DNA from: an uncultured Clostridia bacterium
Lineage (GTDB): Bacteria > Bacillota > Clostridia > TANB77 > CAG-508
Length of the DNA: 64,000 nt
Reading direction: 5' to 3'
Assembly: GCA_934130935.1 (NCBI GenBank)
Contig: CAKOYQ010000008.1
Span: 1,865 to 65,864, forward strand
Below the pieces are notes generated by a model, which saw only the letters and a program-made list of their open reading frames with translations, did no database searches and was not told where the DNA came from. Made by a program: the position numbers and the translations under genes. Within the stretch, counting starts at the first letter, position 1, and the number at the start of each line of letters is the position of its first letter. Positions 1 through 64,000 of the stretch are shown here, one piece after another.

Positions 1-3000
1 ATCATTTTCATTATTAACAGTTGCTTTTACTCTTATATAATTACCGTCTGAAGCCGATGATTTTATTACAAACTCTACTCCTGGTAATACTTTATTTATA
101 GCTGTTTCATCTTTCTTTATTATATGTATTTCTCCTACCTGAGAAATATTTATAACCTTTTGTATTTTTTCTATATCATTAATTGGCAAATCATCTTGTA
201 TTTGTACAAATGCATAACTACTATTTTCTCCCTCTTGTAAATAATAATTAATAGTTCGTCCATTAATTTGTTTTAATAAGTTATTAATCTTAATTTCTCC
301 TGTTGTATTTGTTATAAATACTGTAGCATCATCTTCAGTAGTATATGTGTATGTTGGATTATTTATAATATCATCTGTATCATCTATTCTTACTGTTCCA
401 GTAACTTGTCTTATCCAACCACCTTCTCCTTTTTCGATTTGTTCTCCTTCAACTGCATTTCCTTTTATTTTTACATATTTCTTTCCGCTTCCATCATCTG
501 CTTTCAATTTAAATTTTATACCTTCAAGTCTTTCTTCTTCTTGATCTTCATCTTCATCTACTTCTACTATTCCTCCTGTTCCTTCTGAGGCTTTACCTAC
601 TTTTATAATATGCAAATCTCCAACCTGTTTTTCATTTTTTATAACTTCATTAGTTGGTTCAGATGGTGACATTCCATCTACAACACTTGTTATCATTTTA
701 GTAAAACCATAATTATTATTTGCTGTTTCATAAATAGTATATTCTCCACATTGTAGGTTTCTTATTGCTATCTTTCCACTGCTATCTGTTGTAATTGTAC
801 TTGGGCTTGAATTAAATTCAACTTTATATCCTGCCTCTCCATTTATTGTTGCATTTCCATTGTCATCTAGTACAATTTCATTTCCAACAATTTGTCCTAC
901 TCTTGAGCCATTTTTTGATATACTTATATACTTATTGTCAGCATTTTTTATATTAAAATCTACATTCTTTTGTACAACACTTTCATTATCATAATCAACT
1001 TTTGTTATTATTAAATCTCCTTTTACATCATAGCTAACCGGTATAGTTATTGTTTTTGAAATAGTTGTATCTTTGCTTTCTTTACCAAATTTACTCTCTG
1101 TACGTTTCATATCTTGTGTTACACTATTAGCTTTTTTAGGACAATAATCTGGGCTTAATTTTTTTGTATCATATATATATGTAATATTATTTTTATATGT
1201 TCTATATTTATAGTCTTTAATTGTTTGTCTTCCTGTAATTTTTATGTATTCAACACCTGTAACATCATTACTTATTTTTATATAAAACTCTTTATCTCCT
1301 TTTAAGTCTCCTATTGTTAGAGTTTTTCCCTTACTGTCTACAGTAGTTGCTGTGTGTTCTTTTCCTCCATATTTAATTTTAATTGTAGATTCCGTAGTAC
1401 TAACATTACAATTTATCTTAAATGGTCCTATTATATTATTTTTATCATCTAATACAGATGTACCAGTTTCACCTGTATTATTTTTTAATTTGATTGTAGT
1501 CACACCTGACTTAGTTTTCCAACTACTAGTATAGGTCTTCGATTTTTTTGTTTTTATAAGTGTTGCCGCATGCCATTGATTACAAAATCTATTACCTTTT
1601 TGGTTACAATGATATATTTTGCCATCACTTCCCTTAGCATACTTTATCTTTCCATTTACAAGAACACCTCTTATTTTTATATGTTTATCAGCTCCATAAA
1701 CTTGTTGCATATTTCCTACTAAGCATATTGCAAAAACAATTACAAATAAAGCTCGTTTTAATATTTTTCTATCTTTCCAGATTAATATTGCTAATATTAC
1801 TAATACTGCAATAGTAAATATTGTAATACCTAACCATCTCATTAAACCTGTTGCTACACCAATAATTACTTGTGCATTTGAAGAATTATTTTCTGCATTG
1901 CCATCTTCTATAGCTTTATCATTATTACTCATTCCTATTGATGCTATATTAGTAATTGTACCTACATTATTACTATTAATATCTTTAGTTAACACTAAAC
2001 TTATTTCTTTACTATCTCCAACACCTATTGTTTGTTGTGATAAGCTGTTTGAGTACAAATTACCATTACTTTCATACCAGTTTTTATTCAATTCTGATTT
2101 GAATTTTAAACCATCTGGCAATTTATCTACTATTTGAACTGCTTTTCCATCTATTTCTCCATTGTTTGTAATAACAATTTTGTATTCTATTATTACTGTT
2201 GCTCCATTAATTTTTTTAGAATGTATTTCTGCTTTTGCAAATTGTTTATTATCATATGTATATGTTTTTATTTTTCCATCATTTGTTTGTACTGTAATTT
2301 TACTTATATATTTTTTTAATCCTAAGTCAAAATCTCTTTTTTCTATTAATCCAATATCTACATTCTTTAAATCTGATTCTGCTGTTAGTGAATTTGTTAA
2401 TCCAGCTGTTACTGTATTACCATCTATTCCTATAGTTTTGGTAATTGCATCAGAATTTTTAGATTCGATTACTCCCTCTTTTTGATATTCTGTTAATGTA
2501 TATGCATTTGTATCATATAAAAATACTACAATATATTGTCCTTTACTTATATTAGTAAATTCATATTCTCCATTTGAATTTGTTTGAACCTTTTTATTTT
2601 CATTGTTTTCTTTAACAAAGGTACTATTTTTATAATCATATAACATAACTGTCATATTGCTATATGTTTTTTCATTTGTTGTCCTTTTTCCATCTTCATT
2701 TTCATCTATCCAAGCTATACCTGATATTGATATTTTTGACTTTGATGGATTTTCTGGGTTATCTGGATTGTTTGGATTATCTGGGCTATCTGGGCTATCT
2801 GGGTTATCTGGGTTATTTGGGTTGTCTGGATTATCTGGATTATCTGGATTGTCTGGATTGTCTGGATTGTCTGGATTATCTGGTTCTCCTGAGTCTCCAT
2901 TCTTTAAAATCGTAGTTGTTACACTAGCTGCTTTATCTTTTATGTAATCACCTGTAACAGCCATAGTATTAGTAATTTTTGTTTTTTCATCAAGTGCCTT

Positions 3001-6000
3001 TACTTTTGCTTTTATTGTCATCGTTATTGTTTTTCCTTCAGGAATTAACCAATCTTGATTTACATTAGGAGCATCTTCTTCATCATATCCTTCTGGGATT
3101 TCCAGTACTGACAAATCTTCTGTCACTTCTTGCTCTGTAAAAACTTGTACTGTATGTTCTAACTCTGGAAATTCTTCGTCTTGAACCGTCTTTTCTTCTA
3201 AATCAAATTCATTATATGTAATACTAATTGGCTCTAACTCTCTTGGTATAATATCTTGTGCATTTACTTTTGTGTATGTAGAAAATTCTCCAAATGTTTT
3301 TCCCGTATTTTTTATATTTACTGTATATGTTATTTCTTCATCTGCTTTTAAAGTTTCTTTATCTGATGTCATACTAACATCAACAGCTTCTATATATCCA
3401 GTCATTCTTGTCTCATTTGATAAATATGTAGAATTATTAACAGAAATTGATGAAATTCCATTCATTTCATATTCTCCATTTTCTGGTTCTCCTATATCTC
3501 CCATCTTTCCTGTTATAATAAATTCATAAAATCCATCTTCTATTTCACCATCTTCGTTTGTTTTTATAGCATTTAATTTGTCCATTGTATAAGACCAAAC
3601 ATTTCCTTCTGCTGTTCCAAGTTCAATACTTCCTGTTTCATCTTCTTTTCCTTCTTCTACTTCCTCACTTATTTCTTCTTCATTTATTTCCTCTTCGCCT
3701 GTTGTTCCTTCATCTATTTCTTCAGCCATTCCCTGAACATCTCTTATCTCAAATCCAGGAGTTGTCTCAAATGCTACTTTTATATTTTTCAATTCTTTGT
3801 CTGTTAAGTTTGTAACTAAAAGTCTATATATCCATGATCTTCTTGTATTGATTCCTAGTAAACATTGTAATTCTACGCTAACCTCTGCTTGTTTTATTGT
3901 ATTTTGTACATTAAATTGAGTTGCAACACCTCCATTAATTTGTAAATCATAATTTATATTTGTTTGTTTTTCTTGTACATCATTATTTAAATCATTTACT
4001 TTTAATTCTATAAAATCTGTTTTTGTTTCTCCTGCATTTACATCTAATTCGATTTTAACTTGTTTGTTTTCTTGAGGTTTATATTCATATACATCACTAT
4101 ATTCATAATATCCCTTTTCTTGGTTTTTAATTGACCCTCCTGTTTCTAATTTAACATATGTCATTTCATCTGGAACATTAATAGTTAAATTAACTTTTTT
4201 AGATGTTGTATTATTATTTGTAACTTTTACATTATGTTTTATAATCTGTTCTTCATATACAGTTCCATCATCAGGAATTTTATTAGTTCCTACTTCTTCT
4301 ATTATTTCAACTTTCACTCCATCTTTTTCAAAAACTGATGTGCTCGTATTTTGTCCATTATCCTCTGAATTTTGTTGGTTTGTAGTAGTATATATTTGAG
4401 GAGCAATATTTATAACCTTATTTAAAAGTGCAATATCTGTTTCTTTACTTTCTGTTGTAGATGTCATTTCATTTGAATATGTATATTTTATAATTCCAAC
4501 TTTATTTTCTAATTGTTTTGTTACATTAATTGTTGCAGGTATTCTTATATTTGTTCCCTCAACTACAGAAGCCTGTCCATAAGCTGTTTGTCTTCCTTGT
4601 AGTTGTATATTAATAACTTTATTTCCATTACTATTTGTGCTAACTTTTGAGTCTACAATATTAAACACTTGATTATCATACATAATCTCAGGAGTACCTA
4701 TATTAATGTTTTCTACTTCTGCTGGCATTTCTATAGATATACTAGGATTTTTAAATAAGCTATATTGTGGTCCATCTGTTCTTAATGCTGCTGTAATTAT
4801 TACATCATTTTGTGTATTATTAACTAATGTATCCTTATCTAATTTTACATCCATATTAGAAACTGCTTGTCTAATCTCAGTATTAATTTTGCCATTGCGT
4901 TCATATTTTACTAAATCTGATGTCTCTGTTTCTTTTTCTCCATTACTTTTTTCAACTTCTGTTGTTATTGTATTTATTCCTTTTATAAAAACTTGTGTTG
5001 GAATTGTTTTTTCTGTTATTTGAGCACTCGCTTCTATAACTCTTGAATTTTGTAATTCAATAATCCCTTCTTTAGCTAAATCTTTTAATTGTATTATTAT
5101 ATTTTGTACTCTATTTTTATATGTAATCTTTATTTTTCCGTTTTCATCTGTTTCTGCATCTTTATTTATTGTTTTTAAAACCTTTCCATTCTCATCAAGT
5201 ACATCTATACTTCCTTTATCCCCAAGCATATCTAACATTTGATTTTTGTCTACACTCGTTTCTTTATATAATGATATCTCAGAATTTTCCTTTACTTCTA
5301 TTTTTTGTGCTATATCCTTATTACTTACCATTATTCTTAATGTCTCATTATATGCTGTATCATAATTATTTCCAGTATTTAAAGTATTTGCTGTTATATA
5401 TCCATCATATACTTTATCTGTTTTATGTTCTATTGATACAACTCCACTAATATTATCTGTACAAGTGTATTCCTCTTCTACCTTGTTTGATATTGTTGTT
5501 TTTTGCTCATCATTAAGCATTTCATATGTAATTAATTGTACTTTTAGGGCATTTTCTTGATTATTAGTATAACACTCACTATTATAAATACAAATTATTT
5601 CATACTCATCTCTTGAATCTGCAACTTTTTCGGTATATCCATTGTTTTCTGCTGTTATTGAAAGAGTTCCTGTACTTGCATGGTATTCATAACTTGCCTC
5701 TTTTCCCCCATTTGTAGCTTGTGTTGATTTTGTTAAAACTTCAACTCTTTCTGGCTTATAATTACCTATCCATGGTAAATCAATGTTTGTGGTAGTTTTT
5801 TGTATAGGTACATATTCCTCGCCTTCTGCAAATTCAATCCCTGTTTTTAGATTAAATTGAACAAGAACTCCCTTACTTCCAGTATCACTGCTCTCTGTAG
5901 TAGTATCAAAGTTCTCATATTTAGTTAAATTAATTTCTGCTAATGCTTTTACTTTTTCTTCTAAATTTGTTTGAATAGCATCAACTGCTTCTGATATCAA

Positions 6001-6066
6001 AATCATAATTGAACTATTTAGTAAAAAAATCATTAGCATAAAAATGCAACACAATTTTCTCTTCAT
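1..6066 (-). CDS. Giant surface adhesin (DUF11 / CnaB-SdrD-B-like repeats; DNP linker), >=2021 aa, 3' end outside window
   Basis: Hand reverse-complement gives RBS GGAGGAG, then ATG (complement of 6064-6066) and signal peptide MKRKLCCIFMLMIFLL. The ORF track lists no complete minus-strand ORF here, consistent with one open frame running past position 1. Composition and domains resemble the two downstream adhesins. Confidence 0.6.
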   Translation of the reverse strand, partial: MKRKLCCIFMLMIFLLNSSIMILISEAVDAIQTNLEEKVKALAEINLTKYENFDTTTESSDTGSKGVLVQFNLKTGIEFAEGEEYVPIQKTTTNIDLPWIGNYKPERVEVLTKSTQATNGGKEASYEYHASTGTLSITAENNGYTEKVADSRDEYEIICIYNSECYTNNQENALKVQLITYEMLNDEQKTTISNKVEEEYTCTDNISGVVSIEHKTDKVYDGYITANTLNTGNNYDTAYNETLRIMVSNKDIAQKIEVKENSEISLYKETSVDKNQMLDMLGDKGSIDVLDENGKVLKTINKDAETDENGKIKITYKNRVQNIIIQLKDLAKEGIIELQNSRVIEASAQITEKTIPTQVFIKGINTITTEVEKSNGEKETETSDLVKYERNGKINTEIRQAVSNMDVKLDKDTLVNNTQNDVIITAALRTDGPQYSLFKNPSISIEMPAEVENINIGTPEIMYDNQVFNIVDSKVSTNSNGNKVINIQLQGRQTAYGQASVVEGTNIRIPATINVTKQLENKVGIIKYTYSNEMTSTTESKETDIALLNKVINIAPQIYTTTNQQNSEDNGQNTSTSVFEKDGVKVEIIEEVGTNKIPDDGTVYEEQIIKHNVKVTNNNTTSKKVNLTINVPDEMTYVKLETGGSIKNQEKGYYEYSDVYEYKPQENKQVKIELDVNAGETKTDFIELKVNDLNNDVQEKQTNINYDLQINGGVATQFNVQNTIKQAEVSVELQCLLGINTRRSWIYRLLVTNLTDKELKNIKVAFETTPGFEIRDVQGMAEEIDEGTTGEEEINEEEISEEVEEGKEDETGSIELGTAEGNVWSYTMDKLNAIKTNEDGEIEDGFYEFIITGKMGDIGEPENGEYEMNGISSISVNNSTYLSNETRMTGYIEAVDVSMTSDKETLKADEEITYTVNIKNTGKTFGEFSTYTKVNAQDIIPRELEPISITYNEFDLEEKTVQDEEFPELEHTVQVFTEQEVTEDLSVLEIPEGYDEEDAPNVNQDWLIPEGKTITMTIKAKVKALDEKTKITNTMAVTGDYIKDKAASVTTTILKNGDSGEPDNPDNPDNPDNPDNPDNPDNPNNPDNPDSPDSPDNPNNPDNPENPSKSKISISGIAWIDENEDGKRTTNEKTYSNMTVMLYDYKNSTFVKENNENKKVQTNSNGEYEFTNISKGQYIVVFLYDTNAYTLTEYQKEGVIESKNSDAITKTIGIDGNTVTAGLTNSLTAESDLKNVDIGLIEKRDFDLGLKKYISKITVQTNDGKIKTYTYDNKQFAKAEIHSKKINGATVIIEYKIVITNNGEIDGKAVQIVDKLPDGLKFKSELNKNWYESNGNLYSNSLSQQTIGVGDSKEISLVLTKDINSNNVGTITNIASIGMSNNDKAIEDGNAENNSSNAQVIIGVATGLMRWLGITIFTIAVLVILAILIWKDRKILKRALFVIVFAICLVGNMQQVYGADKHIKIRGVLVNGKIKYAKGSDGKIYHCNQKGNRFCNQWHAATLIKTKKSKTYTSSWKTKSGVTTIKLKNNTGETGTSVLDDKNNIIGPFKINCNVSTTESTIKIKYGGKEHTATTVDSKGKTLTIGDLKGDKEFYIKISNDVTGVEYIKITGRQTIKDYKYRTYKNNITYIYDTKKLSPDYCPKKANSVTQDMKRTESKFGKESKDTTISKTITIPVSYDVKGDLIITKVDYDNESVVQKNVDFNIKNADNKYISISKNGSRVGQIVGNEIVLDDNGNATINGEAGYKVEFNSSPSTITTDSSGKIAIRNLQCGEYTIYETANNNYGFTKMITSVVDGMSPSEPTNEVIKNEKQVGDLHIIKVGKASEGTGGIVEVDEDEDQEEERLEGIKFKLKADDGSGKKYVKIKGNAVEGEQIEKGEGGWIRQVTGTVRIDDTDDIINNPTYTYTTEDDATVFITNTTGEIKINNLLKQINGRTINYYLQEGENSSYAFVQIQDDLPINDIEKIQKVINISQVGEIHIIKKDETAINKVLPGVEFVIKSSASDGNYIRVKATVNNEND
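2751..2894 (-). repeat. About 16 tandem copies of a 9-bp unit (ctggattat/ctggattgt) encoding a (D/N)NP linker inside the giant adhesin
   Basis: Direct tandem periodicity is visible. The out-of-frame track ORF 2715..2900 shows the same repeat as TIQ/IIQ. Confidence 0.8.
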
Positions 6067-6275
6067 CTTTCTTCTCCTCCATTTTTGCTATATAATATAA
6101 TATATAATTATATGATAAAATGTTTCGGAGTTTTAGTCAATAAGCTTACTCCTGCCAAGATTGTAGTTGCTTTTCATGTGCTTACGGATTTTCATTTTTC
6201 TGGAATTATTTCATTTTTATTACATTTTGTTATCTTTTTTGCTACAAATTATACCAAATTATGCCTTTTTTCTTA

Positions 6276-6467
6276 GGGCAATAGGGGAAAATGGGGACAT
6301 ATGGGGTCGGTTCCATTTTGGCACTGGGACATTTGGGGTCGGTTCCATTTTTGCCCTTTTTATAACATAGATATTTAATATTAATAATTATTGTATTTAA
6401 AAAGGGCAAAAATGGAACCGACCCCAAATGCCCCAGTGCCAAAACGGAACCGACCCCATATGTCCCC
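6276..6467. repeat. GC-rich 190-bp palindromic element: two 64-bp inverted arms (6293-6356 and 6404-6467, 2 mismatches) around a 47-bp AT spacer
   Basis: Each arm holds two tandem units of about 31 bp, GGGACAT(A/T)TGGGGTCGGTTCCATTTT. Read directly from the sequence. Confidence 0.85.
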
Positions 6468-6475
6468 AAAATGTT

Positions 6476-7717
6476 CTACTCAAAAGTTATGTCTTCTCCC
6501 ATAGTTGCTTTAATCTTACCTAATTCTTTTTGTAACATTGTATATGTTTGCTGTCCGATTGACATATCTTGTCCACTCTCATAATTTGTAATTGCTTTTT
6601 TTATGTCCAAAACTTTATATCTTTGAGAAATACCTGTAGGCATTTTATACATATATATTGGCACATATTCCACTTTAGTTAAAACCGTTTTTTTATCTTT
6701 TTCATTCTTTAAAATATCGATGTTCAATATGACTGAACTCCTTGTGTTCTCTTTGGTTTGTCCTGACATAAAATTTCCCAAAGAGTATATTACAAAACAG
6801 TTTTTTACAGTTCCATCTTCTAGTTTTATAGTCCTCCTCTCCATAGGTTGTAATACATGCGGATGACTTCCCAATATAATATCTACTCCATTATTAAATA
6901 GAAAATCCGCTAATTTCTCTTGTTCAGAATTTTGTTTATTTTGATATTCTATTCCCCAATGCATGCTAACACATATTAGATCTGGCTCTTCTTGTTTTGC
7001 TAATTTTATTTGTTTTAATATTAACTCTTCATCTATTAAATTAACTGCAAAGCTCTTATCTTTAGGGACTGGTATTCCATTTGTTCCGTAGGTAAATGAT
7101 AAAAATGCTATTTTAATACCATTTGAATTTTTTACCAGAATTTTATTTTGTTGTTCTTCTGTCTCATTTGTTCCTGTATGTGCAATTTCCGCTTCATCCA
7201 GATATTTTAGTGTACTTACAAGTCCTGCATAATTTGTATCCATACAATGATTGTTTGCAGTTGATAACACATCAATTCCGCAATCCTTTAGATTTTTTGC
7301 AAGTTGCTCTGGTGTATTAAATCTTGGATAATTACTATATCCTTTTTCCTTGCCAGCAAATGTAGTTTCTAAATTACCTATTGATATATCTGCTGAATTT
7401 ATGTATTGTTTTATATCTGAAAATACATATGAAAAATCATATGTTCCAGTAGTTGAATTATATGCATCTTTATATTGTGAATTATGGCACATTATATCTC
7501 CTATAACAGTCATTTTAATATATGTGTTTTTGGGCTCCTGTTCCATATTTTCTTCATCAGATTTTGGTTCATTAATTTCTTGTTCAATCTGTATTTCTCC
7601 TATATCTTTATCTTTTTTTCTAAAAAGATTTTTATATATGGAGATGCTTGTAAAGGTTAATATAGCTATTATTAAAAATATAACAATTATTTTTTTATCT
7701 TTCATTTTTTCTCTCAT
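6476..7717 (-). CDS. CapA/PgsA-family metallophosphatase (poly-gamma-glutamate/capsule biosynthesis-like), N-terminal TM
   Basis: N-terminal TM helix. Motifs VIGDIMCH, STANNHCMD and ICVSMHWG match the CapA metallophosphoesterase family. Confidence 0.65.
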   Translation of the reverse strand: MREKMKDKKIIVIFLIIAILTFTSISIYKNLFRKKDKDIGEIQIEQEINEPKSDEENMEQEPKNTYIKMTVIGDIMCHNSQYKDAYNSTTGTYDFSYVFSDIKQYINSADISIGNLETTFAGKEKGYSNYPRFNTPEQLAKNLKDCGIDVLSTANNHCMDTNYAGLVSTLKYLDEAEIAHTGTNETEEQQNKILVKNSNGIKIAFLSFTYGTNGIPVPKDKSFAVNLIDEELILKQIKLAKQEEPDLICVSMHWGIEYQNKQNSEQEKLADFLFNNGVDIILGSHPHVLQPMERRTIKLEDGTVKNCFVIYSLGNFMSGQTKENTRSSVILNIDILKNEKDKKTVLTKVEYVPIYMYKMPTGISQRYKVLDIKKAITNYESGQDMSIGQQTYTMLQKELGKIKATMGEDITFE

Positions 7718-7828
7718 CTTCTTCGCCCTTTCTTTTTACAATTTATCATATTTTAACAAATTTTTCAATAAAAAGAGAACTACACATTTAGCTCTCGCCT
7801 AATATGAGTTCCCTTAGCTTATGTTATA

Positions 7829-10800
7829 TTATTTTTTCATAGTTTTTTTCTTTATTAAAACTATTCCACCTGCTATAACTATTAATCCTACTACTGCAGA
7901 TATTATATATATTGCTGTATAAGTCTTTATACCTGTTGGTGGTGTTACTATTATTCTAACTCTATCATCATCTTGTTGATGCTCACTTCCTAAAGCTGGT
8001 ATATAATTACCTGGTTGATATTCTTTATCCTCTTGTGCTCTTGTATTATCTTCTACTTTCTTTATTGTCCTAGCTATTTTGCTATTAATTCCTATTATTT
8101 CAACATGATTATCATATATAGAATTATCTTCCTGATTTGCTAATGTTGTGCTTGCATATATTGTACTTGTTTTTGTCTCGCCTGGTCCTAAATCCGCAAA
8201 TGTATTTGTTTCAATAGTTTGCAATTCTCTGTTCTTTATAGTCTCATATGTCATATCTCCATCTGTGTCATTCTCTTTATATGATATATATCCATTATCT
8301 TTTAGGTAATCAGCATTTATTATTTGTGTTTCATTATCTTCTTGTTTTTGTCTGAACCAATCTCCATTATTTACACCTTCAGGATCTCCTTCATAGTCAC
8401 TTCCAACTTTACAATTAAGTCTTGAATTCATATAATCAACTACTGTCTCTGCTGATCTTGTTATTATATTTAAACCATTCTTATCTCCATAATAATAGTA
8501 ATTTGCTTGTGAGTCTGTTGTTATAAAATTCAATTTTTGGTTTTCTTCTTTTTTACTGTTAATAATATCAGTATAATCTTTTTCATAATCATAATCTTTT
8601 TCACTGTCATTTGTAGCTGTTATTGAATACCAAACTTCTAATTTTGCCCCTTGTGTCAATTCTGAGTCTAATTCTATTGTTAGCATTTTATCTAATGTTG
8701 AAAATTCAGCTATCTCTCTACCATTTTCATCTGTATTTGTTTTAAATCCTATAGCTTTAACATAATTCATTTTGTCTTTTCTTGGATCTCCCTCTAATAG
8801 TATTTGTCCATTTGCTAATGTTAGTTTTATTTTAGAAATAGTTTTTTCTATTTTTAAATCTTCTCTTGCTCTTTCAATTATTCCAAAATCAAATACTCCC
8901 CAATCGCTTTGAAAGTCTCCACCATTTTCATCAACTTGTGCTTCTTGTGATTGTGTATATTCAACTTTTACATTAAATTCCTTACTATATGCTGACATAT
9001 TTATTCCATTATTATAGTTGTCATATTTTAATGTTCCAATTTCTAATCTTTCTTTTAAATCATCTGTTGCAACTGATGTATCTACATTTTCATTCATATA
9101 TAAATGCCACGTATTTGAATCTTTGCCTTGCATTACGCTCTTAACATTATCTTCTGTTATTATTGTAGATTTGTAATTTCTTGCATTTATAAATGTCTTT
9201 CCTCCATCTATTGTTGTTTTTCTGTCTTCATCTGCATTTCCATATGTATATTTTATAATGTAATCATCTACTACTACACCACAAGTTCCTGCTTCTCCAA
9301 ATGTATAATTACCATTTGAATCAGTATATGTTATAGCTGGTTTTTTATTTGCTCCTTTTTCAGCAGATGTATCTTTGTAATATAAATATGCTGTTTCTCC
9401 TGTATTAGGATCTATTAGTTCAACTTTAACATTTTCTACGCCTTTCTCATTTTCTTCTTTTTGTCCATTTCCTAATCTTTCTTTATCCTTTTGACTTTCT
9501 TGTGTTTGTGTATCTTCATATACAATTCCTGATAGTGTCTTATAATTAGGATCTTTCTTTAATAAGAATGATGGTGCTCTATCTGTATCATCTTCATATG
9601 TGTCTACATTTCCTGGAGTTGCATTTCCTGGTGTTGAGTCAATATCTAATCCTGCATATTGTTTACCAACTTTTCCTTTTACTTCTGCTGTTTCTCTCTC
9701 TGCACATATTGTATCTTTTCCATAATGTGTTGTATATGAGAATATTTCAGAAACATTAAATAATGTTGCATCGTCATTTAGTAGTCCTTTTATTCTATCT
9801 TGATTTACTTCAAATTCAATTTTTATTATTTCTGATTTTGATTCTGGTTGTAATTCAACTTTATTTGTATTGTATGCTATTTTATATCCATTATTATCTC
9901 CACTTGCTTCTTGCCATCCAGATGATGTTGCTGTTCCTTGTCCTGTATATATCGTATAATTACTGTCATAGTAATTTACTATACTATTTATAGTCATTGG
10001 CAATGTATTTGATTGATTTTTTAAGATTATATTATATGTTACATATACTCTTAAATCATCTGTGTTGTTGTAATTTACATATGCTATATCTGATGGATTT
10101 ACAGGTCTACTATATGTTTGAGTATATTTGTTTCCAAATTTAACTTTGTAATCAAATAATTCTTCGTTATCTTGTATTCCTCTATTTCCATATTTATATG
10201 TATATTCTTGGCCTTTCATTATAACTCTAACTTTTTCAATATCTGATGTTATTGCTGCATCTGGTTGTTCTCTTCTTACTAATCCTAAATTCATATTTTT
10301 TATGTTCCATACATAAATTCCATCTACACTCTTTCTACAATCTCTATTTATTGGCCCATCTTTTTCATCTGCTGAATAATAATGACATTCACTACCCTTA
10401 GAGGTATTAATTGCATCACCTATTATCTTCTTTATTGATGGTTTATTGTTTCCATCTGCCCAGTATCCACTTGGATCATTCATCTCAACTTGTTGATCAC
10501 AATATATCTTTAGATAAGAACTTCCATGTGTTTCTTGGTAAACTACATGATGTCCATCTTTTTCTTCGCAATGGTCTGCACAGAACTTTTTAGTTTCTAT
10601 CCATTTATTTTTTTCAGTATCTGTCAATATTTTTGTAGTAATACCTTGCGTTGAAGCTGATACTGCAAATTCTGATGCATAATTTGAGTCTGTAATTTTA
10701 GTATTTGGTAATTCTGATATTATTGCTTTATCTCCATCATAAACAGCTTTATTTTCAACTTTGTCAAACTTCTCATCTAATATTGTTCTTTTTTGTTCAT

Positions 10801-11782
10801 TTTCTTTGCCTTTAGAAGTATTATCATTTGAAAGTGTTCCATTATATTTTACTGTTGTATATTTTAGTCCATTATATTCAAACTCTATATATGAATTATT
10901 TATTTTATCATATTTTGTTTTATCTTTTATTCCGTATGGATGGTTATACAAATCAATATCTGTTTTCAATTCATATGAACCATCTTTTCCTGTTTTTGTT
11001 GAGGCAATCTCTGAACCATCATTAGCTTTCCAATGAACTATTATTCCTTCTAGTCTTATATCTCCCTCTTCATATTTACTATTTATTGTATTGCTTTTTG
11101 AATTTGCAATATCTTCCCAAACATATCCACTTATATTTATATATCCTTTAACTGTTGTTTGGCCTGGCTTTGGTTCAGGAGTATCAGGTTCTTTTACATC
11201 AACTAAAACTAGTTCTTGTGGATTAGTTGACGAATTAGAATGAAGTAAATATATTCTTATTTTGTAGTCTGTTCTTTTTGCTGCAGCTTTTGCAGTATTT
11301 ATATAATTATCCGCATCTACTTTAGAATCTCTACTATCTTTTTGAAAACCATATTTACTACCTACATCTCTAACCCAATCATTCCAATAACTATATAGTG
11401 CTTGTTGTGATGGAGTATAATTTCCTTGAGTACCATATCCTCTTGGTGATAAAGCCCCTCCTAATATTGCTGCTAGCACTGCATTTTTATCACTATCTTT
11501 TGATAATTGTTTTCCAGATGATGTTTTCCCTTCTGCATGTTTTCCAGTAATATCTACATATGCAATAGCTTTAAAGCTAAGCTTGTCATATCTTGTAAAA
11601 CTTTTACTATGTGCTACACAATAAACATTATTAGAATTTTCCATATCAGTTAATGAAAGATTTATTGTTCCACCATAATTTATCTTTTGAGTGGTCTTTG
11701 CTGATACCTTAGTTGACATACTTAAAATAAGTACTAATGTAACAAATATTGTTGCTAATATAAATTTCTTCATTTTGCTCAT
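7829..11782 (-). CDS. Sortase-substrate surface adhesin, 1317 aa: signal peptide, CnaB-like domains, C-terminal PPTG + TM + KKK tail
   Basis: Signal peptide present. C-terminus IVTPPTGIKTYTAIYIISAVVGLIVIAGGIVLIKKKTMKK is a (S/P)PXTG-type sorting signal. GYVWEDIANS...GSYEL is a CnaB-type motif. Confidence 0.75.
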   Translation of the reverse strand: MSKMKKFILATIFVTLVLILSMSTKVSAKTTQKINYGGTINLSLTDMENSNNVYCVAHSKSFTRYDKLSFKAIAYVDITGKHAEGKTSSGKQLSKDSDKNAVLAAILGGALSPRGYGTQGNYTPSQQALYSYWNDWVRDVGSKYGFQKDSRDSKVDADNYINTAKAAAKRTDYKIRIYLLHSNSSTNPQELVLVDVKEPDTPEPKPGQTTVKGYINISGYVWEDIANSKSNTINSKYEEGDIRLEGIIVHWKANDGSEIASTKTGKDGSYELKTDIDLYNHPYGIKDKTKYDKINNSYIEFEYNGLKYTTVKYNGTLSNDNTSKGKENEQKRTILDEKFDKVENKAVYDGDKAIISELPNTKITDSNYASEFAVSASTQGITTKILTDTEKNKWIETKKFCADHCEEKDGHHVVYQETHGSSYLKIYCDQQVEMNDPSGYWADGNNKPSIKKIIGDAINTSKGSECHYYSADEKDGPINRDCRKSVDGIYVWNIKNMNLGLVRREQPDAAITSDIEKVRVIMKGQEYTYKYGNRGIQDNEELFDYKVKFGNKYTQTYSRPVNPSDIAYVNYNNTDDLRVYVTYNIILKNQSNTLPMTINSIVNYYDSNYTIYTGQGTATSSGWQEASGDNNGYKIAYNTNKVELQPESKSEIIKIEFEVNQDRIKGLLNDDATLFNVSEIFSYTTHYGKDTICAERETAEVKGKVGKQYAGLDIDSTPGNATPGNVDTYEDDTDRAPSFLLKKDPNYKTLSGIVYEDTQTQESQKDKERLGNGQKEENEKGVENVKVELIDPNTGETAYLYYKDTSAEKGANKKPAITYTDSNGNYTFGEAGTCGVVVDDYIIKYTYGNADEDRKTTIDGGKTFINARNYKSTIITEDNVKSVMQGKDSNTWHLYMNENVDTSVATDDLKERLEIGTLKYDNYNNGINMSAYSKEFNVKVEYTQSQEAQVDENGGDFQSDWGVFDFGIIERAREDLKIEKTISKIKLTLANGQILLEGDPRKDKMNYVKAIGFKTNTDENGREIAEFSTLDKMLTIELDSELTQGAKLEVWYSITATNDSEKDYDYEKDYTDIINSKKEENQKLNFITTDSQANYYYYGDKNGLNIITRSAETVVDYMNSRLNCKVGSDYEGDPEGVNNGDWFRQKQEDNETQIINADYLKDNGYISYKENDTDGDMTYETIKNRELQTIETNTFADLGPGETKTSTIYASTTLANQEDNSIYDNHVEIIGINSKIARTIKKVEDNTRAQEDKEYQPGNYIPALGSEHQQDDDRVRIIVTPPTGIKTYTAIYIISAVVGLIVIAGGIVLIKKKTMKK

Positions 11783-11786
11783 AAGA

Positions 11787-14700
11787 TTACCTCCTTTCCT
11801 TTTTGATTCTTATTATCTTGTTTTTTATCATTAGTCTTATTGCAATAGCTATTAATATAGTATTTATCATTACTAATACTATATATGCTACCATAGAACC
11901 TCCTGTAGATACACCTATAATAACATCTGCTGCTCCCATATCATTTTCTCCAGATATATTATTATTTGGAGTTGAGTTTATATCTGAATTTCCATATTCG
12001 TTATAATCTTCTGCAATTTCTGCTCTATTATTAACTACACCTGCATTTTCATTTGTCATTGTTTTTGTCAATACCAATTTAACTTCTTTTTCTTCTCCTG
12101 GGTTAATTGGCTCATTTGCAAGTCTTTTTGTGTATAACTCATTTCCTGACAAATACCAATCCGGATTCAATTCAGAGTTAAATATTAGTCCATTTGATAA
12201 GTAATCTACAATATTATTTGCATATCCTACTATTTCTCCGTTGTTTTTAACTTTTATTGTGTATTCTAGTACTACAACAGAACCTACAAATTGTTTTCTA
12301 TGTATTTCTATTTTCTCAAATGTAGAATCATTATAATCATATGTTTTGGTTCCTTTACTGTTTTGTACTGATATTCTACTAATATATTTGTCTAATTGTA
12401 AGTCAAAAATCAATTTTTCTTTTAGACCTATATTAATATTTGAAATATTATCTTCTAAATTAATTGTATCAGTCACTGCATACATTTTATCTTCGCCATT
12501 TATTGAAATATTTTTTAATACTACCTTTGAATTTATACTTTCATCTACTCCATCTTTCATGTAATAAGTTGGCTCATATTCATTTGTATCATATTCGAAT
12601 AAGACTATATATTGACCATTTGGTATTTTTGTAAATGCATACTCACCATTCTCATTTGTTATTGTCTCAATTATTTCTCCATTTTCTCCTTTTAAATAGT
12701 CATTTGTAGAAACATCATATAGTCTTACCTTTATTCCGCCTAAAATTTTCTCGTCTACATCTTTTGCACCATTTCTATTTTCATCTAGCCAAGCTTTACC
12801 ATTTATTACATTCTTAATATTTTCTGAAGTTATCTTTAATATATGTGTTACCTCTTCTGATGTAGCTTTTGTCATTTCATATAATCTGGCTTCTGCCTTA
12901 TTAGTTATTGTTTTTGCATCAATATTCTCAGTTGTATTTTTTACTCTTGCAACAATTTTCAACATTGCTTTGTTTCCAACTGCAACATTTACTTTATATG
13001 ATAAATTATTTACTATTTCTTCTGCATATGTATCAGATTTAGCAGTTTCTGTTGATTGTAATACAAGTTGTCCATTTAAATATACTGCTTGTATCTCTAA
13101 ATATTCTGATACATTATCTACAATTTCAATAACCTCTTCAATGTTTCCAGTGTTCTCTGCTTCTATATTATATTCAATTATATCCCCTTCTTTGACATAT
13201 GCTTTATCTTGAGGACTTGTTAATGATATTTTTGCATCTACCTTTTCTAATATATTTTCTAACATATTTGATCTATAAGCATTTCCACTTGAATCTTTTA
13301 CAACTGCCATTGCACTTACTTTGTCAGAATTTTCTGTTGTATCTCCTTCTAATTTAAACCATGTATTTCCATTTGCTGCTATTTTATCTATGTTTACTAC
13401 TTCTGGAATTTCATCATCTATTAAGTACATGTCAAATCCTGAAGACAAACATGTCATTTTAAAGTTTTCACTTATTAATTGTAATTGTAAATTTGTTACA
13501 TCTTGATTTGATAGATTTTCTACAATAACCATATATTCCATAGTTCCACCAGAAACTATTTCATTTCCTTCTTCTACAATGTTTTTAATTGTAACTCTTA
13601 TATTTGATGATACCACTTTTGTTACTAATTCAGAACTTTCTATATTTGTGTCATTACATGTTGCTATAGCTTTATTTGATATTTGTGTTTCTGATGTTAA
13701 ATCAGATTTTACTCTTACTTCATATGTTGTTGTATATGTCTCTCCAACTGCAAGTAATGGTATTGTTGCTTTTACTTCAGTCATATCTGGGTGCTCTGTA
13801 TAATATGATGTTCCTGAATGTTGATAATTTTCTTCTGGTGTTACATATACTGTTCCTGTAGGTATATTTGATTTTAGTTCAATATTTTCAAGTTTTTGAG
13901 CTCCATTATTTTTTGCAGTCATTGTATATTTTATTACTTCTCCAGCTTTTACTGTGTCTCCGCTATTTATAGCATCTTTTCCAACTTGTGCAGATATGTT
14001 TGTTTCTAATTTTATTTCTGTTGGTGTTGCAAATCCTATTGCTATAGATTTTGTTGTTACATTTTTATCTGAATTTGTATCATAAGTAACTTCATATTCT
14101 GCATATGATATTGCATCTTTTTGTATTGGAGTTGGTAATTGTATATTATATGTTGCAGTATAATTACTTTCTGCCTTTAATTCATTTAGCTTTATTAAAA
14201 ATACCTTTGCATTTGATATTGCATTTGTTGTCCAACCATTTGATGTATTTTCTATATCTGTTGTGGCATTTGCATTTTCACTATAATATATTGTGGCATC
14301 TTGAGCTGTTATACCTTTTAATATTGTATCTAATGTATTTGCTATCTCTTCACCTGTTATAGTATTTCCTTTTGTTGGCAACTTTCCAAATATTCTTATA
14401 TTTTTAGCATCTTCTCCTATATTGTTTACTAATGCTATATCAAAGTTCACTTCTTTTCCTGCATCTGAATTTGATATTTGTACTAATTGTTTTTCTTCAT
14501 TTATTCCTTTTATTCCTGCTACATTATAAGTTTTTGAATTATGCATTGTAATCATTCCACTTGGTGCAGAAATTTCTATTTCTTTCTCAATAGAACCATT
14601 TTCAACTGCTCCATTGTCATATTGTGTTGCATTTTCGTTTGTATATGTCATTACCATCTTATCTTTTTTGCTTGGTGCTAATTTTGATAATGTTATATCT

Positions 14701-16610
14701 AAATCAAGTTGTAAATATAATTGTGTAGCTTCAGTTTCTGGATGTGCTGTTTGCTCACCTTTTAATGTTATTTCTATAACTTTTTTTGTACTATCATATG
14801 TTGAATTTACTGTAAATTCATCTGCATATAATGGTTTTACTCCATTTATATCAACTGTTTCCACAGATGATGGTAATTGTATTCTTATTGTTGGGTTTTT
14901 ATATAAATCATATTGTACTCCATCTGTTATTAATTTAACTCCTAATACAACATCTTTATTTGCAGTCATTGTTGACAATGCATCTCTATTTACTGTAAAT
15001 TCCGCTTTTGATACAGTGTTTTTTACTTCTATTTCTGATTCACTAGAATTTTCAACTACTGTTTGCTCTTGTTTGTCTACTGATGCAGTTCCTGTTATTG
15101 TATTCTTAGTTTTTAGAGTTTTTATAGCATTTAATTGTGACATTGTATATGTATTTTCAGCTATTGCTTTTGTATGAACAATTTCTAGTACCCCTGTAGC
15201 ATTTGGATTACTTGTTGTAATTAATAATTCACTACTAGAATTTTGATAATTTATTATAATATCTCCATTTGCATCTGTTTCCGAATTTTGATTAACTAAA
15301 ACTGTTGAAGTTCCATTTTTAATTTCAATATTACCATCTTGTCCTAATATTTCTAGCATTTTTGCTTTATTAATCTTTGTTGATATATGTTTTGTATTTA
15401 CTGGTAATTCACTGTTTTCTGATATTAATACATCAGGTACTTCTTTAATAGTTATTTTTTCTGGTATTTGTGAATTTGCTATCCTTAATGTAGTTGTAGT
15501 ATTATATTGTGCATCTGTATTTGAAGCAATTTGCCCTTTATATATTCCAGGTGAACTTATTTTTGACTGTGTTGTTATAATTCCATTTGGTTCTTGATTC
15601 TCTATCCCTTTCATATATTTTGCAGTATATTTTGTTCCAGAATTATGTACTATTATTTCTGAATTTACATTTAATTCTAATTTATTTGCATCAACACTTT
15701 CATCATATACAAATGTTACTACCAATTCATCAAAAGAATTTTTATTCCATTTTATTGTACTATCCTCATTTTTTAATATTATCTCAACTTTTCCATCTTT
15801 ATTATTCCAATCTTTTGCTGATAATGATGTTTTACCATTTGTAGCCATTGTTCCTAATGATATAACATCAACTTTCTCTGGTTGTTTTTCACTTAGTATT
15901 GGAACATCCACATTTATAGTTGTTTGTTTTATTGGATATTGATTATCAGATAATCTTGATTTTACTAGTGCTTGTACAATTCTTTTATTTTCATTATTTA
16001 TTGAAAATATTTTGTTTGTTATTATATCTGTTGTCAATTCTGCTGATGTGTTTTGATCTGCTTGTAAATCTAAGTTAACTTGTTTTGTGGCATCAATTTT
16101 TAATCCTTTATATGATGTTTCCATATAAGTTCCCATTAATTTCAAGTCAGATGATTTTAATAACATATCTGATGTTAATGTATCTCCGATTGCTGGTTCT
16201 ATAGCTAATTCAATAGTTTCTGTCTCTCCTGCATTTATTTGTTTTAATTTCACTTTGTTTCCTTCTATGCTTGCAATCGAATTAGATAAAATATTATTTT
16301 TTATCTTGAAATTACTATTTTGTAACTCTAAAGTGGCATCATTTAAATACCCTTCATTTTTTACTGTAATCTCAGCATATAATCTTAAATCTTCTTTTTT
16401 TATACTTGTCTTAAGTGTTTCTACCTTTTCTCCTTTTTCATCTTTAAAGTAAGTGAAGAATTTAATATTTTTATTATTTGTTGCACTTTTATCTGATTGT
16501 ACTTCTGTTGCATAACTTATTATATTTGAACCAAGTGCAAAAAAGTCAGTTGATATTAACATTGCTATCATTAATGCTGATAATATCTTTTTAATTATTT
16601 TTTTCTTCAT
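11787..16610 (-). CDS. Large surface protein, 1607 aa, with DUF11 repeats and SdrD-B/CnaB-like domains and a C-terminal TM anchor
   Basis: Signal peptide present. DUF11-like GDTVKAGEVIKYTMTAKNNGAQKLENIELKSNIPTG and SdrD-B-like NGKAWLDENRNGAKD...GEYAFTKIPNGQYIVLFEYD. C-terminal TM plus basic tail. Separated by 4 bp from the next gene, so same operon. Confidence 0.75.
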   Translation of the reverse strand: MKKKIIKKILSALMIAMLISTDFFALGSNIISYATEVQSDKSATNNKNIKFFTYFKDEKGEKVETLKTSIKKEDLRLYAEITVKNEGYLNDATLELQNSNFKIKNNILSNSIASIEGNKVKLKQINAGETETIELAIEPAIGDTLTSDMLLKSSDLKLMGTYMETSYKGLKIDATKQVNLDLQADQNTSAELTTDIITNKIFSINNENKRIVQALVKSRLSDNQYPIKQTTINVDVPILSEKQPEKVDVISLGTMATNGKTSLSAKDWNNKDGKVEIILKNEDSTIKWNKNSFDELVVTFVYDESVDANKLELNVNSEIIVHNSGTKYTAKYMKGIENQEPNGIITTQSKISSPGIYKGQIASNTDAQYNTTTTLRIANSQIPEKITIKEVPDVLISENSELPVNTKHISTKINKAKMLEILGQDGNIEIKNGTSTVLVNQNSETDANGDIIINYQNSSSELLITTSNPNATGVLEIVHTKAIAENTYTMSQLNAIKTLKTKNTITGTASVDKQEQTVVENSSESEIEVKNTVSKAEFTVNRDALSTMTANKDVVLGVKLITDGVQYDLYKNPTIRIQLPSSVETVDINGVKPLYADEFTVNSTYDSTKKVIEITLKGEQTAHPETEATQLYLQLDLDITLSKLAPSKKDKMVMTYTNENATQYDNGAVENGSIEKEIEISAPSGMITMHNSKTYNVAGIKGINEEKQLVQISNSDAGKEVNFDIALVNNIGEDAKNIRIFGKLPTKGNTITGEEIANTLDTILKGITAQDATIYYSENANATTDIENTSNGWTTNAISNAKVFLIKLNELKAESNYTATYNIQLPTPIQKDAISYAEYEVTYDTNSDKNVTTKSIAIGFATPTEIKLETNISAQVGKDAINSGDTVKAGEVIKYTMTAKNNGAQKLENIELKSNIPTGTVYVTPEENYQHSGTSYYTEHPDMTEVKATIPLLAVGETYTTTYEVRVKSDLTSETQISNKAIATCNDTNIESSELVTKVVSSNIRVTIKNIVEEGNEIVSGGTMEYMVIVENLSNQDVTNLQLQLISENFKMTCLSSGFDMYLIDDEIPEVVNIDKIAANGNTWFKLEGDTTENSDKVSAMAVVKDSSGNAYRSNMLENILEKVDAKISLTSPQDKAYVKEGDIIEYNIEAENTGNIEEVIEIVDNVSEYLEIQAVYLNGQLVLQSTETAKSDTYAEEIVNNLSYKVNVAVGNKAMLKIVARVKNTTENIDAKTITNKAEARLYEMTKATSEEVTHILKITSENIKNVINGKAWLDENRNGAKDVDEKILGGIKVRLYDVSTNDYLKGENGEIIETITNENGEYAFTKIPNGQYIVLFEYDTNEYEPTYYMKDGVDESINSKVVLKNISINGEDKMYAVTDTINLEDNISNINIGLKEKLIFDLQLDKYISRISVQNSKGTKTYDYNDSTFEKIEIHRKQFVGSVVVLEYTIKVKNNGEIVGYANNIVDYLSNGLIFNSELNPDWYLSGNELYTKRLANEPINPGEEKEVKLVLTKTMTNENAGVVNNRAEIAEDYNEYGNSDINSTPNNNISGENDMGAADVIIGVSTGGSMVAYIVLVMINTILIAIAIRLMIKNKIIRIKKERR

Positions 16611-16638
16611 CTTTATCCCTCCCTTTCTATATTTTTTA

Positions 16639-18300
16639 CTATTGACCTGCTCCTACGTGTACTATTCTTTTCATTGCATTATAAGTATCTCTTGATAATA
16701 GTGTAGTTGAAACTACTTGACCATTTAGTTTTGTTACTTTATATGCTTCTACTTTTCTTCCGTTGTTCCCAGCTTGAATCACTTTTTGTTGTCCTACTGG
16801 TAAACTTGCATCTTGAACATATTGTGTTGTATATTCTATGGTTGCTACCTTTTTTGTTTCTATTGATATATTATATTCTACTTCTTCTTTAATTCCCCAT
16901 ATTTGAACTGTTGCAACGCCTCCTTCTACAGTTGCCACTATTCTTACTGGATATTTCCTAGAATTTACAAATTTAAAATCTTGCGCTCCCCATACTACTG
17001 TTGCATCTTTTCCTGCTGGTACATATGATGTTACAAATTGATGATTTCTTCTTGTTGTCACATTTAAATTTGCCATTACAACTGCATCATATAATGTTGA
17101 AGATATTTGGCAAATTCCTCCTCCTAATCCATCTACTACCTGACCATTTGAATATGTTGCCGCCATTTTATATCCTGCACTTATTGTTCTTTCTCCTACA
17201 ACTTTGTTGTAAGAAAATTCTTCATTTGGTAATATTACTGTTCCACTTATTTTATTTGACGCTAATTTCAAATTTGTAGTTCTACTTACATTACTTGCTT
17301 GATAATTTGTTGAGAATGTTGCTAACAAATCAGGGAATGCTTCTGTCCCTATATCTTTTACTGTTTTTTTAGGTTTCGTAATTTTTAATGCAATTTCATA
17401 TTCTGGCTTTTCTTCTTGCAACATTGCTTTTGCTGCTTCTACATCAAAATCTATTCCATTTTCTTCTGGATGTATTGTAAATGGATCTTTGGTATAATAC
17501 GCATCTTTTACTTCTTTATAAATTTCATCATGTATTTTTTCTATATTTATTTTCTCTGGTATATCTTGAACTACTGGTATTTCTATTTTTTGTTCATCAT
17601 CTGTATTTTCATCAAGTACTTTGTATATTTCTTCTAATAATTTCTTTTCATCAACTTTAACACCTTCTTTTCCTGATGTTATTATTAATTTAGAATTATC
17701 ATTTTCTACATAGTAACTTGGCTGAACCACTGCTCCATCAATACTGTTATTTATATTTTGAGCAATTTGATCTATCATATCATTATCTATTGTCACTTCT
17801 ATATTTATGTTTATGTTTTTGTACCATGTTTTTAATATTTCGAAATTTTCTTGAAATATATTTCCTTCTCTTCCTACGTCATATGCCTGTTTTATTGCAT
17901 TTTCTATTTGATACCTTACTTCTAATGCTTCATATGTAATTGATGAATCAAATTCTCCATATGATAAATATATTTTCTTTTCCGACTTAGATCCATACAC
18001 TTCTTCTAATTTCTTAATCGCTTCTTCTTTTGTAAGATTAGATACATCTATATTGCTTATCGAAACTCCTTTTACTATTTTAGAGCTCTTTCTGTTTATT
18101 ACTGCAAACATTGTAGAACACAATGCCAATGTAATAACTATTATTGCAATTAGTATCAATATTAAATCTATTTTTATGTTATTATTTTTTGGAAAATCTA
18201 ATTCTTTGTTTTCTTGTTCAATTTCTTTTTGGTCTATTGTCTGAACTGCATTATTTTCTTTTTCTTTTGTTTCATCTTTTATTTCATTCATTTTACACAT
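16639..18300 (-). CDS. VanW-family protein with C-terminal G5 domain, N-terminal TM
   Basis: GGGICQISSTLYDAV is the VanW signature. The G5-like tail is QQKVIQAGNNGRKVEAYKV. N-terminal TM helix. Confidence 0.7.
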   Translation of the reverse strand: MCKMNEIKDETKEKENNAVQTIDQKEIEQENKELDFPKNNNIKIDLILILIAIIVITLALCSTMFAVINRKSSKIVKGVSISNIDVSNLTKEEAIKKLEEVYGSKSEKKIYLSYGEFDSSITYEALEVRYQIENAIKQAYDVGREGNIFQENFEILKTWYKNININIEVTIDNDMIDQIAQNINNSIDGAVVQPSYYVENDNSKLIITSGKEGVKVDEKKLLEEIYKVLDENTDDEQKIEIPVVQDIPEKINIEKIHDEIYKEVKDAYYTKDPFTIHPEENGIDFDVEAAKAMLQEEKPEYEIALKITKPKKTVKDIGTEAFPDLLATFSTNYQASNVSRTTNLKLASNKISGTVILPNEEFSYNKVVGERTISAGYKMAATYSNGQVVDGLGGGICQISSTLYDAVVMANLNVTTRRNHQFVTSYVPAGKDATVVWGAQDFKFVNSRKYPVRIVATVEGGVATVQIWGIKEEVEYNISIETKKVATIEYTTQYVQDASLPVGQQKVIQAGNNGRKVEAYKVTKLNGQVVSTTLLSRDTYNAMKRIVHVGAGQ

Positions 18301-18494
18301 TTCCCCCTTATTCTATAATACCATATTTTTGTAATTTTGACAATTTTTTTAGCAAAATTTCTTTAATAATATATATGTTTTTTTTGGTTTTTTATTACAT
18401 TTCAAAAAATTTTACATTTTTTTTAAAAAAATACTTGAATATTGTAAAATTTAATATTATAATAAAGCTAACAAAAGATAAAGGAGTTTTTAAA

Positions 18495-18965
18495 ATGGAA
18501 TTAACAAAAAACATTTTTTTTAATACTGATAAGTTAGTAGAAAATAGTAAAGTAAAAATTTCATATACAGGAACATTCTTCCAGGACTCTTCTAAAGAAG
18601 TATTTTTTCATTATGGATTTGGAAATAATTGGAATAATGTCAAAGATGTAAAAATGGAAAAAACAGAACTTGGATTCCAAACAGAAGTAGAACTTGGTTC
18701 TGGCGAAACATTTAATTTTTGTTTTTTTAATGAAAATGGAAATTGGGATAATAATTATGGAAATAATTATAGTTTTCCTATAGAAAAAAAGCCAGTTGAA
18801 TTGATAGTTCTAAGTGATGAACCAGTTTCTTTAGGAAGTGCAAGAAAATTAAGAAAATCCTATATCTGGAGTAAAAAAATACGTTTGGCAGTATATAAAA
18901 TTATCACTTATTTGCCAAAATTAATTTCAGGTAATTACAAAAAAAAGGCTTCAAATAATGAATAA
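18495..18965 (+). CDS. Hypothetical protein, possibly a carbohydrate-binding-module-like domain
   Basis: RBS AAAGGAG 9 nt upstream of ATG 18495; sigma-A-like promoter TTGAAT...TATAAT upstream. The track ORF 18144..18965 is an N-terminally over-extended version. Confidence 0.5.
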   Translation: MELTKNIFFNTDKLVENSKVKISYTGTFFQDSSKEVFFHYGFGNNWNNVKDVKMEKTELGFQTEVELGSGETFNFCFFNENGNWDNNYGNNYSFPIEKKPVELIVLSDEPVSLGSARKLRKSYIWSKKIRLAVYKIITYLPKLISGNYKKKASNNE

Positions 18966-18993
18966 GTTTGAACCTGTTTAATATAGCGCGTTT

Positions 18994-19028
18994 AAAAAGA
19001 GTAAATTTTGCAATAATTTACTCTTTTT
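18994..19028. terminator. Bidirectional rho-independent terminator
   Basis: 14-bp stem AAAAAGAGTAAATT / AATTTACTCTTTTT with 7-nt loop, flanked by A and T runs, between convergent genes. Confidence 0.7.
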
Positions 19029-19039
19029 GTTTATTAATA

Positions 19040-19750
19040 TTATATTACCCATCCTCCATTAACTGAAATAATTTGTCCTGTTGTGTATTCATCTTCTATA
19101 ATCCATTTTACACATCTTGCTATATCTATAGTTTTTCCTATATTCCCTAGCGGAATTTCTTCTTCTATATTTTTTATATCATTAGATGTTAGTTTTTTAT
19201 TCATATCTGTATCTATAATTCCTGGTGCAATAGAATTTACTCTAATATTTGATGGCCCCAATTCTTTTGCTAATGATTTTGTCATTCCATCCATTCCAGC
19301 TTTAGCAATAGAATATATTGTTTCACATGATGCGCCTACAATTCCCCACACTGATGAAATATTTATTATACACCCTTTTTTATTATGTATCATATTAGGT
19401 AATACCTCTTGTGTTACGCAAAATGCGGAATATAAATTTGTATTAATTATTTTGTTCCAATCTCCATCTGTTACATCTGTAAATACTTTACTTTCTGATA
19501 TTCCTGCATTATTTACTAACACATCAATTTTTCCATATTTATTTAATATATTCTCAATCATTTTATGTACCTCTTCCCTTTGAGATACATCTGCTTTATA
19601 AATTTCTATATTTAGGTTTTCTTGCTGTAACTTTTGAGCTTGTTCTTCTGATTTATTATAATTTGCTATTACAGCATTTCCATCTTGTGCTAGCCTTCTT
19701 GCTATTTCTTTTCCTATTCCTCTTGATGCTCCTGTTATTAATATTACCAT
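19040..19750 (-). CDS. SDR-family oxidoreductase (FabG-like 3-oxoacyl-ACP reductase family)
   Basis: TGASRGIGKEIA cofactor motif, NNAG, and the catalytic Y-x3-K in YSIAKAG. Confidence 0.8.
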   Translation of the reverse strand: MVILITGASRGIGKEIARRLAQDGNAVIANYNKSEEQAQKLQQENLNIEIYKADVSQREEVHKMIENILNKYGKIDVLVNNAGISESKVFTDVTDGDWNKIINTNLYSAFCVTQEVLPNMIHNKKGCIINISSVWGIVGASCETIYSIAKAGMDGMTKSLAKELGPSNIRVNSIAPGIIDTDMNKKLTSNDIKNIEEEIPLGNIGKTIDIARCVKWIIEDEYTTGQIISVNGGWVI

Positions 19751-19817
19751 TTATTCCTCCTAAACTAAATTAAAAAAGCCAATAATTAAGAGTTATCTCA
19801 AAACTATTGACCTTTAT

Positions 19818-19894
19818 TGGAGCCACTTCCCAGATTCGAACTGGGGACCCCCGCATTACAAGTGCGGTGCTCTGGCCAGCTGAGCTAAAGTGGC
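19818..19894 (-). tRNA. tRNA-Thr (anticodon UGU)
   Basis: Hand-folded cloverleaf: GCCACTTTAGCTCAGCTGG...anticodon loop CTTGTAA...GGTTCGAATC...CCA. Acceptor stem pairs. Confidence 0.8.
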
Positions 19895-19896
19895 AA

Positions 19897-19971
19897 TGGT
19901 GACCCCGACGGGAATCGAACCCATGACTCCGCCGTGAAAGGGCGGTGTCTTAACCGCTTGACCACGGGGCC
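19897..19971 (-). tRNA. tRNA-Glu (anticodon UUC)
   Basis: GGCCCCGTGGTCAAGCGG...anticodon loop CTTTCAC...GGTTCGATTC...CCA. Confidence 0.8.
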
Positions 19972-20008
19972 ATATATAGAATTCTAATTTTAATAAATTA
20001 GAATTCTT

Positions 20009-20084
20009 TGGTGAGCTATCCGCGACTCGAACGCGGGACAACTTGATTAAAAGTCAAGTGCTCTACCACCTGAGCTAATAGCCC
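20009..20084 (-). tRNA. tRNA-Lys (anticodon UUU)
   Basis: GGGCTATTAGCTCAGGTGG...anticodon loop CTTTTAA...GTTCGAGTC...CCA. Confidence 0.8.
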
Positions 20085-20186
20085 ATATGCAATGTATTGC
20101 ACAACGCCTATTTATATTACACTATTTTTCCTCTGTTGTCAATACATTTTTCAAATTTTTTTTATTTTTTTACATAAAATTGTTTT

Positions 20187-20372
20187 TTATGCATTTAATT
20201 TTTCAATAACTTCTTCTACATCTATCCCATGAACTTCACATGCTTCTTGTAATGTTTCCATTTGAGAAGCTGGACAACCTATGCAATGCATACCACATTC
20301 TATTAGGATTTCTGCTTTTTCTGGAGCAACTTGTAATATTTCTCCAATTTTAGTGTCTTTTTTAAATTTCAT
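20187..20372 (-). CDS. DUF1858-like small protein, 61 aa
   Basis: Sequence resembles the DUF1858 domain (ECGMHCIGCPAS...) as I remember that family. Confidence 0.5.
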   Translation of the reverse strand: MKFKKDTKIGEILQVAPEKAEILIECGMHCIGCPASQMETLQEACEVHGIDVEEVIEKLNA

Positions 20373-20725
20373 TTTACATTCATTCCTTATATATATTTTT
20401 AGGTCTTTTAACAGGCAAACCTATAAACCTTACTTTTATAGCAAATAGCATCCCATAAAATTATAAAAATATTATGCATAAATATTTTATCACAAATTTT
20501 AAAAAAAGTATAGACAAATTTAAAAAATTGTTGTATTATGTTTATCGAAAGAGCGGTGGTCATATAAAATATGGCATTAAATACATTATTTAATATTTTT
20601 TTTATTATTTATATTATTAGTTTTTTTATTACTTTATATTCAATCTATACTTTTTTTGATATAAAATTATTTCATAATTTACAAGGTTCAAAGTTAAAAA
20701 TCAAACAAAAAACTGAATAACAGGA

Positions 20726-22432
20726 GTGATAATTATTAAGCGTTTTATTTTTACACTTATTTTTTTGGTATTAACATCTTTTATTTCTTATCATTTTTTT
20801 CAACCTTTATACCAAGCAACAGAAGTTATTATTTCCTTTGGCTTAAATCCCTCAGACATTTGTTACGATAATCCTTTAATTTGGAAATTTATAAAAATTA
20901 GTTTTATTTTTTTCAATATATTTTCAAATTTTATTATAATTAATTCAATAATTTTAAGATTTCATATTTTTGAAAAAAATATTACACATGTAAAACCAGC
21001 TACGGGAATTAATAATACAACTCAACTATCAAAAACAGATTTACAATTATTAATAGGTTACAATGTTTCTAATAACTCAAAAATATATTTACCAGAATCA
21101 GGATTATATCAAAACTTTTTAATAACTGGCACTATAGGTACTGGTAAAACAAGTTCTGCAATGTACCCTTTTACAGAACAATTAATCAAGTATAATTACT
21201 TACACCCCACTAAAAAATTAGGTATTTTAATATTAGATGTAAAAGGAAATTATTTCAAACAAGTAAAACAATTTGCCACAAAATATCATTTAGAAAAAGA
21301 TATAATAGAAATTGGTTTACACTCTAAAATACGATACAATCCTCTGCATAAACCAAACCTTAATCCAATAGTTTTAGCTAATAGACTTAAAACTATTTTA
21401 TTATTATTTTCAGAAAATAACTCTGAATCTTTTTGGCTTGATAAAGCAGAACAAATTTTAACCGAATGTATTAAACTCTGTAGATTATATAATAATGGCT
21501 ATGTCACTTTTATAGAATTACATAAATTAATTACTGAACCTGATTATTATAAATCAAAAATTGAAATATTAAAAAATTTATTTTATCAATCAAAGTTTTC
21601 TCATAAAGACATTTATGAACTTAATACCGCTCTTGAGTTTTTTGAAAAAGAATTTAACTCTTTAGATCAACGTACTTTAGCTATTCTAAAATCAGAAATT
21701 TCTAGAATTACCAATATATTTATTTCAGATTACAATGTTTCAAAAACTTTTTGTCCAGAAAAAAAAGATTTAAATTTCAAAAGTTTTAGTTCAATGATTC
21801 AAAAAGGAAAAATTGTAATTTTAAATATGAATATTGCAGAATATAAAAATCTTTCAAAAATTATTGCTGCATATTTAAAATTAGATTTCCAGTCAGAAAT
21901 AATGTATAATTTATCACATGCAAAAACTCGACCTTCTGTTTTTATATGTGACGAGTATTCAGAATATGTTACAAAAACAGATGCAGATTTTTTCTCTCTC
22001 AGTCGTGAAGCCAAATGCATAAATATTGTTTCAACTCAAAGTTATTCTTCCCTAAAAAATACACTAAAAGACGAAACTTCTGTAAAAGTTATTATTCAAA
22101 ACTTAATCAATAAAATTTGGTTTAGAACTGATGATATCTTCACAATCGAAGAGGTTCAAAAGCAGTTAGGAAAAGAAGAAAAATTTTATACATCAAAAAG
22201 TATTTCAGAAAATGCTAAAGAAACAAAGTTTAATTATATAACAAATTCTTTAAATTCGCAGAATTCAAGTATCACAGAAAGTTTAAATACCTACACTCAA
22301 AAGGATTTCATTTATGATACAAATTTTTTCACTCAAAATTTGGAAACTTTTTCATCTCTTGCCTTTTTATCAGATGGCTCACATATATTAAAACCATCAA
22401 AATTGAAAATGTTTCCATATTTTGAAAATTAG
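20726..22432 (+). CDS. Type IV secretion coupling protein (VirD4/TraG/TrsK-like), 2 N-terminal TMs
   Basis: Two N-terminal TM helices. Walker A GTIGTGKTSS and Walker B VFICDEYSE; size 568 aa. Confidence 0.65.
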   Translation: MIIIKRFIFTLIFLVLTSFISYHFFQPLYQATEVIISFGLNPSDICYDNPLIWKFIKISFIFFNIFSNFIIINSIILRFHIFEKNITHVKPATGINNTTQLSKTDLQLLIGYNVSNNSKIYLPESGLYQNFLITGTIGTGKTSSAMYPFTEQLIKYNYLHPTKKLGILILDVKGNYFKQVKQFATKYHLEKDIIEIGLHSKIRYNPLHKPNLNPIVLANRLKTILLLFSENNSESFWLDKAEQILTECIKLCRLYNNGYVTFIELHKLITEPDYYKSKIEILKNLFYQSKFSHKDIYELNTALEFFEKEFNSLDQRTLAILKSEISRITNIFISDYNVSKTFCPEKKDLNFKSFSSMIQKGKIVILNMNIAEYKNLSKIIAAYLKLDFQSEIMYNLSHAKTRPSVFICDEYSEYVTKTDADFFSLSREAKCINIVSTQSYSSLKNTLKDETSVKVIIQNLINKIWFRTDDIFTIEEVQKQLGKEEKFYTSKSISENAKETKFNYITNSLNSQNSSITESLNTYTQKDFIYDTNFFTQNLETFSSLAFLSDGSHILKPSKLKMFPYFEN

Positions 22433-22480
22433 TTTTATAATTTTTGCTTAAAAAATTAAATATTTCAATAAGGAGTCACT

Positions 22481-22798
22481 ATGAAAAAATTATTATTTAT
22501 TATTACACTTTTTATTTATATTATATTAATTTTATCCCCTATTGTCCTAGGAGCAACACCTAAATTAGTAAATAAATTAAATGATGCTTTTAAAGATATT
22601 GAAGGGTGGATTATAAAAATATCAACACCTGCAGCTGCTGTGGCTGTTTGTACAGGTGCACTTATGAGAAAATTCAGCTTTGGCGATGAAGAAAAAATCA
22701 GAACTGGAAAGAAATTAATTACAGGTTCATTATTTTCTTATGCTTTTATATTAGCTATAGATTTAATATTATCTGCAATTCAATCTTTAATTGGATAG
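22481..22798 (+). CDS. VirB2/TrbC-like small membrane protein (putative conjugative pilin), paralogous to 50010, 63088 and 63602
   Basis: Signal peptide plus two hydrophobic helices. Similar to the other small pilin-like ORFs in this window. Confidence 0.5.
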   Translation: MKKLLFIITLFIYIILILSPIVLGATPKLVNKLNDAFKDIEGWIIKISTPAAAVAVCTGALMRKFSFGDEEKIRTGKKLITGSLFSYAFILAIDLILSAIQSLIG

Positions 22799-22806
22799 GT
22801 GATTAA

Positions 22807-23685
22807 ATGGAGAGTAATTCAAATATAACTTCAAATATTATTGAAGCAGTTAACACTATCTTAGGAAATTTATTTTCTTCAATAGATAGCAATGTTTATA
22901 ATGTTCTTGATGACATTACTTTTATAAGTTCAGATATAATTAATGATTCTTATTTTGAAAAAATATTAGGAACTTCAGCATCCAATGGAATTTTATTAAT
23001 ATCAAATTCTCTACTTTTTGGTTTTTTATTATATTATTCTATAAAATACCTATTTGCACATTTTACATTTCAACAAATAGAAAAGCCTTCGCAATTTATT
23101 TTTAAATCTATTATTTTTGGTATTTGTATTAATTTTTCATATTTTTTTGTCGGAGAAGCCTTAAATTTTTTATCTAATATATCTCTTGCAATTAGAGGGA
23201 TTGGAGAAGATTTATTTCATAAAAACATTTGCTTTTCTGAACTGATTTTAGAAATAAACAATGATATTTCTATAACCTCCTCTTCTTTAGATATTTTTTC
23301 ATTAGATGGAATTATTAAAGCTTCACTTACAATGTCTTTATTAAATCTAGTTTTTACATATTCTTTTAGATATGTAATGATTAAAATTTTTATTTTACTT
23401 ACACCTTTTGCAATTTTGTCATTAATATTAGAACATACTTCATGGTTTTTTAAAGCTTGGGTTCGCAACTTATTTTCTTTATTATTTATACAGATTATTG
23501 TCTCTATTGTTTTATTAATATTATTTTCTATGGATTATTCTTCTAATAATTTAATGACTAAATTCATTTATATTGGAGCAATTTATGCTCTAATAAAATC
23601 AAATTCTTTTGTTCGTGATTTCATCGGTGGAGTTTCCACAACTTTTACTCAAAATGTGGAAAACTTATTTAAAAAATCACATTAA
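22807..23685 (+). CDS. Polytopic membrane protein, VirB6/TrbL/TrsL-like
   Basis: About 6 predicted TM helices across 292 aa. Sits inside a T4SS gene string. Confidence 0.45.
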   Translation: MESNSNITSNIIEAVNTILGNLFSSIDSNVYNVLDDITFISSDIINDSYFEKILGTSASNGILLISNSLLFGFLLYYSIKYLFAHFTFQQIEKPSQFIFKSIIFGICINFSYFFVGEALNFLSNISLAIRGIGEDLFHKNICFSELILEINNDISITSSSLDIFSLDGIIKASLTMSLLNLVFTYSFRYVMIKIFILLTPFAILSLILEHTSWFFKAWVRNLFSLLFIQIIVSIVLLILFSMDYSSNNLMTKFIYIGAIYALIKSNSFVRDFIGGVSTTFTQNVENLFKKSH

Positions 23686-23699
23686 TATAGTTTAATATT

Positions 23700-23881
23700 T
23701 TCCAAGACTAAAATATAATCCTTCCATTACATTCCTCGATTCATTTCGAGATTTAAGAAATTCTAATTTATTTTATGGCACCCTTCCACTCTCGTGAACT
23801 CTTTCCATAAAATTCATAAGAATTTCTAAAATCTCTCCAATCATATTCGTCATTCCATTTCAGGATTATATTTTAGTCTTG
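23700..23881. repeat. 22-bp perfect inverted repeat (TTCCAAGACTAAAATATAATCC / GGATTATATTTTAGTCTTGGAA) bracketing 138 bp; interior also partly palindromic
   Basis: Read directly from the intergenic sequence between the VirB6-like and TcpE-like genes. Confidence 0.85.
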
Positions 23882-23914
23882 GAATTATATTAAATCTATA
23901 GGAAAGGAGCTTTT

Positions 23915-24199
23915 ATGAAATTTATAATTCCTCAAAATTATAATTTTAAAAATAAAATATTTGGTATTTTAGATTATTCAACAGCTTTTTTAAATTTATT
24001 TTGGTATACACTTAACTTTATTATACTTAACTTATTTTTTAACAACTGGAACATAAAAATATTTTTTCTTATTTCTCTATGTCTTCCATTAACTTTATTT
24101 AGCTTAGTTGGATTTAATGGAGAATCTGTTGTTTATGTCCTTAAATATGTTATCAAATATCTACTTAGGCCAAAACTATATTTATTTAAAAAATTTTAA
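23915..24199 (+). CDS. TcpE/VirB3-like small membrane protein, 94 aa
   Basis: N-terminus FIIPQNYNFKNKIFGILDYSTAF resembles the TcpE-like ORF at 50478 (YNLPRNVKGEGRILFIFSTKSL). Two TM helices. Confidence 0.5.
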   Translation: MKFIIPQNYNFKNKIFGILDYSTAFLNLFWYTLNFIILNLFFNNWNIKIFFLISLCLPLTLFSLVGFNGESVVYVLKYVIKYLLRPKLYLFKKF

Positions 24200-24333
24200 T
24201 TTTATCTCCTATTTTTTTATTTTAGACTTGATTTTATTTTGTAAAATGATATAATTCTATTTAGCTTATAGGAGAAAATAGTTTAGCTTTATTTCTAAAC
24301 TATATTCGTTCCTTTGGGGGGAGGAATGATTAA

Positions 24334-25389
24334 ATGAAATTAGAACAACCAGAAATTCCACTGTTATTTTCTGAGACAGTTGTTTCAGATATATTTTTTG
24401 CTGAATATTTATCTCAGATGCCATCAAATAGTGTTAAAGTTTATTTATATATGATGTTTCTATCAAAATATAAAAAAGATATAAAATTAAATGATTTATC
24501 CAAAAAACTAGCACTTCCGCTAAAAGATATAAATGATGCTATTTTATATTTGGATACTAATGGATTAATTATAAAAAAAGAGGCTGGTTATATTGTTGTA
24601 AATCTACAAGAATTAACTCTTCATAAATTATATACACCAAATTTAACCGCATCTCCTGAAAAAGTTGCTAATATTGCCAAAAACAAAGCTCGTGCTAAAG
24701 TTATAACTCATATAAATAATGCATATTTTCAGGGAATTATGGGACCATCATGGTACAATGATATTGATTTATGGTTCACAAAATATAATTTTGATGATCA
24801 AGTTATGATTGCACTTTTTGATTATTGTTATAACCGTTCTGCACTTCATAAAAAGTATGTACAAACAGTTGCAGAAGCCTGGGGAAATAATAATATTCAA
24901 ACATGGAATGACTTAGATTTATACTATCAAAAACAGGAAAAATTGGTGAAAATAAAAAGGACAATTACTAAGAAACTTGGAAAAACTTCTCTTACTCAAT
25001 ATGAAGAAGCATATATTGAAAAATGGGTTATTGATTTTGGTTATGATTTAAATATTATTGAAATCGCTCTTAAAAGAACCACTTTTAAATCAAATCCTAC
25101 ATTTGAATATTTCAATAATATAATTACAGACTGGCATGATAGGAATTTAAAAACATCAAATGAAATTCTTGCATTTATAGAACAACGTAATAAACAAAAG
25201 AAAGATACTAAAAAACTAGAAAAACAAGTTGCAAAAGCGTCTTTTGATCAAAGACAATATGATAATCTGGCATTTTTATACGCAAATGCAGGAATATCTC
25301 CTGTAGAATTTCCAAATAATTCAAATGCGAATGAACCTCAAGCATCTGCATCAGTTTTTTCTAATATTAAAGGAGATTTAAATGGATAA
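24334..25389 (+). CDS. DnaD-domain replication initiation protein (DnaD/DnaB-like)
   Basis: N-terminal winged-helix-like region (VKVYLYMMFLS) and a DnaD-domain region (MIALFDYCYNRSALHKKYVQTVAEAWG). Confidence 0.6.
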   Translation: MKLEQPEIPLLFSETVVSDIFFAEYLSQMPSNSVKVYLYMMFLSKYKKDIKLNDLSKKLALPLKDINDAILYLDTNGLIIKKEAGYIVVNLQELTLHKLYTPNLTASPEKVANIAKNKARAKVITHINNAYFQGIMGPSWYNDIDLWFTKYNFDDQVMIALFDYCYNRSALHKKYVQTVAEAWGNNNIQTWNDLDLYYQKQEKLVKIKRTITKKLGKTSLTQYEEAYIEKWVIDFGYDLNIIEIALKRTTFKSNPTFEYFNNIITDWHDRNLKTSNEILAFIEQRNKQKKDTKKLEKQVAKASFDQRQYDNLAFLYANAGISPVEFPNNSNANEPQASASVFSNIKGDLNG

Positions 25390-26401
25390 TGAAATTTTAT
25401 CTAAATTAATAGCAGAATATGACCAAAAAAAACGTAGAGCAGAACTTGATTTACAAGAGCGTAAAGAAGAACTTTATAAAAAAATTCCTCGTCTGCAAGA
25501 AATTGAAATTGAATTAAATAATTTTGCTATTAATACTGCAAAAAACATTTTAAAAGGGTCTTCTTCCCTTTCTTTAGAGGCTTTAAATTCCAAAGTTGCA
25601 GATTTAAAAATTGAAAAAAATAGAATATTAAAAGAACATAATATACCAAGTACTTATTTAGAACCTTTCTACGAGTGCAACATTTGCAAAGATACTGGAT
25701 ATATTCAAACTGGTACTTCAGCATCTAGTTTATGTTCTTGTTTAAAACAGAAACTATTAGATATATCTTATAATAAATCAAATATTTCTAACCTTAGTAA
25801 AGAAAATTTTGCAACTTTTAATGAAAATATTTTTTCAGATAAAATAGAAACTGAAAAATTTGGAATTAATATTTCACCACGTCAAAATATTATAACAATA
25901 AAATCAAAATGCATAGATTTTGTTAAAAACTTTGATAATCCTGATACTCATAATTTATTATTTACAGGAAATACTGGACTTGGAAAAACTTTTATGAGTA
26001 ATTGTATAGCAAATGAATTAATAAAGAATGGAAAAAGCGTACTTTATCAAACAGCCCCTGTTTTATTAGAAACTGTTATTGACAAAAAATTTAATAAGTA
26101 TAAAAATTCTGTTCAAGATGATTTTTATAAAAATGTTTTAGAGTCAGATTTATTAATTATTGATGACCTAGGGACAGAATGTTTAAATAGCATGAAATTA
26201 AGTGAATTATTTACAATTTTAAATACTCGTTTGTTAAATTTTAATAATAAAGTAACAAAAACTATAATTTCTACTAATTTAAATATTAATAATATTTTTA
26301 AAAATTATGAAGAAAGAATTGGTTCTCGTATTGCTGGATTTTATGACATTTATTATTTTTTTGGTGATGATTTAAGACTTAAGCCAAAACATTTTAATTA
26401 G
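25382..26401 (+). CDS. DnaI/DnaC-like helicase-loader ATPase with N-terminal Zn-binding CxxC...CxC
   Basis: Zn-binding pattern CNICKDTGY...CSCLK. Walker A TGNTGLGKTF and Walker B LLIIDDLG. Overlaps the previous gene by 8 bp. Confidence 0.65.
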   Translation: MDNEILSKLIAEYDQKKRRAELDLQERKEELYKKIPRLQEIEIELNNFAINTAKNILKGSSSLSLEALNSKVADLKIEKNRILKEHNIPSTYLEPFYECNICKDTGYIQTGTSASSLCSCLKQKLLDISYNKSNISNLSKENFATFNENIFSDKIETEKFGINISPRQNIITIKSKCIDFVKNFDNPDTHNLLFTGNTGLGKTFMSNCIANELIKNGKSVLYQTAPVLLETVIDKKFNKYKNSVQDDFYKNVLESDLLIIDDLGTECLNSMKLSELFTILNTRLLNFNNKVTKTIISTNLNINNIFKNYEERIGSRIAGFYDIYYFFGDDLRLKPKHFN

Positions 26402-26485
26402 ACAAAAGGCATAATATATAGTTCTTATATAGTGTATTTATTTGCACTTACTATATTATCTTGCTTTTTATATAAAATTTTCTAC

Positions 26486-26523
26486 AAAAAAGGATTCCCT
26501 AACTCGGAACCCTTTTTATTTTT
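26486..26523. terminator. Bidirectional terminator hairpin (AGGATTCCCTAACTCGGAACCCT) flanked by A and T runs
   Basis: Lies between the convergent DnaI-like gene and gyrA. Confidence 0.6.
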
Positions 26524-28977
26524 TTATTTACTTTCTTCTGACTGAGCAATTTCTGGAGTTAATGTTTCCATACTTACAACTTTTCCACCATCTGTCGTTC
26601 TCATCAAAGTTACACCTTGTGTTGAGCGTCCTAACACACTTATATCTTTTACTTTAAGTCTTATTATTGTTCCTTTATCAGTTATAAGCATTACATCTTC
26701 ATCATCTGTTGCTATTCTTGCTCCAACTAATTTACCTGTTTTTTGAGTTACCTTATATGTTATAACACCTTTTCCTCCTCGAATTTGTACTCTGTATTCA
26801 TCAAGTTCTGTTCTTTTTCCAAATCCGTTTTCTGTAATTGCAAGTAATGTTGCTTTTCCACCTGCAATAATTGATTCCATTCCTATAACTTCATCATCTT
26901 CATCAATCCTAATTCCTATAACACCTTGTGAAACTCTACCGATTGGACGGACATCTTTTTCGTCAAATGTAATACACATTCCATTTCTTGTAACAAGAAT
27001 TACATTATCTTCTCCATCAGTCAATCTAACTGCAATTAACTCATCATCTTCTTTTAATGTTATTCCTTGCAATCCTGTCTTACGTGCTGAATTATATTCA
27101 GCCAAAGCTGTTTTCTTTATTAATCCATTTTTTGTTGACATTAATAAGTATTTACCTTCTGCAAAATTTTGAATTGGTATAACTGCTGATACTTTTTCTC
27201 CTGCGTCTAAACTTAATAAGTTTACAATCGCTGTTCCCCTAGCAGTTCTACCTGCTTCTGGTACTTCATATCCTCTTAGTTTATACAATTTTCCTTTATT
27301 AGTAAAGAATAAAATAGTGTCATGTGTAGAGGCTGTAAATATTTGTTTTACAAAGTCTTCCTCTCTTGTAGCAATTCCTGTTATTCCTTTTCCTCCACGT
27401 TTTTGACTTCTATATGTATCTATTGGCATTCTTTTAATATATCCAAAATGTGTTAAAGCTATAACTGTCTGTTCTTCTTTTATCAAATCTTCAACATCGA
27501 TTTCTCCCTCTGCTGCTACAATCTTTGTTTTTCTATCATCTCCAAACTTATTTTTAATTTCAATAAGTTCTTCTTTTATAATATCAAATACTAATTTTTC
27601 ACTATTTAAAATTGCTCTTAAATGTTCAATTAATTCCATTAATTGTTTATATTCTTCTTCAATCTTTTCTCTTTGCAATCCTGATAGTGTTTTTAGTCTC
27701 ATGTCCAAAATTGCTTGTGCTTGTATATCTGTTAATCCAAATCTTTCCATCAATCTTTCTTTTGCATCATCATAAGAGTTACGGATAATTGCAATTACCT
27801 CATCTATATTATCAATAGCAATTCTTAAACCTTCTAATATATGAGCTCTTGCTAATGCTTTATCCAAATCAAATTGAGTTCTACGCAAAATAACAGTTTT
27901 TCTATGATCAATATAACAATCTAAACATTGTCTTAATGTTAATATTTTTGGCTCTCCATCTACTAAAGCCAACATTATTACTCCAAATGTATCTTGCATT
28001 TGTGTATTTTTATATAATTGATTTAATACTACTTGAGGATTAGCATCTCTTTTAAGTTCCATTACAATTCTAACTCTTTCTTTTCTATCTGATTCATCAC
28101 GTAATTCAGAGATTCCTTCTATCCTCTTCTCTCTAGTTAATCTTGCAATATTTTCAATTAGACGAGCTTTATTTACTTGATATGGTAATGATGAAACTAT
28201 TATCCTTTGCTTATTTCCACTCATTTCCTCTATCTCTGCTTCTGCTCTCATTATAATTTTGCCTCTTCCAGTTCGATATGCCTCTTTAATTCCCTCTAAA
28301 CCAAGAATCATTCCTCCTGTTGGAAAATCAGGTCCTTTTATTATTTGCATTAAATCTTCATCTGTTACATTATCATCATCAATAATTTTTATTATTCCAT
28401 CCACAATTTCTGTTAAATTATGTGGTGGTATATTTGTTGCCATTCCTACAGCTATTCCTGATGAACCATTAACTAATAATGCTGGTATCTTTGAAGGTAA
28501 AACTGTTGGTTCTTGCAATCTATCATCATAGTTTGGCATAAAGTCAACTGTATTCTTTTCTATATCTACTAACATTTGCTCAGCTATTTTTGACATTCTT
28601 GCTTCTGTATACCTCATCGCAGCAGCACCATCACCATCTATTGAACCAAAATTACCATGTCCATCTACTAGCATATATCTCATTGAAAAGTCTTGTGCCA
28701 TTCTTACCATCGCATCATATACTGATGCATCTCCATGTGGATGATATCTTCCTAATACAGAACCTACTGTATTTGCACATTTCCTATATGGCTTGTCTGA
28801 GGTAATTCCATCTTCATGCATAGCATACAATATTCTTCTATGTACTGGTTTTAATCCATCTCTTACATCTGGTAATGCTCTTGATACAATAACACTCATT
28901 GCATAATCGATGTAAGCTGTTTTCATCTCTTGTTCAATATCTCTTTGAATTATATTTCCATCTTGTCTTTCATCCAT
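26524..28977 (-). CDS. gyrA: DNA gyrase subunit A
   Basis: 817 aa. N-terminal [24 protein letters not shown] and the [11 protein letters not shown] region are canonical GyrA. Confidence 0.97.
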
Positions 28978-29074
28978 AGTTTTCTACCTCTTTCTTTTTT
29001 CTTATACTTTTGTATTATATTATACTAATCCTTATTTTGCAAGGGTTTTGGGTAATTATTTTCTCATTTTTTAC

Positions 29075-29290
29075 TTATTTTTTTAAGCTTTTTATTATAA
29101 ATCTAACTCCATCCTTAAAGCCTTGTTTATAATATAATTCACTTATTATATTCATTTTTATATTATTCCTTTCTTCTTCGCTATTAACCTTTATTTGTTT
29201 TATTTTATAGTGATATTCTCTCTGTATATTTTCTTCTATATCCTCATATCTTTCTTCAAAAATTCTATTTAACATTTCATCATCAAACAT
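29075..29290 (-). CDS. Hypothetical 71-aa acidic protein
   Basis: Listed in the ORF track only; divergent from the XRE regulator gene. Confidence 0.3.
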   Translation of the reverse strand: MFDDEMLNRIFEERYEDIEENIQREYHYKIKQIKVNSEEERNNIKMNIISELYYKQGFKDGVRFIIKSLKK

Positions 29291-29464
29291 ATTTTTCTCC
29301 TATATTTTATATTCTATTTTTTATCTTTTACATATAATTTATTTTTATTCCCACTAATTCTTATTATCCTCTATAATTACTGTGTATGTGAAAAATATGC
29401 TATTTGCTTATTATATGTTGACAATTTTCGCTATATAATGTAGAAAAATCTTTGAGGTGAGCAT

Positions 29465-29815
29465 ATGCAATTTAATAGAGAAAATATCGATATTGGTGAA
29501 AGGCTACGTAGTATAAGAGAGGGCATGAACATGACTAGAGAACAATTCTCTGAAAAAATTGACATTACAGATTCTTTTTTAGGTCAAATTGAAAGAGGTG
29601 AACGTGCTTTAAGTGTAAAAACTTTAAAAAAAGTTGTAAAATATACTGGCGTTTCCGCAGATTATTTATTATTCGGGCAAGATAACAATAATAAAACAAT
29701 TCAAAAAATAAATAATATTTTAACAGTAAATTCTGATGCAACATCTGATTTTATTTATCATATTGTTATGTGTTCAAATGACTTCTGTAAAAAAATTTTA
29801 GAAGAAAATAAATAA
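29465..29815 (+). CDS. XRE-family helix-turn-helix transcriptional regulator
   Basis: HTH LRSIREGMNMTREQFSEKIDITDSFLGQIERGER. RBS GAGGTGA upstream of the start. Confidence 0.8.
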   Translation: MQFNRENIDIGERLRSIREGMNMTREQFSEKIDITDSFLGQIERGERALSVKTLKKVVKYTGVSADYLLFGQDNNNKTIQKINNILTVNSDATSDFIYHIVMCSNDFCKKILEENK

Positions 29816-29854
29816 GAACTTATACTAAATACATGCACCTTTTTTGCATGTATT

Positions 29855-30556
29855 TTAGCTTGCAAGATTATTTGCTAATTTTATCTCATTTTCTGTGATA
29901 TTAAAATTTTGCCCATTATTTTTTATTAAATTATGAAGTGTTTTAACCCTTTTTGTTTCTTTAATAATATTTTCCAATGGAATTATTTTTTCTGACTCCT
30001 GCTCAATCTTTTTTAATTCTTTTGTCATTTTCTCAAAATCTCTTTGGTTATAATATTCTTTCCAGTTTTTTAAATATTTTTCTAATTTCTCAATAGTATT
30101 TGTCTGTTTATTTAACTCAGTTTTTATATTTTTAGTTACATTATTTAATAATACATTTTTTCCATTTTTTATAAGATTATTAACATTTTTATTTATATAC
30201 CCATTTTGATATGTTTTATTTATTACTTTATCTAATACACCTGAAATTGAATCTATAATTCCTCCACTACCTATTGCAATTTTTACTTGTTCAATATTTT
30301 CAAAATTTCCACTAATTATTCCATTAGCACTTTTCCAAAAATCTATAGCAGAATTTATTGCTGTATCTATGCCTGATTTTAACCCATTTTGTAATAAAGC
30401 ATTTTTTATATCAATTATTTGATTTTCTATTAAATCTGGTAATATTGCTCTTAGTCCTATATCCAAAGCACTATTTATTGTTCTTCCAATAACATTATTT
30501 AAAAAATTTTTTTTCTCTATATTAATATTATTATTTATTTGATTTTCTATTTCCAT
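29855..30556 (-). CDS. Hypothetical protein, 234 aa (start moved to the internal Met MEIENQ)
   Basis: RBS AGGAAAGGA sits 8 nt upstream of ATG 30556. This start avoids the 50-bp overlap with the upstream gene that the track start 30625 would create. Confidence 0.45.
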   Translation of the reverse strand: MEIENQINNNINIEKKNFLNNVIGRTINSALDIGLRAILPDLIENQIIDIKNALLQNGLKSGIDTAINSAIDFWKSANGIISGNFENIEQVKIAIGSGGIIDSISGVLDKVINKTYQNGYINKNVNNLIKNGKNVLLNNVTKNIKTELNKQTNTIEKLEKYLKNWKEYYNQRDFEKMTKELKKIEQESEKIIPLENIIKETKRVKTLHNLIKNNGQNFNITENEIKLANNLAS

Positions 30557-30575
30557 ATATTTTTCCTTTCCTTTT

Positions 30576-32399
30576 TTATTTATTTTTTTCTTCAATAATT
30601 TCTTTTTCAAAATCACTTGCTTCAATATTTATTAAAATATGCTCATCACCAACAAATGTCAAACATTCTCCTCTTCTTAAAGATTTTATTTCTATTTTTT
30701 CTTTTTCTGATAAATTAGAATATTGTGATAATACCTTAATATTTTCTTCTTCTAAGGAAAAAAATGTTTTTATGCTAGAATTATTTAAAATACTTTTTCC
30801 GTAAGTTCCATTTTCTAAACTAAATAAATCTGAAATATCTTGTGTAATTGCAACACTACTCCCTCCATATTTTCTAATAGTTTTAAAAATCTTATAAATA
30901 AATTTTGCAACTTCTTTATTTGATGTAACACCTATTAATCTCCATATCTCATCTAAATAAATTGCTTTTTTTATTTTTCTATTTATTTTTATTTTATCCC
31001 AAAATAATTCTGTAAATAAATACATTCCATATTTCATATTTTCTTCACCTAATTCATATACATCAGCAATAATTAATTTTTTATTTAATTCTATATTTGT
31101 ATAATTATTAAAAAATTTCAATGAGCCTTTAATAAATGGTATCAATTTTATTTTAAATTTTTTTGTTTTTTCATCATTTAAATTATTATATAAATCTTCC
31201 AATATTGGCATATCTTTTGTTATTTTAAATTTACCCTTTTTATATAATGTTTTATCATTAAATGTAATATTTTTCTTTTTATATGTTTCAATTAATTTTT
31301 CTTCTAAAATTGCTTTTTCTTCCTCATTTAACTCTCCAAAAATTAAATTAAAAAATCCAATTAATTTTCCTATTTTTGTTGCTAAATATCCGTGCTCATT
31401 TTCTTCTATGCTTTCTTTTCTAATATCAAAAATATTTATATAATTTTCAGAAGTAGGTCCTATTTTTATAATTGTGCCATTTAATTTTTTAGCAATATTA
31501 TTATATTCTTTTTCTGGGTCTATTACATATTGTTCAATTCCTAATAATGTATTTCTTAAAATTAATAATTTTGTATAAAAAGACTTCCCAGCTCCACTTG
31601 TTCCAAAAATACACATATTTGCATTTTTATATTTACTGGTATTATATCTATCAATTAAAATTAAAGAATTATTATACATATTATTCCCTATATAAATCCC
31701 CTTTTCTTCAACTATTGATGATGACAAAAACGGATATGTACTTATTAATCCAGATGTCAAAATATTCCTTTTTCCAACTTGTTTTAAATCTTCATGATTT
31801 TCTAATATAGGTAAACATGAAATAAAAATTTGCTCTTGTCTAAAATTTGCTCTTCTTGTTTGTAAGCCTTTACTTTGCAATATTCCTTCTATTTTATCTA
31901 AATTATATTCTAATTCTTTTTTATCTTTTGCAAAAACATTTAAATAAATATATAAAAAATATATATTTTCATTATTTATTTGAATTTCCTTTCTTATATA
32001 TTTTGCATCATTATATGTAAAAGCTGCTATATCTATATCCTGTCTGTTTTCACTTGATTGTTTTAATTCAACTCCAACATTTCCTATATTATAGGTCAAT
32101 TCTTTAATTGTTTTAGCTGTTTCCTGTTTTTCATAAAATATTGAAATATTCATATTTATATTTGTTTCTATTAAAGATTTTAAAATTAATTCATTATATT
32201 CTCTATAATAATTTACTATAATTATTCCAGAATAAAAATAATCATCTATCTCCAAAAATTTAGGATTATTTAAATTAATATATGTTGGAGAAATAAAATC
32301 CTTTTCATTAAAAAATCCTTCATATAATTTTATATTATTTTTTTCTCCCTCTTTTTTTAATATTTTATCTTTAATATTGTTTATTATTTTTTTATTCAT
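30576..32399 (-). CDS. VirB4/TrsE/TraE-like conjugation ATPase (AAA-like/DUF87), 607 aa
   Basis: Walker A IFGTSGAGKSF, then DPEKEY, Walker B LDEIW, and ITQ. Clearly paralogous to ORF 51980..53941. Confidence 0.75.
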   Translation of the reverse strand: MNKKIINNIKDKILKKEGEKNNIKLYEGFFNEKDFISPTYINLNNPKFLEIDDYFYSGIIIVNYYREYNELILKSLIETNINMNISIFYEKQETAKTIKELTYNIGNVGVELKQSSENRQDIDIAAFTYNDAKYIRKEIQINNENIYFLYIYLNVFAKDKKELEYNLDKIEGILQSKGLQTRRANFRQEQIFISCLPILENHEDLKQVGKRNILTSGLISTYPFLSSSIVEEKGIYIGNNMYNNSLILIDRYNTSKYKNANMCIFGTSGAGKSFYTKLLILRNTLLGIEQYVIDPEKEYNNIAKKLNGTIIKIGPTSENYINIFDIRKESIEENEHGYLATKIGKLIGFFNLIFGELNEEEKAILEEKLIETYKKKNITFNDKTLYKKGKFKITKDMPILEDLYNNLNDEKTKKFKIKLIPFIKGSLKFFNNYTNIELNKKLIIADVYELGEENMKYGMYLFTELFWDKIKINRKIKKAIYLDEIWRLIGVTSNKEVAKFIYKIFKTIRKYGGSSVAITQDISDLFSLENGTYGKSILNNSSIKTFFSLEEENIKVLSQYSNLSEKEKIEIKSLRRGECLTFVGDEHILINIEASDFEKEIIEEKNK

Positions 32400-32418
32400 A
32401 TTTTTCCTTTCTACCTTT

Positions 32419-32994
32419 TTAATATTTATCCAAAAATTTTTTTAAATTAAAAAATGAAAATAAAATATTTTTTGTTTCATCTCTACTACATTCTAAAACT
32501 ATATTTCCACATCTTATCAAACAATCTTTTATTTTAAAATATTTTTCATTTAATTCTTGAATAATATTTTCTTCTAAATTTTCTGTATTATTTTTAATAA
32601 TTAAATAAATATTTTTTGATGCAGATTTGTTTTTATTATTTTTTTCTTTAATAAATTCAACATAATTTTGTGAATATTTTTTTATTATTTTATTTTTTTC
32701 TCTTTGAGATATTTTTTGAATATTTTCTATGTGTTCACTTAAATCTTCTTTTTTACTTTGAATTAAAATTTGAATATCAAAATTACATGTTTTTAAAAAA
32801 ACTTTATAAGAATTTAAAATCGATTCTTTTTCTAATTGAGTTTTTAAATTAAAATTTATTGGAATTACCTTTAATATTTTTATATATTTATTTTTTTTTA
32901 CTTTTATAATACCTCTTTCTAAAATTCTTTCTATGGGTATCCACTTTTGTATAGATCTAATCTTTCTCACCTCCAATATACCAAGCTGCAACAT
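32419..32994 (-). CDS. TrsD-like protein (VirB4 N-terminal-like domain as a separate ORF), 191 aa
   Basis: KWIPIERILERGIIKVKKNKYIKILKVIPINFNLKTQLEKESIL aligns with FDTVRDNMIIQKNGNRYLMVVECQGINYDLMSGVEKTSVE of ORF 50818..52029. It sits immediately upstream of the ATPase. Confidence 0.5.
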   Translation of the reverse strand: MLQLGILEVRKIRSIQKWIPIERILERGIIKVKKNKYIKILKVIPINFNLKTQLEKESILNSYKVFLKTCNFDIQILIQSKKEDLSEHIENIQKISQREKNKIIKKYSQNYVEFIKEKNNKNKSASKNIYLIIKNNTENLEENIIQELNEKYFKIKDCLIRCGNIVLECSRDETKNILFSFFNLKKFLDKY

Positions 32995-33133
32995 AAAAAA
33001 ATATTGAAATAAATTAAAATTTTAAGAATTAATTTTATAATTAAAAGAAAAATAAAACTATTTATATGATATTTTTATTATATAATGAATTAGTAAAAAA
33101 AGCAAGAAAAATCGTTCGACAAAAATCGACAAA

Positions 33134-33164
33134 AGGGCAAAAACGGAACCGACCCCAAATGTCC
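33134..33164. repeat. Lone copy of the GGGCAAAAA(C/T)GGAACCGACCCCAAATG(T/C)CCC unit also found four times in the 6276-6467 palindrome
   Basis: Direct match with 2 mismatches to 6404-6434. Confidence 0.8.
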
Positions 33165-33625
33165 CTCAAAAAAATTTTAAATTTTTTGTATAGAAAAAAT
33201 TTTTCTGCACATAATATGTGTATAAGGTTAACATCAGTTGAGTGAAGAGTATTGATGGATTATTTATTAGTTTGTTAATATTCGAGCAAAGATGTATATT
33301 GGTTCATTTTTATGGATTAATATATGTCGGCGATAAAAATATATTATATGTATGTAAGCTGTATTTTATTTAAATTTTCAAGGATTATTTTTATATTTTA
33401 TATATGGTTAAATTATATGTAATATATTTGAACTAAGATTATTCTTGTATTATATGGGATTGTTATTAGTCCCTCGAGGATGAATATGGTTTCTACTAGT
33501 GCATTTGTAGTCGAGCAACTGATTAATATATGTGGTGTATGGTTTATTTGTATAGCAATATGCATTAGATCAAACCACTATATATATTAGTCTGAGTTAA
33601 GATTGGTTTTGGCTTTATAGATAAT

Positions 33626-33670
33626 AGGATTCCACTTGATATGGAATCCTATTAATTTTTTTCTTTTTTT
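33626..33670 (+). terminator. Rho-independent terminator for plus-strand transcription (AGGATTCCA-loop-TGGAATCCT then T-rich tail)
   Basis: 9-bp perfect stem followed by ATTAATTTTTTTCTTTTTTT. Orientation suits a rightward transcript from the ORF-free region 33.2-33.6 kb. Confidence 0.55.
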
Positions 33671-33685
33671 AAATTATATATTATT

Positions 33686-35617
<1,932 letters not shown>

Positions 35618-35669
35618 TTATTTTCCTTCCTTTCAATAGCACACTATTGGAAAAATTTTCAAAATGCAC

Positions 35670-36743
35670 TTAATTTTTTTCTATTATATCTCCGTCTATA
35701 ACATTATACGAAAAATATTTTAAATTTTCAAGTCTTAATTTTTCAGTACATGTTATTATAACTTGAATATCTTTTATATTATTTAAAAAGCTTTCTCTTC
35801 TTTTAGAATCTAACTCTGACATAAAATCATCTAATAATAATATTGGATATTCTCCAATATCATCATATATAACTTGTAATTCTGATAGTTTTAAAGATAG
35901 CATTGCTGTTCTATTTTGTCCTTGTGATCCAAAAGTTCCAACTTCCTTCTTATTTATATATATAATAAAATCATCTCTATGAACTCCTTTTGTTGTAAAT
36001 CCTTTTATTATATCTAATTTTCTTCTCGATTTTAACTCATTTATAAAAGTTTGTCTAGTTATAGCATCAGAAATATATTTTATTTCTATATCTTCTCTTC
36101 CATTTGTTATATCTTTATGAATATTTTTTATTTTATTTTTTATTTTTTCTAAAAATTCTTTTCTATATTCATATATTTTAATTCCATAATCAATTAATTT
36201 TTCATCCCAAATATCTAATAAATTTTCATCTTTTTTTTCTGTTTTTATTTGTTTTAAATAATTATTCCTTTGTTCTAATGTTTTATTATATAATGATAAT
36301 ATATGCATATAATTTGGTCTTAATTGACTTATCATAATATCTAAAAATTTTCTTCTATTTTGTGGTCCATCTTTTAAAATATTTATATCATCTGGAGTAA
36401 AAATTACTATATTTATATTTCCTAATAATTCACTTAATTTTTTTATTTTTATTCCATTTAAATAAACTTGTTTTTTTTCACCAATTTCTATTTTTATATT
36501 TCCTGTTCTATCACTTTTTTCATAATTAATTTCTACTAATGTTTTTTCTTCATTAAATTTAATTAATTCTTTTTCTTTATTTGTTCTAAAAGATTTTCCA
36601 ATACTACACAAAAATATTGATTCAATAATATTTGTTTTTCCTTGAGCATTTTCTCCAAAAAAAACATTAATATTTTCGTGTAACTTTATTTCTTTATTAT
36701 TATAATTTCTAAAATTATTTAATTTAATATTATTTATCCACAT
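35670..36743 (-). CDS. recF: DNA replication and repair protein RecF
   Basis: Walker A GENAQGKTN and LLLDD. Start set at MWINNIKLNNFRNY (RBS TGGAGA) rather than the track start 36755. Confidence 0.9.
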   Translation of the reverse strand: MWINNIKLNNFRNYNNKEIKLHENINVFFGENAQGKTNIIESIFLCSIGKSFRTNKEKELIKFNEEKTLVEINYEKSDRTGNIKIEIGEKKQVYLNGIKIKKLSELLGNINIVIFTPDDINILKDGPQNRRKFLDIMISQLRPNYMHILSLYNKTLEQRNNYLKQIKTEKKDENLLDIWDEKLIDYGIKIYEYRKEFLEKIKNKIKNIHKDITNGREDIEIKYISDAITRQTFINELKSRRKLDIIKGFTTKGVHRDDFIIYINKKEVGTFGSQGQNRTAMLSLKLSELQVIYDDIGEYPILLLDDFMSELDSKRRESFLNNIKDIQVIITCTEKLRLENLKYFSYNVIDGDIIEKN

Positions 36744-36755
36744 ATTATTCTCCAT

Positions 36756-37193
36756 TTGTGTATAATTTTTTGTATTTTTTATTATTTTCTATTATTTTTT
36801 AATATAAAATTATATTACTAAAAAATAAAAACGTCTTATTTTTGATTTTCGTGCGTCGTTTTTTTTGCATTTTTTTATTTTTTTATATTTATTTTATTTT
36901 TTTTATTATTTTTTAATTAATTAAAATAAATTTTTTTATTTTTTTATTTAATTAATTATTTAATTTTTTTTATTTTTAAAAAATATTTTTTATTTTTCTT
37001 TTTTATTTTAAGTAAACTTTAGTAAACCTTTTTTTGTTTTATAAAATTTATTAAAATCTTTTTTATTCTATTTTATTCTTTTTTTTTTTATTTTATTCTA
37101 ATTTATTTGTTTTTCATTTATTTTTTAGTTAATTTATTTTTAATTTATTTTATTTTTTGTTTTTTATATTATGTTTATTTTTTAAATAATAAA
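36756..37193. repeat. About 440-bp low-complexity, strand-asymmetric T-rich tract with phased T-runs and short tandem repeats, with no ORF
   Basis: About 95% A+T, with T-runs of 6-10 every 10-11 bp. Sits where the small S4-domain yaaA gene normally is, between dnaN and recF. Confidence 0.8.
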
Positions 37194-37220
37194 TTTGGCC
37201 AGAAACATTCTCTGACCAAA
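37194..37220 (-). terminator. Candidate dnaN terminator hairpin (TTTGGCCAGA-loop-TCTGACCAAA), followed on the minus strand by an A/U-rich tail
   Basis: 10-bp stem with one G-U pair, directly after the dnaN stop. Confidence 0.45.
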
Positions 37221-37223
37221 CCT

Positions 37224-38339
37224 TTATTCTTTTAATCTTATTGGTAAAATCATATAAACATAATCATTATTTTCTACAGATTTTACTAAACATGGGGAAA
37301 TACTTGTTCCAAATTCAACAAAAACCTCTTCATCATCTATTGCTTTTAAGCTATCTAAAAAATATTTTGGATTAAATCCTGCTTCTATATTTTTTCCTTC
37401 TGTTGAAACATACAATTCTTCTTTAGCTTCCCCTGTTTGATTTGTACAAGATATAGTCATTTTTCCAATATCTATAGAAACTTTTACAGGATATTTTTTC
37501 TCTTTTTCTATAGATGATGCTGATATTAAGCTAATTCTTTCAAAACTATTTTGTAAATTACTTTTATTAACTTTTATTCTCGTTTCCCAACTATTTGGAA
37601 TTACAGATTTATAATTTAAAAATTCTCCATCTAATATACGAGTTACAACTTTACAATTTTCCATTTCAAATAATGCTTGATTTTTTGAAATTCCTATTTT
37701 TATATGTTCAAATGAATCTTGTAAAATTTTATTAATTTCACTCAATGCCTTCCCTGGTATTACTGCTTTAAAATCATTTACTTTAGTTTGTAAATAAATA
37801 CTTCTTAGTGCTAATCTAAAACCATCAACTGCAACAACATTTAGCTTATTGTTTTCCACTTCGAATAAACAACCTGTGAATATTGGTCTATTTTCTTCAT
37901 TACTAACTGCAAATATAGTTCTTCTAATCATATTTTTTAACATATTTTGTTCTAAATCGATTGAATTTTCTACTTCTATCTTTGGTAATTCTGGAAATTC
38001 TTCTGGATTCATTGTAGTTAATTTGTATAGAGCTCCCTCACATTCAATTTCCAATAAGTTATTTTCGTTTAAGGTAATATAAATCTCTGTATCTGGTAAT
38101 TTTCTTATTATTTCACTAAACATTATTGCATTTACTACTGTACTTCCTTGTTCTTTTACTTCACATTCCATCACATATTCTATTCCGATTTCTAAGTCAT
38201 AAGTTGTTAATTTTATTTCATTATCATTAGTTTGAATAAGTATTCCTTCTAGTATTGGCATTGTTGTTTTAGATGCAACACCTTTAACTACGGAATTTAA
38301 TGCTTTAAGGATATTATCCTTATAACAAACAATTTTCAT
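37224..38339 (-). CDS. dnaN: DNA polymerase III beta sliding clamp
   Basis: 371 aa; overall beta-clamp-like sequence; position between dnaA and recF. Confidence 0.95.
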   Translation of the reverse strand: MKIVCYKDNILKALNSVVKGVASKTTMPILEGILIQTNDNEIKLTTYDLEIGIEYVMECEVKEQGSTVVNAIMFSEIIRKLPDTEIYITLNENNLLEIECEGALYKLTTMNPEEFPELPKIEVENSIDLEQNMLKNMIRRTIFAVSNEENRPIFTGCLFEVENNKLNVVAVDGFRLALRSIYLQTKVNDFKAVIPGKALSEINKILQDSFEHIKIGISKNQALFEMENCKVVTRILDGEFLNYKSVIPNSWETRIKVNKSNLQNSFERISLISASSIEKEKKYPVKVSIDIGKMTISCTNQTGEAKEELYVSTEGKNIEAGFNPKYFLDSLKAIDDEEVFVEFGTSISPCLVKSVENNDYVYMILPIRLKE

Positions 38340-38404
38340 TTTGAATCTCTCCTTTATTAATTATTAAATATAATATAAATATTATTAGTAGTAATAGTAT
38401 TAGG

Positions 38405-38580
38405 TGCTGTGGATAATGTGGAAAACTATGTGGAAACATTTTATCCCTAAGAAAAATTTGTGTGAATAACTTGGTGGATAACTTACAATTTTGTCCACAT
38501 GAAAAATTTTTAAATGTGGATAGATAAGTTTTAAACAGTTTATCAACACACTTTCAACAACTGGGTGTGGATATCCAAGC
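38405..38580. promoter_or_regulatory. DnaA-box cluster in the dnaA-dnaN intergenic region (oriC part)
   Basis: TGTGGATAA, TGTGGAAAA, TGTGGAAAC, TTATCC, GGTGGATAA, TGTCCACA, TGTGGATAG, TTATCAACA, TGTGGATAT. Confidence 0.85.
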
Positions 38581-38673
38581 TATTGCTCCCGTAAGTAAAG
38601 ATAACTTTTTTTTAACCAAACAGTTGTCCTTATGAACAAAATTTCTAAAATAGCAACTAAACTATTTATTTAT

Positions 38674-40029
38674 CTATTGTTCACCATTTATAATTATGTT
38701 TTTCACACTTTCCACAATTAACTTTGTATTGTTTTTATCTTTTATTTCTTTTTCAATTTTTTTACAAGCATGCATTACAGTTGAATGATCTCTATTACCA
38801 AAGTCCTCTCCTATCTTAGGATAAGACATATTTGCTACTTCTCTGCAAAGATACATTGCAATTTGTCTTGGAAAAGCAATTTCATTTGAACGTTTGTTAC
38901 TTGATAAATCATCTTTATTAATATTAAAGTATTTTGCAACAGTTTCTTTCACAAATTCTGATGAAAGAACTTTTTCACTTGCTGCTTTAAACTCATTTAT
39001 AGTATTTTCTGCTAATTCTATTGTTATTGGAGTATGTGTTAGAGATGCTGTAGCTATAATTTTATTAAATACACCTTCTAATTCTCTAATATTTGAATCA
39101 ATTTTATTAGCTATACTTGATAATATGTTGTCATCTACAAGAATTTTTTCTTCTTGAGCTTTTTTTCGTAATATTGCTAAACGAGTTTCATAGTCTGGAC
39201 AAGAAATATCTGCTAATAATCCCCATTCGAATCTTGATTTTAGTCTATCTTCGAGAAACTGTATTTCTCTTGGTGGTTTATCACTTGAAATGATAATTTG
39301 TTTTTTGTCTTCATACAAAGCATTAAATGTGTGGAAAAATTCTTCTTGAACTCTTTCCTTTCCTGCAATGAATTGAATATCGTCAATTAATAGAACATCT
39401 ATTGTTCTATATTTATTTCTAAATACTTCATTTTTATTATCTTTAATAGCATTTATTAATTGATTAGTAAACTTTTCTGAGGTTACATATAGAATTTTTG
39501 CAGCTCTATTGTTTTGCAAAATTCTGTTCCCTATTGCTTGCATTAAATGAGTTTTTCCTAGTCCTACACCACCATATAAAAATAATGGATTGTAAGATTC
39601 ACCAGGTTTGTCACCTACTGCTATAGCTGCAGCATGTGCAAAACGGTTGTTGTTTCCAACAACAAATGTGTCAAAAGTATATTTTGGATTAAGAGTTCTA
39701 TTTGAAGTTTCAATTTCTGGTTCTTGAGAATATTGATTGTTTGAAACTATAACTCCTTCACTTTCGCCACTTTTTCCATCTTCATAGGCAAATACAGAAA
39801 CGGTCCAATCTTTATTTGTAATAAATTTGAAAGTATTAAGAACTAGATCAGCATAGCGAGTTTCTAACATTTCTTTCGCATAAGGTGAACTAGCTTTTAA
39901 GACGATTTTGTTGTTAGTCATCTCAGTGATTGTCATAGGACTAAACCAAGTTTCATAAGCAATTTGAGTTACTTCTTCTTTTAGCAGTTCTTTTGCTTGA
40001 TTTAATAGTTCGTCTTTTTCAATTTGCAT
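38674..40029 (-). CDS. dnaA: Chromosomal replication initiator DnaA
   Basis: AAA+ Walker A GGVGLGKTHL and a C-terminal DNA-binding domain. Start set at MQIEKDELLNQ (RBS AAAGGATG). The longer track ORF extends upstream through DnaA boxes. Confidence 0.95.
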   Translation of the reverse strand: MQIEKDELLNQAKELLKEEVTQIAYETWFSPMTITEMTNNKIVLKASSPYAKEMLETRYADLVLNTFKFITNKDWTVSVFAYEDGKSGESEGVIVSNNQYSQEPEIETSNRTLNPKYTFDTFVVGNNNRFAHAAAIAVGDKPGESYNPLFLYGGVGLGKTHLMQAIGNRILQNNRAAKILYVTSEKFTNQLINAIKDNKNEVFRNKYRTIDVLLIDDIQFIAGKERVQEEFFHTFNALYEDKKQIIISSDKPPREIQFLEDRLKSRFEWGLLADISCPDYETRLAILRKKAQEEKILVDDNILSSIANKIDSNIRELEGVFNKIIATASLTHTPITIELAENTINEFKAASEKVLSSEFVKETVAKYFNINKDDLSSNKRSNEIAFPRQIAMYLCREVANMSYPKIGEDFGNRDHSTVMHACKKIEKEIKDKNNTKLIVESVKNIIINGEQ

Positions 40030-40400
40030 ATTAAAACATCCTTTCAAATAAAAAAATATAAAGTTATCCACAAAGTTTTCCACAGATGTGGATAACTTTG
40101 TAATAATAATGTAATAAACAAGGAATTTTCTACGAACAGACATTTTTAAACAGTGTTTTTTATAAATCCCCTATCTTTTCTTTTTCAGTATAATATCAAA
40201 ATTTTACACAATAAGTCAAGATGTTTGTGGATAAATTAAAAAAAACTGTGGATAATTATGAAAAATCTTGTGGAAAACTATAGTTTTATGACAAAATTAT
40301 TACAAAAAAATAAAATTTTAATTTTTTATATAATAATTTTTTTCAAAAAGCAATAGAGGAAATTATAGAAATTAAAAAAATTTAAATTTTATTAAAAAGT
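40030..40400. promoter_or_regulatory. oriC upstream part: DnaA boxes plus AT-rich unwinding region; rpmH promoter TTGACA-17-TATAAT at 40402-40430
   Basis: TTATCCACA at 40064, TTTTCCACA, and TGTGGATAA at 40087, 40224 and 40246; TGTGGAAAA at 40269. An AT-rich stretch follows. Confidence 0.85.
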
Positions 40401-40509
40401 ATTGACAAATGCGAGAAATATGATGTATAATCGATATACTTGTTATTTTGTAACAATTTTCCGAAATGGAATTAATATATAACTAAAACAGTAGGAGGTG
40501 CGATTATTA

Positions 40510-40644
40510 ATGAAAAGAACATTCCAACCAAAAAATAGACAAAGAAAAAAGGAACATGGATTTATGAAAAGAATGTCAACAAAAGCAGGAAGAAATGTAT
40601 TAAAAGCAAGAAGAGCAAAAGGAAGAAAGAAAATCTGTGCTTAG
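40510..40644 (+). CDS. rpmH: 50S ribosomal protein L34
   Basis: [44 protein letters not shown]. Only 44 aa, so it falls below the ORF-track cutoff. Confidence 0.95.
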
Positions 40645-40716
40645 CAACAAACTAAAGGTCTAGGCCTTTAGTTGTTTTCTTCTTCTTAGTAAAGCTCTTA
40701 TTTTAGGGAGTAGAAA

Positions 40717-41073
40717 ATGAAGAAAACAAAAATGCTAAAAAAGAATTATGAGTTTAAAACAGTATTGTCAAAAGGAAAATTTTTTATTGGGAAAGAAATA
40801 GGAATTTGTATTTTAAAAAACAATAGAAAAAGGAATTTTTTAGGAATTGCTATAGGTACAAAAAATGGAAAAGCTTTCCAGAGAAATAAAGCTAAAAGAT
40901 TAATAAGAGAATGTTATACAAGGCTAGAAGAACAGTTAGTTGAAGGAAATAATATTGTAATATTAATGAATAAGAAATTTTGCATAGACAATATACAATT
41001 TTCAGAGATATTTAATGACATGAAAAATATATTTGAAGAGGCAAAAATTTTAAACAAAGAAGATGAAATATGA
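40717..41073 (+). CDS. rnpA: RNase P protein component
   Basis: Small basic protein directly after rpmH; KAFQRNKAKRLIRE motif. Confidence 0.9.
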   Translation: MKKTKMLKKNYEFKTVLSKGKFFIGKEIGICILKNNRKRNFLGIAIGTKNGKAFQRNKAKRLIRECYTRLEEQLVEGNNIVILMNKKFCIDNIQFSEIFNDMKNIFEEAKILNKEDEI

Positions 41074-41288
41074 AAAAAATATGTATATATTTAATTGAAT
41101 GGTATCAAAAGAATATTTCAAAATTTTTAGAAAGCAAAAATATAAAATGCAAATATTATCCTACATGTTCAGAATACACAAAACAAGCCATAAAAAAATA
41201 TGGAGTATTAAAAGGATGTGGATTGGGAACTGTAAGAATTTTAAAATGTAATCCTTTTTCTAAAGGAGGATATGACCCATTAAAATAG
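41070..41288 (+). CDS. yidD: Membrane protein insertion efficiency factor YidD
   Basis: Conserved YYPTCSEY...GCGLG motif. Confidence 0.9.
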   Translation: MKKICIYLIEWYQKNISKFLESKNIKCKYYPTCSEYTKQAIKKYGVLKGCGLGTVRILKCNPFSKGGYDPLK

Positions 41289-41302
41289 AAGGGGGAAGTT
41301 GA

Positions 41303-42283
41303 ATGATAGCATTTTTTGCCAATTTATTTGGATATGTATTAAATTTTATATATAATGTTGTTAAAAATTATGGTGTTGCAATTATAATTTTTTCAATATT
41401 AGTGAAGGTATTAATGATTCCAATTTCACTTAAACAGCAGAAAACAATGAAAAAATCAGCAAAAATACAAGCAAAAATGAAGGAAATACAATTCAAATAT
41501 AAAAATAATCCTGAACAACTAAATCAAGCTACAATGGAGTTATATAAATCAGAAAATATGAGTCCATTTAGTGGATGTTTTAGTGCTATTGTACAAATAG
41601 TTTTGCTATTTGCGGTATTTTATTTAGTACGTTCACCTCTTACGTATATGAAAAAAATAGATGAGAATGTAATAAATAAATATTCAAAAATAATTCATGA
41701 AAATGATTTAAGTACAAATAGTGCATATCCACAAATAGAAATACTTAGAGAATTGGACAATGTTAAAGAATTAAAAAATAAAAAAACACCAGTAGAGGCA
41801 AATGAAGGCAATGAAAGTTCAGAAGAACAACAACAGGTAGATGAAAAAATAAAAGATTTATCAGAAATAAATGATGAAGAATTAAATAATTTATATATAA
41901 ATATGGACTTTTTAGGACTTAATTTAGCTCAAGTACCAACAAAAAGCTCAGATTGGAAGGCATATATAATTCCAATATTATATGTAATAACAGCTGTAAT
42001 TTCGTTAAGAGTTGCAAATTCAACTCAATTAAAAGATAAAAAGGTATCAAAAGAAGAGCAGGAAGAAAATAAAGACGAAAAGGCTTTAACAAAGCCAGAA
42101 GATGATTTTGATCCAATGGCTCAAATGAATAAAAATATGAATATGATGTTTCCAGTTATGTACCTAGCCGTAGCACTTATAGCACCTTTAGGACTAGCAT
42201 TATATTGGTTAATGAATAGTTTATTAATGATTATAGAAAAATTAATTTTAAATAAGCTTTTAAAAGACGAGGAGGAAAATTAA
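41303..42283 (+). CDS. yidC: YidC/SpoIIIJ membrane protein insertase
   Basis: TM topology and conserved position. Confidence 0.9.
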   Translation: MIAFFANLFGYVLNFIYNVVKNYGVAIIIFSILVKVLMIPISLKQQKTMKKSAKIQAKMKEIQFKYKNNPEQLNQATMELYKSENMSPFSGCFSAIVQIVLLFAVFYLVRSPLTYMKKIDENVINKYSKIIHENDLSTNSAYPQIEILRELDNVKELKNKKTPVEANEGNESSEEQQQVDEKIKDLSEINDEELNNLYINMDFLGLNLAQVPTKSSDWKAYIIPILYVITAVISLRVANSTQLKDKKVSKEEQEENKDEKALTKPEDDFDPMAQMNKNMNMMFPVMYLAVALIAPLGLALYWLMNSLLMIIEKLILNKLLKDEEEN

Positions 42284-42284
42284 G

Positions 42285-42956
42285 ATGGCAAAAAGTATAA
42301 TTTCAGAAGGAAAAACAACAGCAGAAGCTATAGAGAAAGGGCTAAAAGCAATCGGTTTGCCAAAAGAATTAGTTGATATTAAAGTAATAGAAGAAAATAA
42401 AAAAAGTTTTTTTGACATATTAGCTCCAAAAGTTGTAAAAGTAGAATTAAAAGAAAAGGAAGCAAAAAAACCTGAGGAATTTGAGATAGAAACAACAGAG
42501 GAAGAACTTGAGACATCAAAAAATAAATTAGAAAAGTTTTTAGAAGAGTTTGTACAAAAATTAAATAATGAAGCAACTTATAAAGTTGAAATTAAAGAAA
42601 AATGTTTATATGTAACAATCAATGGTAAAAATATGGGAAACCTTATAGGATATAGGGGAGAAGCATTATATGCTTTAGAAAATATTTTAAAAGCAATGGC
42701 TAACCAAAATTCAGAAAATAGAGTAATTGTTAGATTAGACATAGAAAATTATAAAGAAAAAAGAATAAAAACATTGCAAGAATTTGCCAGCAAAAAAGCA
42801 AAAATTGTTGAAAAAACTGGAAAGATGATAACACTAGAACCTATGCAGGCGTATGAAAGAAAAGTAATTCATAGTTTTTTACAAGATAATCCAAATGTAG
42901 AGACTAGAAGTATAGGACAAGATCCAAGAAGAAGAATTGTAATTTCAAAAAAATAA
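42285..42956 (+). CDS. jag: Jag/KhpB RNA-binding protein (KH + R3H)
   Basis: R3H-like C-terminus; position after yidC. Confidence 0.85.
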   Translation: MAKSIISEGKTTAEAIEKGLKAIGLPKELVDIKVIEENKKSFFDILAPKVVKVELKEKEAKKPEEFEIETTEEELETSKNKLEKFLEEFVQKLNNEATYKVEIKEKCLYVTINGKNMGNLIGYRGEALYALENILKAMANQNSENRVIVRLDIENYKEKRIKTLQEFASKKAKIVEKTGKMITLEPMQAYERKVIHSFLQDNPNVETRSIGQDPRRRIVISKK

Positions 42957-43056
42957 TAAAAATCAGAAGTCAAAGTTCAGATTTTAATCATGCATAAGAT
43001 AAATGCATAAGATTAATTTAACTTTGGCTTTTTATTATATAAAAAGGAGGAAAATC

Positions 43057-44427
43057 ATGAGTACAATAGTATCAATATCTACAGCACCAGGTATTGGAGG
43101 TATAGGAATAATAAGAATGAGTGGAGAAAAAACATTTGAAATATTAGGAAAAATATTCAAGGCAAAAATACCAAAAAAAATAGAAGAAATAGATGGGTAT
43201 ACCATGAAATATGGGCATATTGTAGAAGATGATGAAATAATTGATGAGGTTTTAGTATCTTTTTTTAAATCGCCCAAAAGCTATACAACAGAAGATATGT
43301 GCGAAATTAATTCGCATGGGGGAAATGTAGTAGTTAAGAGAATTCTTGAATTATGTCTTAAGTATGGTGCAAATTTAGCGGAACCAGGAGGATTTACAAA
43401 AAGAGCATTTTTGAATGGGAGAATAGATTTAACACAAGCAGAGTCTGTTGTAGATATAATAAATGCAAAGTCAGATAAAGAGGCTAGAAGTGGAATAAAG
43501 CAACTGGAGGGATATTTATCAAAAGAAATAAAAAATATAAAAAAAGAAATATTAGATGTTCTTGTAAATATAGAAGTAACAATAGATTATCCTGAATATG
43601 ATACTCCAGAAGTTCAAGAAAACGAATTAAGGAAAATGCTTGATAGCGTAGGAGGTAAGCTAGAAAAATTAGAAAAGTCTTTTGATAATGGAAAAATAAT
43701 AAAAGAAGGAATAAAGACTACAATTATTGGAAAGCCAAATGCAGGAAAATCTTCACTTTTAAATGCTATATTAAAGGAAGATAGAGCGATCGTAACTGAT
43801 ATTGCAGGAACCACAAGAGATACAATAGAGGAGTATGTAACAGTTAATGGGGTTCCTTTAAAATTAGTGGATACTGCTGGAATAAGAAAGGCATCTGATG
43901 AGGTTGAAAAAATTGGAGTAGCGAAATCTTTAAAACAAGCGGAAGAATCTGATTTAATTATTGCAATTTTTGACAGTTCAATGCAATTAACAGAAGAGGA
44001 TATAGAGATTTTGGATTTAATAAAAAATAAAAAATCAATTATTTTATTAAATAAATCAGATTTAAATTCGAAAATTTCTGAAAAAGATGAAAGATTTACA
44101 TCTATTACTCCAAATATAATTAAGATTTCTGCATTAAATAAAACAGGAATAGATTTATTATACCAAAAAATTGCAGATATGTTTAATTTAAATGAGATTA
44201 ATTTGGAAAATGAAATATTAATTACAAATATACGTCACAAGAATATAATTTCAAAAGCCATAGAAAATGTTAGAAAGGCCATAGAGGCATTAAATATGAA
44301 TATGCCTATTGATATTATTACTATTTATATAAAAGACATTTTAGAGGATTTAGGAGAGATTACAGGAGAGGTTGTAACTGAAGATATAATTAATGAAATT
44401 TTTTCTAAATTTTGTTTAGGAAAATAA
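43057..44427 (+). CDS. mnmE: tRNA modification GTPase MnmE
   Basis: G-domain GKPNAGKSSLLN and DTAGIR, with C-terminal CxGK. Start set at MSTIVS (RBS AAAGGAGG). Confidence 0.95.
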   Translation: MSTIVSISTAPGIGGIGIIRMSGEKTFEILGKIFKAKIPKKIEEIDGYTMKYGHIVEDDEIIDEVLVSFFKSPKSYTTEDMCEINSHGGNVVVKRILELCLKYGANLAEPGGFTKRAFLNGRIDLTQAESVVDIINAKSDKEARSGIKQLEGYLSKEIKNIKKEILDVLVNIEVTIDYPEYDTPEVQENELRKMLDSVGGKLEKLEKSFDNGKIIKEGIKTTIIGKPNAGKSSLLNAILKEDRAIVTDIAGTTRDTIEEYVTVNGVPLKLVDTAGIRKASDEVEKIGVAKSLKQAEESDLIIAIFDSSMQLTEEDIEILDLIKNKKSIILLNKSDLNSKISEKDERFTSITPNIIKISALNKTGIDLLYQKIADMFNLNEINLENEILITNIRHKNIISKAIENVRKAIEALNMNMPIDIITIYIKDILEDLGEITGEVVTEDIINEIFSKFCLGK

Positions 44428-44615
44428 TTTGAAAAAACTAATAATAAAAAATATTATAGAGCCATCAGAATCAAAAATCAGACGTTTTGAAATAAAAAAC
44501 GGATAGTTTGTTGCAAAAAAACAAAAATACAAATATGACGATTTTGAAAACAAATAGACATATATGATGAAAAATAAAAATTAAAATAAGAAATAATAAG
44601 AAGGGAATGAAAAAA

Positions 44616-46499
44616 ATGAGTACATATTATGCGGGAGAATATGATGTAATAGTAATAGGAGCAGGACATGCAGGATGTGAAGCTGCGTTAGCATCAGCAA
44701 GACTTGGAATGAGAACAGCTATATTTTCAATAAGTTTAGAAGCTGTTGCAAATATGCCATGTAATCCACATATAGGTGGAAGTTCAAAAGGACATCTAGT
44801 AAGAGAAATAGATGCTTTGGGCGGAGAAATGGGGAAAAATATAGATAAAACAATGATTCAAATAAAAATGCTAAATACTTCAAAAGGTCCAGCTGTCCAT
44901 TCTTTAAGAGCGCAAGCAGATAGAAAAAAATACCAAATGGAGATGAAACATACTTTAGAACAACAAGATAATCTTGATGTTAAGCAAGCTGAAATAGTTG
45001 ACATAAAGATAGAAAATAATAAAGTTAAATCAATAGAAACGGATATTGGTGCAATATATAATGTAAAATCTATAATAGTTGCTACTGGAACATATTTAAA
45101 AGGAAAAATTTTCATAGGAGATTATTCAAAAGAAAGTGGCCCAGATGGCGTATTTCCAGCTAATAAGCTATCTGAATGTTTAAAAAAATTAGGTGTGAAT
45201 TTAGTTAGATTTAAAACTGGAACACCAGCAAGAATTAATAAAAAAAGTATAGACTTTTCAAAAATGGAAGTACAAAAAGGAGATACAGATATAATACCAT
45301 TTTCATTTGAAGATAAAATGAAAGAATTTGAACAAGTAGATTGTTGGTTAACTTATACAAATGCAGAAACTCGTAGAATAATAATGGAAAATTTACACAG
45401 ATCACCATTATATGCAGGAGAAATAGAGGGTACTGGTCCAAGATATTGTCCATCAATAGAAGATAAAATTGTTAGATTTGCAGATAAAGAAAGGCACCAA
45501 GTATTTGTAGAACCAATAGGAAGAGATACAGATGAAATGTATATACAGGGAATGAGTTCATCTCTTCCAGAAGATGTACAAATAGCAGTGTACAGGACAA
45601 TTCCTGGATTAGAGCAGTGTGAGTTTACGCGACCTGCATATGCAATAGAATATGATTGTATAGACCCAGCAGATTTAAAATTGTCATTAGAATATAAGAA
45701 AATTGATGGACTATTTTTTGCTGGTCAAACAAATGGAACATCAGGGTATGAAGAGGCTGCTTGCCAGGGATTAATTGCAGGAATAAATGCAACTCAAAAA
45801 ATTAAGGGGAAAGAACCAGTAATTTTAGATAGAACAGAAGCATATATAGGTGTTTTAATTGATGATATTGTTACAAAAGGAACAAATGAACCTTATAGAA
45901 TGATGACGTCAAGAGCAGAATACAGGCTACTTTTAAGACAAGATAATGCAGATTTGAGATTAACTGAAAAAGGATATGAAATTGGATTAATTTCAAAAGA
46001 AAGATATGCTAAATTTTTAGATAAGAAACAAAAAATAGAAACAGAAAAGAAAAGATTAGAAGATACTATAGTAAAACCAACACAAGAAGTTAATACTTTT
46101 TTAAAAGAGCATGGAACATCTGAATTAACTACAGGTTCAAGACTTTCAGAGTTATTAAAAAGAGCAGAAATTACATATGATTCACTTGCAATAATTGATA
46201 AAAACAGACCAGAACTAGGAGAGCAAGTCAAAGAAGAGGTTGAGATTCAGGTTAAATACAATGGATATATAAAGATGCAGGAAGAACAAGTGGAAAAGTT
46301 TAAGAAAATGGAAAAAAAGTTATTGCCTGAAGATTTAGATTATAACAGCATAAAAGGAATCAGTTTAGAAGCTAGGCAGAAGCTTAACAAGCATAAACCT
46401 AATTCAATAGGACAAGCTTCTAGAATTTCTGGAGTTTCTCCAGCTGATATATCTGTATTACTTGTATTTTTACGTACATTATCTAATAAAAATCTTTAA
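44616..46499 (+). CDS. mnmG: tRNA uridine 5-carboxymethylaminomethyl modification enzyme MnmG
   Basis: FAD-binding [16 protein letters not shown]. Start set at the second ATG ([10 protein letters not shown]) for proper RBS spacing. Confidence 0.95.
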
Positions 46500-46544
46500 A
46501 AAAGAGTGTTTAATTAAATATATATAATAAAAGGAGAGTAAATA

Positions 46545-47267
46545 ATGGAAGAAGAAGAATTTTTTGAAAGTATTCAAAAAAAATCAGAAGATTTAAATAT
46601 TCATTTTTCTGTGGAGCAACAAGAACAGTTTTTCGAATATATGAAATTATTGATTGAGTGGAATAAAAAAATGAATTTGACAACTATTGTTGAACCAGAA
46701 GAGATTATTTTGAAGCATTTTATAGATTCAATTACAATTTTAAAAGAGATAAAAGATAATTCAAAATTAGTTGATGTGGGAACTGGTGCAGGATTTCCAG
46801 GTATCCCTCTTAGCATTATGAATTCTACAATTAAAACAACTCTTGTAGATTCACTAAATAAAAGATTGATTTTTTTACAAGAGGTAGTTGAACATTTAGG
46901 GTTAAAAAATATAGAAATAATTCATGCAAGAGCTGAAGATTTAGGCCAAAACAAAAAGTATAGAGAAAGTTTTGATGTTGCAACATCACGAGCTGTAGCA
47001 AATTTATCTACATTATCAGAGTATTTAATACCGCTTGTGAAAATTAATGGAAAAGTTATTAGTATGAAAGCGGCTAATGCACAAGAGGAAATAAATCAAG
47101 CTAAAAAGGCTATAGAGATATTAGGAGGGCGAATAGAAAAAATTGATGAATTTTATTTACCACAGAGTAATATAAAAAGAACAATAATAGTTATTGATAA
47201 GAAAAAGATTACTCCTAATAAGTATCCAAGAAAGGCTGGAATACCAAGCAAAGAACCAATCCAATAG
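46545..47267 (+). CDS. rsmG: 16S rRNA m7G527 methyltransferase RsmG
   Basis: VDVGTGAGFPGIPL SAM-binding motif. Confidence 0.95.
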   Translation: MEEEEFFESIQKKSEDLNIHFSVEQQEQFFEYMKLLIEWNKKMNLTTIVEPEEIILKHFIDSITILKEIKDNSKLVDVGTGAGFPGIPLSIMNSTIKTTLVDSLNKRLIFLQEVVEHLGLKNIEIIHARAEDLGQNKKYRESFDVATSRAVANLSTLSEYLIPLVKINGKVISMKAANAQEEINQAKKAIEILGGRIEKIDEFYLPQSNIKRTIIVIDKKKITPNKYPRKAGIPSKEPIQ

Positions 47268-47297
47268 ACGAGAAATTGTAAAAAAATAGATTCTAAA

Positions 47298-47587
47298 AAT
47301 AAGTTGTACACTTGAATTTGTAACCTACAGCAGTGCCTATAAATCCAATGCATAAAATAAATGAAGGATTTTGTGTATCTAATCTTAACACTAGAAGTTT
47401 TTATAGAATCAAATGAGGAATGTTCACGGGCAAACTTAAGGATAAGTTTGGGCCTGAGTGAAAGAGGCTCATTTGATTCTATTAGAACTTCTGTGGTAAG
47501 ATTGGCTTACCCAAAATCTGGAATGTTTTTTATGCATTGGATTTATAGGCACTGCTGTAGGTTACAAATTCAAGTGTACAACTTATT
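47298..47587. mobile_element. MITE-like 290-bp element: 60-bp perfect terminal inverted repeats (47298-47357 / 47528-47587) around a 170-bp structured core
   Basis: Arms verified base by base as exact reverse complements. Track ORFs 47153..47353(-) and 47361..47612(+) both read MHWIYRHCCRLQIQVYNL through the arms, so they are artefacts. Confidence 0.8.
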
Positions 47588-47714
47588 ATTTAAAAACAAA
47601 AAAATGAATTAAAAATATAAAATCTATTGACATATTTTTAAAAATTATATATCATTATAATGAAATTTTACAAAAGTAAAATCTATGCTTTTAAAGAAAG
47701 GAATGACGTAAAGT

Positions 47715-48476
47715 ATGGGAAAAGTAATATCAGTGGCAAATCAAAAAGGTGGAGTCGGAAAAACAACAACAACAGTTAATTTAAGCACTTTATTAGCTAA
47801 AAAAGGAAAAAAAGTATTGTTAATAGATACTGATCCACAAGGAAATGCAACAAGCGGATTAGGAGTTACTAAAGAGTTGGAAAATTCGGTATATGACATA
47901 TTAGTTGGTGAAATAGGATTTGATGAGACAATACAAGAAACAGCAATTAAAAATCTAAAAATTTGTCCATCAAACATAAGTTTGGCGGGTGCTGAAGTAG
48001 AGCTTGTTTCTATGATGTCCAGAGAACAAAGACTAAAAACAAAATTAGATGTAATTAAAGATCAATATGATTACATATTAATAGATTGTCCGCCATCTTT
48101 AGGATTAATAACATTAAATGCATTTACTGCATCAGATAGTGTTTTAATACCAGTACAATGTGAGTATTTTGCTCTTGAAGGATTAGGACAATTATTAAAT
48201 ACTGTAAATTTAGTAAAAAAACACTTAAATAAAAATTTGGAAATAGAAGGAGCTTTATTAACAATGTATGATGCGAGGACAAATCTTTCTAACCAAGTAG
48301 TAAAAGAAGTTAAAAAATATTTTGAGAATAAAGTATATAAAACAGTAATACCAAGAAATGTAAGATTAAGTGAGGCTCCAAGTTATGGAATGCCAATTTC
48401 TATATATGATGCAAGATCTAAAGGAGCTAAGGCATATGACAAACTGACAAAAGAATTTTTGAAGAATAATGCATAA
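47715..48476 (+). CDS. soj: Chromosome partitioning ATPase ParA/Soj
   Basis: Deviant Walker A KGGVGKTTT. Confidence 0.95.
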   Translation: MGKVISVANQKGGVGKTTTTVNLSTLLAKKGKKVLLIDTDPQGNATSGLGVTKELENSVYDILVGEIGFDETIQETAIKNLKICPSNISLAGAEVELVSMMSREQRLKTKLDVIKDQYDYILIDCPPSLGLITLNAFTASDSVLIPVQCEYFALEGLGQLLNTVNLVKKHLNKNLEIEGALLTMYDARTNLSNQVVKEVKKYFENKVYKTVIPRNVRLSEAPSYGMPISIYDARSKGAKAYDKLTKEFLKNNA

Positions 48477-48522
48477 ACTTTAAAATGTGAAAAATTGAAT
48501 AAAAAGATTAGGGGGAATAACT

Positions 48523-49401
48523 ATGCCAAAAAAGACAGGATTAGGTAAAGGGTTAGATGCATTATTTGGTGGTGCACCAATAGAAATGCAAAATAACAAT
48601 AATAATAATGATACAGAAGAACTAGAAAATAACGAAAATTTAAAAACTTTAAAAATAACAGAAGTTGAACCTAATAGAGATCAACCAAGAAAAAACTTTA
48701 AACAAGAGGCTTTAGAGGAATTAGCAGAATCAATAAAAACATATGGTATAATACAACCGATTGTTGTTTCTAAACAAGATGGATATTATGGTATTATTGC
48801 AGGAGAAAGAAGATGGAGAGCTGCTAAGCTTGTAGGATTGGAAGAAATTCCAGCAATAGTAAGAGAATCAGATGAACAAACAAATAAAGAAATTGCTTTA
48901 ATAGAAAATATACAAAGAGAGGATTTAAATCCTTTTGAAAAAGCGTTAGGTATACGTCATTTAATGGAAAAATACGGATTGACACAAGAACAGGTTTCAA
49001 AGAAATTGGGAAAAAGTAGAAGTAGTATTTCTAATACAGTTAGAATATTATATTTAGCTCCAGATGTATTAGAATTAGTAAAACAGGGTAAATTAACAGA
49101 AGGACATTGTAAAGCATTAGCAGGAATAGAAGATGCAGATCGTCAATATGCAGCAGCTCTTAGAATGATTGATAGAGGAGAATCTGTAAGGCAAGCAGAA
49201 AGTAAAAATAGAATAACTAAAAACGAAAAAAAGATTGATCCTAAGTATAAATATTTGTATGAAGATATTGAAGATAGATTTCAAGGTTTTTTTGGAACAA
49301 AAGTTAAATTAGATCAAGGAAAAAGAAAAGGAAGAATTATAATAGAATATCATAATAATGAAGATTTAGAAAGAATGTTAAATTTAATTAAGGAAAATTA
49401 A
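48523..49401 (+). CDS. spo0J: Chromosome partitioning protein ParB/Spo0J
   Basis: ParB box GERRWRAA and an HTH. Confidence 0.95.
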   Translation: MPKKTGLGKGLDALFGGAPIEMQNNNNNNDTEELENNENLKTLKITEVEPNRDQPRKNFKQEALEELAESIKTYGIIQPIVVSKQDGYYGIIAGERRWRAAKLVGLEEIPAIVRESDEQTNKEIALIENIQREDLNPFEKALGIRHLMEKYGLTQEQVSKKLGKSRSSISNTVRILYLAPDVLELVKQGKLTEGHCKALAGIEDADRQYAAALRMIDRGESVRQAESKNRITKNEKKIDPKYKYLYEDIEDRFQGFFGTKVKLDQGKRKGRIIIEYHNNEDLERMLNLIKEN

Positions 49402-49495
49402 CAAAGTAAACATAAAACCAAAATGAAAAATAATTGCAAAAAAGTATTGACAAGCGGCAGCAAAATGTGTTAAGATTATTACTGTCGCGAGACAT

Positions 49496-49587
<92 letters not shown>

Positions 49588-49702
49588 AAAGAATAAAAGG
49601 GCATATCATCTGAAAAAGTGATATGTTTTTTATTAAAAAATATGTTGACTCATTTTTAAAAATATATTATAATAAAAATTGTTTACTGGATTTATTATAT
49701 TT

Positions 49703-49792
49703 GGAGATGTACCCAAGTGGTGAAGGGGACTGTTTGCTAAACAGTTAGGTCGGTAACACGGCGCGGAGGTTCGAACCCTCTCATCTCCGCCA
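49703..49792 (+). tRNA. tRNA-Ser (anticodon GCU), long variable arm
   Basis: GGAGATGTACCCAAGTGG...anticodon loop TTGCTAA...GGTTCGAACCC...CCA. Confidence 0.75.
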
Positions 49793-50009
49793 AAAAATAA
49801 AAAAGATATGGGAATTTTAAGATTTCTATATCTTTTTTTAATAGAAACAATATCAAAATATGCTTAAAATGACAAAATTTTGCAAAAAACTTGCAAAAAA
49901 TTAATAGATGTTTTATAATGAAAGAAGAAAGGTATATAATATTAAGTTATTTACATTCTGGAAGAACCAGATTATAATAAATAAAGTAAAATAAAAAGGA
50001 GGAGAAGAT

Positions 50010-50372
50010 ATGAGCACAAAAACAATGAAAATATTAACAACAATCGCAACAATATTATTAATTATATCTATGGGAGCTTCTGTTGTATATGCGGATGGAA
50101 TTACTCCAGATAAATTAAAGCCATCATATCAAGGAACAGGAGATATACAAACTGTTGGGCAAAAAATAATGGGAATTATAAATACAGTTGGAGTTGTCAT
50201 TGCTGTTGTAATATTAATGATATTAGGTATAAAATATATGATGGGTTCTGCGGAAGAAAAAGCAGAATACAAGAAAACAATGATTCCATATATTATTGGT
50301 GCTGTATTGATATTTGGTGCAACAACTATAGCAAATGCAGTATATAATTTTGCAAATGGTTTAAATAGTTAA
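50010..50372 (+). CDS. VirB2/TrbC-like pilin-family protein (signal peptide + two hydrophobic helices)
   Basis: TTGCAA-17-TATAAT promoter at about 49888 and RBS AAGGAGG. C-terminal helix region matches the paralogs at 63088 and 63735. Confidence 0.55.
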   Translation: MSTKTMKILTTIATILLIISMGASVVYADGITPDKLKPSYQGTGDIQTVGQKIMGIINTVGVVIAVVILMILGIKYMMGSAEEKAEYKKTMIPYIIGAVLIFGATTIANAVYNFANGLNS

Positions 50373-50477
50373 TAAAAATTAAAAAACTTAAAAAAAAAAA
50401 TCGATAAATACTTCCATTTATCGATTTTTTTTGCTATAATAAAATAAGATAATTGTATAAAAACAAAGGAGGAAGAT

Positions 50478-50825
50478 ATGGGAACATATAATTTACCAAG
50501 AAATGTAAAAGGAGAAGGAAGAATACTGTTTATATTTTCGACAAAATCATTAATAACAACTTGCATTGGATGTGCAGTAGGACTTGTATTTTATTTTATA
50601 TTCAAGCTTTTAGGATTGACAATGGTGGGTTTCATAATAACATTAATTTTTGCTCTAATAGGATATTCAATAGGAATGTTTAAGATACCAGATAATAATG
50701 GATTTGAGTTGACCAAAAAGACAGGTGGAGAGAATATAGATGATGTTATAATAAGGTATATAAAATTTAAAAGAAATAATAAAAAATTATATGTATATAC
50801 AAAGGAGGAAAAGTCAAATGGATAG
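50478..50825 (+). CDS. TcpE-family / VirB3-like membrane protein
   Basis: Two TM helices, 115 aa, immediately upstream of the VirB4 module. Confidence 0.55.
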   Translation: MGTYNLPRNVKGEGRILFIFSTKSLITTCIGCAVGLVFYFIFKLLGLTMVGFIITLIFALIGYSIGMFKIPDNNGFELTKKTGGENIDDVIIRYIKFKRNNKKLYVYTKEEKSNG

Positions 50826-52029
50826 TCAATCAACTACACAAATTGTAAGTGTACTTTCAATTTTTTTAATCTTAATTGTTGTAGCAATAATTGCGTTAAT
50901 ATCTTTTTTAGTATATCTTCATTTTAAAGAAAAAAGAGAAAAAGGAACTGATAAAAATGAGAATGTAAGTTCCAATGAGAAAAATACAAAAGCACAAAAT
51001 AAACAATCAATTTTTAATTTCATGGAATTTGATACAGTAAGAGATAATATGATTATACAAAAAAATGGTAACAGATATTTAATGGTAGTAGAATGTCAAG
51101 GGATAAATTATGATTTAATGTCAGGAGTAGAAAAAACTAGCGTAGAAGAAGGATTTGTACAATTTTTAAATACATTAAGACATCCTGTACAGATATATAT
51201 CCAGACAAGATCAATTAATCTTGAATCAAGTTTGTCTGTATATAGAGAAAAGGTAAAAGCTGTAGAAATGAAATTAACAAATATGCAAATGCAGTATGAA
51301 CAAATGAGGGAATCAGGAGAATACTCAGAAGAACAATTAAGAAGAGCATTTTTTGAAGTTACAAAACAAGCCAATTTATATGAATATGGAAAATCAGTAT
51401 TGCAAGATACTGAAAGAATGAGTTTAAATAAAAATATATTAAATAAAAAATATTATTTAGTAATTCCATATTATTCAGCTGAAGCTGCAAATGATAATTT
51501 AGATAAAGCTGAGTTAGAGGGTATTGCTTTTTCAGAATTATATACAAGAGCACAATCATTAATAAGATCGATTTCAATATGTGGTGTTAGAGGAAAGATA
51601 CTTAAATCAAACGAACTGATTGAATTGCTATATATGGCATATAACAGAGATGAAGCAGAGACTTTTGGATTAGACAAAGCGATGAAAGCAGGTTATGATG
51701 AAATTTATGTAACAGCACCAAATGTATTGAAGAAAAAGATGGCAGAGATAGATAAAATGATAGAAGATAGAGCAGTTAAAATGGCAAATATGAAAGTGGA
51801 TGAAGCTAAAACAGAACTAGAAAGACAAGTTGAAGAAAAAGAAAACAACATGGATGATTTAATTGCACAAATGGCAAAAATTATTATACAAGAAAATGAG
51901 CAATACTTAGGAACAGAATTAACAGACAAAGCGATTGAGAAAATAGATGATGAAAAGACAAAAGAAGGAGGTAATGCAAATGAGAAAAGAAAAACGACAA
52001 GAGGTAGAAAAAAGACAACAGCCAAATAA
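50818..52029 (+). CDS. TrsD-like membrane-anchored protein carrying a VirB4 N-terminal-like domain
   Basis: RBS AAGGAGG 8 nt before ATG 50818 (the track start 50791 overlaps the previous gene). N-terminal TM. The FDTVRDNMIIQKNGNRYLMVVECQGINYDL region is paralogous to ORF 32419..32994. Confidence 0.5.
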   Translation: MDSQSTTQIVSVLSIFLILIVVAIIALISFLVYLHFKEKREKGTDKNENVSSNEKNTKAQNKQSIFNFMEFDTVRDNMIIQKNGNRYLMVVECQGINYDLMSGVEKTSVEEGFVQFLNTLRHPVQIYIQTRSINLESSLSVYREKVKAVEMKLTNMQMQYEQMRESGEYSEEQLRRAFFEVTKQANLYEYGKSVLQDTERMSLNKNILNKKYYLVIPYYSAEAANDNLDKAELEGIAFSELYTRAQSLIRSISICGVRGKILKSNELIELLYMAYNRDEAETFGLDKAMKAGYDEIYVTAPNVLKKKMAEIDKMIEDRAVKMANMKVDEAKTELERQVEEKENNMDDLIAQMAKIIIQENEQYLGTELTDKAIEKIDDEKTKEGGNANEKRKTTRGRKKTTAK

Positions 52030-53941
52030 CAATGAACCACAATTATTAAAAAGACAAACAATAAAAGAATTGATTGCACCTTCTGGAATTGATGCAAGTA
52101 ATATAGATCATTTGGAAATAATTTCAAATGTAAAAAAATATGCAAGAAGCTTTTTTGTATCTACATTACCAAGAATGTGTACATTTCCCGAATTATTTAG
52201 AGATATGTATTTTTTCGGTGATATAAATACATCAATATATATAAATCCTATACAAGAAGCTAGATCACAAAATCAGTTGAACAAAGTTATTAATGAACTA
52301 GAAACTGAAAGAATAGTTGCAGCAGACAGAGGAAACATAAATAGAGAAAGTAATTTAACACAAAAAAGATTTGAGGCAGAGCAATTAAGAGATGAAATTG
52401 CTGCAGGATATAATAAATTATATGAAGCATCTGTTGTTGCTACAATTTTTACATATAACTTAAGTGATCTTGATAGACTTACCAAATTATTAGCAACTGA
52501 AATGTCAAAATCATTAGTAGGAATAAAAACCTCATGGGCAATGCAAGAAGATGCATTTAAATCCAATGTACCATTAATGGAGGACAAAATTAAAAAAACA
52601 CACACATTTGATAGGCGTTCAATGTCGACAGTATTTCCATTTGTAACGTCAGAAGTTGGACACTCAACAGGAATACCATTAGGATTTAACAAACAAACAG
52701 GGACACCAATATTATTTGATAATTTCCATAGTTCACTTACAAATTATAATATGGTAATATTTGCAAAATCTGGTGCTGGTAAATCTGTAACGATGAAGAC
52801 ATTAATAAGTAGATCATCATTATTAATGGGAATTGAAAGTTTAGCACTAGATGCCGAGGGAGAATATGAGATAGTAGCAGAGTCTTTAGGTGGCATTAAT
52901 GTAGTGCTTAGTCCAAATTCTAAAACAGTTATAAATTTGTTTGATGTAGAAACTGAAACAGCCAAAGATGAGATAACAGGAAGAGAAAGGTTAGTACTTA
53001 ATATTGAAAATAAAGTTGAAGACGTTACACAATCATTATTAACAATGGCAAGAGGAAGCACAAGAAGTACAGAAGTAAATGAGTTGACAAAACAAATTAT
53101 AGCAGAATCAGTTGCAGAGGAATATGCTGCATTGGGAATAACAGGTGACCCTAATAGTTTGTATGAAGCAACAAGCAATTTCAATAGGGGTGATAAGTTA
53201 TATAGAGAAAAGAAAAAAATGCCAACAATAGGGTCTTGGTATAGAAGGATACAAGCGAAAGCACAAGATAATTTAAATGATGATTATAGGTATCATTATA
53301 GTTACTTATTAAAAGTAATGAAGCAATATATAAGAGAATATAATGGTCAAATGGCTTATTTTGATGGACAATCTACATTTGAATTACTTGAAGGAGCACC
53401 ATTTATAAATTTAGACATATCTCAATTAGAGGAAAAATTTGCAAGACCACTTGCACAACAAATTCTTTTAACTTGGATATGGGAAAAATTTGTTAAGAAA
53501 AATAGTGAAGATAGGAGTAAAGCTACAAAGAAAAGAGTAATTGTAGATGAGGCTTGGATGTTACTTCCATACCCAGAGGCTGTTGACTTTTTAAATACAA
53601 TGGCAAGACGTGCAAGAAAAAGAAATGTTTCTCTTGCGGTAGTTTCACAAAGATTTCAAGATTTTTATGAGAGACCAGAAGCACAGGCAGTACTTACATC
53701 TTCTGATACGAAATTATTTTTAGCACAAGATAAATCGGAAATACAATATTTAAAAGAAGTATTTAAATTAAGCGAAGGAGAATCAAGTTTCTTAGTAACT
53801 TGTGGAAAAGGTGAAGGTTTGTTGAAGGTTGGACCTGAGTCTGCTATTTTACAGATTACACCTACCCAAAAGGAATTTGAGTTTGTTGAAACTAACTTGA
53901 ATAAGTTAGTAAATAAAAGAAGAGTAGTAGGAAATCTTTAA
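51980..53941 (+). CDS. VirB4/TrsE/TraE-like conjugation ATPase, 653 aa
   Basis: RBS AAGGAGG then ATG 51980. Motifs LIAPSGID, Walker A IFAKSGAGKSVT, DAEGEY, Walker B VDEAWMLL and VSQRFQD. Confidence 0.8.
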   Translation: MRKEKRQEVEKRQQPNNNEPQLLKRQTIKELIAPSGIDASNIDHLEIISNVKKYARSFFVSTLPRMCTFPELFRDMYFFGDINTSIYINPIQEARSQNQLNKVINELETERIVAADRGNINRESNLTQKRFEAEQLRDEIAAGYNKLYEASVVATIFTYNLSDLDRLTKLLATEMSKSLVGIKTSWAMQEDAFKSNVPLMEDKIKKTHTFDRRSMSTVFPFVTSEVGHSTGIPLGFNKQTGTPILFDNFHSSLTNYNMVIFAKSGAGKSVTMKTLISRSSLLMGIESLALDAEGEYEIVAESLGGINVVLSPNSKTVINLFDVETETAKDEITGRERLVLNIENKVEDVTQSLLTMARGSTRSTEVNELTKQIIAESVAEEYAALGITGDPNSLYEATSNFNRGDKLYREKKKMPTIGSWYRRIQAKAQDNLNDDYRYHYSYLLKVMKQYIREYNGQMAYFDGQSTFELLEGAPFINLDISQLEEKFARPLAQQILLTWIWEKFVKKNSEDRSKATKKRVIVDEAWMLLPYPEAVDFLNTMARRARKRNVSLAVVSQRFQDFYERPEAQAVLTSSDTKLFLAQDKSEIQYLKEVFKLSEGESSFLVTCGKGEGLLKVGPESAILQITPTQKEFEFVETNLNKLVNKRRVVGNL

Positions 53942-53955
53942 TTCGAGGAGGAATA

Positions 53956-56463
53956 ATGAAGCTTATGTTTAGAAAAAAATGTATAGCACGAAAGATATTA
54001 ATAATTGTACTAATAGCACTGTCTTTAACATTTGCAATATCACAGTGTTATAGTGTTTATGCAGAGCCAACAAAAGTTGAGGAAGATGATTTGCCTGATG
54101 AAAGTTTGGGGAGTAGAATAATGGGATCGCTGCTAAAACAAATTATACAACTGATTGACTCTGTGGGTGATGTTATAATGGGAACATTGAATAAGTTTAT
54201 GCTAGGGGCTGACGGTTTTTCTTCTGCAATGTTATCAGTTGATGATGAAAACTTGGATCCAAATTCTGGTTCATGGTTAACAGAAAATTTAGGAGAGCCA
54301 GATTTTGATTATGGAGAGAATACTATAAATACAGCATTGTTTGGTAATGATAAATATGAAGTCCCTAATTTTTTATATTCACCAGAAGCAATATTCTCAA
54401 ATAATATAGCTGCTTTGGATGTTAACTTTTTAAATCCCAATAAATACACAGCAGTTTCAGAAAGTAAGGCGGCACAAGAAGCTTCAGTTTCAGCTGCAGG
54501 AACTGATGGACTAAGAAAAGTAATTTCTGACTGGTATATATCTTTTAGAAATATTGCTATAGTAGGATTGCTATCAGTATTAATTTATTTAGGAATTAGA
54601 ATTGTAATTAGTTCAACAGCAGTAGAAAAAGCTAAATATAAAGAAAATTTACAAAATTGGGTAGTCGCATTATGCTTAGTGTTTTTTATACATTTTATAA
54701 TGTCAGGATTATTAATGATAACAGATAAATTCAATAATTTATTTGAAAATACTGCAAATAGTGGAATTGTTGTTCAATCATTTTATGAACATAAAGGAAA
54801 AACAGAAATTAAATTTAGAACTAATCTTATTGGTTTTGTAAGATTTAATGCACAATCAGCAAGTGCATATGATACAGTAGCATATTCAATATTATATTTG
54901 ATATTAATTGTTTACACATGTAGATTTACATTTATGTATTTTAAGAGATTTTTATATATGGCATTTTTAACAATGATTGCACCATTAGTTGCGTTAACAT
55001 ATCCACTAGATAAAATGGGAGATGGTAAAGCACAAGCATTTAATGCATGGTTTAAGGAATATGTTACACATTTAATATTACAACCAGTACATTTGATATT
55101 ATATGTTGCTTTTGTATCATCAGCAATGGATTTGGTAAAGAATAATATTTTATATGGAATAGTTGCAATTGGATTTTTGATACCAGCAGAAAAATTAATT
55201 AAGGAAATGTTTAATATAGGAAGTGGTGCAAAAACAGCAGGAGGACTTGGTACTTTTGCAGGAGGAATGTTTGCCAAGAATTTACTTGATAAAGGAGTTG
55301 CTAAAATTGGCAAGGGAGGCAAATCAGGAGATGGTTCGAATAAATCAGGTTCTTCAGGTAATAACGACGAGTCTAATAATAAAATAAGAACTCAAGACAG
55401 AGATTTTGCACAATCATTTGCTGATGATGGAGGCAATCAAAATAATCCACAATTAAATGGCGGACAGGATAACAATGGAGATGAACAAGATGATGAAACA
55501 CAAAGAATGATGAATGACAGACAAGTATGGCAAGATATGGCAAATGACCCAAATGAGATAGAACAGGTTAGAAATGATGCTCAAAGAGAAGTTGATCAGA
55601 TAGATCAAAATATGCAAGGACGAGAGCCAGGAAATGTACCAACTATTAGACAACAAAATAACAACAGTACGCCTAAAGAACAGGATAAATGGAGAAGAAA
55701 GTTAGCAAAGAAAATGGCCATAAAAGGAGCTAAGAAAATAGGTAAAACAGCATTTAAAGGAGCTAAAGCACTTGGAGCTGGAGTACCTAGAGCTATAGGT
55801 GCTACAGTGGGAGGTGTGGCTGGGTTAGCTATGGGTGCTGCAACTGGAGACTTTTCTAAAACCTTACAATATATGGGAGTTGGAGCAATGACAGGAAATA
55901 CCATTGGCAAAGCGGGGGCTGATTTATCAAAAAGAGGTATTGATTCGGCTGTAGCTGGCATGAAAGGTTTGGGATATGAAAAAGACAAAGCAAAATACGG
56001 AATTGCATATGCTGCCGAAAAAGCAGAGATGAAACAAAATAAAAGAGCAAGAAGAGAGTTTATGAAGAGTAAAGAAGAGCAAGAAAAGTATGAAGAAATG
56101 GCAGGAAGAATTAGTAGGGCAACACAACAAGATGTAAGTGCAAAAGATTTAATGAGTGCTGCATTTGATTATAAGTTAGCAGGAATTACAGATGAAAAAC
56201 AAATCGAGAATGGACTAAAAATGGAAGCTAAATATGGGAAGGATAATAAAAATATTCACGAAAACATGATTGATATTGTTAATATGGCTAGTAGTTATGG
56301 AAAAGATTATGTCTTAGATGATAAAAAACGTAGTTCAATGCAAGATACAATAAAATCAAAAGTTAAAGGTGCAAAAAATCAAGATAAAGTTTGGGATTTA
56401 TATACAGAGGCATTGGGATTTGATAGTAATAGTTTAGGTGATAAATATAAGATGCAGAGATAA
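53956..56463 (+). CDS. TcpH/VirB6-like polytopic membrane protein with long C-terminal Gly/Ala-rich soluble region, 835 aa
   Basis: Signal/TM then at least 5 TM helices and a hydrophilic tail. Size matches TcpH of pCW3-type systems. Confidence 0.55.
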   Translation: MKLMFRKKCIARKILIIVLIALSLTFAISQCYSVYAEPTKVEEDDLPDESLGSRIMGSLLKQIIQLIDSVGDVIMGTLNKFMLGADGFSSAMLSVDDENLDPNSGSWLTENLGEPDFDYGENTINTALFGNDKYEVPNFLYSPEAIFSNNIAALDVNFLNPNKYTAVSESKAAQEASVSAAGTDGLRKVISDWYISFRNIAIVGLLSVLIYLGIRIVISSTAVEKAKYKENLQNWVVALCLVFFIHFIMSGLLMITDKFNNLFENTANSGIVVQSFYEHKGKTEIKFRTNLIGFVRFNAQSASAYDTVAYSILYLILIVYTCRFTFMYFKRFLYMAFLTMIAPLVALTYPLDKMGDGKAQAFNAWFKEYVTHLILQPVHLILYVAFVSSAMDLVKNNILYGIVAIGFLIPAEKLIKEMFNIGSGAKTAGGLGTFAGGMFAKNLLDKGVAKIGKGGKSGDGSNKSGSSGNNDESNNKIRTQDRDFAQSFADDGGNQNNPQLNGGQDNNGDEQDDETQRMMNDRQVWQDMANDPNEIEQVRNDAQREVDQIDQNMQGREPGNVPTIRQQNNNSTPKEQDKWRRKLAKKMAIKGAKKIGKTAFKGAKALGAGVPRAIGATVGGVAGLAMGAATGDFSKTLQYMGVGAMTGNTIGKAGADLSKRGIDSAVAGMKGLGYEKDKAKYGIAYAAEKAEMKQNKRARREFMKSKEEQEKYEEMAGRISRATQQDVSAKDLMSAAFDYKLAGITDEKQIENGLKMEAKYGKDNKNIHENMIDIVNMASSYGKDYVLDDKKRSSMQDTIKSKVKGAKNQDKVWDLYTEALGFDSNSLGDKYKMQR

Positions 56464-56518
56464 AAAAATAATTGATATAAAAATATATTATTATAAGTTG
56501 CAGGAAAGAGGATGAAGT

Positions 56519-57451
56519 ATGTATAAATTATGGAGATACTATAATCAAAATAGAGTAAAAGTATGGACTGTAATAATAACAATAATATTAGTATATTCTC
56601 TAATAAAAATATTAAATATACAGGCGAGAAATAAAAAGCCAGAAACAAAGAAAGAAACAACATCAAATGTTGTTTCTTATCGTAACGAAAGCGAATCAAT
56701 GGTATCTGGGAAAAGTATTCCAAATGAGTATAAAGATAAATTCGGAAGTTTTATAGATCAATTTTTTACAGCATGCATAGAACATGATATAAAAACAGCA
56801 TATAGCATGCTGTCAAATGATACTAAACAGGAGCTATATCAAACTGAAAAGCTTTTTGAGAAAAATTATTATGAAAATAAATTTACAGGAGATAAGCAGT
56901 TTTCATTTCAATCATGGTCAAATACTGATGGAGTATATATTTATCAAGTAAAAATATTTGACAATATGCTTTCTACAGGGAATACAAATGATAATTACAT
57001 AGAGGAATATGTAGCTTTAAAGGTTGAAAATGGAGAATATAAGCTAAACATAAACAGTTATTTAGGGAGAAATACAATAAATAAAAAAAGCGAAGATGAT
57101 AAATTAGCGGTTCAAGTAGTTAGGGCAGATAGGTATTTAGATTATGAAATCTATACAATAAATATCCAAAACAAAACTAACAAAAAATTAATATTAGATG
57201 CTAAAAGGAAAACAAATACTTGTTACGTTCAAGACAATTTAGATAATAAATTTGAGGCACTTTTGTATGAAAATAAAGATGAAGACCTAATATTTAATCC
57301 GAATGAGGTAAAAACAATACAAATAAAATTTAGTGATGCTAATAGGTCAAATATGAAAATAAAAAGTATTAATTTTACAGATATAGTATATAGTTCGGAA
57401 TACAACAATAATACTAATATTAAAGGCGAAAACTTTAAAATAGATATTTAG
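56519..57451 (+). CDS. Membrane-anchored extracytoplasmic protein (candidate VirB8/TcpC-like)
   Basis: Single N-terminal TM then a 280-aa soluble domain; position inside a T4SS operon. Confidence 0.35.
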   Translation: MYKLWRYYNQNRVKVWTVIITIILVYSLIKILNIQARNKKPETKKETTSNVVSYRNESESMVSGKSIPNEYKDKFGSFIDQFFTACIEHDIKTAYSMLSNDTKQELYQTEKLFEKNYYENKFTGDKQFSFQSWSNTDGVYIYQVKIFDNMLSTGNTNDNYIEEYVALKVENGEYKLNINSYLGRNTINKKSEDDKLAVQVVRADRYLDYEIYTINIQNKTNKKLILDAKRKTNTCYVQDNLDNKFEALLYENKDEDLIFNPNEVKTIQIKFSDANRSNMKIKSINFTDIVYSSEYNNNTNIKGENFKIDI

Positions 57452-57482
57452 AAAAAATAAAGCCAATAAAGAGGTGAAATAT

Positions 57483-58049
57483 TTGGGAATAATAAATAAT
57501 TTTAAAAATAAAGCAGAAGACGAAGCAAAAAAACAAGCTAAAAAAGTAGTAAAAAAAGCTGTTTTAAGTGCTTTGTTGTCAATAATGAATACATTGTTAC
57601 CAGTTTTATTAATTGGAATAGGAGGATTGGTGGTCCTTGGGCTTATCGATTGGGTTGTAGAAATATTTACTTCTGAAAATAATCCTGAATTAATATACGA
57701 ATCACTGGAAATTGAAAATGTTGCTGATTTGATTGAGATTAAAGGTGATGAACAAAATGGTTACTATTTGGATTTTATTGATGATATTGATAAGAAACTT
57801 GAAGATGTTATAGATAAATATAATAAATCTGCTGAATATCATAATCTTCCAGAAGATGTTAATTTTTTAAAAAAGATGTTAAAAGCAGAAGTATTTACTC
57901 AGCTTCCAAACCTGAAAGGAAATATACCAAGTGAATCTAAAGATGGATTTCAAGGTGCAATAAATATTAGAAGGGTAACACCGAATAAAAAACCACGGAG
58001 AAATGCAAAATACTGGCAAAGGAGAAACTTCTACTATCGAGCAAGCTAA
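57483..58049 (+). CDS. Small membrane protein; 3' end overlaps the hydrolase ORF in another frame
   Basis: RBS GAGGTGA then TTG 57483 (the track GTG 57474 is also possible). TM helix LLPVLLIGIGGLVVLGLIDWVV. Confidence 0.4.
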   Translation: MGIINNFKNKAEDEAKKQAKKVVKKAVLSALLSIMNTLLPVLLIGIGGLVVLGLIDWVVEIFTSENNPELIYESLEIENVADLIEIKGDEQNGYYLDFIDDIDKKLEDVIDKYNKSAEYHNLPEDVNFLKKMLKAEVFTQLPNLKGNIPSESKDGFQGAINIRRVTPNKKPRRNAKYWQRRNFYYRAS

Positions 58050-61000
58050 AGTTGACGAACCTGTTGAGATTACAGATAGAAATGATTTAAATAAATTAAA
58101 TAATATGTCTAATGGATCAAAACTTAGAATTATTCCAATAGACGCACCGCTCTATAAAAATATTAAAGGATACTGGACACCTATGACAGATGAAAAAGAT
58201 CCTAATAAGCAAATAAAATTACAAAAGGGTGATATAGTTACTTATAAAGGCGAGTATGAGACTTTTAAAAATGTTGTTACAGATGAGACAATCGCATATT
58301 TAAAGGTTACAACAGAAGATGAAAAAGAGGGATATGTTAAATTATCTACAGTGGAACTTGTACTAAATAATAATGATAATACTAAAACAGGAAAGATAAC
58401 AAACCAGAATTTAAAAAGTAATGTAACTTCCAGAGCAAAGGTTTCGGGAAAAACAATAGGACAAGATAAAGAAACATATGTAGTAGCAATAGCGGCAGGA
58501 AGAAACAATGAAGATGAAAAGGGTATAACTAATAAAGAAAAAAATTTAAAAGAAGAAGAGCTTACAATTAAGGTTGCAGAAAAAGTAAAGGAACTTCTAA
58601 GTGGATATACAAATATTAAAGTTGTACAAACTGGAAGTACGTCAAATAATCTAGGAGGAGTAAAGAATAAAGATAGAGCACAGCTAACTAGAGATGTAAA
58701 TCCAAATTTATGTATTCAGATATATTTTGGAGATGGTAATGATGTTGGTGTTGAAACAATATATAAAGAGGGAGACGATATTTCACAACAACTTGCAGAA
58801 ATATTAGCTAAAAACATGTCTTCTTCAATGGGACTTGAAAATTTAGGTGCCGGAGCAGATACTACTAAATGTAAAGATGCAGATGGAGCAAGTGCATCTT
58901 TAAGTATTATAGATAATGCAGCTGTAACAGGATTCCCATCAGTTGTAGCGATGGGGGGGAATTTAACTAAGGACCCTGATGCAAGTGTTATTGCTGGAGA
59001 TGGTGTTAATAAATATGCGCAAGCGATAGTTAACAGTATAGATGAATATTTTAAAGCAGATTATTCAGGACGTACATCAACAGAAGATGTGAATACAACT
59101 TATAAAGATAGTACAGAGTCAAGAATTATTAATATGAAGTATGTATCTCCAGAGAAGCTACAAAAATATGTAGATGGTGGCGATTTTGAAAACGCTTTAA
59201 AATCATATACAATAGATGATGAAAAAAATTTAGTAATTGTTACTTGGTCAAGAGGAGAAGATGGAAGTATTGAATTAAGAACTAATAATTCTATGAATTT
59301 GAAAACAGCATTAAAAAAATTTGTAATGCCATATGAATATTTATTATTTTTCTACATTGATACAGATTATGAAAAATTTGTAGATGATTTGGAAGAAGAA
59401 GTTATGAAAACTGAAATAGTTATGGCTGTACAAGATAATATAAGCACTACTAATACAACTGAAACAACAAAACAAAAAAAGGATGCAGATGTTGATAAGT
59501 TTGATGAAGATTGGCACGAGACAAACAAAAAGACTACACTAACCGAAAACGTAAGTACTACTGTGAATGTAACATATGTACAAAACTGGTGTGTAAAGGC
59601 ATATCAAGAAAATAGTTATAGTGAGGCAGTATTACAACTAGGAGACGAAGAAGAAAAAATTATAGATGTACCAGGTAAAGTTACAGAATCAACATCAAAT
59701 TCATCTACAACGGAAGAGGTTGTTAATAGTGGCAGTGAAACATATAATGAGATAGAAACAGATGCTAATGGTAATTCAACACAAGTACAAAAGAGTTATA
59801 ATTATAAGACATATGAACAAAAATTATCAAATATACATACGATTTCTAATTCATATGAGAGAGGAGAATACAAAACAGAAGGTAGAGAAAGTGTATTTGT
59901 AGAATTATATAATAAACATAATATGATAATGAAGGTTAGAACATCAGATTATTTATTTAAGATTATAGAAAATAATGAGAGAACAGCAGATTTATTAGAT
60001 TTAACTAAATACTTAATTTATAAAGCAACTAATATTCCTTGGGGAGTTTTGGAATTCGATTTTAGTATATTTGATTTAGAGCAATTTAATAGTATATCAA
60101 TGGGAGGATTAGATGCATTTATAAGATATTTAAATAAAATGGAAGGTAGTTTTGGTGAATCTCCAGATGGAACTAAATATGTAATAGGGGTTGATACAAA
60201 TGCAGGCAGTTTAGCGTTAGCACATGGTATTGATTTGACATATGGTGGATACAGGAAAAGATTTGAAGATGCAGGATATAAAATAAGGGCTGGAGAGTAT
60301 GTTGATAAAGAATTTGTAGACGGTATAGTAAAAGAAATAGTTTTAAAAGACTTAGATGAAGTAAATAAATTGGGATTAGATTTAACGCAATATCAAAAAT
60401 ATGCATTGGTATCCAGAATGTTTAATTGTGGTCATGCAGGAGCATTATTATACTCACGTGGTGGTAACAAGAATTTTGTTGAAGCATATAATCGTTATTG
60501 GGACCAAGAAAAAGATGATGAATATAAAGTGACTGAAAATGAAGGCATGTATAAACATAAACTCTATGAAACTTACATGAATAAGCCAGTTACTTCTCAA
60601 AGTGGTTATGTGCCTGGACTCGAAACAAGAAGGAGATCAGAATGGATTTTATTTAAAACAGGTTATTATACATATACAGGTGAATGGTGTTCTGATTCTT
60701 ATGGAGGAAATATAGTAGAAGCAGCTGCAACTGTGCATGATTATATATCTTCAAATGAATATTTATATTACACAGATGGAGGAGGAGGTTTGCCAAGTTC
60801 TTTAAAAAATGTAAAAAATACAAGATCTGTTTGTTGTGCAACATTTGTATCATGGACATTATATGAAGCAGGATATGATTGGATGGAACAGTGTCCAAAT
60901 ATAAATGCTTGTGCGTCATTATTACCATTCTTAATTAAGAATGGCGGAAACAAAATAATGAATCCAACACTAGATAAGTTACAACCTGGAGATATCTTAT

Positions 61001-61149
61001 TTTATGGTAGTGGAGGTTCAGACCATACAGATATATATATAGGAGATGGCTTATGGTATAATTGTGGAGACACTCCATCAACACGTAGAAAAAATCCATA
61101 TAAAAAGTCTTTAAGAGCTGATGTATATTGTATAATAAGATTTAATTAA
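58003..61149 (+). CDS. Multidomain peptidoglycan hydrolase (amidase_3-like + NlpC/P60 or CHAP), TcpG/TraG-like, 1048 aa
   Basis: VVAIAAGRNNEDEKGI...LTRDVNPNLCIQIYFGDGND matches the MurNAc-LAA family 3 amidases. The C-terminal VCCATFVSW...DHTDIYIGDG carries a Cys/His papain-like pair. Confidence 0.65.
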   Translation: MQNTGKGETSTIEQAKVDEPVEITDRNDLNKLNNMSNGSKLRIIPIDAPLYKNIKGYWTPMTDEKDPNKQIKLQKGDIVTYKGEYETFKNVVTDETIAYLKVTTEDEKEGYVKLSTVELVLNNNDNTKTGKITNQNLKSNVTSRAKVSGKTIGQDKETYVVAIAAGRNNEDEKGITNKEKNLKEEELTIKVAEKVKELLSGYTNIKVVQTGSTSNNLGGVKNKDRAQLTRDVNPNLCIQIYFGDGNDVGVETIYKEGDDISQQLAEILAKNMSSSMGLENLGAGADTTKCKDADGASASLSIIDNAAVTGFPSVVAMGGNLTKDPDASVIAGDGVNKYAQAIVNSIDEYFKADYSGRTSTEDVNTTYKDSTESRIINMKYVSPEKLQKYVDGGDFENALKSYTIDDEKNLVIVTWSRGEDGSIELRTNNSMNLKTALKKFVMPYEYLLFFYIDTDYEKFVDDLEEEVMKTEIVMAVQDNISTTNTTETTKQKKDADVDKFDEDWHETNKKTTLTENVSTTVNVTYVQNWCVKAYQENSYSEAVLQLGDEEEKIIDVPGKVTESTSNSSTTEEVVNSGSETYNEIETDANGNSTQVQKSYNYKTYEQKLSNIHTISNSYERGEYKTEGRESVFVELYNKHNMIMKVRTSDYLFKIIENNERTADLLDLTKYLIYKATNIPWGVLEFDFSIFDLEQFNSISMGGLDAFIRYLNKMEGSFGESPDGTKYVIGVDTNAGSLALAHGIDLTYGGYRKRFEDAGYKIRAGEYVDKEFVDGIVKEIVLKDLDEVNKLGLDLTQYQKYALVSRMFNCGHAGALLYSRGGNKNFVEAYNRYWDQEKDDEYKVTENEGMYKHKLYETYMNKPVTSQSGYVPGLETRRRSEWILFKTGYYTYTGEWCSDSYGGNIVEAAATVHDYISSNEYLYYTDGGGGLPSSLKNVKNTRSVCCATFVSWTLYEAGYDWMEQCPNINACASLLPFLIKNGGNKIMNPTLDKLQPGDILFYGSGGSDHTDIYIGDGLWYNCGDTPSTRRKNPYKKSLRADVYCIIRFN

Positions 61150-61159
61150 GGAGTTTATA

Positions 61160-62492
61160 ATGAATAATAAATATAAAATAATAAACATATTAATATGTCT
61201 TTTAATTATAATGATTTGTATTTTGACAGCGTGCATTATTATTATAAAAAATCATAATGCCAATCGGAAAAAATGAAGAGTTACCTACTGATACAACACC
61301 GATTGAACTTGAAGAAGATATACATGAAGTAGCAGAAAAAGGTTTGTACTATTGTATGAAAAATATTTGTGGAAAATATTATGAATATATTAATCAATAT
61401 AATACAGATACATATTATTCGAGATTAGAAGGTGAGATTACAGTTACTCCAGAAGAAAAACAAGACACATATGAAACTATTTGTAAGCTTTTGGATAGTG
61501 AGTATATTAAGGATAATAGTATTGAGGACAATTATATAAAAAAAATGCTAATCACGTATAAAGAATCTGATGATTTTGAAATTAATAAAATGTATTCTCA
61601 AGATATTGATGAAAACACAACAATTATGTGGGCAGAGATATCACTATTAAAAGAATATAAAAAAACAAATAACAATAAAGTAGTCATTGCTAAATTAGAT
61701 AGAAAAAATAGTTTGTTTTCTATAATACCTAAAGAAATAACAAGTCAACAAATATTGCAAGACAAAATTAATGTTTCGACTGATGAAATTGAAGAAAATA
61801 CATATAATAAATATAAATACCAAATTATTAGTGATGAACAAATAGTAAGTGATCTTTTAATGAAATATAAGTATGCAGTTTTGTATAATAGGGAAGATGC
61901 ATATGCTTTATTAGATAAAGAATATAGGGAAAAAAGATTTGGAGATTATAATACATTTAGTAAATATATTGACAATAATATAAAAGAAATAAATGCTTTA
62001 AGTTTTTCAAAATATTTGGTTAATAACTATAATGAATATAAAGAATATATATGTGCAGATGCAGAAGGAAATTTATATATATTTCATGACAAGTCTATTA
62101 TGAATTTTTCTGTAATATTAGATACATACACGGTAGTACTTCCACAGTTTACTGAAAAATATGATAGTGTAAATAATACAAAAAAAGTTGCAATGAATAT
62201 TGATAAAATAATTCAGGCTTTGAATGTCAAAGATAGTAAATATATTTATAGCAAACTTGATGATGTATTTAAGAAAAATAATTTTCCAACATTGAATGAT
62301 TTTCAAAATTATATTAATGAAAAATATCCATCAACGTATGATTTTGAATGTTCTACATATAATGAAGAAAATGGCGTACATGTACAAGATATAATACTTA
62401 AAGACAAGAAAAATCAAGAACAAATAGAGTCTTCAATAATAATGAAATTAAAAGATAATTATGATTTTGTAATGTCATTTACTATTAAGTAA
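61160..62492 (+). pseudogene. Lipoprotein gene interrupted by a frameshift at an A6 run (61268-61273)
   Basis: RBS AAGGAG 7 nt before ATG 61160. MNNKYKIINILICLLIIMICILTAC has the lipobox LTAC, then stops after 38 codons. Removing one A joins it in frame to the 411-aa ORF 61257..62492. Confidence 0.6.
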
Positions 62493-62537
62493 TAAATTAG
62501 CATCAAGAAGTTTATGAGAATAATTCGATAATATATA

Positions 62538-62590
62538 AATTTATGAAACATAAAGATAGAAGAAGTTGTCTTTATGTTTCATTTTTTATA
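62538..62590 (+). terminator. Terminator hairpin ATGAAACATAAAGA...TCTTTATGTTTCAT then T-run
   Basis: 14-bp perfect stem followed by TTTTTTA after the lipoprotein gene. Confidence 0.6.
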
Positions 62591-62642
62591 TTAATATTTA
62601 ATAAAAAATAATGATAATTACACTAGTATATTTGTATTAATT

Positions 62643-62671
62643 TTGACAAAATTAACATAAAGTGGTATAAT
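62643..62671 (+). promoter_or_regulatory. Consensus sigma-A promoter TTGACA-17-TATAAT
   Basis: Exact -35 and -10 hexamers with a 17-bp spacer, about 95 nt upstream of the small ORF. Confidence 0.75.
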
Positions 62672-62765
62672 AATATATATATAGGTATGTCCTATTTAGT
62701 ATATTGTCCTCGCGTTTAGAGAAAGTAAAAATCAACAAGAAAAATATTTTTTGGAGGTAAACAAT

Positions 62766-62912
62766 ATGTTGTTGGGTATTATTTTGGTTTTGGCAGGCAT
62801 TGGCTTGATTTGTAGTGGCATCTACGGTCTCTACAAAGGGGAGGAATCCCCTGCCACAATGATGTGGTTGATTATCGTTGGGGTTGCGATTGAACTCGCA
62901 GCTGTCAAATAA
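62766..62912 (+). CDS. GC-rich 48-aa two-helix membrane peptide (MLLGIILVLAGIGLICSGIYGLYKGEESPATMMWLIIVGVAIELAAVK)
   Basis: RBS GGAGG 8 nt upstream. Local GC far above background, with atypical codons (GGC, CTC, GCC, ATC, TAC). Own promoter and terminator. Below the 60-aa track cutoff. Confidence 0.6.
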   Translation: MLLGIILVLAGIGLICSGIYGLYKGEESPATMMWLIIVGVAIELAAVK

Positions 62913-62929
62913 TAATCTTCCAACTAATC

Positions 62930-62966
62930 TCGCATGGACCAATAAAGATTTTATATCTTTATTGGT
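62930..62966 (+). terminator. Rho-independent terminator CCAATAAAGAT-TTTAT-ATCTTTATTGG then T-rich
   Basis: 11-bp perfect stem followed by TGTATTTTTA. Confidence 0.75.
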
Positions 62967-63087
62967 GTATTTTTATGATTAAATATAGTTAAAAATTAAA
63001 AACAACATAAAGAATGTAATATATAAGTTGAAAAAATAGAAGAAATAAGTTATAATTAATATAGAGAATAAGAAGGAGGGGGATATT

Positions 63088-63579
63088 ATGCAGAAATATA
63101 TTTTTAAAATTTTATCCATATGTATTATTATGATATTTATAATTGGTAATATTTCCTTTGTAAACGCTAAGGAAACAGTAGCGGAGATAGATGAATCTGC
63201 AGTGGCAGAGGATATTACTAAGAATTGTATTTTGGTTGGAACGATATATAAACAACCTAAAAAAGAAGATAGTACAGATGCTGGAAAAAGTTTGGATGAT
63301 TCAATAAATGATGCGGATAGTTTTATACAAGAAGGAGAAGTAAAGTATGGTAATGGCCTATCAGATGTATCAAATACAATATATAATATTTTATTAACAG
63401 TTGGTGTTATAGCAGCAGTACTTGTAGGAGCGGTCATAGGGATAAAATTAATGGCATCAGGAATAGAAGGAAAAGTTGAAGCTAAACAGTTATTAGTACC
63501 ATATGTAGTGGGATGTGTAATGATATTTTGTGGATTTGGAATATGGAAATTGATTGTAACGATATTACAAAATGTATAA
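63088..63579 (+). CDS. VirB2/TrbC-like pilin-family protein, 163 aa
   Basis: RBS AAGGAGGGGG. Signal peptide. C-terminal helices match those of 50010 and 63735. Confidence 0.55.
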   Translation: MQKYIFKILSICIIMIFIIGNISFVNAKETVAEIDESAVAEDITKNCILVGTIYKQPKKEDSTDAGKSLDDSINDADSFIQEGEVKYGNGLSDVSNTIYNILLTVGVIAAVLVGAVIGIKLMASGIEGKVEAKQLLVPYVVGCVMIFCGFGIWKLIVTILQNV

Positions 63580-63601
63580 ATTTATTTAAGGAGATAAATA
63601 T

Positions 63602-63986
63602 ATGAAATATTTAAAAATGCTAAAAAGAATAGTTTGTATAATATTAAGTGTAATGGTAATAAGCAATATATTTTATAGTAGTATAGTGTATTCTACAAGT
63701 GGAACATCAACATTAGGTCCGCTTAATTCGTATAATGGTCGGAAGTGGAGGAACTTCAACAAAATTGCAAACTAAAGCAGAGATTATATTAGGGGTAATT
63801 CAAACTGTGGGAACTATAATATCTGTTATTGTTCTTATGATAATAGGAATAAAATACATGCTTGGTAGCGTAGAAGAAAGATCGGAATACAAAAAAAGTA
63901 TGGTTCCGTATTTAATAGGTGCAGTTTTATTATTTTCGGGAACAGCCATACCACAGATTATATATACACTATCACATAATCTATAA
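63602..63986 (+). pseudogene. Frameshifted VirB2-like pilin paralog (signal-peptide ORF 63602-63775 plus body ORF 63735-63986 in another frame)
   Basis: MKYLKMLKRIVCIILSVMVISNIF... is a signal peptide in one frame and ends at 63775. The pilin body begins in another frame at 63735. The junction has a near-duplicated GGAAC(A/T)TCAACA motif. Confidence 0.5.
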
Positions 63987-64000
63987 GAATGATATTATTT

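What the first reader, a model, noticed from the sequence alone, without database searches (positions are those of the whole stretch)
6276..6467. GC-rich 190-bp perfect palindrome built from four GGGACATxTGGGGTCGGTTCCATTTT units, with a fifth unit 27 kb away
Two 64-bp arms are exact reverse complements apart from 2 mismatches. Each arm contains two tandem units of about 31 bp. The element sits between the capA-like gene and the giant adhesin gene. A single unit recurs at 33134-33164, exactly at the edge of the insert that splits gyrA and gyrB. The GC-rich units stand out in AT-rich DNA. Candidates are recombinase or transposase binding sites (a REP/BIME-, PATE- or MITE-like family), att-like sites, or a large RNA hairpin acting as terminator or RNA-stability element. 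The multi-unit inverted architecture is not a CRISPR array.
Basis: seen in the sequence. Interest (0 to 1): 0.6.

Follow-up and report, generated by a model that had tools for sequence, protein, structure and literature searches.

The report
Dispersed GC-rich intergenic repeat, palindromic copy
The palindrome is one copy of a previously undescribed short GC-rich repeat that is scattered between genes in a group of uncultured, AT-rich human-gut Clostridia; here it sits where a transcription terminator would be, so it is a new example of a familiar kind of bacterial "junk-or-regulatory" repeat, not a new kind of system.

Summary
Window 6292-6468 is a 177-bp palindrome with two 71-nt arms (69/71 complementary). 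Each arm holds two tandem 32-nt units, GGGRCATWTGGGGTCGGTTCCRTTTTKGCMCT, and the centre is 35 nt of AT-rich DNA. A fifth unit lies at 33134-33165 (-).

It is not a local oddity. I found 304 units in about 1 Mb of human-gut contigs with 26-35% GC. Most are solos or direct doublets with a 33-nt period. They usually sit 0-11 nt after a stop codon, and 39 of 50 scorable cases are antisense to the flanking genes. Convergent palindromes are the minority form, and many of them enclose a conserved ~218-nt AT-rich hairpin module. The window's centre matches the two outer ends of that module.

Unit number differs between near-identical strains. The 33134 site holds a doublet in most conspecific contigs and is empty in a sister species that still carries the gyrB-gyrA insert. 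So the unit does not mark an island edge.

At the orthologous PGA_cap-adhesin site, one relative has only a short hairpin plus a T-run, and another has a palindrome built from a different unit.

Best reading: a BIME/BOX/STAR-like mosaic repeat that, when transcribed, forms a long 3'-UTR hairpin. What mobilises it is unknown.

The parts
6292..6362 (+). Left arm of the palindrome. It holds two tandem 32-nt units, 6294-6325 (rare GGCACT variant) and 6326-6357 (identical to the consensus), plus a T-run.
6363..6397 (.). AT-rich, non-palindromic centre (9% GC). With the adjacent T/A runs (6358-6402) it matches the two outer ends of the ~218-nt AT-rich hairpin module that fills the centre of related copies such as L128 441-727. 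This copy has therefore lost that module's interior, or never had it.
   Evidence: direct comparison with L128
6398..6468 (-). Right arm, the mirror image of the left arm. Units are at 6403-6434 and 6435-6466, and the outer unit again carries the rare GGCACT variant. The arms are therefore copies of each other, not four independent insertions.
33134..33165 (-). Solo unit in the gyrB-to-TraC-like intergenic region. Most conspecific contigs have a doublet here, and the sister species has nothing.
6476..7717 (-). PGA_cap (capA-like) gene. Its TAG stop codon lies 7 nt upstream, in the mRNA sense, of the palindrome.
6112..6140 (-). Promoter-like site TTGACT-17-TATCAT for the adhesin gene, downstream of the palindrome. 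It is conserved at the orthologous place in L154, a relative without units.
1..6066 (-). 5' part of the giant surface protein gene (DUF11, SdrD_B, SpaA-like domains). It runs off the left end of the window, and its start ATG lies 225 nt after the palindrome.
23687..23899 (+). Stand-alone copy, without GC units, of the AT-rich hairpin module that sits between the GC-unit arms in many related copies.

Best explanation
The element is one locus of a lineage-specific, high-copy intergenic repeat family.

Shown:
- The family's building block is a 32-33-nt GC-rich unit.
- The unit occurs alone, in direct tandem arrays whose length changes between strains, or as convergent inverted arrays around an AT-rich hairpin module.
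- The window copy is a 2+2 convergent array with mirrored arms and a centre that matches only the outer ends of that module.
- At the gyrB site the unit is an insertion relative to a sister species.

Inferred, origin: the window copy arose by inverted duplication of a doublet, or by arrival of a composite palindromic element, followed by loss of the module's interior.

Inferred, function: the family is a selfish or nearly neutral repeat that selection confines to the few tolerated positions, between a stop codon and the next ribosome-binding site. The minus strand is the mRNA strand here. On it the locus is transcribed as the 3' end of the PGA_cap message and folds into an uninterrupted 71-bp stem. 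That stem would act as a terminator, or as a barrier to 3'-exonucleases and a substrate for double-strand RNases. It would insulate the upstream operon from the giant adhesin gene, which has its own promoter. I could not identify what copies the units to new sites.
For: Family and dispersal:
- I counted 304 units in 176 clusters. Of these, 79 are solos, 73 are direct doublets (commonest period 33 nt), 9 are triplets, about 16 are convergent and 2 are divergent.
- There are 92 distinct flank contexts.
- Many contigs end inside units.

Dynamics:
- Unit number differs between contigs whose flanks are 99-100% identical.
- One conspecific contig, L136, has only a direct doublet at the palindrome site, with a deletion junction at a CCATTTT microhomology.

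Insertion: the sister-species site is empty, with conserved flanks.

Mirrored arms:
- Both outer units carry the GGCACT variant, which about 6% of units have.
- Composite copies elsewhere show mirrored mismatch patterns.

Centre: it equals the outer ends of the L128-type module.

Position and orientation:
- 39 clusters are antisense and 11 sense to co-directional flanking genes (p = 9e-5).
- Antisense clusters sit a median 21 nt before the next start codon, sense clusters a median 136 nt.

RNA role:
- The fold is -146.8 kcal/mol, z = -19.
- Both arm mismatches are G.U on the mRNA strand.
- The orthologous site in L154-156 holds a short GC hairpin followed by T7.
- The downstream promoter-like site is conserved.
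- L157-159 carry a different-unit palindrome at the same place.
Against: - I have no expression data, so the terminator/stabiliser role rests on position and folding alone.
- The terminator scan finds nothing at 5900-6700. Only AUUUU follows the stem.
- No target-site duplication and no parent element or enzyme were found, so mobility by transposition is not demonstrated. Spread by recombination, or selection for a host function, cannot be excluded.
- The near-invariance of about 28 of the 32 positions across 204 distinct copies is unusual for neutral junk and could mean a sequence-specific protein partner. Part of it is ascertainment, because the loci were collected with an 18-base exact pattern.
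- The orientation bias could reflect the replication strand instead of transcription. I could not separate the two.
Confidence: 0.75

Rival explanations
1. A REPIN/RAYT-type system. The units or their inverted pairs would be non-autonomous elements copied as single-stranded hairpins by a single-copy HUH/Y1 transposase encoded elsewhere in the genome. Different species would carry different unit families matched to their own enzyme.
For: - The GGGCAA subtype has a 6-9-bp terminal stem (GGGCAA/TTGCCC), -15.2 kcal/mol, z = -3.1.
- The strand bias is strong.
- Species differ in unit family: L150-152 have no units, and L157-159 have a different unit starting with GGGACA.
- An IS200-family gene exists in a related contig.
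Against: - Half of the units, including all five in the window, are the GGGACA subtype, which has no significant hairpin (z = -1.1).
- The conserved part is the loop, not the stem.
- Direct tandem arrays far outnumber inverted pairs.
- There is no GTAG-like 5' tetranucleotide.
- The IS200-like gene is a canonical IS200 (61% identity to a Salmonella TnpA sequence that I recalled from memory) and is not flanked by units.
Confidence: 0.12
2. A protein-binding array with a host function. Candidates are an operator or architectural site controlling the adhesin gene, an origin-proximal segregation or organisation site, or a phase-variable inverton.
For: - The asymmetric 32-nt sequence is very highly conserved.
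- The 32-33-nt period is about three helical turns.
- The locus lies just upstream of a giant surface protein gene and about 34 kb from the GC-skew switch.
- A palindrome of repeated units recurs at the same site in a relative.
Against: - Hundreds of copies lie between unrelated housekeeping genes, and a few lie in frame inside genes.
- Copy number varies freely between strains.
- A sister species has none in the 22-kb origin region.
- All four full independent copies of the window locus show the same centre orientation, and the 35-nt centre is too short to carry a promoter.
- The adhesin promoter-like site lies outside the element and is conserved without it.
Confidence: 0.07
3. att-like recombination sites that mark the borders of integrated islands, as the first reader suggested for the gyrA/gyrB insert.
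For: A unit lies between gyrB and the first gene of a TraC/TraG-like cassette.
Against: - The cassette is present in every conspecific contig, whether the site has one or two units.
- The cassette is also present in the sister species, whose site is empty.
- There is no second unit at the gyrA side.
- Most units elsewhere sit inside operons.
Confidence: 0.02
4. DNA uptake or other strand-orienting signal sequences (DUS/USS- or Chi/KOPS-like).
For: The sequence is over-represented and conserved, shows a strand bias, and forms inverted pairs after genes.
Against: - The unit is 32 nt long.
- Units occur in abutting tandem arrays.
- They are almost exclusively intergenic.
- They are patchy between sister species.
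- No competence or recombination link was examined or is known to me for this lineage.
Confidence: 0.03

Closest known systems
STAR elements of Staphylococcus aureus (PMC3532100; Cramton et al. 2000, cited there)
   Same: [quoted passage not shown] In both, loci expand and contract between strains, locations differ between species, and function and mode of spread are unknown (PMC3532100, Background and Abstract; here).
   Different: STAR is a 14-bp motif, T(G/A/T)TGTTG(G/T)GGCCC(C/A), separated by at least 40 bp of recurring spacer. Here the unit is 32 nt, the units abut, there is no sequence resemblance, and inverted mosaic forms with a hairpin module exist.
REP / BIME elements and REPIN-RAYT systems of Proteobacteria (PMC3116915, PMC3337134; details from my own knowledge)
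   Same: Both are high-copy extragenic repeats placed after stop codons and inside operons, singly, in tandem or inverted, and combined with other motifs into mosaics. In both, transcribed copies give stable 3' hairpins.
   Different: REPs are themselves imperfect palindromes with a conserved stem, and the replicating unit is the inverted pair. Here the conserved part is an asymmetric core, half of the units lack a hairpin, direct arrays dominate, and no RAYT has been found.
BOX elements of Streptococcus pneumoniae (my own knowledge)
   Same: Both have a modular build, with a variable number of a short tandem subunit (boxB, 45 nt) between other modules. Both are intergenic in a low-GC Firmicute, fold into long hairpins, and have no known transposase.
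   Different: There is no sequence similarity. BOX modules have a fixed A-B(n)-C order, not mirrored arrays around a hairpin module.
MITEs such as Correia/NEMIS (Neisseria) and ERIC (my own knowledge)
   Same: The composite copies are 280-430 bp, have terminal inverted repeats, fold into long hairpins and lie next to genes.
   Different: I saw no target-site duplication and found no parent IS with matching ends. The most numerous forms are solo units and direct doublets, which are not MITE-shaped.
Rickettsia palindromic elements (RPE) (my own knowledge)
   Same: A few units are inserted in frame within protein-coding genes: the AsnB GATase domain, a U32 peptidase domain and the C-terminus of a UvrD-like helicase.
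   Different: These insertions are rare here. The units are about 33 nt, against about 100-150 nt for RPEs, and most are intergenic.

Membership tests
REP / REPIN-RAYT | Each repeat is a short imperfect palindrome (a stem-loop as single strand). | tested here: not met
   All five window units are the GGGACA/GGGGCA subtype, which folds at -10.5 kcal/mol, z = -1.1, no better than shuffles. Only the GGGCAA subtype has a 6-9-bp stem (z = -3.1).
REP / REPIN-RAYT | The predominant, replicating form is two repeats in inverted orientation with a short spacer. | tested here: not met
   There are 79 solos, 73 direct doublets and 9 triplets, against about 16 convergent and 2 divergent clusters.
REP / REPIN-RAYT | A cognate single-copy RAYT (Y1/HUH) gene is flanked by the repeats. 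| not testable with these tools
   No whole genome could be scanned. The one IS200-like gene found (L042 7350-7757) is canonical IS200 and has no adjacent units.
MITE | Terminal inverted repeats, small size and no coding capacity. | tested here: met
   The window copy is 177 bp with 71-nt inverted arms. Composite copies are 280-430 bp.
MITE | A target-site duplication flanks the element. | tested here: not met
   No direct repeat flanks the solos, doublets or composites. The empty/filled comparison at the gyrB site shows replacement of an A/T run without a clear duplication.
MITE | An autonomous parent IS has matching ends. | tested here: inconclusive
   None was seen in about 1 Mb of related loci, and the only transposase found has unrelated ends. 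Whole genomes were not searched.
STAR elements | A 14-bp consensus T(G/A/T)TGTTG(G/T)GGCCC(C/A) repeated with spacers of at least 40 bp. | tested here: not met
   The unit sequence and the 32-36-nt abutting period differ (definition from PMC3532100).
CRISPR array | Direct repeats are separated by unique spacers of similar length. | tested here: not met
   The units abut with a 32-33-nt start-to-start period for a 32-nt unit, and the arms are inverted.
Intrinsic (Rho-independent) terminator | A GC-rich hairpin is immediately followed by a U-tract at the 3' end of a transcription unit. | tested here: inconclusive
   An uninterrupted 71-bp stem begins 7 nt after the stop codon, but it is followed only by AUUUU and the scan calls nothing. 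The orthologous empty site has a hairpin plus T7. There are no transcript data.
Inverton (invertible promoter switch) | Inverted repeats flank a promoter-bearing segment that is found in both orientations, with a recombinase. | tested here: not met
   The centre is only 35 nt, it has the same orientation in the window and in L132-L134, and no recombinase gene is adjacent.
Known RNA families (Rfam 15) | A match at the gathering score. | tested here: not met
   Only tRNAs match in the window. For the composite copy L128 the only match is a sub-threshold hit to a plant miRNA hairpin, 56 bits against a gathering score of 230.

The most novel reading that the evidence does not exclude
The units are the substrate of an unrecognised, sequence-specific copying or array-extending activity in this gut Clostridia genus. 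Each species would have its own unit family matched to its own enzyme: the GGGACATTTGGGGTCGGTTCC... unit here and the GGGACACCCATAAGTGGTC... unit in a relative. The activity would recognise an asymmetric core instead of a REP-type hairpin and would insert next to stop codons or terminator hairpins. This would be a Firmicute counterpart of REPIN-RAYT with a different recognition logic. The co-occurring AT-rich hairpin module, which keeps its pairing through compensatory changes, would be part of the same system.
Probability: 0.15. Interest if true: 0.7.

Novelty: new member of a known kind. Interest (0 to 1): 0.4.

Why it matters
The family appears to be undescribed. No held paper contains its core motif except as unrelated primers, and it has no match in Rfam, plasmids or phages.

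It has three practical consequences:
- It breaks metagenome assemblies of an abundant but uncultured gut lineage, because many contigs end in it.
- It offers VNTR-like strain markers.
- It inserts strong hairpins into 3' UTRs and operon junctions, and occasionally 11-22 extra residues into enzymes.

If a dedicated enzyme moves it, that would extend REPIN-like "resident replicators" to Firmicutes. If not, it is one more example, like STAR and BOX, of a repeat whose mode of spread is unexplained.

Tried and rejected
- Rfam at gathering score on the window and at E-value threshold on a full composite copy: nothing real.
- Viral contig scan with the core: four chance hits, none with a full unit.
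- Plasmid and phage BLAST of the 191-nt element: no match.
- Literature search for the core motif on both strands: only unrelated primer strings.
- Two Runella hits from the genome scan: 27/32 identity, but no more than chance outside the 20 bases the pattern required, so I rejected them.
- tblastn with an IS200 TnpA sequence recalled from memory: one canonical IS200 in L042, with ends unrelated to the unit and no units adjacent.
- Search for orthologues of the window's genes among the unit-rich loci, to obtain more empty/filled pairs: none found.
- Search for target-site duplications around solos, doublets and composites: none.
- Island-border idea: rejected by the sister-species comparison.
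- Inverton idea: rejected on orientation and centre length.
- I could not separate transcription-linked from replication-linked strand bias on short contigs.
- One Python call was an aborted stub and printed nothing.

Full report
OBSERVATION

Window 6292-6362 and 6398-6468 are inverted arms of 71 nt, 97% complementary, separated by 35 nt. The only two mismatches, at 6315 and 6329, are A/G. Each arm is two head-to-tail 32-nt units: 6294-6325 and 6326-6357 on the + strand, 6403-6434 and 6435-6466 on the - strand. The consensus is GGGRCATWTGGGGTCGGTTCCRTTTTKGCMCT. A fifth unit lies at 33134-33165 (-).

The core GGGGTCGGTTCC occurs five times exactly, against 0.16 expected. The arms are about 50% GC and the centre 9%, in a 27% GC window. 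As RNA the region folds at -146.8 kcal/mol on the - strand (z = -19) and -139.2 on the + strand. Three independent assemblies, L132-L134, carry the identical sequence. Four others break in or next to it.

CONTEXT

The window spans the replication origin.
- The GC skew changes sign near 40 kb.
- dnaA is at 38674-40143, followed by dnaN, recF and gyrB (33686-35617).
- A TraC/TraG-like cassette follows gyrB, and then gyrA (26524-28977). All of these genes are on the - strand.
- The palindrome lies 7 nt after the TAG stop of a PGA_cap gene (6476-7717, -).
- It lies 225 nt before the ATG of a giant DUF11/SdrD_B surface protein gene.
- A promoter-like TTGACT-17-TATCAT sits at 6140-6112, between the palindrome and that gene.

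THE UNIT BELONGS TO A DISPERSED FAMILY

An exact 20-base pattern found the unit in two species-level gut MAGs, Clostridia bacterium HGM12814 and Clostridium sp. 28_12.

A search allowing up to 9 mismatches found 304 units in 1.04 Mb, grouped in 176 clusters:

| Arrangement | Clusters |
|---|---|
| Solo | 79 |
| Direct doublet (period mostly 33 nt) | 73 |
| Triplet | 9 |
| Convergent inverted (GCCCT ends facing) | about 16 |
| Divergent | 2 |

There are 92 different flank contexts.

Across 204 distinct copies, about 28 of the 32 positions are nearly invariant. There are two equal subtypes, GGGACA (89 copies) and GGGCAA (88), and one free position, 22. Part of this conservation is ascertainment, because the loci were collected with an exact pattern.

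The GGGCAA subtype has a terminal 6-9-bp stem followed by a T-run (-15.2 kcal/mol, z = -3.1). The GGGACA subtype, which includes all the window units, does not (z = -1.1).

The family has no match in viral contigs, plasmids or phages or Rfam. No held paper contains the motif other than as unrelated primers.

WHERE THE UNITS SIT

After removing duplicate loci:
- 39 single-orientation clusters are antisense to co-directional flanking genes and 11 are sense (binomial p = 9e-5). Six lie between convergent genes and one between divergent genes.
- The units typically begin 0-11 nt after the upstream stop codon.
- Antisense clusters end a median 21 nt before the next start codon, which leaves room for just the ribosome-binding site. 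Sense clusters leave a median 136 nt (the difference is suggestive, Mann-Whitney p = 0.06).

This is what selection against polar, terminator-like insertions inside operons would produce. A replication-strand bias could produce the same pattern, and I could not separate the two.

A few units are in frame inside genes:
- a doublet of 22 residues in the glutamine-amidotransferase domain of an asparagine synthase (L062);
- a solo unit within the U32 peptidase domain of an 815-aa protein (L129);
- a doublet forming the C-terminus of a UvrD-like helicase (L019 and its orthologues).

THE UNITS ARE DYNAMIC AND ARE INSERTIONS

Contigs with 99-100% identical flanks differ by exactly one unit: L019 has 3 and L114 has 2; L117 has 2 and L021/L124 have 1; L007 is 2+1 and L002/L060 are 1+1.

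At the window's own solo site, eight of ten conspecific contigs carry a doublet with a 35-nt period. Two contigs and the window carry one unit. The surrounding 700 nt differ by a single base.

A sister species (GyrB 96% identical; L150-L152, from a 1.66-Mb contig) has no unit there. It reads ...AAAAATTTTTTAAAAAAATT|TTTTGTCGAA..., where the window reads ...TTTTTTTGA[unit]TTTTGTCGAT.... That species still has the TraC/TraG-like cassette between gyrB and gyrA. The unit is therefore not the edge of an island, and the att-site idea fails.

THE PALINDROMIC FORM

Most of the convergent clusters (11 of about 16) enclose a conserved ~218-nt AT-rich module that is itself a long imperfect hairpin.

The window's 45 nt between its inner units (TTTTATAACATAGATA|TTTAATATTAATAATTATTGTATTTAAAA) equals the left and right outer ends of that module as seen in L128 441-727, joined at an ATA microhomology. 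The window copy is therefore an internally deleted derivative, or less likely a form the module never invaded.

A stand-alone copy of the module, without GC units, lies at window 23687-23899. Across 14 copies, 19 of 54 predicted pairs keep pairing through changes on both sides.

The window's arms are copies of each other. Both outer units carry the GGCACT variant, found in about 6% of units, and both inner units carry the consensus. Other composites show mirrored arms as well, and sometimes mirrored flanks beyond the units.

I infer that arms grow by inverted duplication, for example by template switching at the hairpin, or that composites move as a whole. Neither is shown.

One conspecific contig, L136, has only a direct doublet at this locus, with a deletion junction at CCATTTT. 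This fits the known instability of long palindromes.

THE SAME SITE IN RELATIVES

| Contigs | PGA_cap identity to window | What follows the PGA_cap stop |
|---|---|---|
| L153 | 91% | Degenerate 1+1 palindrome of the same unit, no centre |
| L154-156 | 76% | No units; a short GC hairpin, AGAGGGT-N11-ACCCTCT, followed by T7 |
| L157-159 | 72% | 2+2 palindrome of a different 35-nt unit, GGGACACCCATAAGTGGTCAAAATCTTTACCAGT, with or without a ~110-nt AT-rich centre |

In L157-159 the unit variants are again mirrored between the arms. In all of these contigs the right flank (CCCTAAGAAAAAAGGCATAATTTGG...) is conserved. The promoter-like TTGACT-17-TATCAT was checked and found conserved in L154.

The element therefore occupies the place of the operon's terminator. 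Either the site is a hot spot for such elements, or a strong hairpin there is favoured.

On the mRNA (-) strand both arm mismatches are G.U wobbles, which gives an uninterrupted 71-bp stem. This is weak support for the RNA reading, because it would happen by chance in about one case in four.

Against a classical terminator, only AUUUU follows the stem, and the scan reports none.

MECHANISM, WITH LEVELS OF SUPPORT

- Shown: the element is a member of a dispersed, strain-variable, lineage-restricted repeat family. The unit is an insertion relative to a sister species. The arms are mirror copies. The centre is related to the hairpin module. The element sits at the terminator position.
- Inferred: it is transcribed as the 3' UTR of the PGA_cap message and acts as a terminator, a 3'-end barrier or a target for double-strand RNases, insulating that operon from the adhesin gene.
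- Unknown: what spreads the units. I saw no target-site duplication and no parent IS. The single IS200-like gene found in a related contig is canonical and is not linked to units.

COMPARISON WITH KNOWN FAMILIES

The closest analogues are listed below.
- STAR elements of S. aureus: GC-rich intergenic direct repeats in an AT-rich Firmicute, loci that expand and contract, function and spread unknown (PMC3532100).
- REP/BIME and BOX mosaics.
- MITEs, for the composite forms.
- Rickettsia palindromic elements, for the in-frame insertions.

The family fails the defining tests for REP/REPIN (the unit is not a palindrome and inverted pairs are not the main form), STAR (different motif, no spacers), CRISPR and invertons. 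It meets the shape criteria of a MITE only in its composite form, and it lacks target duplications.

VERDICT

This is a real and apparently undescribed repeat family of a well-known general kind. It is interesting mainly for its non-palindromic conserved core, its mosaic build, its turnover at strain level, and the replacement of a terminator by different repeat palindromes in sister species.

Noticed in passing
window 23687-23899: A stand-alone AT-rich long hairpin repeat (-67 kcal/mol, z = -14) lies 2-6 nt after the stop of the 292-aa ORF 22807-23685. The same ~165-220-nt module lies between GC-unit arms in many related contigs. Across 14 copies, 19 of 54 stem pairs keep pairing through changes on both sides, while the internal loops and the apical 30 nt are conserved in sequence. 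It has no Rfam match. It could be a structured RNA or a single-strand DNA element.
   Followed up: partly
window 47295-47590: A second, unrelated long palindromic repeat has 83-nt arms that are 90% complementary (-172 kcal/mol, z = -25). It lies between gidB (46545-47267) and parA/soj (47715-48476). Copies at about 89-93% identity occur in L059, L076, L101 and L102. It has no Rfam match at the gathering score.
   Followed up: partly
window 29000-33690 (genes 32419-32994, 30576-32399, 29855-30625, all -): gyrB and gyrA are separated by a cassette. It encodes a TraC-like 191-aa protein, a 607-aa TraG/VirB4/HerA-like P-loop ATPase (weak PADLOC mad8 hit, 3e-17), a 233-256-aa protein, an HTH protein and a 71-aa protein. 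The cassette is conserved in all conspecific contigs and in a sister species, so it is an old, fixed feature of the genus and not a recent island.
   Followed up: partly
window 32995-33685: The 692-nt non-coding stretch after gyrB is almost invariant among ten conspecific contigs, with 1 SNP apart from the unit. The part aligned with a sister species (about 230 nt adjoining the unit site) is largely conserved. It contains a terminator-like hairpin, read on the gyrB (minus) strand, at 33622-33654. Nothing in Rfam matches it.
   Followed up: no
L157 3775-3925; L158 and L159 3775-4030; L059 61-94: A different 35-nt unit family, GGGACACCCATAAGTGGTCAAAATCTTTACCAGT, shares only the GGGACA start and a GGTC motif with the window's unit. 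It builds a 2+2 palindrome at the orthologous PGA_cap-adhesin site of a related species. L158 and L159 have the two unit variants swapped in both arms at once, which implies concerted change of the arms.
   Followed up: partly
L062 1224-1288; L129 3912-3943; L019 3797-3861: GC units are inserted in frame in coding sequence. They add 22 residues (GAKTEPTPNVPGAKMEPTPNVP) in the GATase domain of an asparagine synthase and 11 residues inside a U32 peptidase domain. They also form the C-terminal tail of a UvrD-like helicase.
   Followed up: partly
L136 3928-3991: A conspecific Logan contig has only a direct doublet where the window has the palindrome, joined to the right flank at a CCATTTT microhomology. 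It is either a real palindrome-deletion variant or an assembly collapse.
   Followed up: no
L042 7350-7757 (-): An IS200-family tnpA (61% identical to a Salmonella IS200 TnpA sequence recalled from memory) has a perfect upstream hairpin at about 7960-7990 and lies next to a GC-rich structured-looking region (7960-8150). It is not linked to the GC units.
   Followed up: partly
window 24334-26401: A DnaB_2/DnaD-like gene, followed by an IstB/DnaC-like helicase-loader gene in the orthologous contigs, lies next to gyrA on the strand opposite to the surrounding genes. This coincides with the local dip in GC skew at 20-26 kb.
   Followed up: no

What the first reader, a model, noticed from the sequence alone, without database searches (positions are those of the whole stretch)
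20726..33164. T4SS gene fragments interleaved with gyrA and splitting the gyrB-gyrA pair at the replication origin
In Clostridia and most Firmicutes the origin block runs dnaA, dnaN, yaaA, recF, gyrB, gyrA without gaps. Here gyrA is separated from gyrB by a 4.7-kb insert (29.0-33.7 kb) carrying an XRE regulator, a 234-aa ORF and a TrsD-like/VirB4 ATPase pair. The complementary T4SS parts (VirD4 coupling protein, VirB2-like, VirB6-like, TcpE-like) plus a DnaD/DnaI-like replication pair lie on the other side of gyrA, in the opposite orientation. A lone copy of the GC-rich GGAACCGACCCC repeat marks the right edge of the insert. This looks like a conjugative or replicative element that integrated at oriC and was rearranged (inverted or split) around an essential gene. 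Alternatively it is a domesticated ATPase module, sitting at the most highly replicated locus of the chromosome.
Basis: partly seen in the sequence, partly recalled or inferred. Interest (0 to 1): 0.75.

Follow-up and report, generated by a model that had tools for sequence, protein, structure and literature searches.

The report
Ancient chromosomal secretion machine flanking gyrA
The conjugation-type (type IV secretion) genes around gyrA are not a recent mobile-element insertion: they are a complete, relaxase-less gene set inherited vertically and kept intact in at least 80 species of uncultured small-genome gut Clostridia, and it resembles the chromosomal type IV system of the Patescibacteria.

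Summary
gyrB and gyrA are separated by TrsD-like, VirB4, a 233-aa helical protein and XRE. On the other side of gyrA, on the opposite strand, lie VirD4, a VirB2-like pilin, VirB6-like, PrgI/VirB3-like, DnaD and DnaI.

- The same order occurs in all 80 related species genomes fetched, wherever the contig reaches (gyrA 83-96% identical). One is a closed long-read chromosome.
- A lineage with only 68% gyrA identity carries the same genes.
- The genes are under purifying selection (dN/dS 0.07-0.22) and keep Walker A.
- They diverge in step with gyrA.
- No relaxase, integrase, hydrolase or att repeats were found nearby.

Complete homologous conjugative-type elements do exist, one with relaxase and MobC. 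One has the order VirD4-pilin-VirB6-PrgI-TrsD-VirB4, which suggests the two blocks are halves of one anciently captured operon.

The parts list and oriC location match the chromosomal, non-conjugative T4SS of Patescibacteria. This appears undescribed in Clostridia (TANB77/CAG-508). Function is inferred, not shown.

Side finds: a conserved +1 frameshift in dnaI, and a group II intron in virB4 of relatives.

The parts
20726..22432 (+). VirD4-type coupling ATPase (568 aa). Two N-terminal TM helices, Walker A GTIGTGKT. Atypical subtype.
   Evidence: Pfam TrwB_AAD_bind 1.6e-8 and TraG-D_C 2.8e-7, both above gathering score. TM helices and Walker A. Walker A kept in 49 of 49 orthologous HSPs that cover it. 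Only 16 plasmid records match. 40-44% identical to VirD4 of L081, L094 and L089. dN/dS 0.10-0.22.
22481..22798 (+). VirB2-like pilin (105 aa): signal peptide plus two hydrophobic helices.
   Evidence: PF18895 T4SS_pilin 2.8e-4, TrbC/VirB2 4.4e-3. 17 of 17 homologues hit PF18895. Topology. dN/dS 0.06-0.19.
22807..23685 (+). VirB6-like polytopic membrane protein (292 aa).
   Evidence: At least 4 TM segments. 13 of 25 homologues hit PF04610 TrbL/VirB6, best 4.8e-4. The top PDB profile hit is TrwI at E 0.47. Homologues sit in T4SS clusters of L081, L083 and L089. The AF2 model failed.
23915..24199 (+). PrgI/VirB3-like small membrane protein (94 aa, two TM helices).
   Evidence: 5 of 24 orthologues hit PF12666 PrgI. 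Homologues lie directly upstream of TrsD/VirB4 in L081, L083 and L093.
24334..26401 (+). DnaD-domain protein (351 aa) and DnaI/DnaC-like helicase loader (339 aa). Linked to block B but probably host replication genes.
   Evidence: DnaB_2 1.2e-22. PRK06835 equivalog 8e-101, above cutoff. Linkage to block B is kept in 80 species and in L089.
26524..28977 (-). gyrA, the essential gene that separates the two T4SS blocks.
   Evidence: Translation. 83-96% identical in 80 species genomes.
29075..29815 (.). Variable spot: 71-aa ORF (minus strand) and XRE-family regulator (plus strand, 29465-29815).
   Evidence: HTH_3 1.5e-14. XRE is present in only part of the related species. Several species carry kilobases of other DNA here.
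29855..30556 (-). Conserved 233-aa all-helical soluble partner protein ('p256').
   Evidence: Present upstream of gyrA in nearly every locus with sequence there. Homologues end the TrsD-VirB4-TadZ-TadA-TadB modules of L090, L091 and L092. AF2 pLDDT 80, helical bundle, no informative fold match. dN/dS 0.29-0.45.
30576..32399 (-). VirB4 ATPase, C-terminal 607-aa part. Walker A GTSGAGKS, Walker B AIYLDE.
   Evidence: NF045971 4.8e-87, P-loop_TraG 6.3e-17, PDB 4AG5 1.6e-42. Motifs conserved. dN/dS 0.07-0.12.
32419..32994 (-). TrsD-like protein (191 aa): the N-terminal VirB4 domain encoded as a separate gene.
   Evidence: Aligns to positions 2-129 of the CD1110 VirB4 model (1.6e-10), with a weak TrsD hit. 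It is a separate ORF in a different frame, 19 nt upstream of VirB4. The split is kept in all relatives and in a 13-member clade of chromosomal VirB4s.
33126..33170 (+). Lone copy of a species-specific GC-rich repeat. Not part of the system.
   Evidence: 5 copies in the window, 0 expected. Absent from all related loci held at the time.
33686..35617 (-). gyrB, left neighbour of block A. A terminator-like hairpin lies at 33622-33654.

Best explanation
The locus is an ancient, vertically inherited chromosomal type IV secretion-type apparatus. It derives from a Firmicutes conjugative element and has become a core gene set of a clade of uncultured small-genome gut Clostridia (TANB77/CAG-508 and deeper relatives). 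Its two blocks are the two halves of one ancestral operon, now separated by gyrA.
- Block A: TrsD, VirB4, helical partner p256.
- Block B: VirD4, VirB2-like pilin, VirB6-like, PrgI/VirB3-like.

Inferred mechanism:
- VirB6 and PrgI form the membrane channel.
- TrsD plus VirB4 energise assembly.
- The processed VirB2-like pilin builds a filament or conduit through the wall.
- VirD4 feeds a cytoplasmic substrate into the channel.

No relaxase, oriT protein, integrase or wall hydrolase accompanies it. It therefore probably does not transfer itself. It more likely serves a host function in cell-to-cell contact or exchange, as proposed for the chromosomal T4SS of Patescibacteria. The position next to oriC may raise gene dosage.

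Shown: gene identities, vertical inheritance, purifying selection, local absence of mobility genes. Inferred: that the two blocks work together, and what is transported.
For: - The same gene order occurs in all 80 species-representative genomes wherever the contig reaches (gyrA 83-96% identical). This includes a closed 1.70-Mb long-read chromosome (L071).
- A full orthologous set occurs in a lineage with 68% gyrA identity (L089).
- dN/dS is 0.07-0.22 for the T4SS genes, similar to recF, DnaD and DnaI.
- Walker A is conserved in every orthologue that covers it.
- Pairwise distances of VirB4, VirD4, VirB6 and VirB2 correlate with gyrA distances about as well as gyrB does (r 0.70-0.79 against 0.80). 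They are never smaller than the gyrA distance.
- No homologue of the L081 relaxase, MobC or M23 hydrolase occurs in the window or in any of the loci held at that point. There are no att-like repeats.
- L081 is a conjugative-type cluster with relaxase and MobC; L094 has topoisomerase III. Both carry homologues of both blocks. L094 has the order VirD4-pilin-VirB6?-hydrolase-PrgI?-TrsD-VirB4.
- The window VirB4 groups with 12 other split chromosomal VirB4s, apart from 112 mostly full-length ones.
- The parts list and oriC location equal those described for Patescibacteria (PMC12102498).
Against: - No expression or functional data exist.
- The VirB6 and PrgI assignments rest on sub-threshold HMM hits and on gene context.
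- No VirB8-like protein or wall hydrolase was found, although Gram-positive T4SSs normally need them.
- A relaxase elsewhere in the genome cannot be excluded.
- In deeper relatives TrsD-VirB4 sits beside Tad-type genes (TadZ, TadA, TadB) rather than VirD4, VirB2 and VirB6. The two blocks may therefore not act as one machine.
- A few MAGs show frameshifts in VirB4 or VirD4.
- The NJ tree has no support values.
Confidence: 0.7

Rival explanations
1. One reading: a conjugative or replicative element integrated recently at oriC of this organism and was then inverted or split around gyrA, or the arrangement is an assembly artefact.
For: The genes are T4SS homologues. The two blocks lie on opposite strands. 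GC is lower in the 30-33 kb stretch. A species-specific repeat lies at one edge.
Against: The arrangement is identical in 80 species and in a closed long-read genome. Divergence tracks gyrA. There is no integrase, relaxase or att repeat. The edge repeat is absent from relatives.
Confidence: 0.02
2. A decaying, functionless relic of an old integrated element that merely hitch-hikes in a region of strong synteny.
For: It lacks relaxase, hydrolase and a VirB8-like gene. TadA and TadB were lost, and in the window's subclade the TadZ-like gene too. Occasional frameshifts occur in MAGs. Extremely AT-rich, ORF-poor stretches replace the TadZ-like gene in some species.
Against: dN/dS is 0.07-0.22 over dS of about 0.5-1.3. 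The single tblastn match covers at least 90% of the query in 34 of 41 VirB4 and 44 of 52 VirD4 loci. Most exceptions are contig ends or introns. ATPase motifs are invariant. Retention extends to 68% gyrA identity.
Confidence: 0.05
3. A still conjugative machine acting in trans: a relaxase or oriT elsewhere (chromosomal, or on mobilisable elements) uses this T4SS for DNA export or chromosome mobilisation.
For: VirD4 is retained under strong constraint and is 40-42% identical to VirD4 of mobile-looking clusters. Block B is linked to DnaD/DnaI. Relaxases are often encoded far from virB4 (PMC12102498).
Against: No relaxase lies within 64 kb here or within about 10 kb on either side of gyrA in the 80 species. 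Strict vertical inheritance in small genomes fits a housekeeping role better.
Confidence: 0.13
4. Two unrelated systems. TrsD-VirB4-p256 is the remnant of a Tad-type pilus module. VirD4-VirB2-VirB6-PrgI is a separate T4SS remnant. They do not cooperate.
For: In L090, L091 and L092 the order is TrsD-VirB4-TadZ-TadA-TadB-p256-like, with no VirD4, VirB2 or VirB6 detected nearby. The blocks have separate promoters and strands here.
Against: L083 has VirB6-x-PrgI-TrsD-VirB4 contiguous. L081 and L094 have all the parts in one cluster. VirB4 is the universal partner of VirB3 and VirB6. Both blocks are co-retained in every species examined.
Confidence: 0.1

Closest known systems
Chromosomal T4SS of Patescibacteria/CPR (Quinonero-Coronel et al. 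2025, PMC12102498; essential for epibiotic growth in Southlakia epibionticum, Wang et al. 2023 as cited in PMC12857230)
   Same: - Separate TrsD plus VirB4, PrgI/VirB3, VirB6 matched by the TrbL/VirB6 profile, and VirB2-like pilin of PF18895.
- No relaxase nearby.
- Vertical inheritance.
- Location beside dnaA and dnaN.
- Monoderm host with a reduced genome that also has a conserved type IV/Tad pilus (Kim et al. 2024, PMC11680825, for TANB77).
   Different: - The host is a Clostridia lineage, not CPR.
- VirD4 is tightly linked here; in CPR it is mostly remote.
- There is one pilin gene rather than arrays.
- The set is split into two blocks around gyrA.
- It has a conserved helical partner (p256) and, in relatives, a TadZ-like ATPase.
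- Phylogenetic membership of the CPR VirB4 clade was not tested.
MPF_FATA conjugative T4SSs of Firmicutes (pGO1/pSK41 TrsD-TrsE subclass; CTn2 CD1110/CD1115 family)
   Same: VirB4 is of this class (NF045971 4.8e-87). TrsD is a separate gene as in pGO1. There is a PrgI-like VirB3. It is a monoderm architecture without an outer-membrane core.
   Different: There is no relaxase, VirB1-type hydrolase, VirB8-like protein or adhesin. It has a VirB2-like pilin, which a 2025 review says is otherwise unknown in Gram-positive T4SSs outside Patescibacteria (PMC12857230). VirD4 is not of the CD1115 or TcpA types. It is not mobile.
Uncharacterised conjugative-type clusters in metagenome contigs L081 and L094
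   Same: Homologues of VirD4 (40-42%), VirB2 (34-41%) and VirB4 (32-43%) in both. L081 also has hits to p94/PrgI (31%) and VirB6 (22%); in L094 those two genes are inferred from position only. L094 has the gene order block B then block A.
   Different: They carry relaxase and MobC (L081) or topoisomerase III (L094), a wall hydrolase (M23 or C39-like) and, in L094, a full Tad pilus set. VirB4 is unsplit in L081.
Rickettsiales vir homolog (rvh) T4SS, and other exapted chromosomal T4SSs (H. pylori ComB, Neisseria GGI)
   Same: A chromosomal T4SS inherited vertically, scattered over more than one locus, and used for a host function rather than self-transfer (PMC2653234, listed; otherwise general knowledge).
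   Different: Those are diderm systems with VirB7, VirB9 and VirB10. ComB lacks VirD4. GGI has a relaxase. None lies around gyrA at oriC.

Membership tests
Type IV secretion system, monoderm MPF_FATA class | VirB4-family ATPase with intact Walker A and B | tested here: met
   NF045971 4.8e-87. PDB 4AG5 1.6e-42. GTSGAGKS and AIYLDE are conserved in orthologues.
Type IV secretion system, monoderm MPF_FATA class | Coupling protein (VirD4/TcpA family) | tested here: met
   TrwB_AAD_bind 34.3 bits (cutoff 20.5) and TraG-D_C 30.9 bits (cutoff 22). Two N-terminal TM helices and Walker A.
Type IV secretion system, monoderm MPF_FATA class | VirB6-like polytopic channel protein | tested here: inconclusive
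   Only sub-threshold PF04610 hits, in 13 of 25 homologues. TrwI is the top PDB hit at E 0.47. The AF2 model was unusable, pLDDT 39.
Type IV secretion system, monoderm MPF_FATA class | VirB3/PrgI-like small membrane partner of VirB4 | tested here: inconclusive
   5 of 24 orthologues hit PF12666 at E >= 0.0048. It has two TM helices. Homologues lie next to TrsD/VirB4 in L081, L083 and L093.
Type IV secretion system, monoderm MPF_FATA class | VirB1-type wall hydrolase and VirB8-like scaffold | tested here: not met
   No such domain was found in the 20-34 kb ORFs or their immediate left neighbours. No homologue of the L081 M23 hydrolase occurs in the window or any locus. Genes elsewhere in the genome could not be checked.
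Integrative conjugative / mobilisable element | Relaxase (MOB) and accessory oriT protein | tested here: not met
   Pfam and NCBIfam found none in the ORFs scanned. tblastn with the L081 relaxase and MobC found nothing in the 64-kb window or in the loci then held. The whole genome was not searched.
Integrative conjugative / mobilisable element | Integrase and flanking att repeats | tested here: not met
   No recombinase ORF in 19.5-34 kb. Only low-complexity chance repeats.
Integrative conjugative / mobilisable element | Patchy distribution, or phylogeny incongruent with the host | tested here: not met
   Present at the same place in every locus long enough. Distances track gyrA, with a minimum VirB4/gyrA distance ratio of 1.22.
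Patescibacteria-type exapted chromosomal T4SS | TrsD as a separate gene next to virB4 | tested here: met
   191-aa ORF, 19 nt upstream of virB4 and in another frame. The split is conserved in all relatives.
Patescibacteria-type exapted chromosomal T4SS | VirB2-like pilin (PF18895/PF04956) in a monoderm | tested here: met
   17 of 17 homologues hit PF18895 (best 6.2e-6) and 5 hit TrbC. All are below Pfam's gathering score of 26.6 for the window protein (21.3 bits). The topology fits.
Patescibacteria-type exapted chromosomal T4SS | Chromosomal, near oriC, vertically inherited, no relaxase nearby | tested here: met
Patescibacteria-type exapted chromosomal T4SS | VirB4 falls in the monophyletic Patescibacteria clade | not testable with these tools
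   No labelled CPR VirB4 sequences could be obtained. The 150 best representatives carry no taxonomy.
Patescibacteria-type exapted chromosomal T4SS | Required for growth on a host cell | not testable with these tools
   TANB77 is uncultured (PMC11680825).

The most novel reading that the evidence does not exclude
TANB77-type gut Clostridia carry the Firmicutes counterpart of the essential T4SS of Patescibacteria, either as a sister or as the source lineage. Together with their conserved Tad pilus, they use it for obligate cell-to-cell association with other gut bacteria. This would explain why the order is uncultured and has a reduced genome. The machine belongs to a wider, undescribed family of hybrid VirB4/TrsD plus Tad-type chromosomal systems in Clostridia.
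Probability: 0.2. Interest if true: 0.85.

Novelty: new variant of a known kind. Interest (0 to 1): 0.65.

Why it matters
- A 2025 review states that VirB2-type pilins in Gram-positive T4SSs are known only from Patescibacteria (PMC12857230). Here the same parts list, without a relaxase and beside oriC, is a core feature of a Clostridia order. Related mobile elements carry the same pilin and VirD4 type. This gives a concrete candidate for where the CPR system came from, and a second lineage in which to ask what such a system does.
- TANB77 is uncultured, has a small genome, and is linked to response to cancer immunotherapy through another surface structure, a Tad pilin (PMC11680825). A second conserved surface machine is relevant both to cultivation strategies and to host interaction.
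- The locus also shows that the canonical dnaA-dnaN-recF-gyrB-gyrA block can be stably broken by a captured apparatus for a very long time.

Tried and rejected
- AlphaFold2 of the VirB6-like protein, using a shallow alignment (86-100% identity): pLDDT 39, unusable.
- PADLOC and PHROGs gave nothing specific: mad8, DndH and terminase P-loop hits only.
- The listing of cluster members on 20 VirB4 representatives returned almost no organism names, so taxonomy and the CPR relationship could not be read off.
- The promoter scan found no more sites than in shuffled sequence in this AT-rich DNA.
- The repeat search found no att-like repeats.
- I tested whether the long gaps between virB4 and p256 in some relatives are rRNA operons. 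They are not. They are stretches of 11-14% GC without long ORFs.
- I tested whether the interruption of VirB4 in L032 and L037 is an intein. It is not: the frames differ, and it is a group II intron.
- Literature searches found no description of this cluster in TANB77 or other Clostridia.

Full report
**1. What is in the window**

The GC skew changes sign near 40 kb.
- To the right lie rnpA, yidC, jag and mnmE.
- To the left, on the minus strand, lie dnaA, dnaN, recF and gyrB.
- No yaaA-like ORF lies between dnaN and recF.

gyrA (26524-28977, minus) is separated from gyrB by 4.7 kb. This stretch holds, on the minus strand:
- a 191-aa protein that aligns to the first ~130 positions of VirB4 models, with a weak TrsD hit;
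- a 607-aa VirB4 (NF045971 4.8e-87; PDB 4AG5 1.6e-42);
- a 233-aa protein with no family.

On the plus strand of the same stretch lies an XRE regulator.

Beyond gyrA, on the plus strand and converging on it, lie:
- a VirD4-type ATPase (above Pfam gathering scores; two TM helices; Walker A);
- a 105-aa protein with a signal peptide and two hydrophobic helices (PF18895 T4SS_pilin, TrbC/VirB2);
- a 292-aa polytopic protein;
- a 94-aa two-TM protein;
- a DnaD-domain protein;
- a DnaI-like loader (PRK06835 equivalog, 337 bits against a cutoff of 215).

Scanning sets of orthologues strengthened the weak calls.
- 17 of 17 pilin homologues hit PF18895.
- 13 of 25 homologues of the 292-aa protein hit TrbL/VirB6. 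The best PDB profile hit is TrwI, the VirB6 of R388, though only at E 0.47.
- 5 of 24 orthologues of the 94-aa protein hit PrgI.

**2. The arrangement is ancestral**

A gyrA-based fetch returned 80 species-representative genomes with gyrA 83-96% identical. All are uncultured gut Clostridia. They include Candidatus Merdicola. A 2026 survey places Merdicola in order TANB77, family CAG-508 (PMC13106387).

Wherever the contig reaches, the order is the same: gyrB, TrsD, VirB4, p256, (XRE), gyrA, DnaI, DnaD, PrgI-like, VirB6, VirB2, VirD4, then tRNAs, SDR and VanW. One of these loci (L071) comes from a closed 1.70-Mb hifiasm chromosome, so mis-assembly is excluded.

Selection and intactness:
- Against five close relatives, dN/dS is 0.07-0.12 for VirB4 and 0.10-0.22 for VirD4.
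- It is 0.06-0.19 for VirB2 and 0.09-0.19 for VirB6.
- recF gives 0.11-0.23 and gyrA 0.03-0.08.
- Walker A is intact in every orthologue that covers it.
- The few broken copies are at contig ends, are rare frameshifts in MAGs, or contain introns.

Pairwise protein distances of VirB4, VirD4, VirB6 and VirB2 correlate with gyrA distances (Pearson 0.70-0.79; gyrB gives 0.80). No species pair has a T4SS distance below its gyrA distance. There is thus no sign of exchange between species.

No relaxase, MobC, M23 hydrolase, integrase or att-type repeat is present. The GC-rich repeat at 33145 is absent from all relatives.

**3. Deeper history**

An exhaustive search with VirB4 found a small set of 43-72% identical proteins of about 600 aa. 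Below that there is a drop to 39% or less, mostly full-length VirB4s of 740-1260 aa. In a neighbour-joining tree without support values, the window protein and 12 other split VirB4s form one clade against the remaining 112.

Their contexts are chromosomal.
- L089 (gyrA 68%, VirB4 50%, VirD4 44%, VirB2 54%, VirB6 31%, PrgI-like 39%, p256 36%). Its order is dnaA, dnaN, recF, gyrB, two genes, TrsD, VirB4, two genes, p256, gyrA, a G5 protein, VirD4, VirB2, VirB6, PrgI-like, DnaD. Block B here is on the same strand as gyrA. Block B was therefore inverted as a unit in one of the two lineages.
- L086 (VirB4 45%) also has TrsD-VirB4 near gyrB.
- L090 (gyrA 69%) has TrsD, VirB4, a TadZ-like ATPase, a TadA/CpaF-like ATPase, a TadB-like protein, a p256 homologue, then gyrA.
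- L091 and L092 (from organisms carrying sporulation-associated genes such as Spo0E-like and SpmA/B-type 'Gate' proteins) have the same TrsD-VirB4-TadZ-TadA-TadB-p256 module, but away from gyrA.
- L083 has VirB6, one gene, PrgI-like, TrsD, VirB4, ParA-like and a T2SSE ATPase in one run.
- Within the window's clade, the more distant species (for example L071) keep a 483-aa TadZ/ParA-like gene between VirB4 and p256. The window and its nearest relatives have lost it.

**4. Origin from a conjugative element**

- L081 carries a relaxase, MobC, a PrgI-like gene, an unsplit VirB4 (43%), a VirB2-like pilin (34%), VirD4 (40%, E 1e-100), an M23 hydrolase and a VirB6-like gene (22%) in one cluster.
- L094 carries topoisomerase III, VirD4 (42%) and a pilin (41%). 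These are followed by a 286-aa membrane protein, a C39-type hydrolase, small proteins, TrsD and VirB4 (32%), then a full Tad pilus set.
- That order is the window's block B followed by block A.

The two blocks are therefore best read as halves of one captured operon. The event, however, predates the divergence of lineages whose gyrA is only 68% identical.

The VirD4 here is an unusual subtype. Only 16 of 72,556 plasmid records match it, against 1,511 for VirB4.

**5. Comparison with what is known**

Quinonero-Coronel et al. 2025 (PMC12102498) describe the chromosomal T4SS of Patescibacteria as follows.
- Its VirB4 clade is nested in MPF_FATA.
- TrsD is the commonest neighbour of virB4.
- PrgI/VirB3 is present, and VirB6 is matched by the VirB6 rather than the PrgH profile.
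- It has VirB2-like pilins (PF18895, PF04956).
- It almost never has a relaxase.
- It is frequently close to dnaA, dnaN and rnpA.
- Rare inter-class exchange indicates vertical descent.

In Southlakia epibionticum the system is essential for epibiotic growth. A 2025 review calls these the only Gram-positive-type T4SSs with VirB2 pilins (PMC12857230).

The window's system has the same parts list, the same local lack of a relaxase and the same oriC location, but in a Clostridia order.

TANB77 is uncultured, has reduced genomes, and has a separately conserved Tad pilus cluster (Kim et al. 2024, PMC11680825). That paper does not mention the T4SS genes. My searches found no description of them.

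I could not test whether the VirB4 here belongs to the CPR clade, because no labelled CPR sequences were reachable.

**6. Mechanism**

Shown:
- an intact VirB4 and an intact VirD4;
- a processed-pilin-like protein;
- two membrane proteins that are found in T4SS clusters;
- all of these conserved and constrained.

Inferred:
- VirB6 and PrgI form the membrane channel.
- TrsD-VirB4 powers assembly.
- The pilin forms a filament or conduit.
- VirD4 recruits a substrate.
- With no relaxase or oriT protein at hand, the role is a host function in contact or exchange rather than self-transfer.

Uncertain:
- The role of p256, which is universal, soluble and helical.
- Whether a wall hydrolase and a VirB8 analogue are encoded elsewhere.
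- Whether the linkage of block B to DnaD/DnaI means anything beyond synteny.

I give 0.7 to 'vertically inherited, functional T4SS-derived apparatus'. I give about 0.2 to the stronger claim that it is the Firmicutes counterpart of the CPR system and underlies a cell-associated lifestyle.

**7. Side observations**

- **+1 frameshift in dnaI.** In 29 related species the dnaI-like gene needs a +1 shift inside its Walker A. The DNA reads GGT TTA CGG TAA G (or CTT CGG AAA). Skipping one C restores G-L-G-K-T. CGG is almost unused in these genomes: 0 of 13,787 codons in the window, and 5 of 143,233 and 18 of 94,728 in relatives. This resembles hungry-codon programmed frameshifting. The window itself is in frame.
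- **Group II intron in virB4.** An ORF-less group II intron (RF00029 and RF02012) interrupts virB4 at codon 298/299 in two species.
- **Small inverted-repeat element.** A 185-bp element with perfect 23-bp terminal inverted repeats sits between VirB6 and the PrgI-like gene in the window only.

Noticed in passing
Relatives, e.g. L016:12960-12990, L022:12890-12920 and 27 further loci. The homologous in-frame site in the window is about 25967-25990.: The DnaI-like helicase-loader gene is split by a +1 frame change at the same point inside its Walker A in 29 related species. The DNA reads ...GGT TTA CGG TAA GAC... (variants CTT CGG AAA, TCT CGG AAA). Skipping the C restores G-L-G-K-T. CGG is almost absent from these genomes. 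This looks like a conserved hungry-codon programmed +1 frameshift in an essential replication gene.
   Followed up: partly
L032:5306-6639 and L037:1152-2076: An ORF-less group II intron (Rfam RF02012 near its 5' end, RF00029 domain V-VI at its 3' end) interrupts virB4 at the same codon (298/299 of the window protein) in two species. Exon 2 resumes exactly after the Rfam match.
   Followed up: yes
window 23700-23884: A 185-bp element with perfect 23-bp terminal inverted repeats (TTCCAAGACTAAAATATAATCCT) lies between the VirB6-like and PrgI-like genes. In close relatives this gap is only 28-55 nt. There is one copy in the window. It could be a MITE or an invertible segment.
   Followed up: partly
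window 6290-6460 and 33126-33170: A GC-rich repeat (GGGCAAAAAYGGAACCGACCCCAAATGYCCC) occurs four times as two inverted pairs around an AT-rich spacer at 6.3-6.46 kb, and once upstream of the TrsD gene. It is absent from all 86 related loci held at the time, so it is species-specific.
   Followed up: partly
L090:9500-16120, L091:2277-8776, L092:9466-15758, L083:262-12744, L094:4798-20327: There is a recurrent, apparently undescribed hybrid cluster in Clostridia. TrsD and VirB4 are directly followed by TadZ-like, TadA/CpaF-like and TadB-like genes and a p256 homologue. The cluster is chromosomal in L090-L092. In L094 it is joined to VirD4, a pilin and a full Tad pilus set in a mobile-looking context.
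   Followed up: partly
L004:4800-9200, L028:3900-7900, L013:2818-5823, L016:5593-8223, L022:5370-7989: Stretches of 2.6-4.4 kb with only 11-14% GC lie between virB4 and the p256 gene in several relatives. In L004 and L028, where ORFs were listed, none reaches 100 aa across most of the gap; only L028 has a 345-aa ORF, at its start. In three species (L013, L016, L022) the stretch opens with an N-terminus like that of the TadZ-like gene. They contain no rRNA and no N runs. They may be a decayed or low-complexity-expanded gene.
   Followed up: partly
window 36756-37223: There is no yaaA (S4-like) gene between dnaN and recF. A 468-bp spacer occupies the position; the 36-37 kb composition window that contains it has only 15% GC.
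   Followed up: partly
window 1-16610, minus strand: Three very large predicted proteins lie in a row (over 2029 aa running off the window, 1317 aa, and 1607 aa). Only the 1607-aa one was shown to carry surface-protein domains (SdrD_B, DUF11); the 1317-aa one has no Pfam hit and the >2029-aa ORF was not scanned. They lie next to a PGA_cap gene and a VanW/G5 protein. The VanW and SDR genes keep their place beside block B in most relatives.
   Followed up: no

What the first reader, a model, noticed from the sequence alone, without database searches (positions are those of the whole stretch)
30576..32994. Two paralogous TrsD-like + VirB4-ATPase pairs, one orphaned next to gyrB
ORFs 32419..32994 and 30576..32399 mirror 50818..52029 and 51980..53941. 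Each has an N-domain protein with the (K/D)...I(E/Q)K.GN.YL..VE..GINF/YDL signature, followed by an ATPase with Walker A, DPEGEY, and Walker B with ITQ/VSQ. The VirB4 N-terminal domain as a separate upstream ORF matches pSK41/pIP501 TrsD-TrsE/TraD-TraE organisation as I remember it. The origin-proximal pair has no adjacent VirB6, hydrolase or pilin, so it may have a non-conjugative or repurposed role (for example DNA translocation or defence), or it is a decaying remnant.
Basis: partly seen in the sequence, partly recalled or inferred. Interest (0 to 1): 0.55.

Follow-up and report, generated by a model that had tools for sequence, protein, structure and literature searches.

The report
Core-genome secretion motor beside gyrB
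The "orphan" gene pair next to gyrB is the two-piece motor of a small type IV secretion machine that a large group of uncultured gut bacteria has carried in its core chromosome, next to the replication origin, across at least 80 species. It is a working, inherited system, not a decaying fragment of a mobile element.

Summary
Both ORF pairs exist and are homologous: the ATPases share 26% identity (E 1e-37) and the N-proteins 28% over 69 aa (E 9e-8). Each pair is a VirB4 ATPase split into an N-domain protein (TrsD-like) and a P-loop protein.

The "orphan or decaying" reading does not hold.
- **Partners nearby:** a coupling protein, a VirB2-like pilin, a VirB6-like membrane protein and a VirB3-like protein lie 6-12 kb away, beyond gyrA and dnaD/dnaI.
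- **Conserved order:** dnaA-dnaN-recF-gyrB-[N-domain, ATPase, helical protein]-gyrA-dnaI-dnaD-[VirB3, VirB6, VirB2, coupling protein] recurs in nearly all of 80 species-level genomes of uncultured gut Clostridia.
- **Selection:** the ATPase is as conserved as DnaA (median 74% vs 71% identity), dN/dS is 0.08-0.17, and the Walker motifs are invariant.
- **No mobility genes:** no relaxase homologue or recognisable integrase lies nearby.
- **Promoter:** the operon promoter carries conserved tandem TGTCGAA boxes, the Spo0A-box core.

The closest known analogue is the origin-proximal, relaxase-less TrsD+VirB4 system of Patescibacteria. The substrate is unknown. I call it a new variant of a known kind, of moderately high interest.

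The parts
32419..32994 (-). N191: VirB4 N-terminal-domain protein (TrsD-like). The true start is possibly ATT at 32961, after the RBS GGAGG.
   Evidence: NCBIfam CD1110 VirB4 positions 2-129, E 1.6e-10. 36% identity to the N-terminus of a fused 849-aa VirB4. PF26593 TraC-like in precomputed annotation. Present in 73/74 species loci. dN/dS 0.15-0.32.
30576..32399 (-). A607: VirB4 C-terminal P-loop ATPase
   Evidence: Pfam P-loop_TraG and AAA_10. CD1110 positions 186-732, E 5e-87. PDB 4AG5 VirB4 C-terminal domain, E 1.6e-42. Walker A, Walker B and AITQ conserved in 80/80 species. dN/dS 0.08-0.17.
29855..30556 (-). U233: third gene of the operon, an all-alpha protein with no hydrophobic segment evident by eye and unknown role
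   Evidence: Own RBS. The family is present in 52/52 loci that span ATPase to gyrA. 41-74% identity and dN/dS 0.21-0.45. AF2 pLDDT 78.8, all helical, with no PDB fold match.
33077..33131 (-). Operon promoter: boxes TGTCGAT (33131-33125) and TGTCGAA (33121-33115), -35 TTGCTT (33105-33100), 17 nt spacer, -10 TATAAT (33082-33077)
   Evidence: Read. The architecture TGTCGAA-N3-TGTCGAA...TTGACA-N17-TATAAT is conserved in 54/70 species, against an expected 0.015 boxes per 400 nt. TGTCGAA is the Spo0A-box core (PMC3485338).
29465..29815 (+). XRE-family HTH regulator, convergent with the operon. It is lineage-restricted.
   Evidence: Pfam HTH_3, E 1.5e-14. Found in only about 13 of 52 loci.
29075..29290 (-). 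71-aa ORF upstream of gyrA, lineage-restricted, unknown role
   Evidence: 56-66% identity in close relatives only, dN/dS 0.14-0.38.
20726..22432 (+). T4CP568: VirD4-type coupling protein
   Evidence: Pfam TrwB_AAD_bind and TraG-D_C. 40% identity to the T4CP of plasmid-like locus L017. Walker A GTIGTGKT and VFICDEY. dN/dS 0.09-0.16. Present in 20/20 loci reaching it.
22481..22798 (+). P105: VirB2-like T4SS pilin
   Evidence: Weak Pfam T4SS_pilin and TrbC hits, E 3e-4 and 4e-3. 34% identity to the L017 pilin. dN/dS 0.10-0.11.
22807..23685 (+). M292: polytopic membrane protein, probably VirB6-like
   Evidence: Homologous to proteins in T4SS loci L014 (E 3.5e-13) and L017 (E 2e-5). Sub-threshold TrbL/VirB6 hit, E 0.1. 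hhalign to the 835-aa protein of the second cluster, E 0.025. dN/dS 0.08-0.24.
23915..24199 (+). V94: small protein with two hydrophobic segments, probably VirB3/PrgI-like
   Evidence: Alignment A3 of 20 species with an invariant N-terminal MKFI.P.N motif. Its C-terminal motif aligns with the PrgI-family protein of the second cluster, weakly (E 0.0026, probability 12%). No Pfam hit. dN/dS 0.10-0.21.
50010..62492 (+). Second T4SS cluster after parB and two tRNA-Ser genes: VirB2 pilin (50010-50372), PrgI/VirB3 (50478-50825), membrane-anchored N-domain protein (50791/50818-52029), VirB4 ATPase (51947/51980-53941), VirB6-like 835 aa (53956-56463), 310 aa, 191 aa, 1048-aa protein (its counterparts on other contigs carry Amidase_3), 411 aa
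   Evidence: Pfam TrbC, T4SS_pilin, PrgI and P-loop_TraG. PF26593 and Amidase_3 in precomputed annotation. Sits next to tRNA-Ser. Position and neighbours vary among relatives.

Best explanation
The 191-aa and 607-aa proteins are the two chains of a split VirB4 ATPase, the TrsD/TrsE type of arrangement. They form the motor of a minimal monoderm (MPF-FATA-like) type IV secretion system that has become a vertically inherited core-genome feature of a large clade of uncultured, small-genome gut Clostridia.

The system is encoded in two operons that straddle housekeeping genes at the origin.
- Operon 1 lies between gyrB and gyrA: N-domain protein, ATPase, in most species a TadZ/CpaE-like ParA ATPase (lost in this lineage), and a helical 233-aa protein.
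- Operon 2 lies beyond gyrA and dnaI/dnaD: VirD4-type coupling protein, VirB2-like pilin, VirB6-like channel protein and VirB3-like anchor.

**Proposed mechanism (inferred from the known roles of these families).** The N-domain chain docks the ATPase hexamer to the VirB3/VirB6 membrane platform. The coupling protein feeds a substrate, DNA or protein, not identified here. The ATPase powers assembly and translocation.

**Proposed regulation (inferred).** Transcription of operon 1 starts at a near-consensus sigma-A promoter. Tandem TGTCGAA boxes lie directly upstream of it, so I predict control by Spo0A~P in stationary phase or at sporulation onset. In most species the ATPase gene starts at AUA or AUU, which suggests deliberately low or IF3-sensitive translation.

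**Shown:** homology, the conserved split, synteny, purifying selection, motif integrity and promoter conservation.
**Inferred:** assembly, regulation by Spo0A and the function of the system.
For: **A true two-gene VirB4.**
- The CD1110 model coordinates are complementary.
- The fused relative P0126 (849 aa) aligns with N191 at 27-208 and with A607 at 258-849.
- All close relatives down to 45% identity are about 600 aa, whereas most hits below 40% are fused proteins of 800-1000 aa.
- In the 20 species junctions read base by base, the N ORF ends and most show an RBS before the ATPase ORF. The reading frame between the two ORFs differs from species to species across the loci.

**Partners.** The T4CP, pilin and M292 are homologous to the T4CP, pilin and 316-aa protein of plasmid-like locus L017, which also carries the fused VirB4, a relaxase and MobC.

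**Vertical inheritance.**
- At least 395 GTDB species genomes carry a relative, and the best 80 were examined.
- gyrB lies upstream in 61/62 loci.
- The N gene is present in 73/74.
- gyrA lies downstream in 42/45.
- dnaD, M292 and V94 are present in 23/24.
- P105 and the T4CP are present in 20/20.
- ATPase identity tracks that of its neighbours (rho 0.45-0.84). Median identity is 74%, against 71% for DnaA and 68% for RecF.

**Selection.** dN/dS is 0.08-0.17 for the ATPase, 0.15-0.32 for N, 0.09-0.16 for the T4CP and 0.08-0.24 for M292. For comparison, dnaA gives 0.08-0.15. Walker A and B are invariant in 80/80.

**Not a recent plasmid import.** The best PLSDB hit is 34% identical.

**Promoter.** A perfect TGTCGAA box occurs in 54/70 species, with examples of N3 tandem spacing. 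The 0A-box identity comes from PMC3485338.

**Analogue.** Patescibacteria carry a chromosomal VirB4+TrsD+VirB3+VirB6+VirB2 system, relaxase-less and often next to dnaA/dnaN (PMC12102498).
Against: - No substrate, relaxase or oriT was identified, so the function is unassigned.
- The VirB3 and VirB6 assignments rest on weak profile hits (E 0.0026 to 0.1) plus topology and context.
- No cell-wall hydrolase or VirB8-like gene was recognised in either operon.
- GC content of the insert (17-21%) is below the local 28%. This could mean foreign origin, although it is shared across the clade.
- In some strains the T4CP is truncated: 201 aa next to an IS110-family transposase in L001, and 504 aa in L005 and L008. 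The coupling protein is therefore not indispensable.
- The TadZ-like gene is lost in this lineage.
- Within the window, TGTCGAA is not enriched (2 found, 2.07 expected). The case for Spo0A rests on cross-species conservation only, and I could not check whether these genomes encode Spo0A.
- Expression has not been shown.
Confidence: 0.72

Rival explanations
1. Decaying remnant of an integrated conjugative element that lost its other genes, drifting toward pseudogenes.
For: No relaxase homologue or recognisable integrase lies nearby. GC is low. The TadZ-like gene is lost here. The T4CP is IS-disrupted in some strains.
Against: dN/dS is 0.08-0.17, catalytic motifs are invariant in 80 species, the open frames are intact and synteny is conserved. 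The apparent truncation of the N gene in L009 is a gene-calling artefact caused by an ATA start.
Confidence: 0.03
2. The ATPase pair serves pilus or adhesion biogenesis together with a Tad-type pilus, rather than substrate secretion. It would act as an assembly motor recruited to Tad machinery through the TadZ-like protein.
For: A TadZ/CpaE-like gene follows the ATPase in 39/52 species. More distant split VirB4 relatives sit beside TadZ-like and CpaF/T2SSE-like genes in L014 and L181. A conserved Tad pilus cluster has been reported for the uncultured gut order TANB77 (PMC11680825), but membership of this clade in that order is unverified.
Against: A VirD4-type coupling protein is co-conserved under purifying selection, which points to substrate transfer. 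The window's own lineage has lost the TadZ-like gene yet keeps everything else.
Confidence: 0.15
3. Still a mobile island: an ICE-like element that repeatedly targets the gyrB-gyrA interval, with its relaxase and integrase encoded elsewhere.
For: The fused relative sits in a relaxase-bearing plasmid-like locus. GC is low. The segment between the ATPase and gyrA varies from 0.8 to 5.8 kb.
Against: The same position recurs in 61/62 and 42/45 loci. Divergence correlates with flanking housekeeping genes. The partner operon is separated from the pair by gyrA and dnaI/dnaD. No plasmid relative exceeds 34% identity.
Confidence: 0.05
4. Anti-phage defence or another non-secretion DNA-translocation role.
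For: PADLOC mads_8 hit, E 3e-17. PHROG 'terminase large subunit' hit, E 3e-14.
Against: Both hits are generic P-loop similarities. The second cluster's ATPase gives the same hits with similar or better scores. No other Mads components were detected. The co-conserved neighbours are T4SS parts.
Confidence: 0.03

Closest known systems
Chromosomal T4SS of Patescibacteria/CPR (PMC12102498, Microb Genom 2025)
   Same: It has the same parts list: VirB4 plus a separate TrsD-like N-domain protein, PrgI/VirB3, VirB6 and a VirB2-like pilin. It also shares MPF-FATA ancestry, lacks a relaxase near the cluster, sits on the chromosome next to dnaA/dnaN, and occurs in small-genome uncultured bacteria.
   Different: Here the host is a clade of gut Clostridia. 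The pair is inserted between gyrB and gyrA, and the partner operon lies beyond dnaI/dnaD. A T4CP is encoded close by, whereas in Patescibacteria it usually lies far from virB4. The promoter carries Spo0A-type boxes, and a TadZ-like gene is part of the operon in most species. The phylogenetic relation between the two VirB4 clades was not tested.
TrsD-TrsE of staphylococcal plasmids pGO1/pSK41 (MPF-FATA, pGO1 subclass)
   Same: The VirB4 N-terminal domain is encoded as a separate gene directly upstream of the VirB4 ATPase.
   Different: Those are plasmid-borne conjugation genes with a relaxase. N191 scores only 16 bits against NCBIfam TrsD (cut-off 200). The best Staphylococcus or other plasmid similarity of the ATPase is below 35%.
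CD1110-family VirB4 (C. difficile CTn-type ICEs) and Thermoanaerobacter VirB4 (PDB 4AG5)
   Same: These are the best curated sequence and structure matches. The Walker A/B architecture is the same.
   Different: The CD1110-family model describes one continuous protein of about 750 residues. Here the protein is split, and neither half alone reaches the family cut-off (292.9 and 39.9 bits against 325).
Minimal 'type IV-C' VirB1/VirB4/VirB6/VirD4 systems of Streptococcus suis and C. difficile (bioRxiv 10.1101/2021.07.12.452133)
   Same: A minimal monoderm set centred on VirB4, VirB6 and VirD4.
   Different: By my recollection those sit in pathogenicity islands or ICEs; only the preprint's abstract was read here. 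This one is core-genomic, split and origin-proximal, and no VirB1-like hydrolase was recognised in its two operons.

Membership tests
VirB4 T4SS ATPase | C-terminal P-loop domain with intact Walker A and Walker B | tested here: met
   GTSGAGKS and IYLDEIW are present and conserved in 80/80 species. PDB 4AG5 E 1.6e-42. Pfam P-loop_TraG and AAA_10.
VirB4 T4SS ATPase | VirB4 N-terminal domain | tested here: met
   Present, but on a separate polypeptide. N191 matches CD1110 positions 2-129 and residues 27-208 of a fused VirB4.
VirB4 T4SS ATPase | Score above the curated family cut-off (NCBIfam CD1110, 325 bits) | tested here: not met
   A607 scores 292.9 bits and N191 39.9 bits. The simple sum of 332.8 would pass, but that is only a rough addition.
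VirB4 T4SS ATPase | Encoded with other T4SS parts (VirB3, VirB6, T4CP) | tested here: met
   They lie 6-12 kb away across gyrA and dnaI/dnaD and are co-conserved. The VirB3 and VirB6 assignments are weak.
TrsD/TraD family (NCBIfam NF041427; Pfam PF26593 TraC-like) | Match to the family profile above cut-off | tested here: inconclusive
   NF041427 gives E 0.0073 and 16.1 bits against a cut-off of 200, so it is not met. PF26593 is listed for this protein in the precomputed annotation, but my own Pfam scan returned nothing.
TrsD/TraD family | Small protein homologous to the VirB4 N-terminus, encoded directly upstream of virB4 | tested here: met
   definition from PMC12102498.
Integrative conjugative element | Relaxase and integrase associated with the T4SS genes | tested here: not met
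   No homologue of the one relaxase or MobC used as query (from L017) was found in the 64-kb window by tblastn. No relaxase or integrase family appears in the Pfam scans or gene tables of the locus and its neighbours. Whole genomes were not searchable.
Integrative conjugative element | Variable presence or position among related genomes | tested here: not met
   The position is fixed in 61/62 and 42/45 species loci.
Patescibacteria-type domesticated T4SS | VirB4+TrsD+VirB3+VirB6+VirB2 set, chromosomal, near dnaA, no nearby relaxase | tested here: met
   compared with PMC12102498.
Patescibacteria-type domesticated T4SS | VirB4 falls in the Patescibacteria VirB4 clade | not tested
Spo0A regulon | Consensus 0A box(es) (TGTCGAA) at the promoter | tested here: met
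   Window boxes at 33131-33125 and 33121-33115. A perfect box is conserved in 54/70 species, several with a second box three bases away. Motif definition from PMC3485338.
Spo0A regulon | Organism encodes Spo0A, and Spo0A binds and regulates the promoter | not testable with these tools
   Whole genomes of the clade could not be scanned, and no expression or binding data exist.
PADLOC Mads defence system | mads_8 together with the other Mads components | tested here: not met
   Only mads_8 is hit, and both ATPases hit it at similar strength (E 3e-17 and 5e-20). No other component was found among the neighbours tested.

The most novel reading that the evidence does not exclude
A whole family-level clade of uncultured, small-genome gut Clostridia depends on a domesticated, relaxase-less type IV secretion system. 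The system is wired into the origin-proximal core genome and into the Spo0A developmental regulon. It may cooperate with a Tad pilus to exchange DNA or proteins with neighbouring cells. That would be a Firmicute counterpart of the T4SS that is essential for the epibiotic life of Patescibacteria, and a possible reason these bacteria resist cultivation.
Probability: 0.2. Interest if true: 0.8.

Novelty: new variant of a known kind. Interest (0 to 1): 0.62.

Why it matters
Type IV secretion genes in Firmicute chromosomes are normally read as integrated conjugative elements. Here the same parts have been held in one place, between gyrB and gyrA at the replication origin, across at least 80 gut species. 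They are as conserved as DnaA, and no relaxase is detectable nearby. This extends beyond Patescibacteria the idea that small-genome, uncultured bacteria co-opt conjugation machinery for a core cellular function.

The finding also supplies concrete, testable handles:
- a conserved promoter with Spo0A-type boxes;
- conserved AUA/AUU start codons on the ATPase gene;
- a TadZ-like partner linking the system to Tad pili;
- a split VirB4 suited to dissecting what the N-domain does.

The bacteria concerned are prevalent in human and animal guts.

Tried and rejected
1. **Frame error on U233.** In some searches I used 30555 instead of 30556 as the start. The 'near-neutral dN/dS 0.5-0.96' that resulted was an artefact. 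One search corrects it to 0.21-0.45, with the gene present in 61 loci.
2. **N gene 'truncated to 101 aa' in L009.** I first took this as decay. The frame is open for about 190 codons and begins at RBS+ATA, so the short call is a gene-caller artefact.
3. **In-frame stop between the two ORFs.** In 13 loci I suspected readthrough or a reassigned codon. The stops seen at the junctions are TAA and TAG, the frame relation varies between species, and most junctions show an RBS before the ATPase ORF. Rejected.
4. **Structure of U233.** The AF2 model was acceptable (pLDDT 78.8), but Foldseek against PDB gave nothing with E below 1.
5. **Structure of M292.** I ran no further search on it.
6. **Rfam scan of 28-36 kb.** Only chance-level snoRNA hits.
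7. **Promoter and terminator scan.** Promoter-like sites were at shuffle level and the scan missed the real promoter. It found only the gyrB terminator hairpin.
8. **GTDB placement of the clade.** I suspected TANB77/CAG-508 from memory. No paper links CAG-356 or CAG-575 to it and no supplements are held. Left unverified.
9. **Second cluster as a bona fide ICE.** No integrase, relaxase or T4CP was found within reach, and in L129 it is flanked by nrdD/nrdG/prs. Mobility is therefore unproven.
10. **0A boxes upstream of the T4CP operon.** Only three loci reached that far and none had a box.
Full report
**Setting.** The window is the replication-origin region of a low-GC (about 28%) Firmicute. The GC skew changes sign near 40 kb. 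On the minus strand lie dnaA (38674-40143), dnaN, recF, gyrB (33686-35617) and gyrA (26524-28977). On the plus strand lie rnpA, yidC, jag, mnmE, mnmG, rsmG, parA and parB, followed by two tRNA-Ser genes. The exact 607-aa protein occurs on many human-gut metagenome contigs in the same context. Related genomes carry titles such as 'uncultured Clostridia bacterium', 'Clostridium sp. CAG:356', 'CAG:575' and '28_12'. One closed genome is 1.57 Mb.

**Checking the observation.** All four ORFs exist. The ATPases align over 519 residues at 26% identity, E 1e-37. The small proteins align over 69 residues at 28%, E 9e-8. Both ATPases hit P-loop_TraG, AAA_10 and DUF87. The decisive result is NCBIfam's CD1110 VirB4 model of 752 positions:
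- the 191-aa protein covers positions 2-129;
- the 607-aa protein covers 186-732;
- the 664-aa protein covers 183-729;
- the 412-aa protein, scored against the related Mbov_0397 VirB4 model (894 positions), covers positions 50-269, the N-terminal part.

Each pair is therefore one VirB4 divided at the same domain boundary. A fused relative, P0126 (849 aa, 45% identity), aligns with N191 at residues 27-208 and with A607 at 258-849.

**The split is old and maintained.** In a search of 1.8 billion cluster representatives, every full-length relative from 72% down to 45% identity is about 600 aa, apart from the fused P0126 at 45%. Most hits below 40% are fused proteins of 800-1000 aa. Among 80 species-level genomes, an N-domain gene precedes the ATPase in 73 of 74 loci that have room for it. 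At the 20 junctions read base by base, the N ORF ends in TAA or TAG and most show a Shine-Dalgarno sequence before the ATPase ORF. The relative reading frame differs from species to species across the loci. This is the pattern of two genes, not of a recent frameshift. PMC12102498 describes TrsD as a remote homologue of the VirB4 N-terminus, found in the pGO1-type MPF-FATA subclass. N191 nonetheless fails the curated TrsD profile (16 bits against a cut-off of 200).

**The pair is not orphaned.** Beyond gyrA lie host dnaI- and dnaD-like genes, and then a plus-strand operon:
- a VirD4-type coupling protein (20726-22432; TrwB_AAD_bind and TraG-D_C);
- a 105-aa VirB2/T4SS-pilin-like protein;
- a 292-aa polytopic membrane protein;
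- a 94-aa protein with two hydrophobic segments.

The first three are homologous to the T4CP (40% identity), the pilin (34%) and a 316-aa protein (22%) of locus L017. That plasmid-like locus carries the fused VirB4 together with a relaxase, MobC and an M23 peptidase.

M292 has a sub-threshold TrbL/VirB6 hit (E 0.1). It also aligns with the VirB6-like 835-aa protein of the second cluster (hhalign E 0.025). V94 shares a C-terminal GEN..Y...PKLYLYKK motif with that cluster's PrgI-family protein (E 0.0026 but probability only 12%). I call these probable VirB6 and VirB3 equivalents and flag them as the weakest assignments.

**Family-wide conservation.** A scan of one genome per GTDB species found at least 395 genomes with a relative. 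The best 80 (71-93% identity) come from human, rabbit, mouse, chicken and ruminant guts. Synteny counts:

| Feature | Loci with it / loci long enough |
|---|---|
| gyrB within 5 kb upstream | 61/62 |
| gyrA downstream | 42/45 |
| dnaD, M292 and V94 beyond gyrA | 23/24 |
| P105 and T4CP beyond M292 | 20/20 |

Median identity to the window is 74% for the ATPase. For comparison it is 71% for DnaA, 68% for RecF, 84% for DnaN and 85% for GyrB. ATPase divergence correlates with that of every neighbour (rho 0.45-0.84).

Nei-Gojobori dN/dS against ten close relatives:

| Gene | dN/dS |
|---|---|
| ATPase (A607) | 0.08-0.17 |
| N protein (N191) | 0.15-0.32 |
| T4CP | 0.09-0.16 |
| M292 | 0.08-0.24 |
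| P105 | 0.10-0.11 |
| V94 | 0.10-0.21 |
| U233 | 0.21-0.45 |
| dnaA | 0.08-0.15 |
| recF | 0.08-0.25 |

The U233 value replaces an earlier frame error of mine (searches used the wrong start coordinate). Walker A, Walker B and the AITQ motif are present in all 80 ATPases. The nearest PLSDB plasmid homologue is only 34% identical. The 'decaying remnant' option is refuted, and recent acquisition is very unlikely.

**Other members of the gyrB-gyrA operon.** The helical U233 family is present in all 52 loci that span ATPase to gyrA. In 39 of the 52, a protein of about 400-480 aa sits between the ATPase and U233. It has a receiver-like N-terminus and a ParA/CbiA P-loop domain, which is the TadZ/CpaE architecture. 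The window's lineage has lost it. More distant split VirB4 genes are also followed by TadZ-like and CpaF/T2SSE-like genes: L014 at 52% identity and L181 at 38%. This suggests a functional tie between this VirB4 subfamily and Tad-type pili. The XRE regulator and the 71-aa ORF are restricted to the window's near relatives. An AF2 model of U233 (pLDDT 78.8, all alpha) has no informative PDB neighbour.

**Regulatory signals.** The roughly 690-bp gyrB-N191 spacer is mostly unalignable between species, except for islands. The clearest island is TGTCGAA-N3-TGTCGAA(CGA)TTTTTC-TTGACA-N17-TATAAT. The first box lies a median of about 65 nt (interquartile range about 50-125) upstream of the N gene.
- A perfect TGTCGAA occurs there in 54 of 70 species. 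The background expectation is 0.015 per 400 nt.
- 78 of the 97 occurrences in 1.29 Mb of loci lie on the operon strand.
- In the window, the elements are at 33131-33125, 33121-33115, 33105-33100 and 33082-33077.

TGTCGAA is the core Spo0A box, recognised by both B. subtilis and C. difficile Spo0A (PMC3485338). From memory, tandem boxes 3 bp apart match the arrangement bound by a Spo0A dimer. I therefore predict Spo0A control. This is an inference: the motif is not enriched within the window itself, and I could not verify that the clade encodes Spo0A.

A second signal concerns start codons. In 47 of 79 species the ATPase gene has no ATG, GTG or TTG until more than 10 codons into the homologous region. 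In 63 of 79 it has an RBS followed by ATA or ATT. The neighbouring gyrB, gyrA, dnaN and recF always have canonical starts. This also explains why gene callers truncate the N gene in L009.

**The second pair.** The cluster after parB and the tRNA-Ser genes encodes a VirB2 pilin, a PrgI/VirB3 protein, a membrane-anchored N-domain protein, the ATPase, an 835-aa VirB6-like protein and a 1048-aa protein. The counterparts of the last one on other contigs carry Amidase_3. Its ATPase is very conserved (81-100% identity in 80 metagenome loci). The neighbours diverge sharply (VirB6-like 26-85%, the large Amidase_3-related protein 22-98%), and the position varies. It follows parB and tRNA-Ser in some contigs. 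In L129 it lies beside nrdD/nrdG/prs, with three pilin paralogues and a lysozyme-NlpC/P60 protein. No T4CP or relaxase homologue and no recognisable integrase was found within reach. It is a second, faster-evolving T4SS cluster whose mobility is unproven. The only T4CP in the window belongs to the gyrA-flanking set.

**Interpretation.** The best-supported reading is a domesticated, vertically inherited minimal T4SS whose VirB4 motor is made of two chains. The nearest described analogue is the Patescibacteria system. It has VirB4, TrsD, VirB3, VirB6 and a VirB2-like pilin, lacks a relaxase, is often adjacent to dnaA/dnaN, and is essential for epibiotic growth in the one strain tested (PMC12102498).

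What the system moves is unknown. The conserved coupling protein argues for a translocated substrate. The TadZ link keeps a pilus or adhesion role alive as a rival. IS-disrupted or shortened T4CP alleles in some strains argue against strict essentiality of that component.

**Verdict.** The locus is a new variant of a known kind and is moderately to highly interesting. The clade's GTDB placement (possibly TANB77/CAG-508, from memory) could not be verified.

Noticed in passing
window 33077-33131 (minus strand); same site in L018-L094: Tandem Spo0A-box-like repeats (TGTCGAT-TTT-TGTCGAA) lie directly upstream of a TTGCTT-N17-TATAAT promoter. A perfect TGTCGAA box at this promoter is conserved in 54/70 species, often with a second box three bases away, although the rest of the spacer is unalignable.
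   Followed up: partly
L018-L097 ATPase and N-domain gene starts; window 32961 (possible ATT start of N191) and 20726 region (T4CP): The VirB4 ATPase gene lacks any ATG, GTG or TTG near its start in 47/79 species and instead has an RBS followed by ATA or ATT. Flanking housekeeping genes always have canonical starts. This causes gene callers to truncate or miss these genes.
   Followed up: partly
L034 11811-13247, L085 11855-13147 and 37 other loci; absent from window 29855-30576: A TadZ/CpaE-like protein (receiver-like N-terminus plus ParA/CbiA ATPase) sits between the VirB4 ATPase and U233 in 39/52 species and is lost in the window's lineage. Distant split-VirB4 loci L014 and L181 also carry CpaF/T2SSE-like genes.
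   Followed up: partly
L001 19968-21824; L005 and L008 T4CP genes: In one strain-level contig the coupling-protein gene is cut to 201 aa next to an IS110-family transposase. In two others it is called as 504 aa instead of 568 aa.
   Followed up: no
window 50010-62492; L129 7012-21023: The second T4SS cluster has a highly conserved ATPase (81-100% identity) but very divergent VirB6-like and hydrolase-type genes and other downstream ORFs. Its position and pilin copy number vary (three pilins in L129). No T4CP or relaxase homologue and no recognisable integrase lies within 10 kb.
   Followed up: partly
window 7829-18300 (minus strand): Two very large ORFs (1317 aa with no Pfam hit; 1607 aa with SdrD_B and DUF11 domains) are followed by a VanW/PG_binding_4/G5 protein. 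These are probably surface or cell-wall proteins.
   Followed up: no
window 36001-37000: GC drops to 14.9% over the 5' part of recF and the recF-dnaN spacer, the lowest value in the window. No DnaA-box search was done.
   Followed up: no
L098 2637-4520: mnmG is called as two ORFs (281 + 320 aa) on one metagenome contig but is intact (627-630 aa) in the window and on other contigs. This is probably an assembly error or a strain-level frameshift.
   Followed up: no
window 33622-33654: A 13-bp hairpin followed by a T-run lies just after the gyrB stop. It is terminator-like in the plus-strand orientation; the stem is palindromic. gyrB and the VirB4 operon may therefore be separate transcription units.
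   Followed up: no

What the first reader, a model, noticed from the sequence alone, without database searches (positions are those of the whole stretch)
62643..62966. Self-contained GC-rich micro-gene: consensus promoter, 48-aa two-TM peptide, terminator
A textbook TTGACA-17-TATAAT promoter, a roughly 95-nt leader containing a TGTCCT direct repeat, and a strong RBS drive a 48-aa hydrophobic peptide. Its codon usage (GGC, CTC, GCC, ATC, TAC) and local GC of roughly 45% are alien to this 27%-GC genome. An 11-bp perfect-stem terminator follows. The compact promoter-peptide-terminator layout and two-helix architecture suggest a type I toxin, entry-exclusion or immunity peptide, or a holin-like membrane peptide, recently acquired from a higher-GC donor.
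Basis: seen in the sequence. Interest (0 to 1): 0.6.

Follow-up and report, generated by a model that had tools for sequence, protein, structure and literature searches.

The report
Polymorphic GC-rich micro-gene in T4SS cluster
A real, strongly promoted 48-codon gene for a two-helix membrane peptide sits in a chromosomal type IV secretion gene cluster. It exists as several very different versions between almost identical flanks, and its odd GC-rich codons are kept in every version, so they are a maintained feature and not a sign of recent foreign origin.

Summary
There is a perfect extended TTGACA-17-TATAAT promoter, a GGAGG ribosome-binding site, a 48-codon ORF at 62766-62912 and a 12-bp terminator. 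GC3 is 0.54 against 0.18 +/- 0.04 expected from the peptide's amino acids; every other gene in the window has GC3 of 0.06-0.19.

The gene is not a recent import. It occupies a fixed slot in a chromosomal, parB-adjacent, relaxase-less T4SS-like cluster that related species share. Those species carry 50-63-aa two-helix counterparts in the same slot (hhalign 74%, E 2.7e-5).

Within this species there are five discrete alleles. Synonymous divergence (dS) is 0.6 to saturation, against 0.005-0.12 in the neighbouring gene, and dN/dS is 0.1-0.3. The promoter, terminator and downstream DNA are almost invariant, and recombination has reshuffled leader and ORF. All alleles keep GC3 of 0.40-0.53 and extremely rare codons. 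Compensatory synonymous changes and folding tests point to selected mRNA hairpins.

No known protein or RNA family matches. No antisense promoter was found, and the conserved position argues against a type I toxin.

Best reading: a constitutively expressed, polymorphic accessory peptide of the T4SS, possibly exclusion- or recognition-like. However, one allele occurs with two different ConG/VirB6 alleles. The function is inferred, not shown.

The parts
62630..62642 (+). Left edge of the ultra-conserved block. Upstream of 62629/62630, related contigs carry three unrelated sequences.
   Evidence: Alignments. L006 is 100% identical to the window from 62629 onward but unrelated before it.
62637..62655 (.). 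Perfect 9+1+9 palindrome TTAATTTTG-A-CAAAATTAA centred on the -35 hexamer. It could be an operator; this is inferred only.
   Evidence: Inverted repeat I13. Partly broken in L001 and L020.
62643..62671 (+). Sigma-70-type promoter: TTGACA, 17-nt spacer, TG-n-TATAAT (extended -10).
   Evidence: 12/12 match. One of only two perfect sites in the window. Conserved in all related contigs that include it.
62678..62765 (+). 5' UTR of about 88 nt (start site inferred). It contains a 5'-terminal hairpin ATAGG/CCTAT at 62681-62695 and an invariant pyrimidine motif CCTCG at 62708-62712.
   Evidence: Sequence. Hairpin invariant in 6 distinct sequences. The partner of CCTCG differs between alleles.
62753..62757 (+). 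Shine-Dalgarno GGAGG, 8 nt before the ATG.
   Evidence: Sequence. Invariant in all alleles.
62766..62912 (+). ORF of 48 aa plus stop, encoding a two-helix membrane hairpin with invariant Glu43 in helix 2.
   Evidence: dN/dS of 0.1-0.3 between alleles. AlphaFold pLDDT 93.9. Invariant columns.
62837..62852 (+). mRNA hairpin over codons 25-29. The third base of codon 25 pairs with the third base of Ser28: GGG/TCC, GGC/TCG, GGT/TCA, GAA/TCT.
   Evidence: Pair 179:188 shows four pair types among five alleles. One strain (L033) breaks it, TCC to TCA.
62883..62902 (+). mRNA hairpin GTTGCGA-TTGAAC-TCGCAGC over codons 40-46. It contains the ultra-rare CTC codon.
   Evidence: 97.6% of cells paired. U:A changes to C:G at synonymous sites in 3 of 6 sequences.
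62938..62975 (+). Intrinsic terminator: 12-bp perfect stem, 5-nt loop, T-run.
   Evidence: Invariant in all alleles. The stem motif CCAATAAAG recurs in related species L025 and L027.
63028..63056 (+). Context: separate promoter (TTGAAA-17-TATAAT) of the next gene, a 163-aa TrbC/VirB2-like protein.
   Evidence: 11/12 match. Invariant in all alleles. Pfam TrbC hit is sub-threshold for the 163-aa protein and above threshold for the 83-aa ORF that follows.
53956..56463 (+). Context: 835-aa ConG/VirB6-like gene. Between the window and L009/L010 it is the only other divergence hot spot in the cluster.
   Evidence: Sliding identity. Protein alignment. dS 0.17 against 0.02-0.07 in neighbours.

Best explanation
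The micro-gene encodes a translated 48-51-aa two-helix membrane peptide. It is a long-standing accessory component of a chromosomally fixed, relaxase-less type IV secretion-like apparatus next to parB and oriC.

**Expression.** It is transcribed on its own from a near-perfect, probably constitutive promoter and ended by its own terminator. Its level is therefore set independently of the T4SS genes upstream of it and of the next gene, which has its own promoter.

**Polymorphism.** In this species it behaves as an allelic cassette. At least five old, discrete alleles are kept in the population and moved between strains by homologous recombination through the nearly invariant promoter and terminator flanks.

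**Codon usage.** The GC-rich, A-poor, rare-codon usage is a maintained property of the mRNA. It most likely reflects selection for stable hairpins in an otherwise 27%-GC transcript, not foreign origin.

**Function.** The most likely role is a specificity or self-protection factor acting with the secretion machine in the membrane. This would resemble entry exclusion or kin recognition, or a variable machine-associated subunit.

**Shown:** the gene anatomy, coding selection, conserved position, allelic structure and maintained GC3.
**Inferred:** transcription, RNA structure, membrane location and, above all, the function.
For: **Real coding gene.**
- dN/dS is 0.09-0.29 over heavily diverged alleles.
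- The antisense ORF is open only in the window allele.

**Strong promoter.**
- It matches 12/12 and is retained in all strains.

**T4SS association.**
- The order '411-aa gene, micro-gene, TrbC-like gene(s), GerM gene' recurs in all contigs of this species.
- The same cluster lies next to parB in relatives whose ConG-like protein is 44-64% identical.
- A 50-63-aa two-helix ORF with its own promoter and terminator fills the same slot in L025, L027 and L030. In L031 it lies beside the pilin-like genes.
- hhalign of the window alleles against these counterparts gives 74% probability, E 2.7e-5, over 44 columns.

**Allelic cassette.**
- Micro-ORF dS is 0.6-0.8, saturated against L019. For the same contig pairs, dS in the next gene is 0.005-0.12. 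The 83-aa TrbC ORF has dS of 0 between the window and L020.
- The flanks are about 100% identical.
- L001 and L002 share the ORF allele but have different leaders.
- Window against L033 shows only 1 change in the unit, so there is no ongoing hypermutation.

**Maintained composition.**
- GC3 is 0.40-0.53 in all five alleles and also raised in relatives: 0.18-0.39 against 0.10-0.135 in their neighbours.
- rpmH, behind the only other perfect promoter, has GC3 of 0.18, so high expression does not explain the bias.

**RNA structure.**
- 90.7% of cells are paired in four ORF hairpins, against 83.4 +/- 1.5 in shuffles and 31-55% in slid controls.
- All five alleles fold more stably than synonymous-codon permutations, z = -0.9 to -2.0.

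**Recognition-like role.**
- Between the window and L009/L010, the only other hot spots in the cluster are in the ConG/VirB6-like gene, including a loop at aa 270-297 and the C-terminal region.
- These are the same kinds of region that set exclusion specificity in ICEBs1 ConG (bioRxiv 10.1101/2021.01.25.428195).
Against: - The function is not demonstrated, and no homologue of known function exists.
- The same micro allele (P0001) is linked to two different ConG alleles, in the window and in L033. Strict cognate pairing is therefore not seen, although L033's ConG is split.
- A peptide with an 8-residue loop exposes very little surface for recognition.
- The cluster shows no relaxase (none among the Pfam-scanned ORFs) and seems fixed in the chromosome, so classical plasmid-style entry exclusion may not apply.
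- dN/dS below 1 gives no sign of positive selection on the protein.
- RNA covariation rests on only five independent alleles and on a structure derived from the same alignment. The count of pairs with double changes is not significant for the ORF hairpins alone (43 of 500 shuffles).
Confidence: 0.45

Rival explanations
1. Type I toxin-antitoxin toxin: a small membrane-damaging peptide made from a stable, structured mRNA and held in check by an antisense RNA.
For: - The peptide is 48-51 aa and hydrophobic.
- The predicted mRNA is about 297 nt, with a 5' hairpin, an anti-SD-like CCUC motif, a terminator and a predicted 5'-3' pairing. These match the generic toxin-mRNA features listed in T1TAdb (PMC8594479).
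- The promoter is strong.
Against: - No promoter-like site of at least 9/12 lies on the minus strand between 62641 and 63223.
- No Rfam antitoxin family matches.
- SD pairing differs between alleles: paired in L002 and L009, partly paired in the window and L001, open in L019 and L020.
- There are two helices and no charged tail, unlike the single-helix toxins I know of (own knowledge).
- The slot is conserved across species whose ConG-like protein is only 44-64% identical. This is unlike patchy addiction modules.
Confidence: 0.1
2. Structural or assembly micro-subunit of the T4SS or pilus, such as a leaderless mini-pilin or a partner of the adjacent TrbC/VirB2-like proteins. It would be variable because that part of the machine is exposed to phages or partner cells.
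For: - It always lies next to TrbC-like genes, even where the module sits upstream of the cluster (L031) or is duplicated around them (L027).
- Its own strong promoter fits an abundant subunit.
- It has the two-helix hairpin architecture of VirB2 cores.
- Variable VirB2 arrays beside relaxase-less T4SS near dnaA are described in Patescibacteria (PMC12102498).
Against: - Profile-profile comparison with the cluster's own TrbC family gives 0.4-0.5% probability.
- The Pfam TrbC score is 12 bits against a 27.9 cut-off.
- There is no signal peptide.
- The loop in this species is acidic or neutral, not basic.
Confidence: 0.25
3. Recent horizontal acquisition of the ORF from a higher-GC donor. The GC-rich codons would be un-ameliorated foreign DNA.
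For: - GC3 is 0.54 against 0.18 expected.
- The leader and ORF of this lineage differ from those of related species, while the terminator motif is shared. An old cassette replacement therefore cannot be excluded.
Against: - Five alleles have saturated or near-saturated synonymous divergence and all keep GC3 of 0.40-0.53.
- Positional homologues in relatives also have raised GC3.
- No homologue exists anywhere else in 5.8 and 1.8 billion proteins.
- The flanks are native and AT-rich.
Confidence: 0.05
4. The transcript acts mainly as a structured regulatory RNA, for example one controlling the downstream pilin-like genes or T4SS mRNAs. The peptide would be secondary (a dual-function RNA).
For: - It is a GC island comparable to the tRNA genes in a 27%-GC window.
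- The transcript folds with z = -4.5.
- Compensatory synonymous changes are present.
- The 5' and 3' ends are invariant.
Against: - There is clear purifying selection on the amino-acid sequence.
- The peptide architecture is conserved across species while the nucleotide sequence is not.
- No Rfam match.
- No target complementarity was identified.
Confidence: 0.1

Closest known systems
ICEBs1 exclusion pair YddJ-ConG (Bacillus subtilis)
   Same: - A small protein is encoded a couple of genes downstream of the cell-wall hydrolase in a Gram-positive T4SS cluster.
- The VirB6 homologue ConG is polymorphic in a loop around aa 276-295 and in its C-terminal region. The 835-aa ConG-like protein here varies at aa 270-297 and 580-710.
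   Different: - YddJ is described there as the exclusion protein. From my own knowledge it is about 126 aa; no homology to it was seen here.
- The peptide here is a 48-aa two-helix hairpin.
- Allele pairing with ConG is not strict.
- The cluster is chromosomal, with no relaxase or integrase seen nearby.
Type I toxin mRNAs (T1TAdb families such as Fst/par; Clostridioides difficile systems)
   Same: - Peptide size.
- mRNA length.
- 5' hairpin, anti-SD-like motif and terminator.
- Strong promoter.
   Different: - No antisense partner was found.
- The peptide has two helices.
- The position is conserved within a secretion-system cluster.
- SD occlusion is not conserved.
Relaxase-less MPF-FATA-like T4SS with VirB2-like pilin arrays near dnaA in Patescibacteria (PMC12102498)
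   Same: - The T4SS lies beside the replication origin.
- No relaxase is present.
- There are several, variable TrbC/VirB2-like genes.
   Different: - The window looks like a low-GC Firmicute: GerM, DnaD/DnaI-like, VanW and G5 proteins.
- The micro-peptide itself is not a detectable VirB2 homologue.
DUF308 (PF03729) two-helix repeat of HdeD-type membrane proteins
   Same: - A two-helix hairpin with small-residue motifs.
- Recurrent sub-threshold hits: 3 of 5 relatives (best E 1.9e-4), 1 of 4 window alleles (E 2.3e-3), and an HdeD NCBIfam hit at E 1.4e-3.
   Different: - All scores are below the curated cut-offs.
- DUF308 proteins carry several repeats and have no known link to T4SS.
Allelic cassettes of recognition loci, such as pherotype or immunity alleles flanked by conserved DNA (own knowledge)
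   Same: - Discrete, deeply diverged alleles sit between near-identical flanks.
- Recombination breakpoints lie at the edges of the unit.
   Different: - No signalling, processing or bacteriocin genes are adjacent.
- The protein is a bare membrane hairpin.

Membership tests
Type I toxin-antitoxin system (toxin component) | Small (20-60 aa) hydrophobic peptide made from a 150-400-nt mRNA with a 5' stem-loop and a terminator | tested here: met
   48 aa. Predicted transcript of about 297 nt, 62678-62975. 5' hairpin at 62681-62695 and terminator at 62938-62966. Criteria taken from PMC8594479.
Type I toxin-antitoxin system (toxin component) | Cognate antisense RNA antitoxin encoded at or next to the locus | tested here: inconclusive
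   No promoter-like site of at least 9/12 on the minus strand between 62641 and 63223. No Rfam hit. RNA-seq is needed for a definitive answer.
Type I toxin-antitoxin system (toxin component) | Conserved occlusion of the Shine-Dalgarno sequence in the full-length mRNA | tested here: not met
   SD partners and pairing probabilities differ between the six transcript variants. L019 and L020 are largely open.
Type I toxin-antitoxin system (toxin component) | Toxicity on over-expression | not testable with these tools
   Requires an experiment.
TrbC/VirB2 pilin (PF04956, PF18895) | Significant match to the family profile | tested here: not met
   12.2 bits against a cut-off of 27.9, in only 1 of 4 alleles.
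TrbC/VirB2 pilin (PF04956, PF18895) | Profile-profile homology to the cluster's own TrbC-like paralogues | tested here: not met
   hhalign probability of 0.5% (A2 against A5) and 0.4% (A7 against A8).
TrbC/VirB2 pilin (PF04956, PF18895) | Signal peptide followed by two hydrophobic helices | tested here: not met
   The two helices are present, but the peptide starts directly with helix 1 and has no leader.
Entry-exclusion proteins of conjugative elements (YddJ, TraS, Eex, TrbK) | Encoded inside the T4SS/transfer gene cluster | tested here: met
   It lies between the 411-aa gene and the TrbC-like genes of the cluster at 50010-63986. The position is conserved.
Entry-exclusion proteins of conjugative elements (YddJ, TraS, Eex, TrbK) | Allele-specific pairing with the VirB6/ConG/TraG target | tested here: inconclusive
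   The ConG-like gene is one of the cluster's hot spots. P0007 contigs share one ConG allele. P0001, however, occurs with two ConG alleles, in the window and in L033, where ConG is split. Only 3-4 linkages are available.
Entry-exclusion proteins of conjugative elements (YddJ, TraS, Eex, TrbK) | Sequence homology to a characterised exclusion protein | tested here: not met
   No Pfam, NCBIfam, PHROG or PADLOC family of that kind was hit.
Entry-exclusion proteins of conjugative elements (YddJ, TraS, Eex, TrbK) | Reduces transfer into cells that express it | not testable with these tools
   Requires mating or contact assays.
Phage holin (Phage_holin_5_2, PF16079) | Profile match above threshold and a place in a lysis cassette | tested here: not met
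   15.8 bits against a cut-off of 29.2, in 1 of 4 alleles. No phage context. The nearby hydrolase is the T4SS cell-wall hydrolase, separated by a 411-aa gene.
DUF308 / HdeD-type hairpin repeat (PF03729) | Profile match above the gathering score | tested here: inconclusive
   Recurrent but sub-threshold: the L025 counterpart scores 17.3 bits (E 5.9e-3) against a cut-off of 25, and the best E-values are 1.9e-4 among relatives and 2.3e-3 among window alleles.
AmiS/UreI channel (first hairpin) | Significant sequence match | tested here: not met
   The best PDB profile hit is the UreI N-terminus at E 0.07. The Pfam AmiS_UreI hit is at E 0.042 in one allele. Foldseek found nothing specific.

The most novel reading that the evidence does not exclude
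The micro-gene is a compatibility locus for a domesticated chromosomal T4SS. A bare two-helix membrane peptide would occur as a handful of ancient alleles swapped as a cassette, and it would decide which cells of the species can be engaged by the apparatus (self or kin exclusion, or mating-type-like behaviour). Its information would be carried at two levels: the peptide sequence, and GC-rich mRNA hairpins maintained by compensatory synonymous changes.
Probability: 0.15. Interest if true: 0.8.

Novelty: new variant of a known kind. Interest (0 to 1): 0.55.

Why it matters
- **Annotation.** Pipelines miss genes of this size, and the peptide carries no name in any source searched.
- **GC island without foreign origin.** This is a clean case where an extreme GC and codon-usage island in an AT-rich genome does not mean horizontal transfer. 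The bias is maintained across alleles whose synonymous sites have turned over.
- **Population genetics.** The locus has discrete old alleles between invariant flanks. It shares hot-spot status with the VirB6/ConG homologue. That makes it a candidate specificity determinant of a relaxase-less, origin-proximal T4SS that appears widespread in uncultured low-GC gut bacteria.
- **Testability.** If that role is confirmed, it would give a very small, tractable handle on how such domesticated secretion systems tell partners apart.

Tried and rejected
**Searches that found nothing or gave no membership**
- Rfam at gathering and at permissive thresholds: nothing at the locus.
- Phage and plasmid collections by DNA and tblastn: no match.
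- Metagenome and viral DNA scans with the invariant terminator: only a contig already held.
- Pfam, PHROGs, PADLOC and NCBIfam: only sub-threshold hairpin-type hits.
- PDB sequence and Foldseek searches: non-specific.
- The listing of cluster members gave no names.

**Ideas tested and dropped**
- TrbC homology: rejected by hhalign.
- The 96-aa antisense ORF at 62652-62942: open only in the window allele.
- Codon bias as a high-expression effect: rpmH has GC3 of 0.18.
- Ongoing hypermutation: window against L033 shows only 1 change. DGR-type A-specific mutagenesis was dropped on inspection of the alignments, because the substitutions between alleles are not restricted to A positions and no reverse transcriptase was noticed in the window.
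- A conserved SD-sequestering fold: not conserved.
- Strict micro-allele/ConG-allele coupling: contradicted by L033.
- My guess that the gene-free stretch after the GerM gene is an rRNA operon: wrong.
Full report
**1.

- **Promoter.** TTGACA at 62643-62648, a 17-nt spacer, then TG-n-TATAAT at 62666-62671. It scores 12/12.
- **Rarity of the promoter.** A perfect TTGACA-N16-18-TATAAT occurs only twice in the 64-kb window, where 0.22 are expected. The other copy lies upstream of rpmH.
- **RBS and ORF.** GGAGG at 62753-62757 lies 8 nt before the ATG at 62766. The ORF ends with TAA at 62910-62912 and encodes MLLGIILVLAGIGLICSGIYGLYKGEESPATMMWLIIVGVAIELAAVK.
- **Terminator.** A 12-bp perfect hairpin plus T-run at 62938-62975.
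- **Fold.** AlphaFold2 predicts a confident helical hairpin, helices 2-24 and 29-47, pLDDT 93.9.

- With the window's own codon usage and the same amino acids, expected GC3 is 0.177 +/- 0.041. Observed GC3 is 0.54, reached by 0 of 20,000 simulations.
- All 32 reference genes have GC3 of 0.06-0.19.
- CTC is used twice here, against 6 times in 15,736 reference codons.
- Apart from tRNA genes and two Gly/Ala-rich coding stretches, this is the strongest GC peak in the window.

**2. Context: a chromosomal T4SS-like cluster at the replication origin**

Pfam scans and tRNA scans give this layout:
- dnaA, dnaN, recF and gyrB.
- An insertion holding a second VirB4-like ATPase.
- gyrA.
- A VirD4-like coupling protein at 20726-22432.
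- mnmE, mnmG, rsmG, parA and parB, then two tRNA-Ser genes.
- A T4SS-like cluster at 50010-63986, in this order:
  - TrbC/VirB2-like;
  - PrgI/VirB3-like;
  - a 412-aa protein;
  - VirB4;
  - an 835-aa ConG/VirB6-like protein;
  - 310-aa and 191-aa proteins;
  - a 1048-aa cell-wall hydrolase;
  - a 411-aa protein;
  - the micro-gene;
  - a 163-aa TrbC-like protein;
  - a split TrbC gene.

No relaxase or integrase was seen. Every related contig comes from metagenome assemblies, many of them labelled as human gut studies.

**3. Homologues and conserved position**

Searches of 5.8 billion and 1.8 billion proteins found only five versions of the peptide: P0001 (identical to the window, 48 aa) and P0002, P0004, P0006 and P0007 (51 aa, 53-74% identical). 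In every contig the gene sits upstream of the 163-aa TrbC-like gene (a 202-aa homologue in L019). Where the contig extends far enough, it sits downstream of the 411-aa gene.

The ConG-like protein has thousands of relatives. Contigs carrying relatives at 44-64% identity show the same cluster right after parB, or a few genes downstream of it in L031 and L032. The cluster is therefore vertically inherited, not a recent island.
- **Same slot.** L025, L027 and L030 encode 58-, 60- and 63-aa two-helix peptides there, each with its own extended -10 promoter and hairpin terminator. The terminator stem motif CCAATAAAG is shared by L025 and L027.
- **Paralogue.** L027 has a second, 73-aa copy behind a duplicated promoter and leader.
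- **Moved module.** In L031 a 50-aa member lies upstream of the tRNAs and the pilin-like genes.
- **Homology.** hhalign of the window alleles against these counterparts gives 74% probability, E 2.7e-5, over 44 columns.
- **Composition.** Their GC3 (0.18-0.39) also exceeds that of their neighbours (0.10-0.135).

**4. An allelic cassette**

- **Flanks against ORF.** Alignments show that the promoter, the first ~20 nt of the transcript, the terminator and about 170 nt of downstream intergenic DNA are almost invariant. The ORF differs by 20-40%.
- **Micro-ORF divergence (Nei-Gojobori).** dS is 0.61-0.80 between four of the alleles (only 0.13 between the closely related P0007 and P0004). It is saturated against L019. 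dN/dS is 0.09-0.29.
- **Neighbour divergence.** For the same contig pairs the 163-aa gene has dS of 0.005-0.12. The 83-aa TrbC ORF has dS of 0 between the window and L020.
- **Sister lineage.** L019/L023 has a background dS of 0.22-0.35.
- **Mosaicism.** L001 and L002 share an ORF allele but have different leaders.
- **Left boundary.** Upstream of 62629/62630 there are three unrelated contexts.
- **No hypermutation.** The window and L033 share the allele with one synonymous change, against a 99-100% identical background. The pattern is old alleles plus recombination.
- **Caveat on within-allele variation.** Every contig of the P0007 allele compared with L009 is 99.86-100% identical to it, so these contigs say nothing about variation within an allele.

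**5. Composition and RNA structure**

- **Maintained GC3.** All five alleles keep GC3 of 0.40-0.53, although their synonymous sites have largely turned over. Amelioration of foreign DNA cannot explain that.
- **Not an expression effect.** rpmH has GC3 of 0.18.
- **Predicted structure.** RNAalifold predicts a 5' hairpin, four hairpins inside the ORF and the terminator.
- **Pairing statistics.** For the ORF hairpins alone, 90.7% of cells pair, against 83.4 +/- 1.5 in shuffles (0 of 500) and 31-55% when partners are slid. The covariation score is 0.41 against 0.28 (0 of 500). The count of pairs with double changes is not significant (43 of 500).
- **Two striking compensations:**
  - The third base of codon 25 pairs with the third base of Ser28 (GGG/TCC, GGC/TCG, GGT/TCA, GAA/TCT).
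  - GTT...GCA changes to GTC...GCG in the 3' hairpin that holds the rare CTC codon.
- **Folding stability.** All five alleles fold more stably than synonymous-codon permutations, z = -0.9 to -2.0.
- **Caveats.** There are only five independent alleles. The structure was derived from the same alignment. L033 breaks one pair.
- **Shine-Dalgarno.** Occlusion of the SD is not conserved.

**6. What it is not**

- **Family searches.** No Rfam family. No Pfam, PHROG, PADLOC or NCBIfam membership. The only recurrent signal is a sub-threshold hit to the DUF308/HdeD-type hairpin repeat.
- **VirB2 pilin.** Not a detectable pilin: hhalign gives 0.4-0.5%.
- **Holin.** The holin and UreI similarities are marginal and restricted to single alleles. 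Foldseek returns generic hairpins.
- **Antisense ORF.** The antisense ORF is not conserved.
- **Type I toxin.** The transcript has the generic layout of a toxin mRNA. However, no antisense promoter is visible, and the deep conservation of position is unlike an addiction module.

**7. Likely role**

Between the window and the L009/L010 strain (96-97% identical overall), only two things fall below about 85% identity: the micro-gene and segments of the ConG/VirB6-like gene. Those segments are aa ~31-135, a loop at aa 270-297 and the C-terminal region at aa 580-710. ConG dS is 0.17, against 0.02-0.07 in neighbours.

In ICEBs1, the ConG loop at aa 276-295 determines the specificity of exclusion by YddJ. 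The C-terminal region is the other divergent part of ConG there. The independent, near-perfect promoter fits a factor needed constitutively.

There are three counter-points:
- The P0001 allele is linked to two different ConG alleles, in the window and in L033, whose ConG is split.
- Another mosaic patch exists in the hydrolase C-terminus and the N-terminus of the 411-aa gene.
- The peptide exposes very little surface.

I therefore commit only to this: a polymorphic, constitutively expressed accessory membrane peptide of the T4SS. An exclusion- or recognition-like role is the leading reading and a variable structural micro-subunit is the second. Both are inferred.

**8. Verdict**

The feature is real and unusual. 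'Recent foreign import' is not supported, and type I toxin is unlikely. The gene is a new, unannotated family tied to a domesticated T4SS. It combines cassette-like polymorphism with a maintained GC-rich, structured mRNA. Interest is moderate: 0.55.

Noticed in passing
window 63602-63986 (junction about 63731-63745); also L019 ~1201, L027 ~19894, L030 ~20142; intact in L025 ~20026: The TrbC/VirB2-like gene is split into a 57-aa signal-peptide ORF and an 83-aa pilin-domain ORF in the +1 frame. The split falls at TAT AAT GGT C GG. The same 'TAY AAT GGN CGG' junction recurs in three diverged lineages, while L025 has one intact ORF. CGG is used 0 times in 15,736 codons of the window's genes. This looks like a conserved programmed +1 frameshift at a hungry codon, not a pseudogene.
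   Followed up: partly
L006 2165-7795 (just beyond the window's right end; L006 is identical to window 62629-64000); same gap in L001 2074-7306: A 5.6-kb stretch has no ORF of 80 aa or more on either strand. GC is 7-16% per 500 nt. It has no Rfam hit, so it is not an rRNA operon. It is packed with degenerate A/T-rich repeats, with units of about 447, 104, 86 and 68 nt.
   Followed up: partly
window 29855-32994 (minus strand), between gyrB (33686-35617) and gyrA (26524-28977): A second VirB4-like ATPase (607 aa), with 256-aa and 191-aa ORFs of unknown function, is inserted between gyrB and gyrA. A VirD4-like coupling protein lies at 20726-22432. T4SS parts are thus scattered among essential origin-proximal genes.
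   Followed up: no
window 53956-56463 and 60400-61300: There are mosaic, recombinant patches of 75-89% identity in otherwise 99-100% identical strains. They cover the ConG-like N-terminal domain, its loop at aa 270-297 and its C-terminal region. Against L033 they also cover the hydrolase C-terminus and the N-terminus of the 411-aa gene. ConG appears split by a frameshift in L010 and L033.
   Followed up: partly
window 62629/62630: A sharp breakpoint lies just upstream of the micro-gene promoter. Related contigs carry three unrelated upstream sequences, each ending in a different terminator-like hairpin, and nearly all of the contigs with the two alternative contexts begin only 40-150 nt upstream of the breakpoint (L006 is cut there too). 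What lies upstream in those strains is unknown.
   Followed up: partly
L027 18368-18573 and 20152-20361: In a related species the promoter, leader and first codons (MLGIIFN) of the micro-gene are duplicated at 87% identity over 210 nt. The two copies flank the TrbC-like genes and drive a 60-aa and a 73-aa paralogue.
   Followed up: no
window 7829-16610 (minus strand): Two very large adjacent ORFs of 1317 and 1607 aa. The 1317-aa one has no Pfam domain at E <= 1e-5. The 1607-aa one was not scanned.
   Followed up: no
window parB 48523-49401 against L023 4540-5418: parB has dS of 0.006 between the window and the sister lineage L023, whose other genes have dS of 0.22-0.35. This suggests a recent recombinational import of parB.
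   Followed up: no
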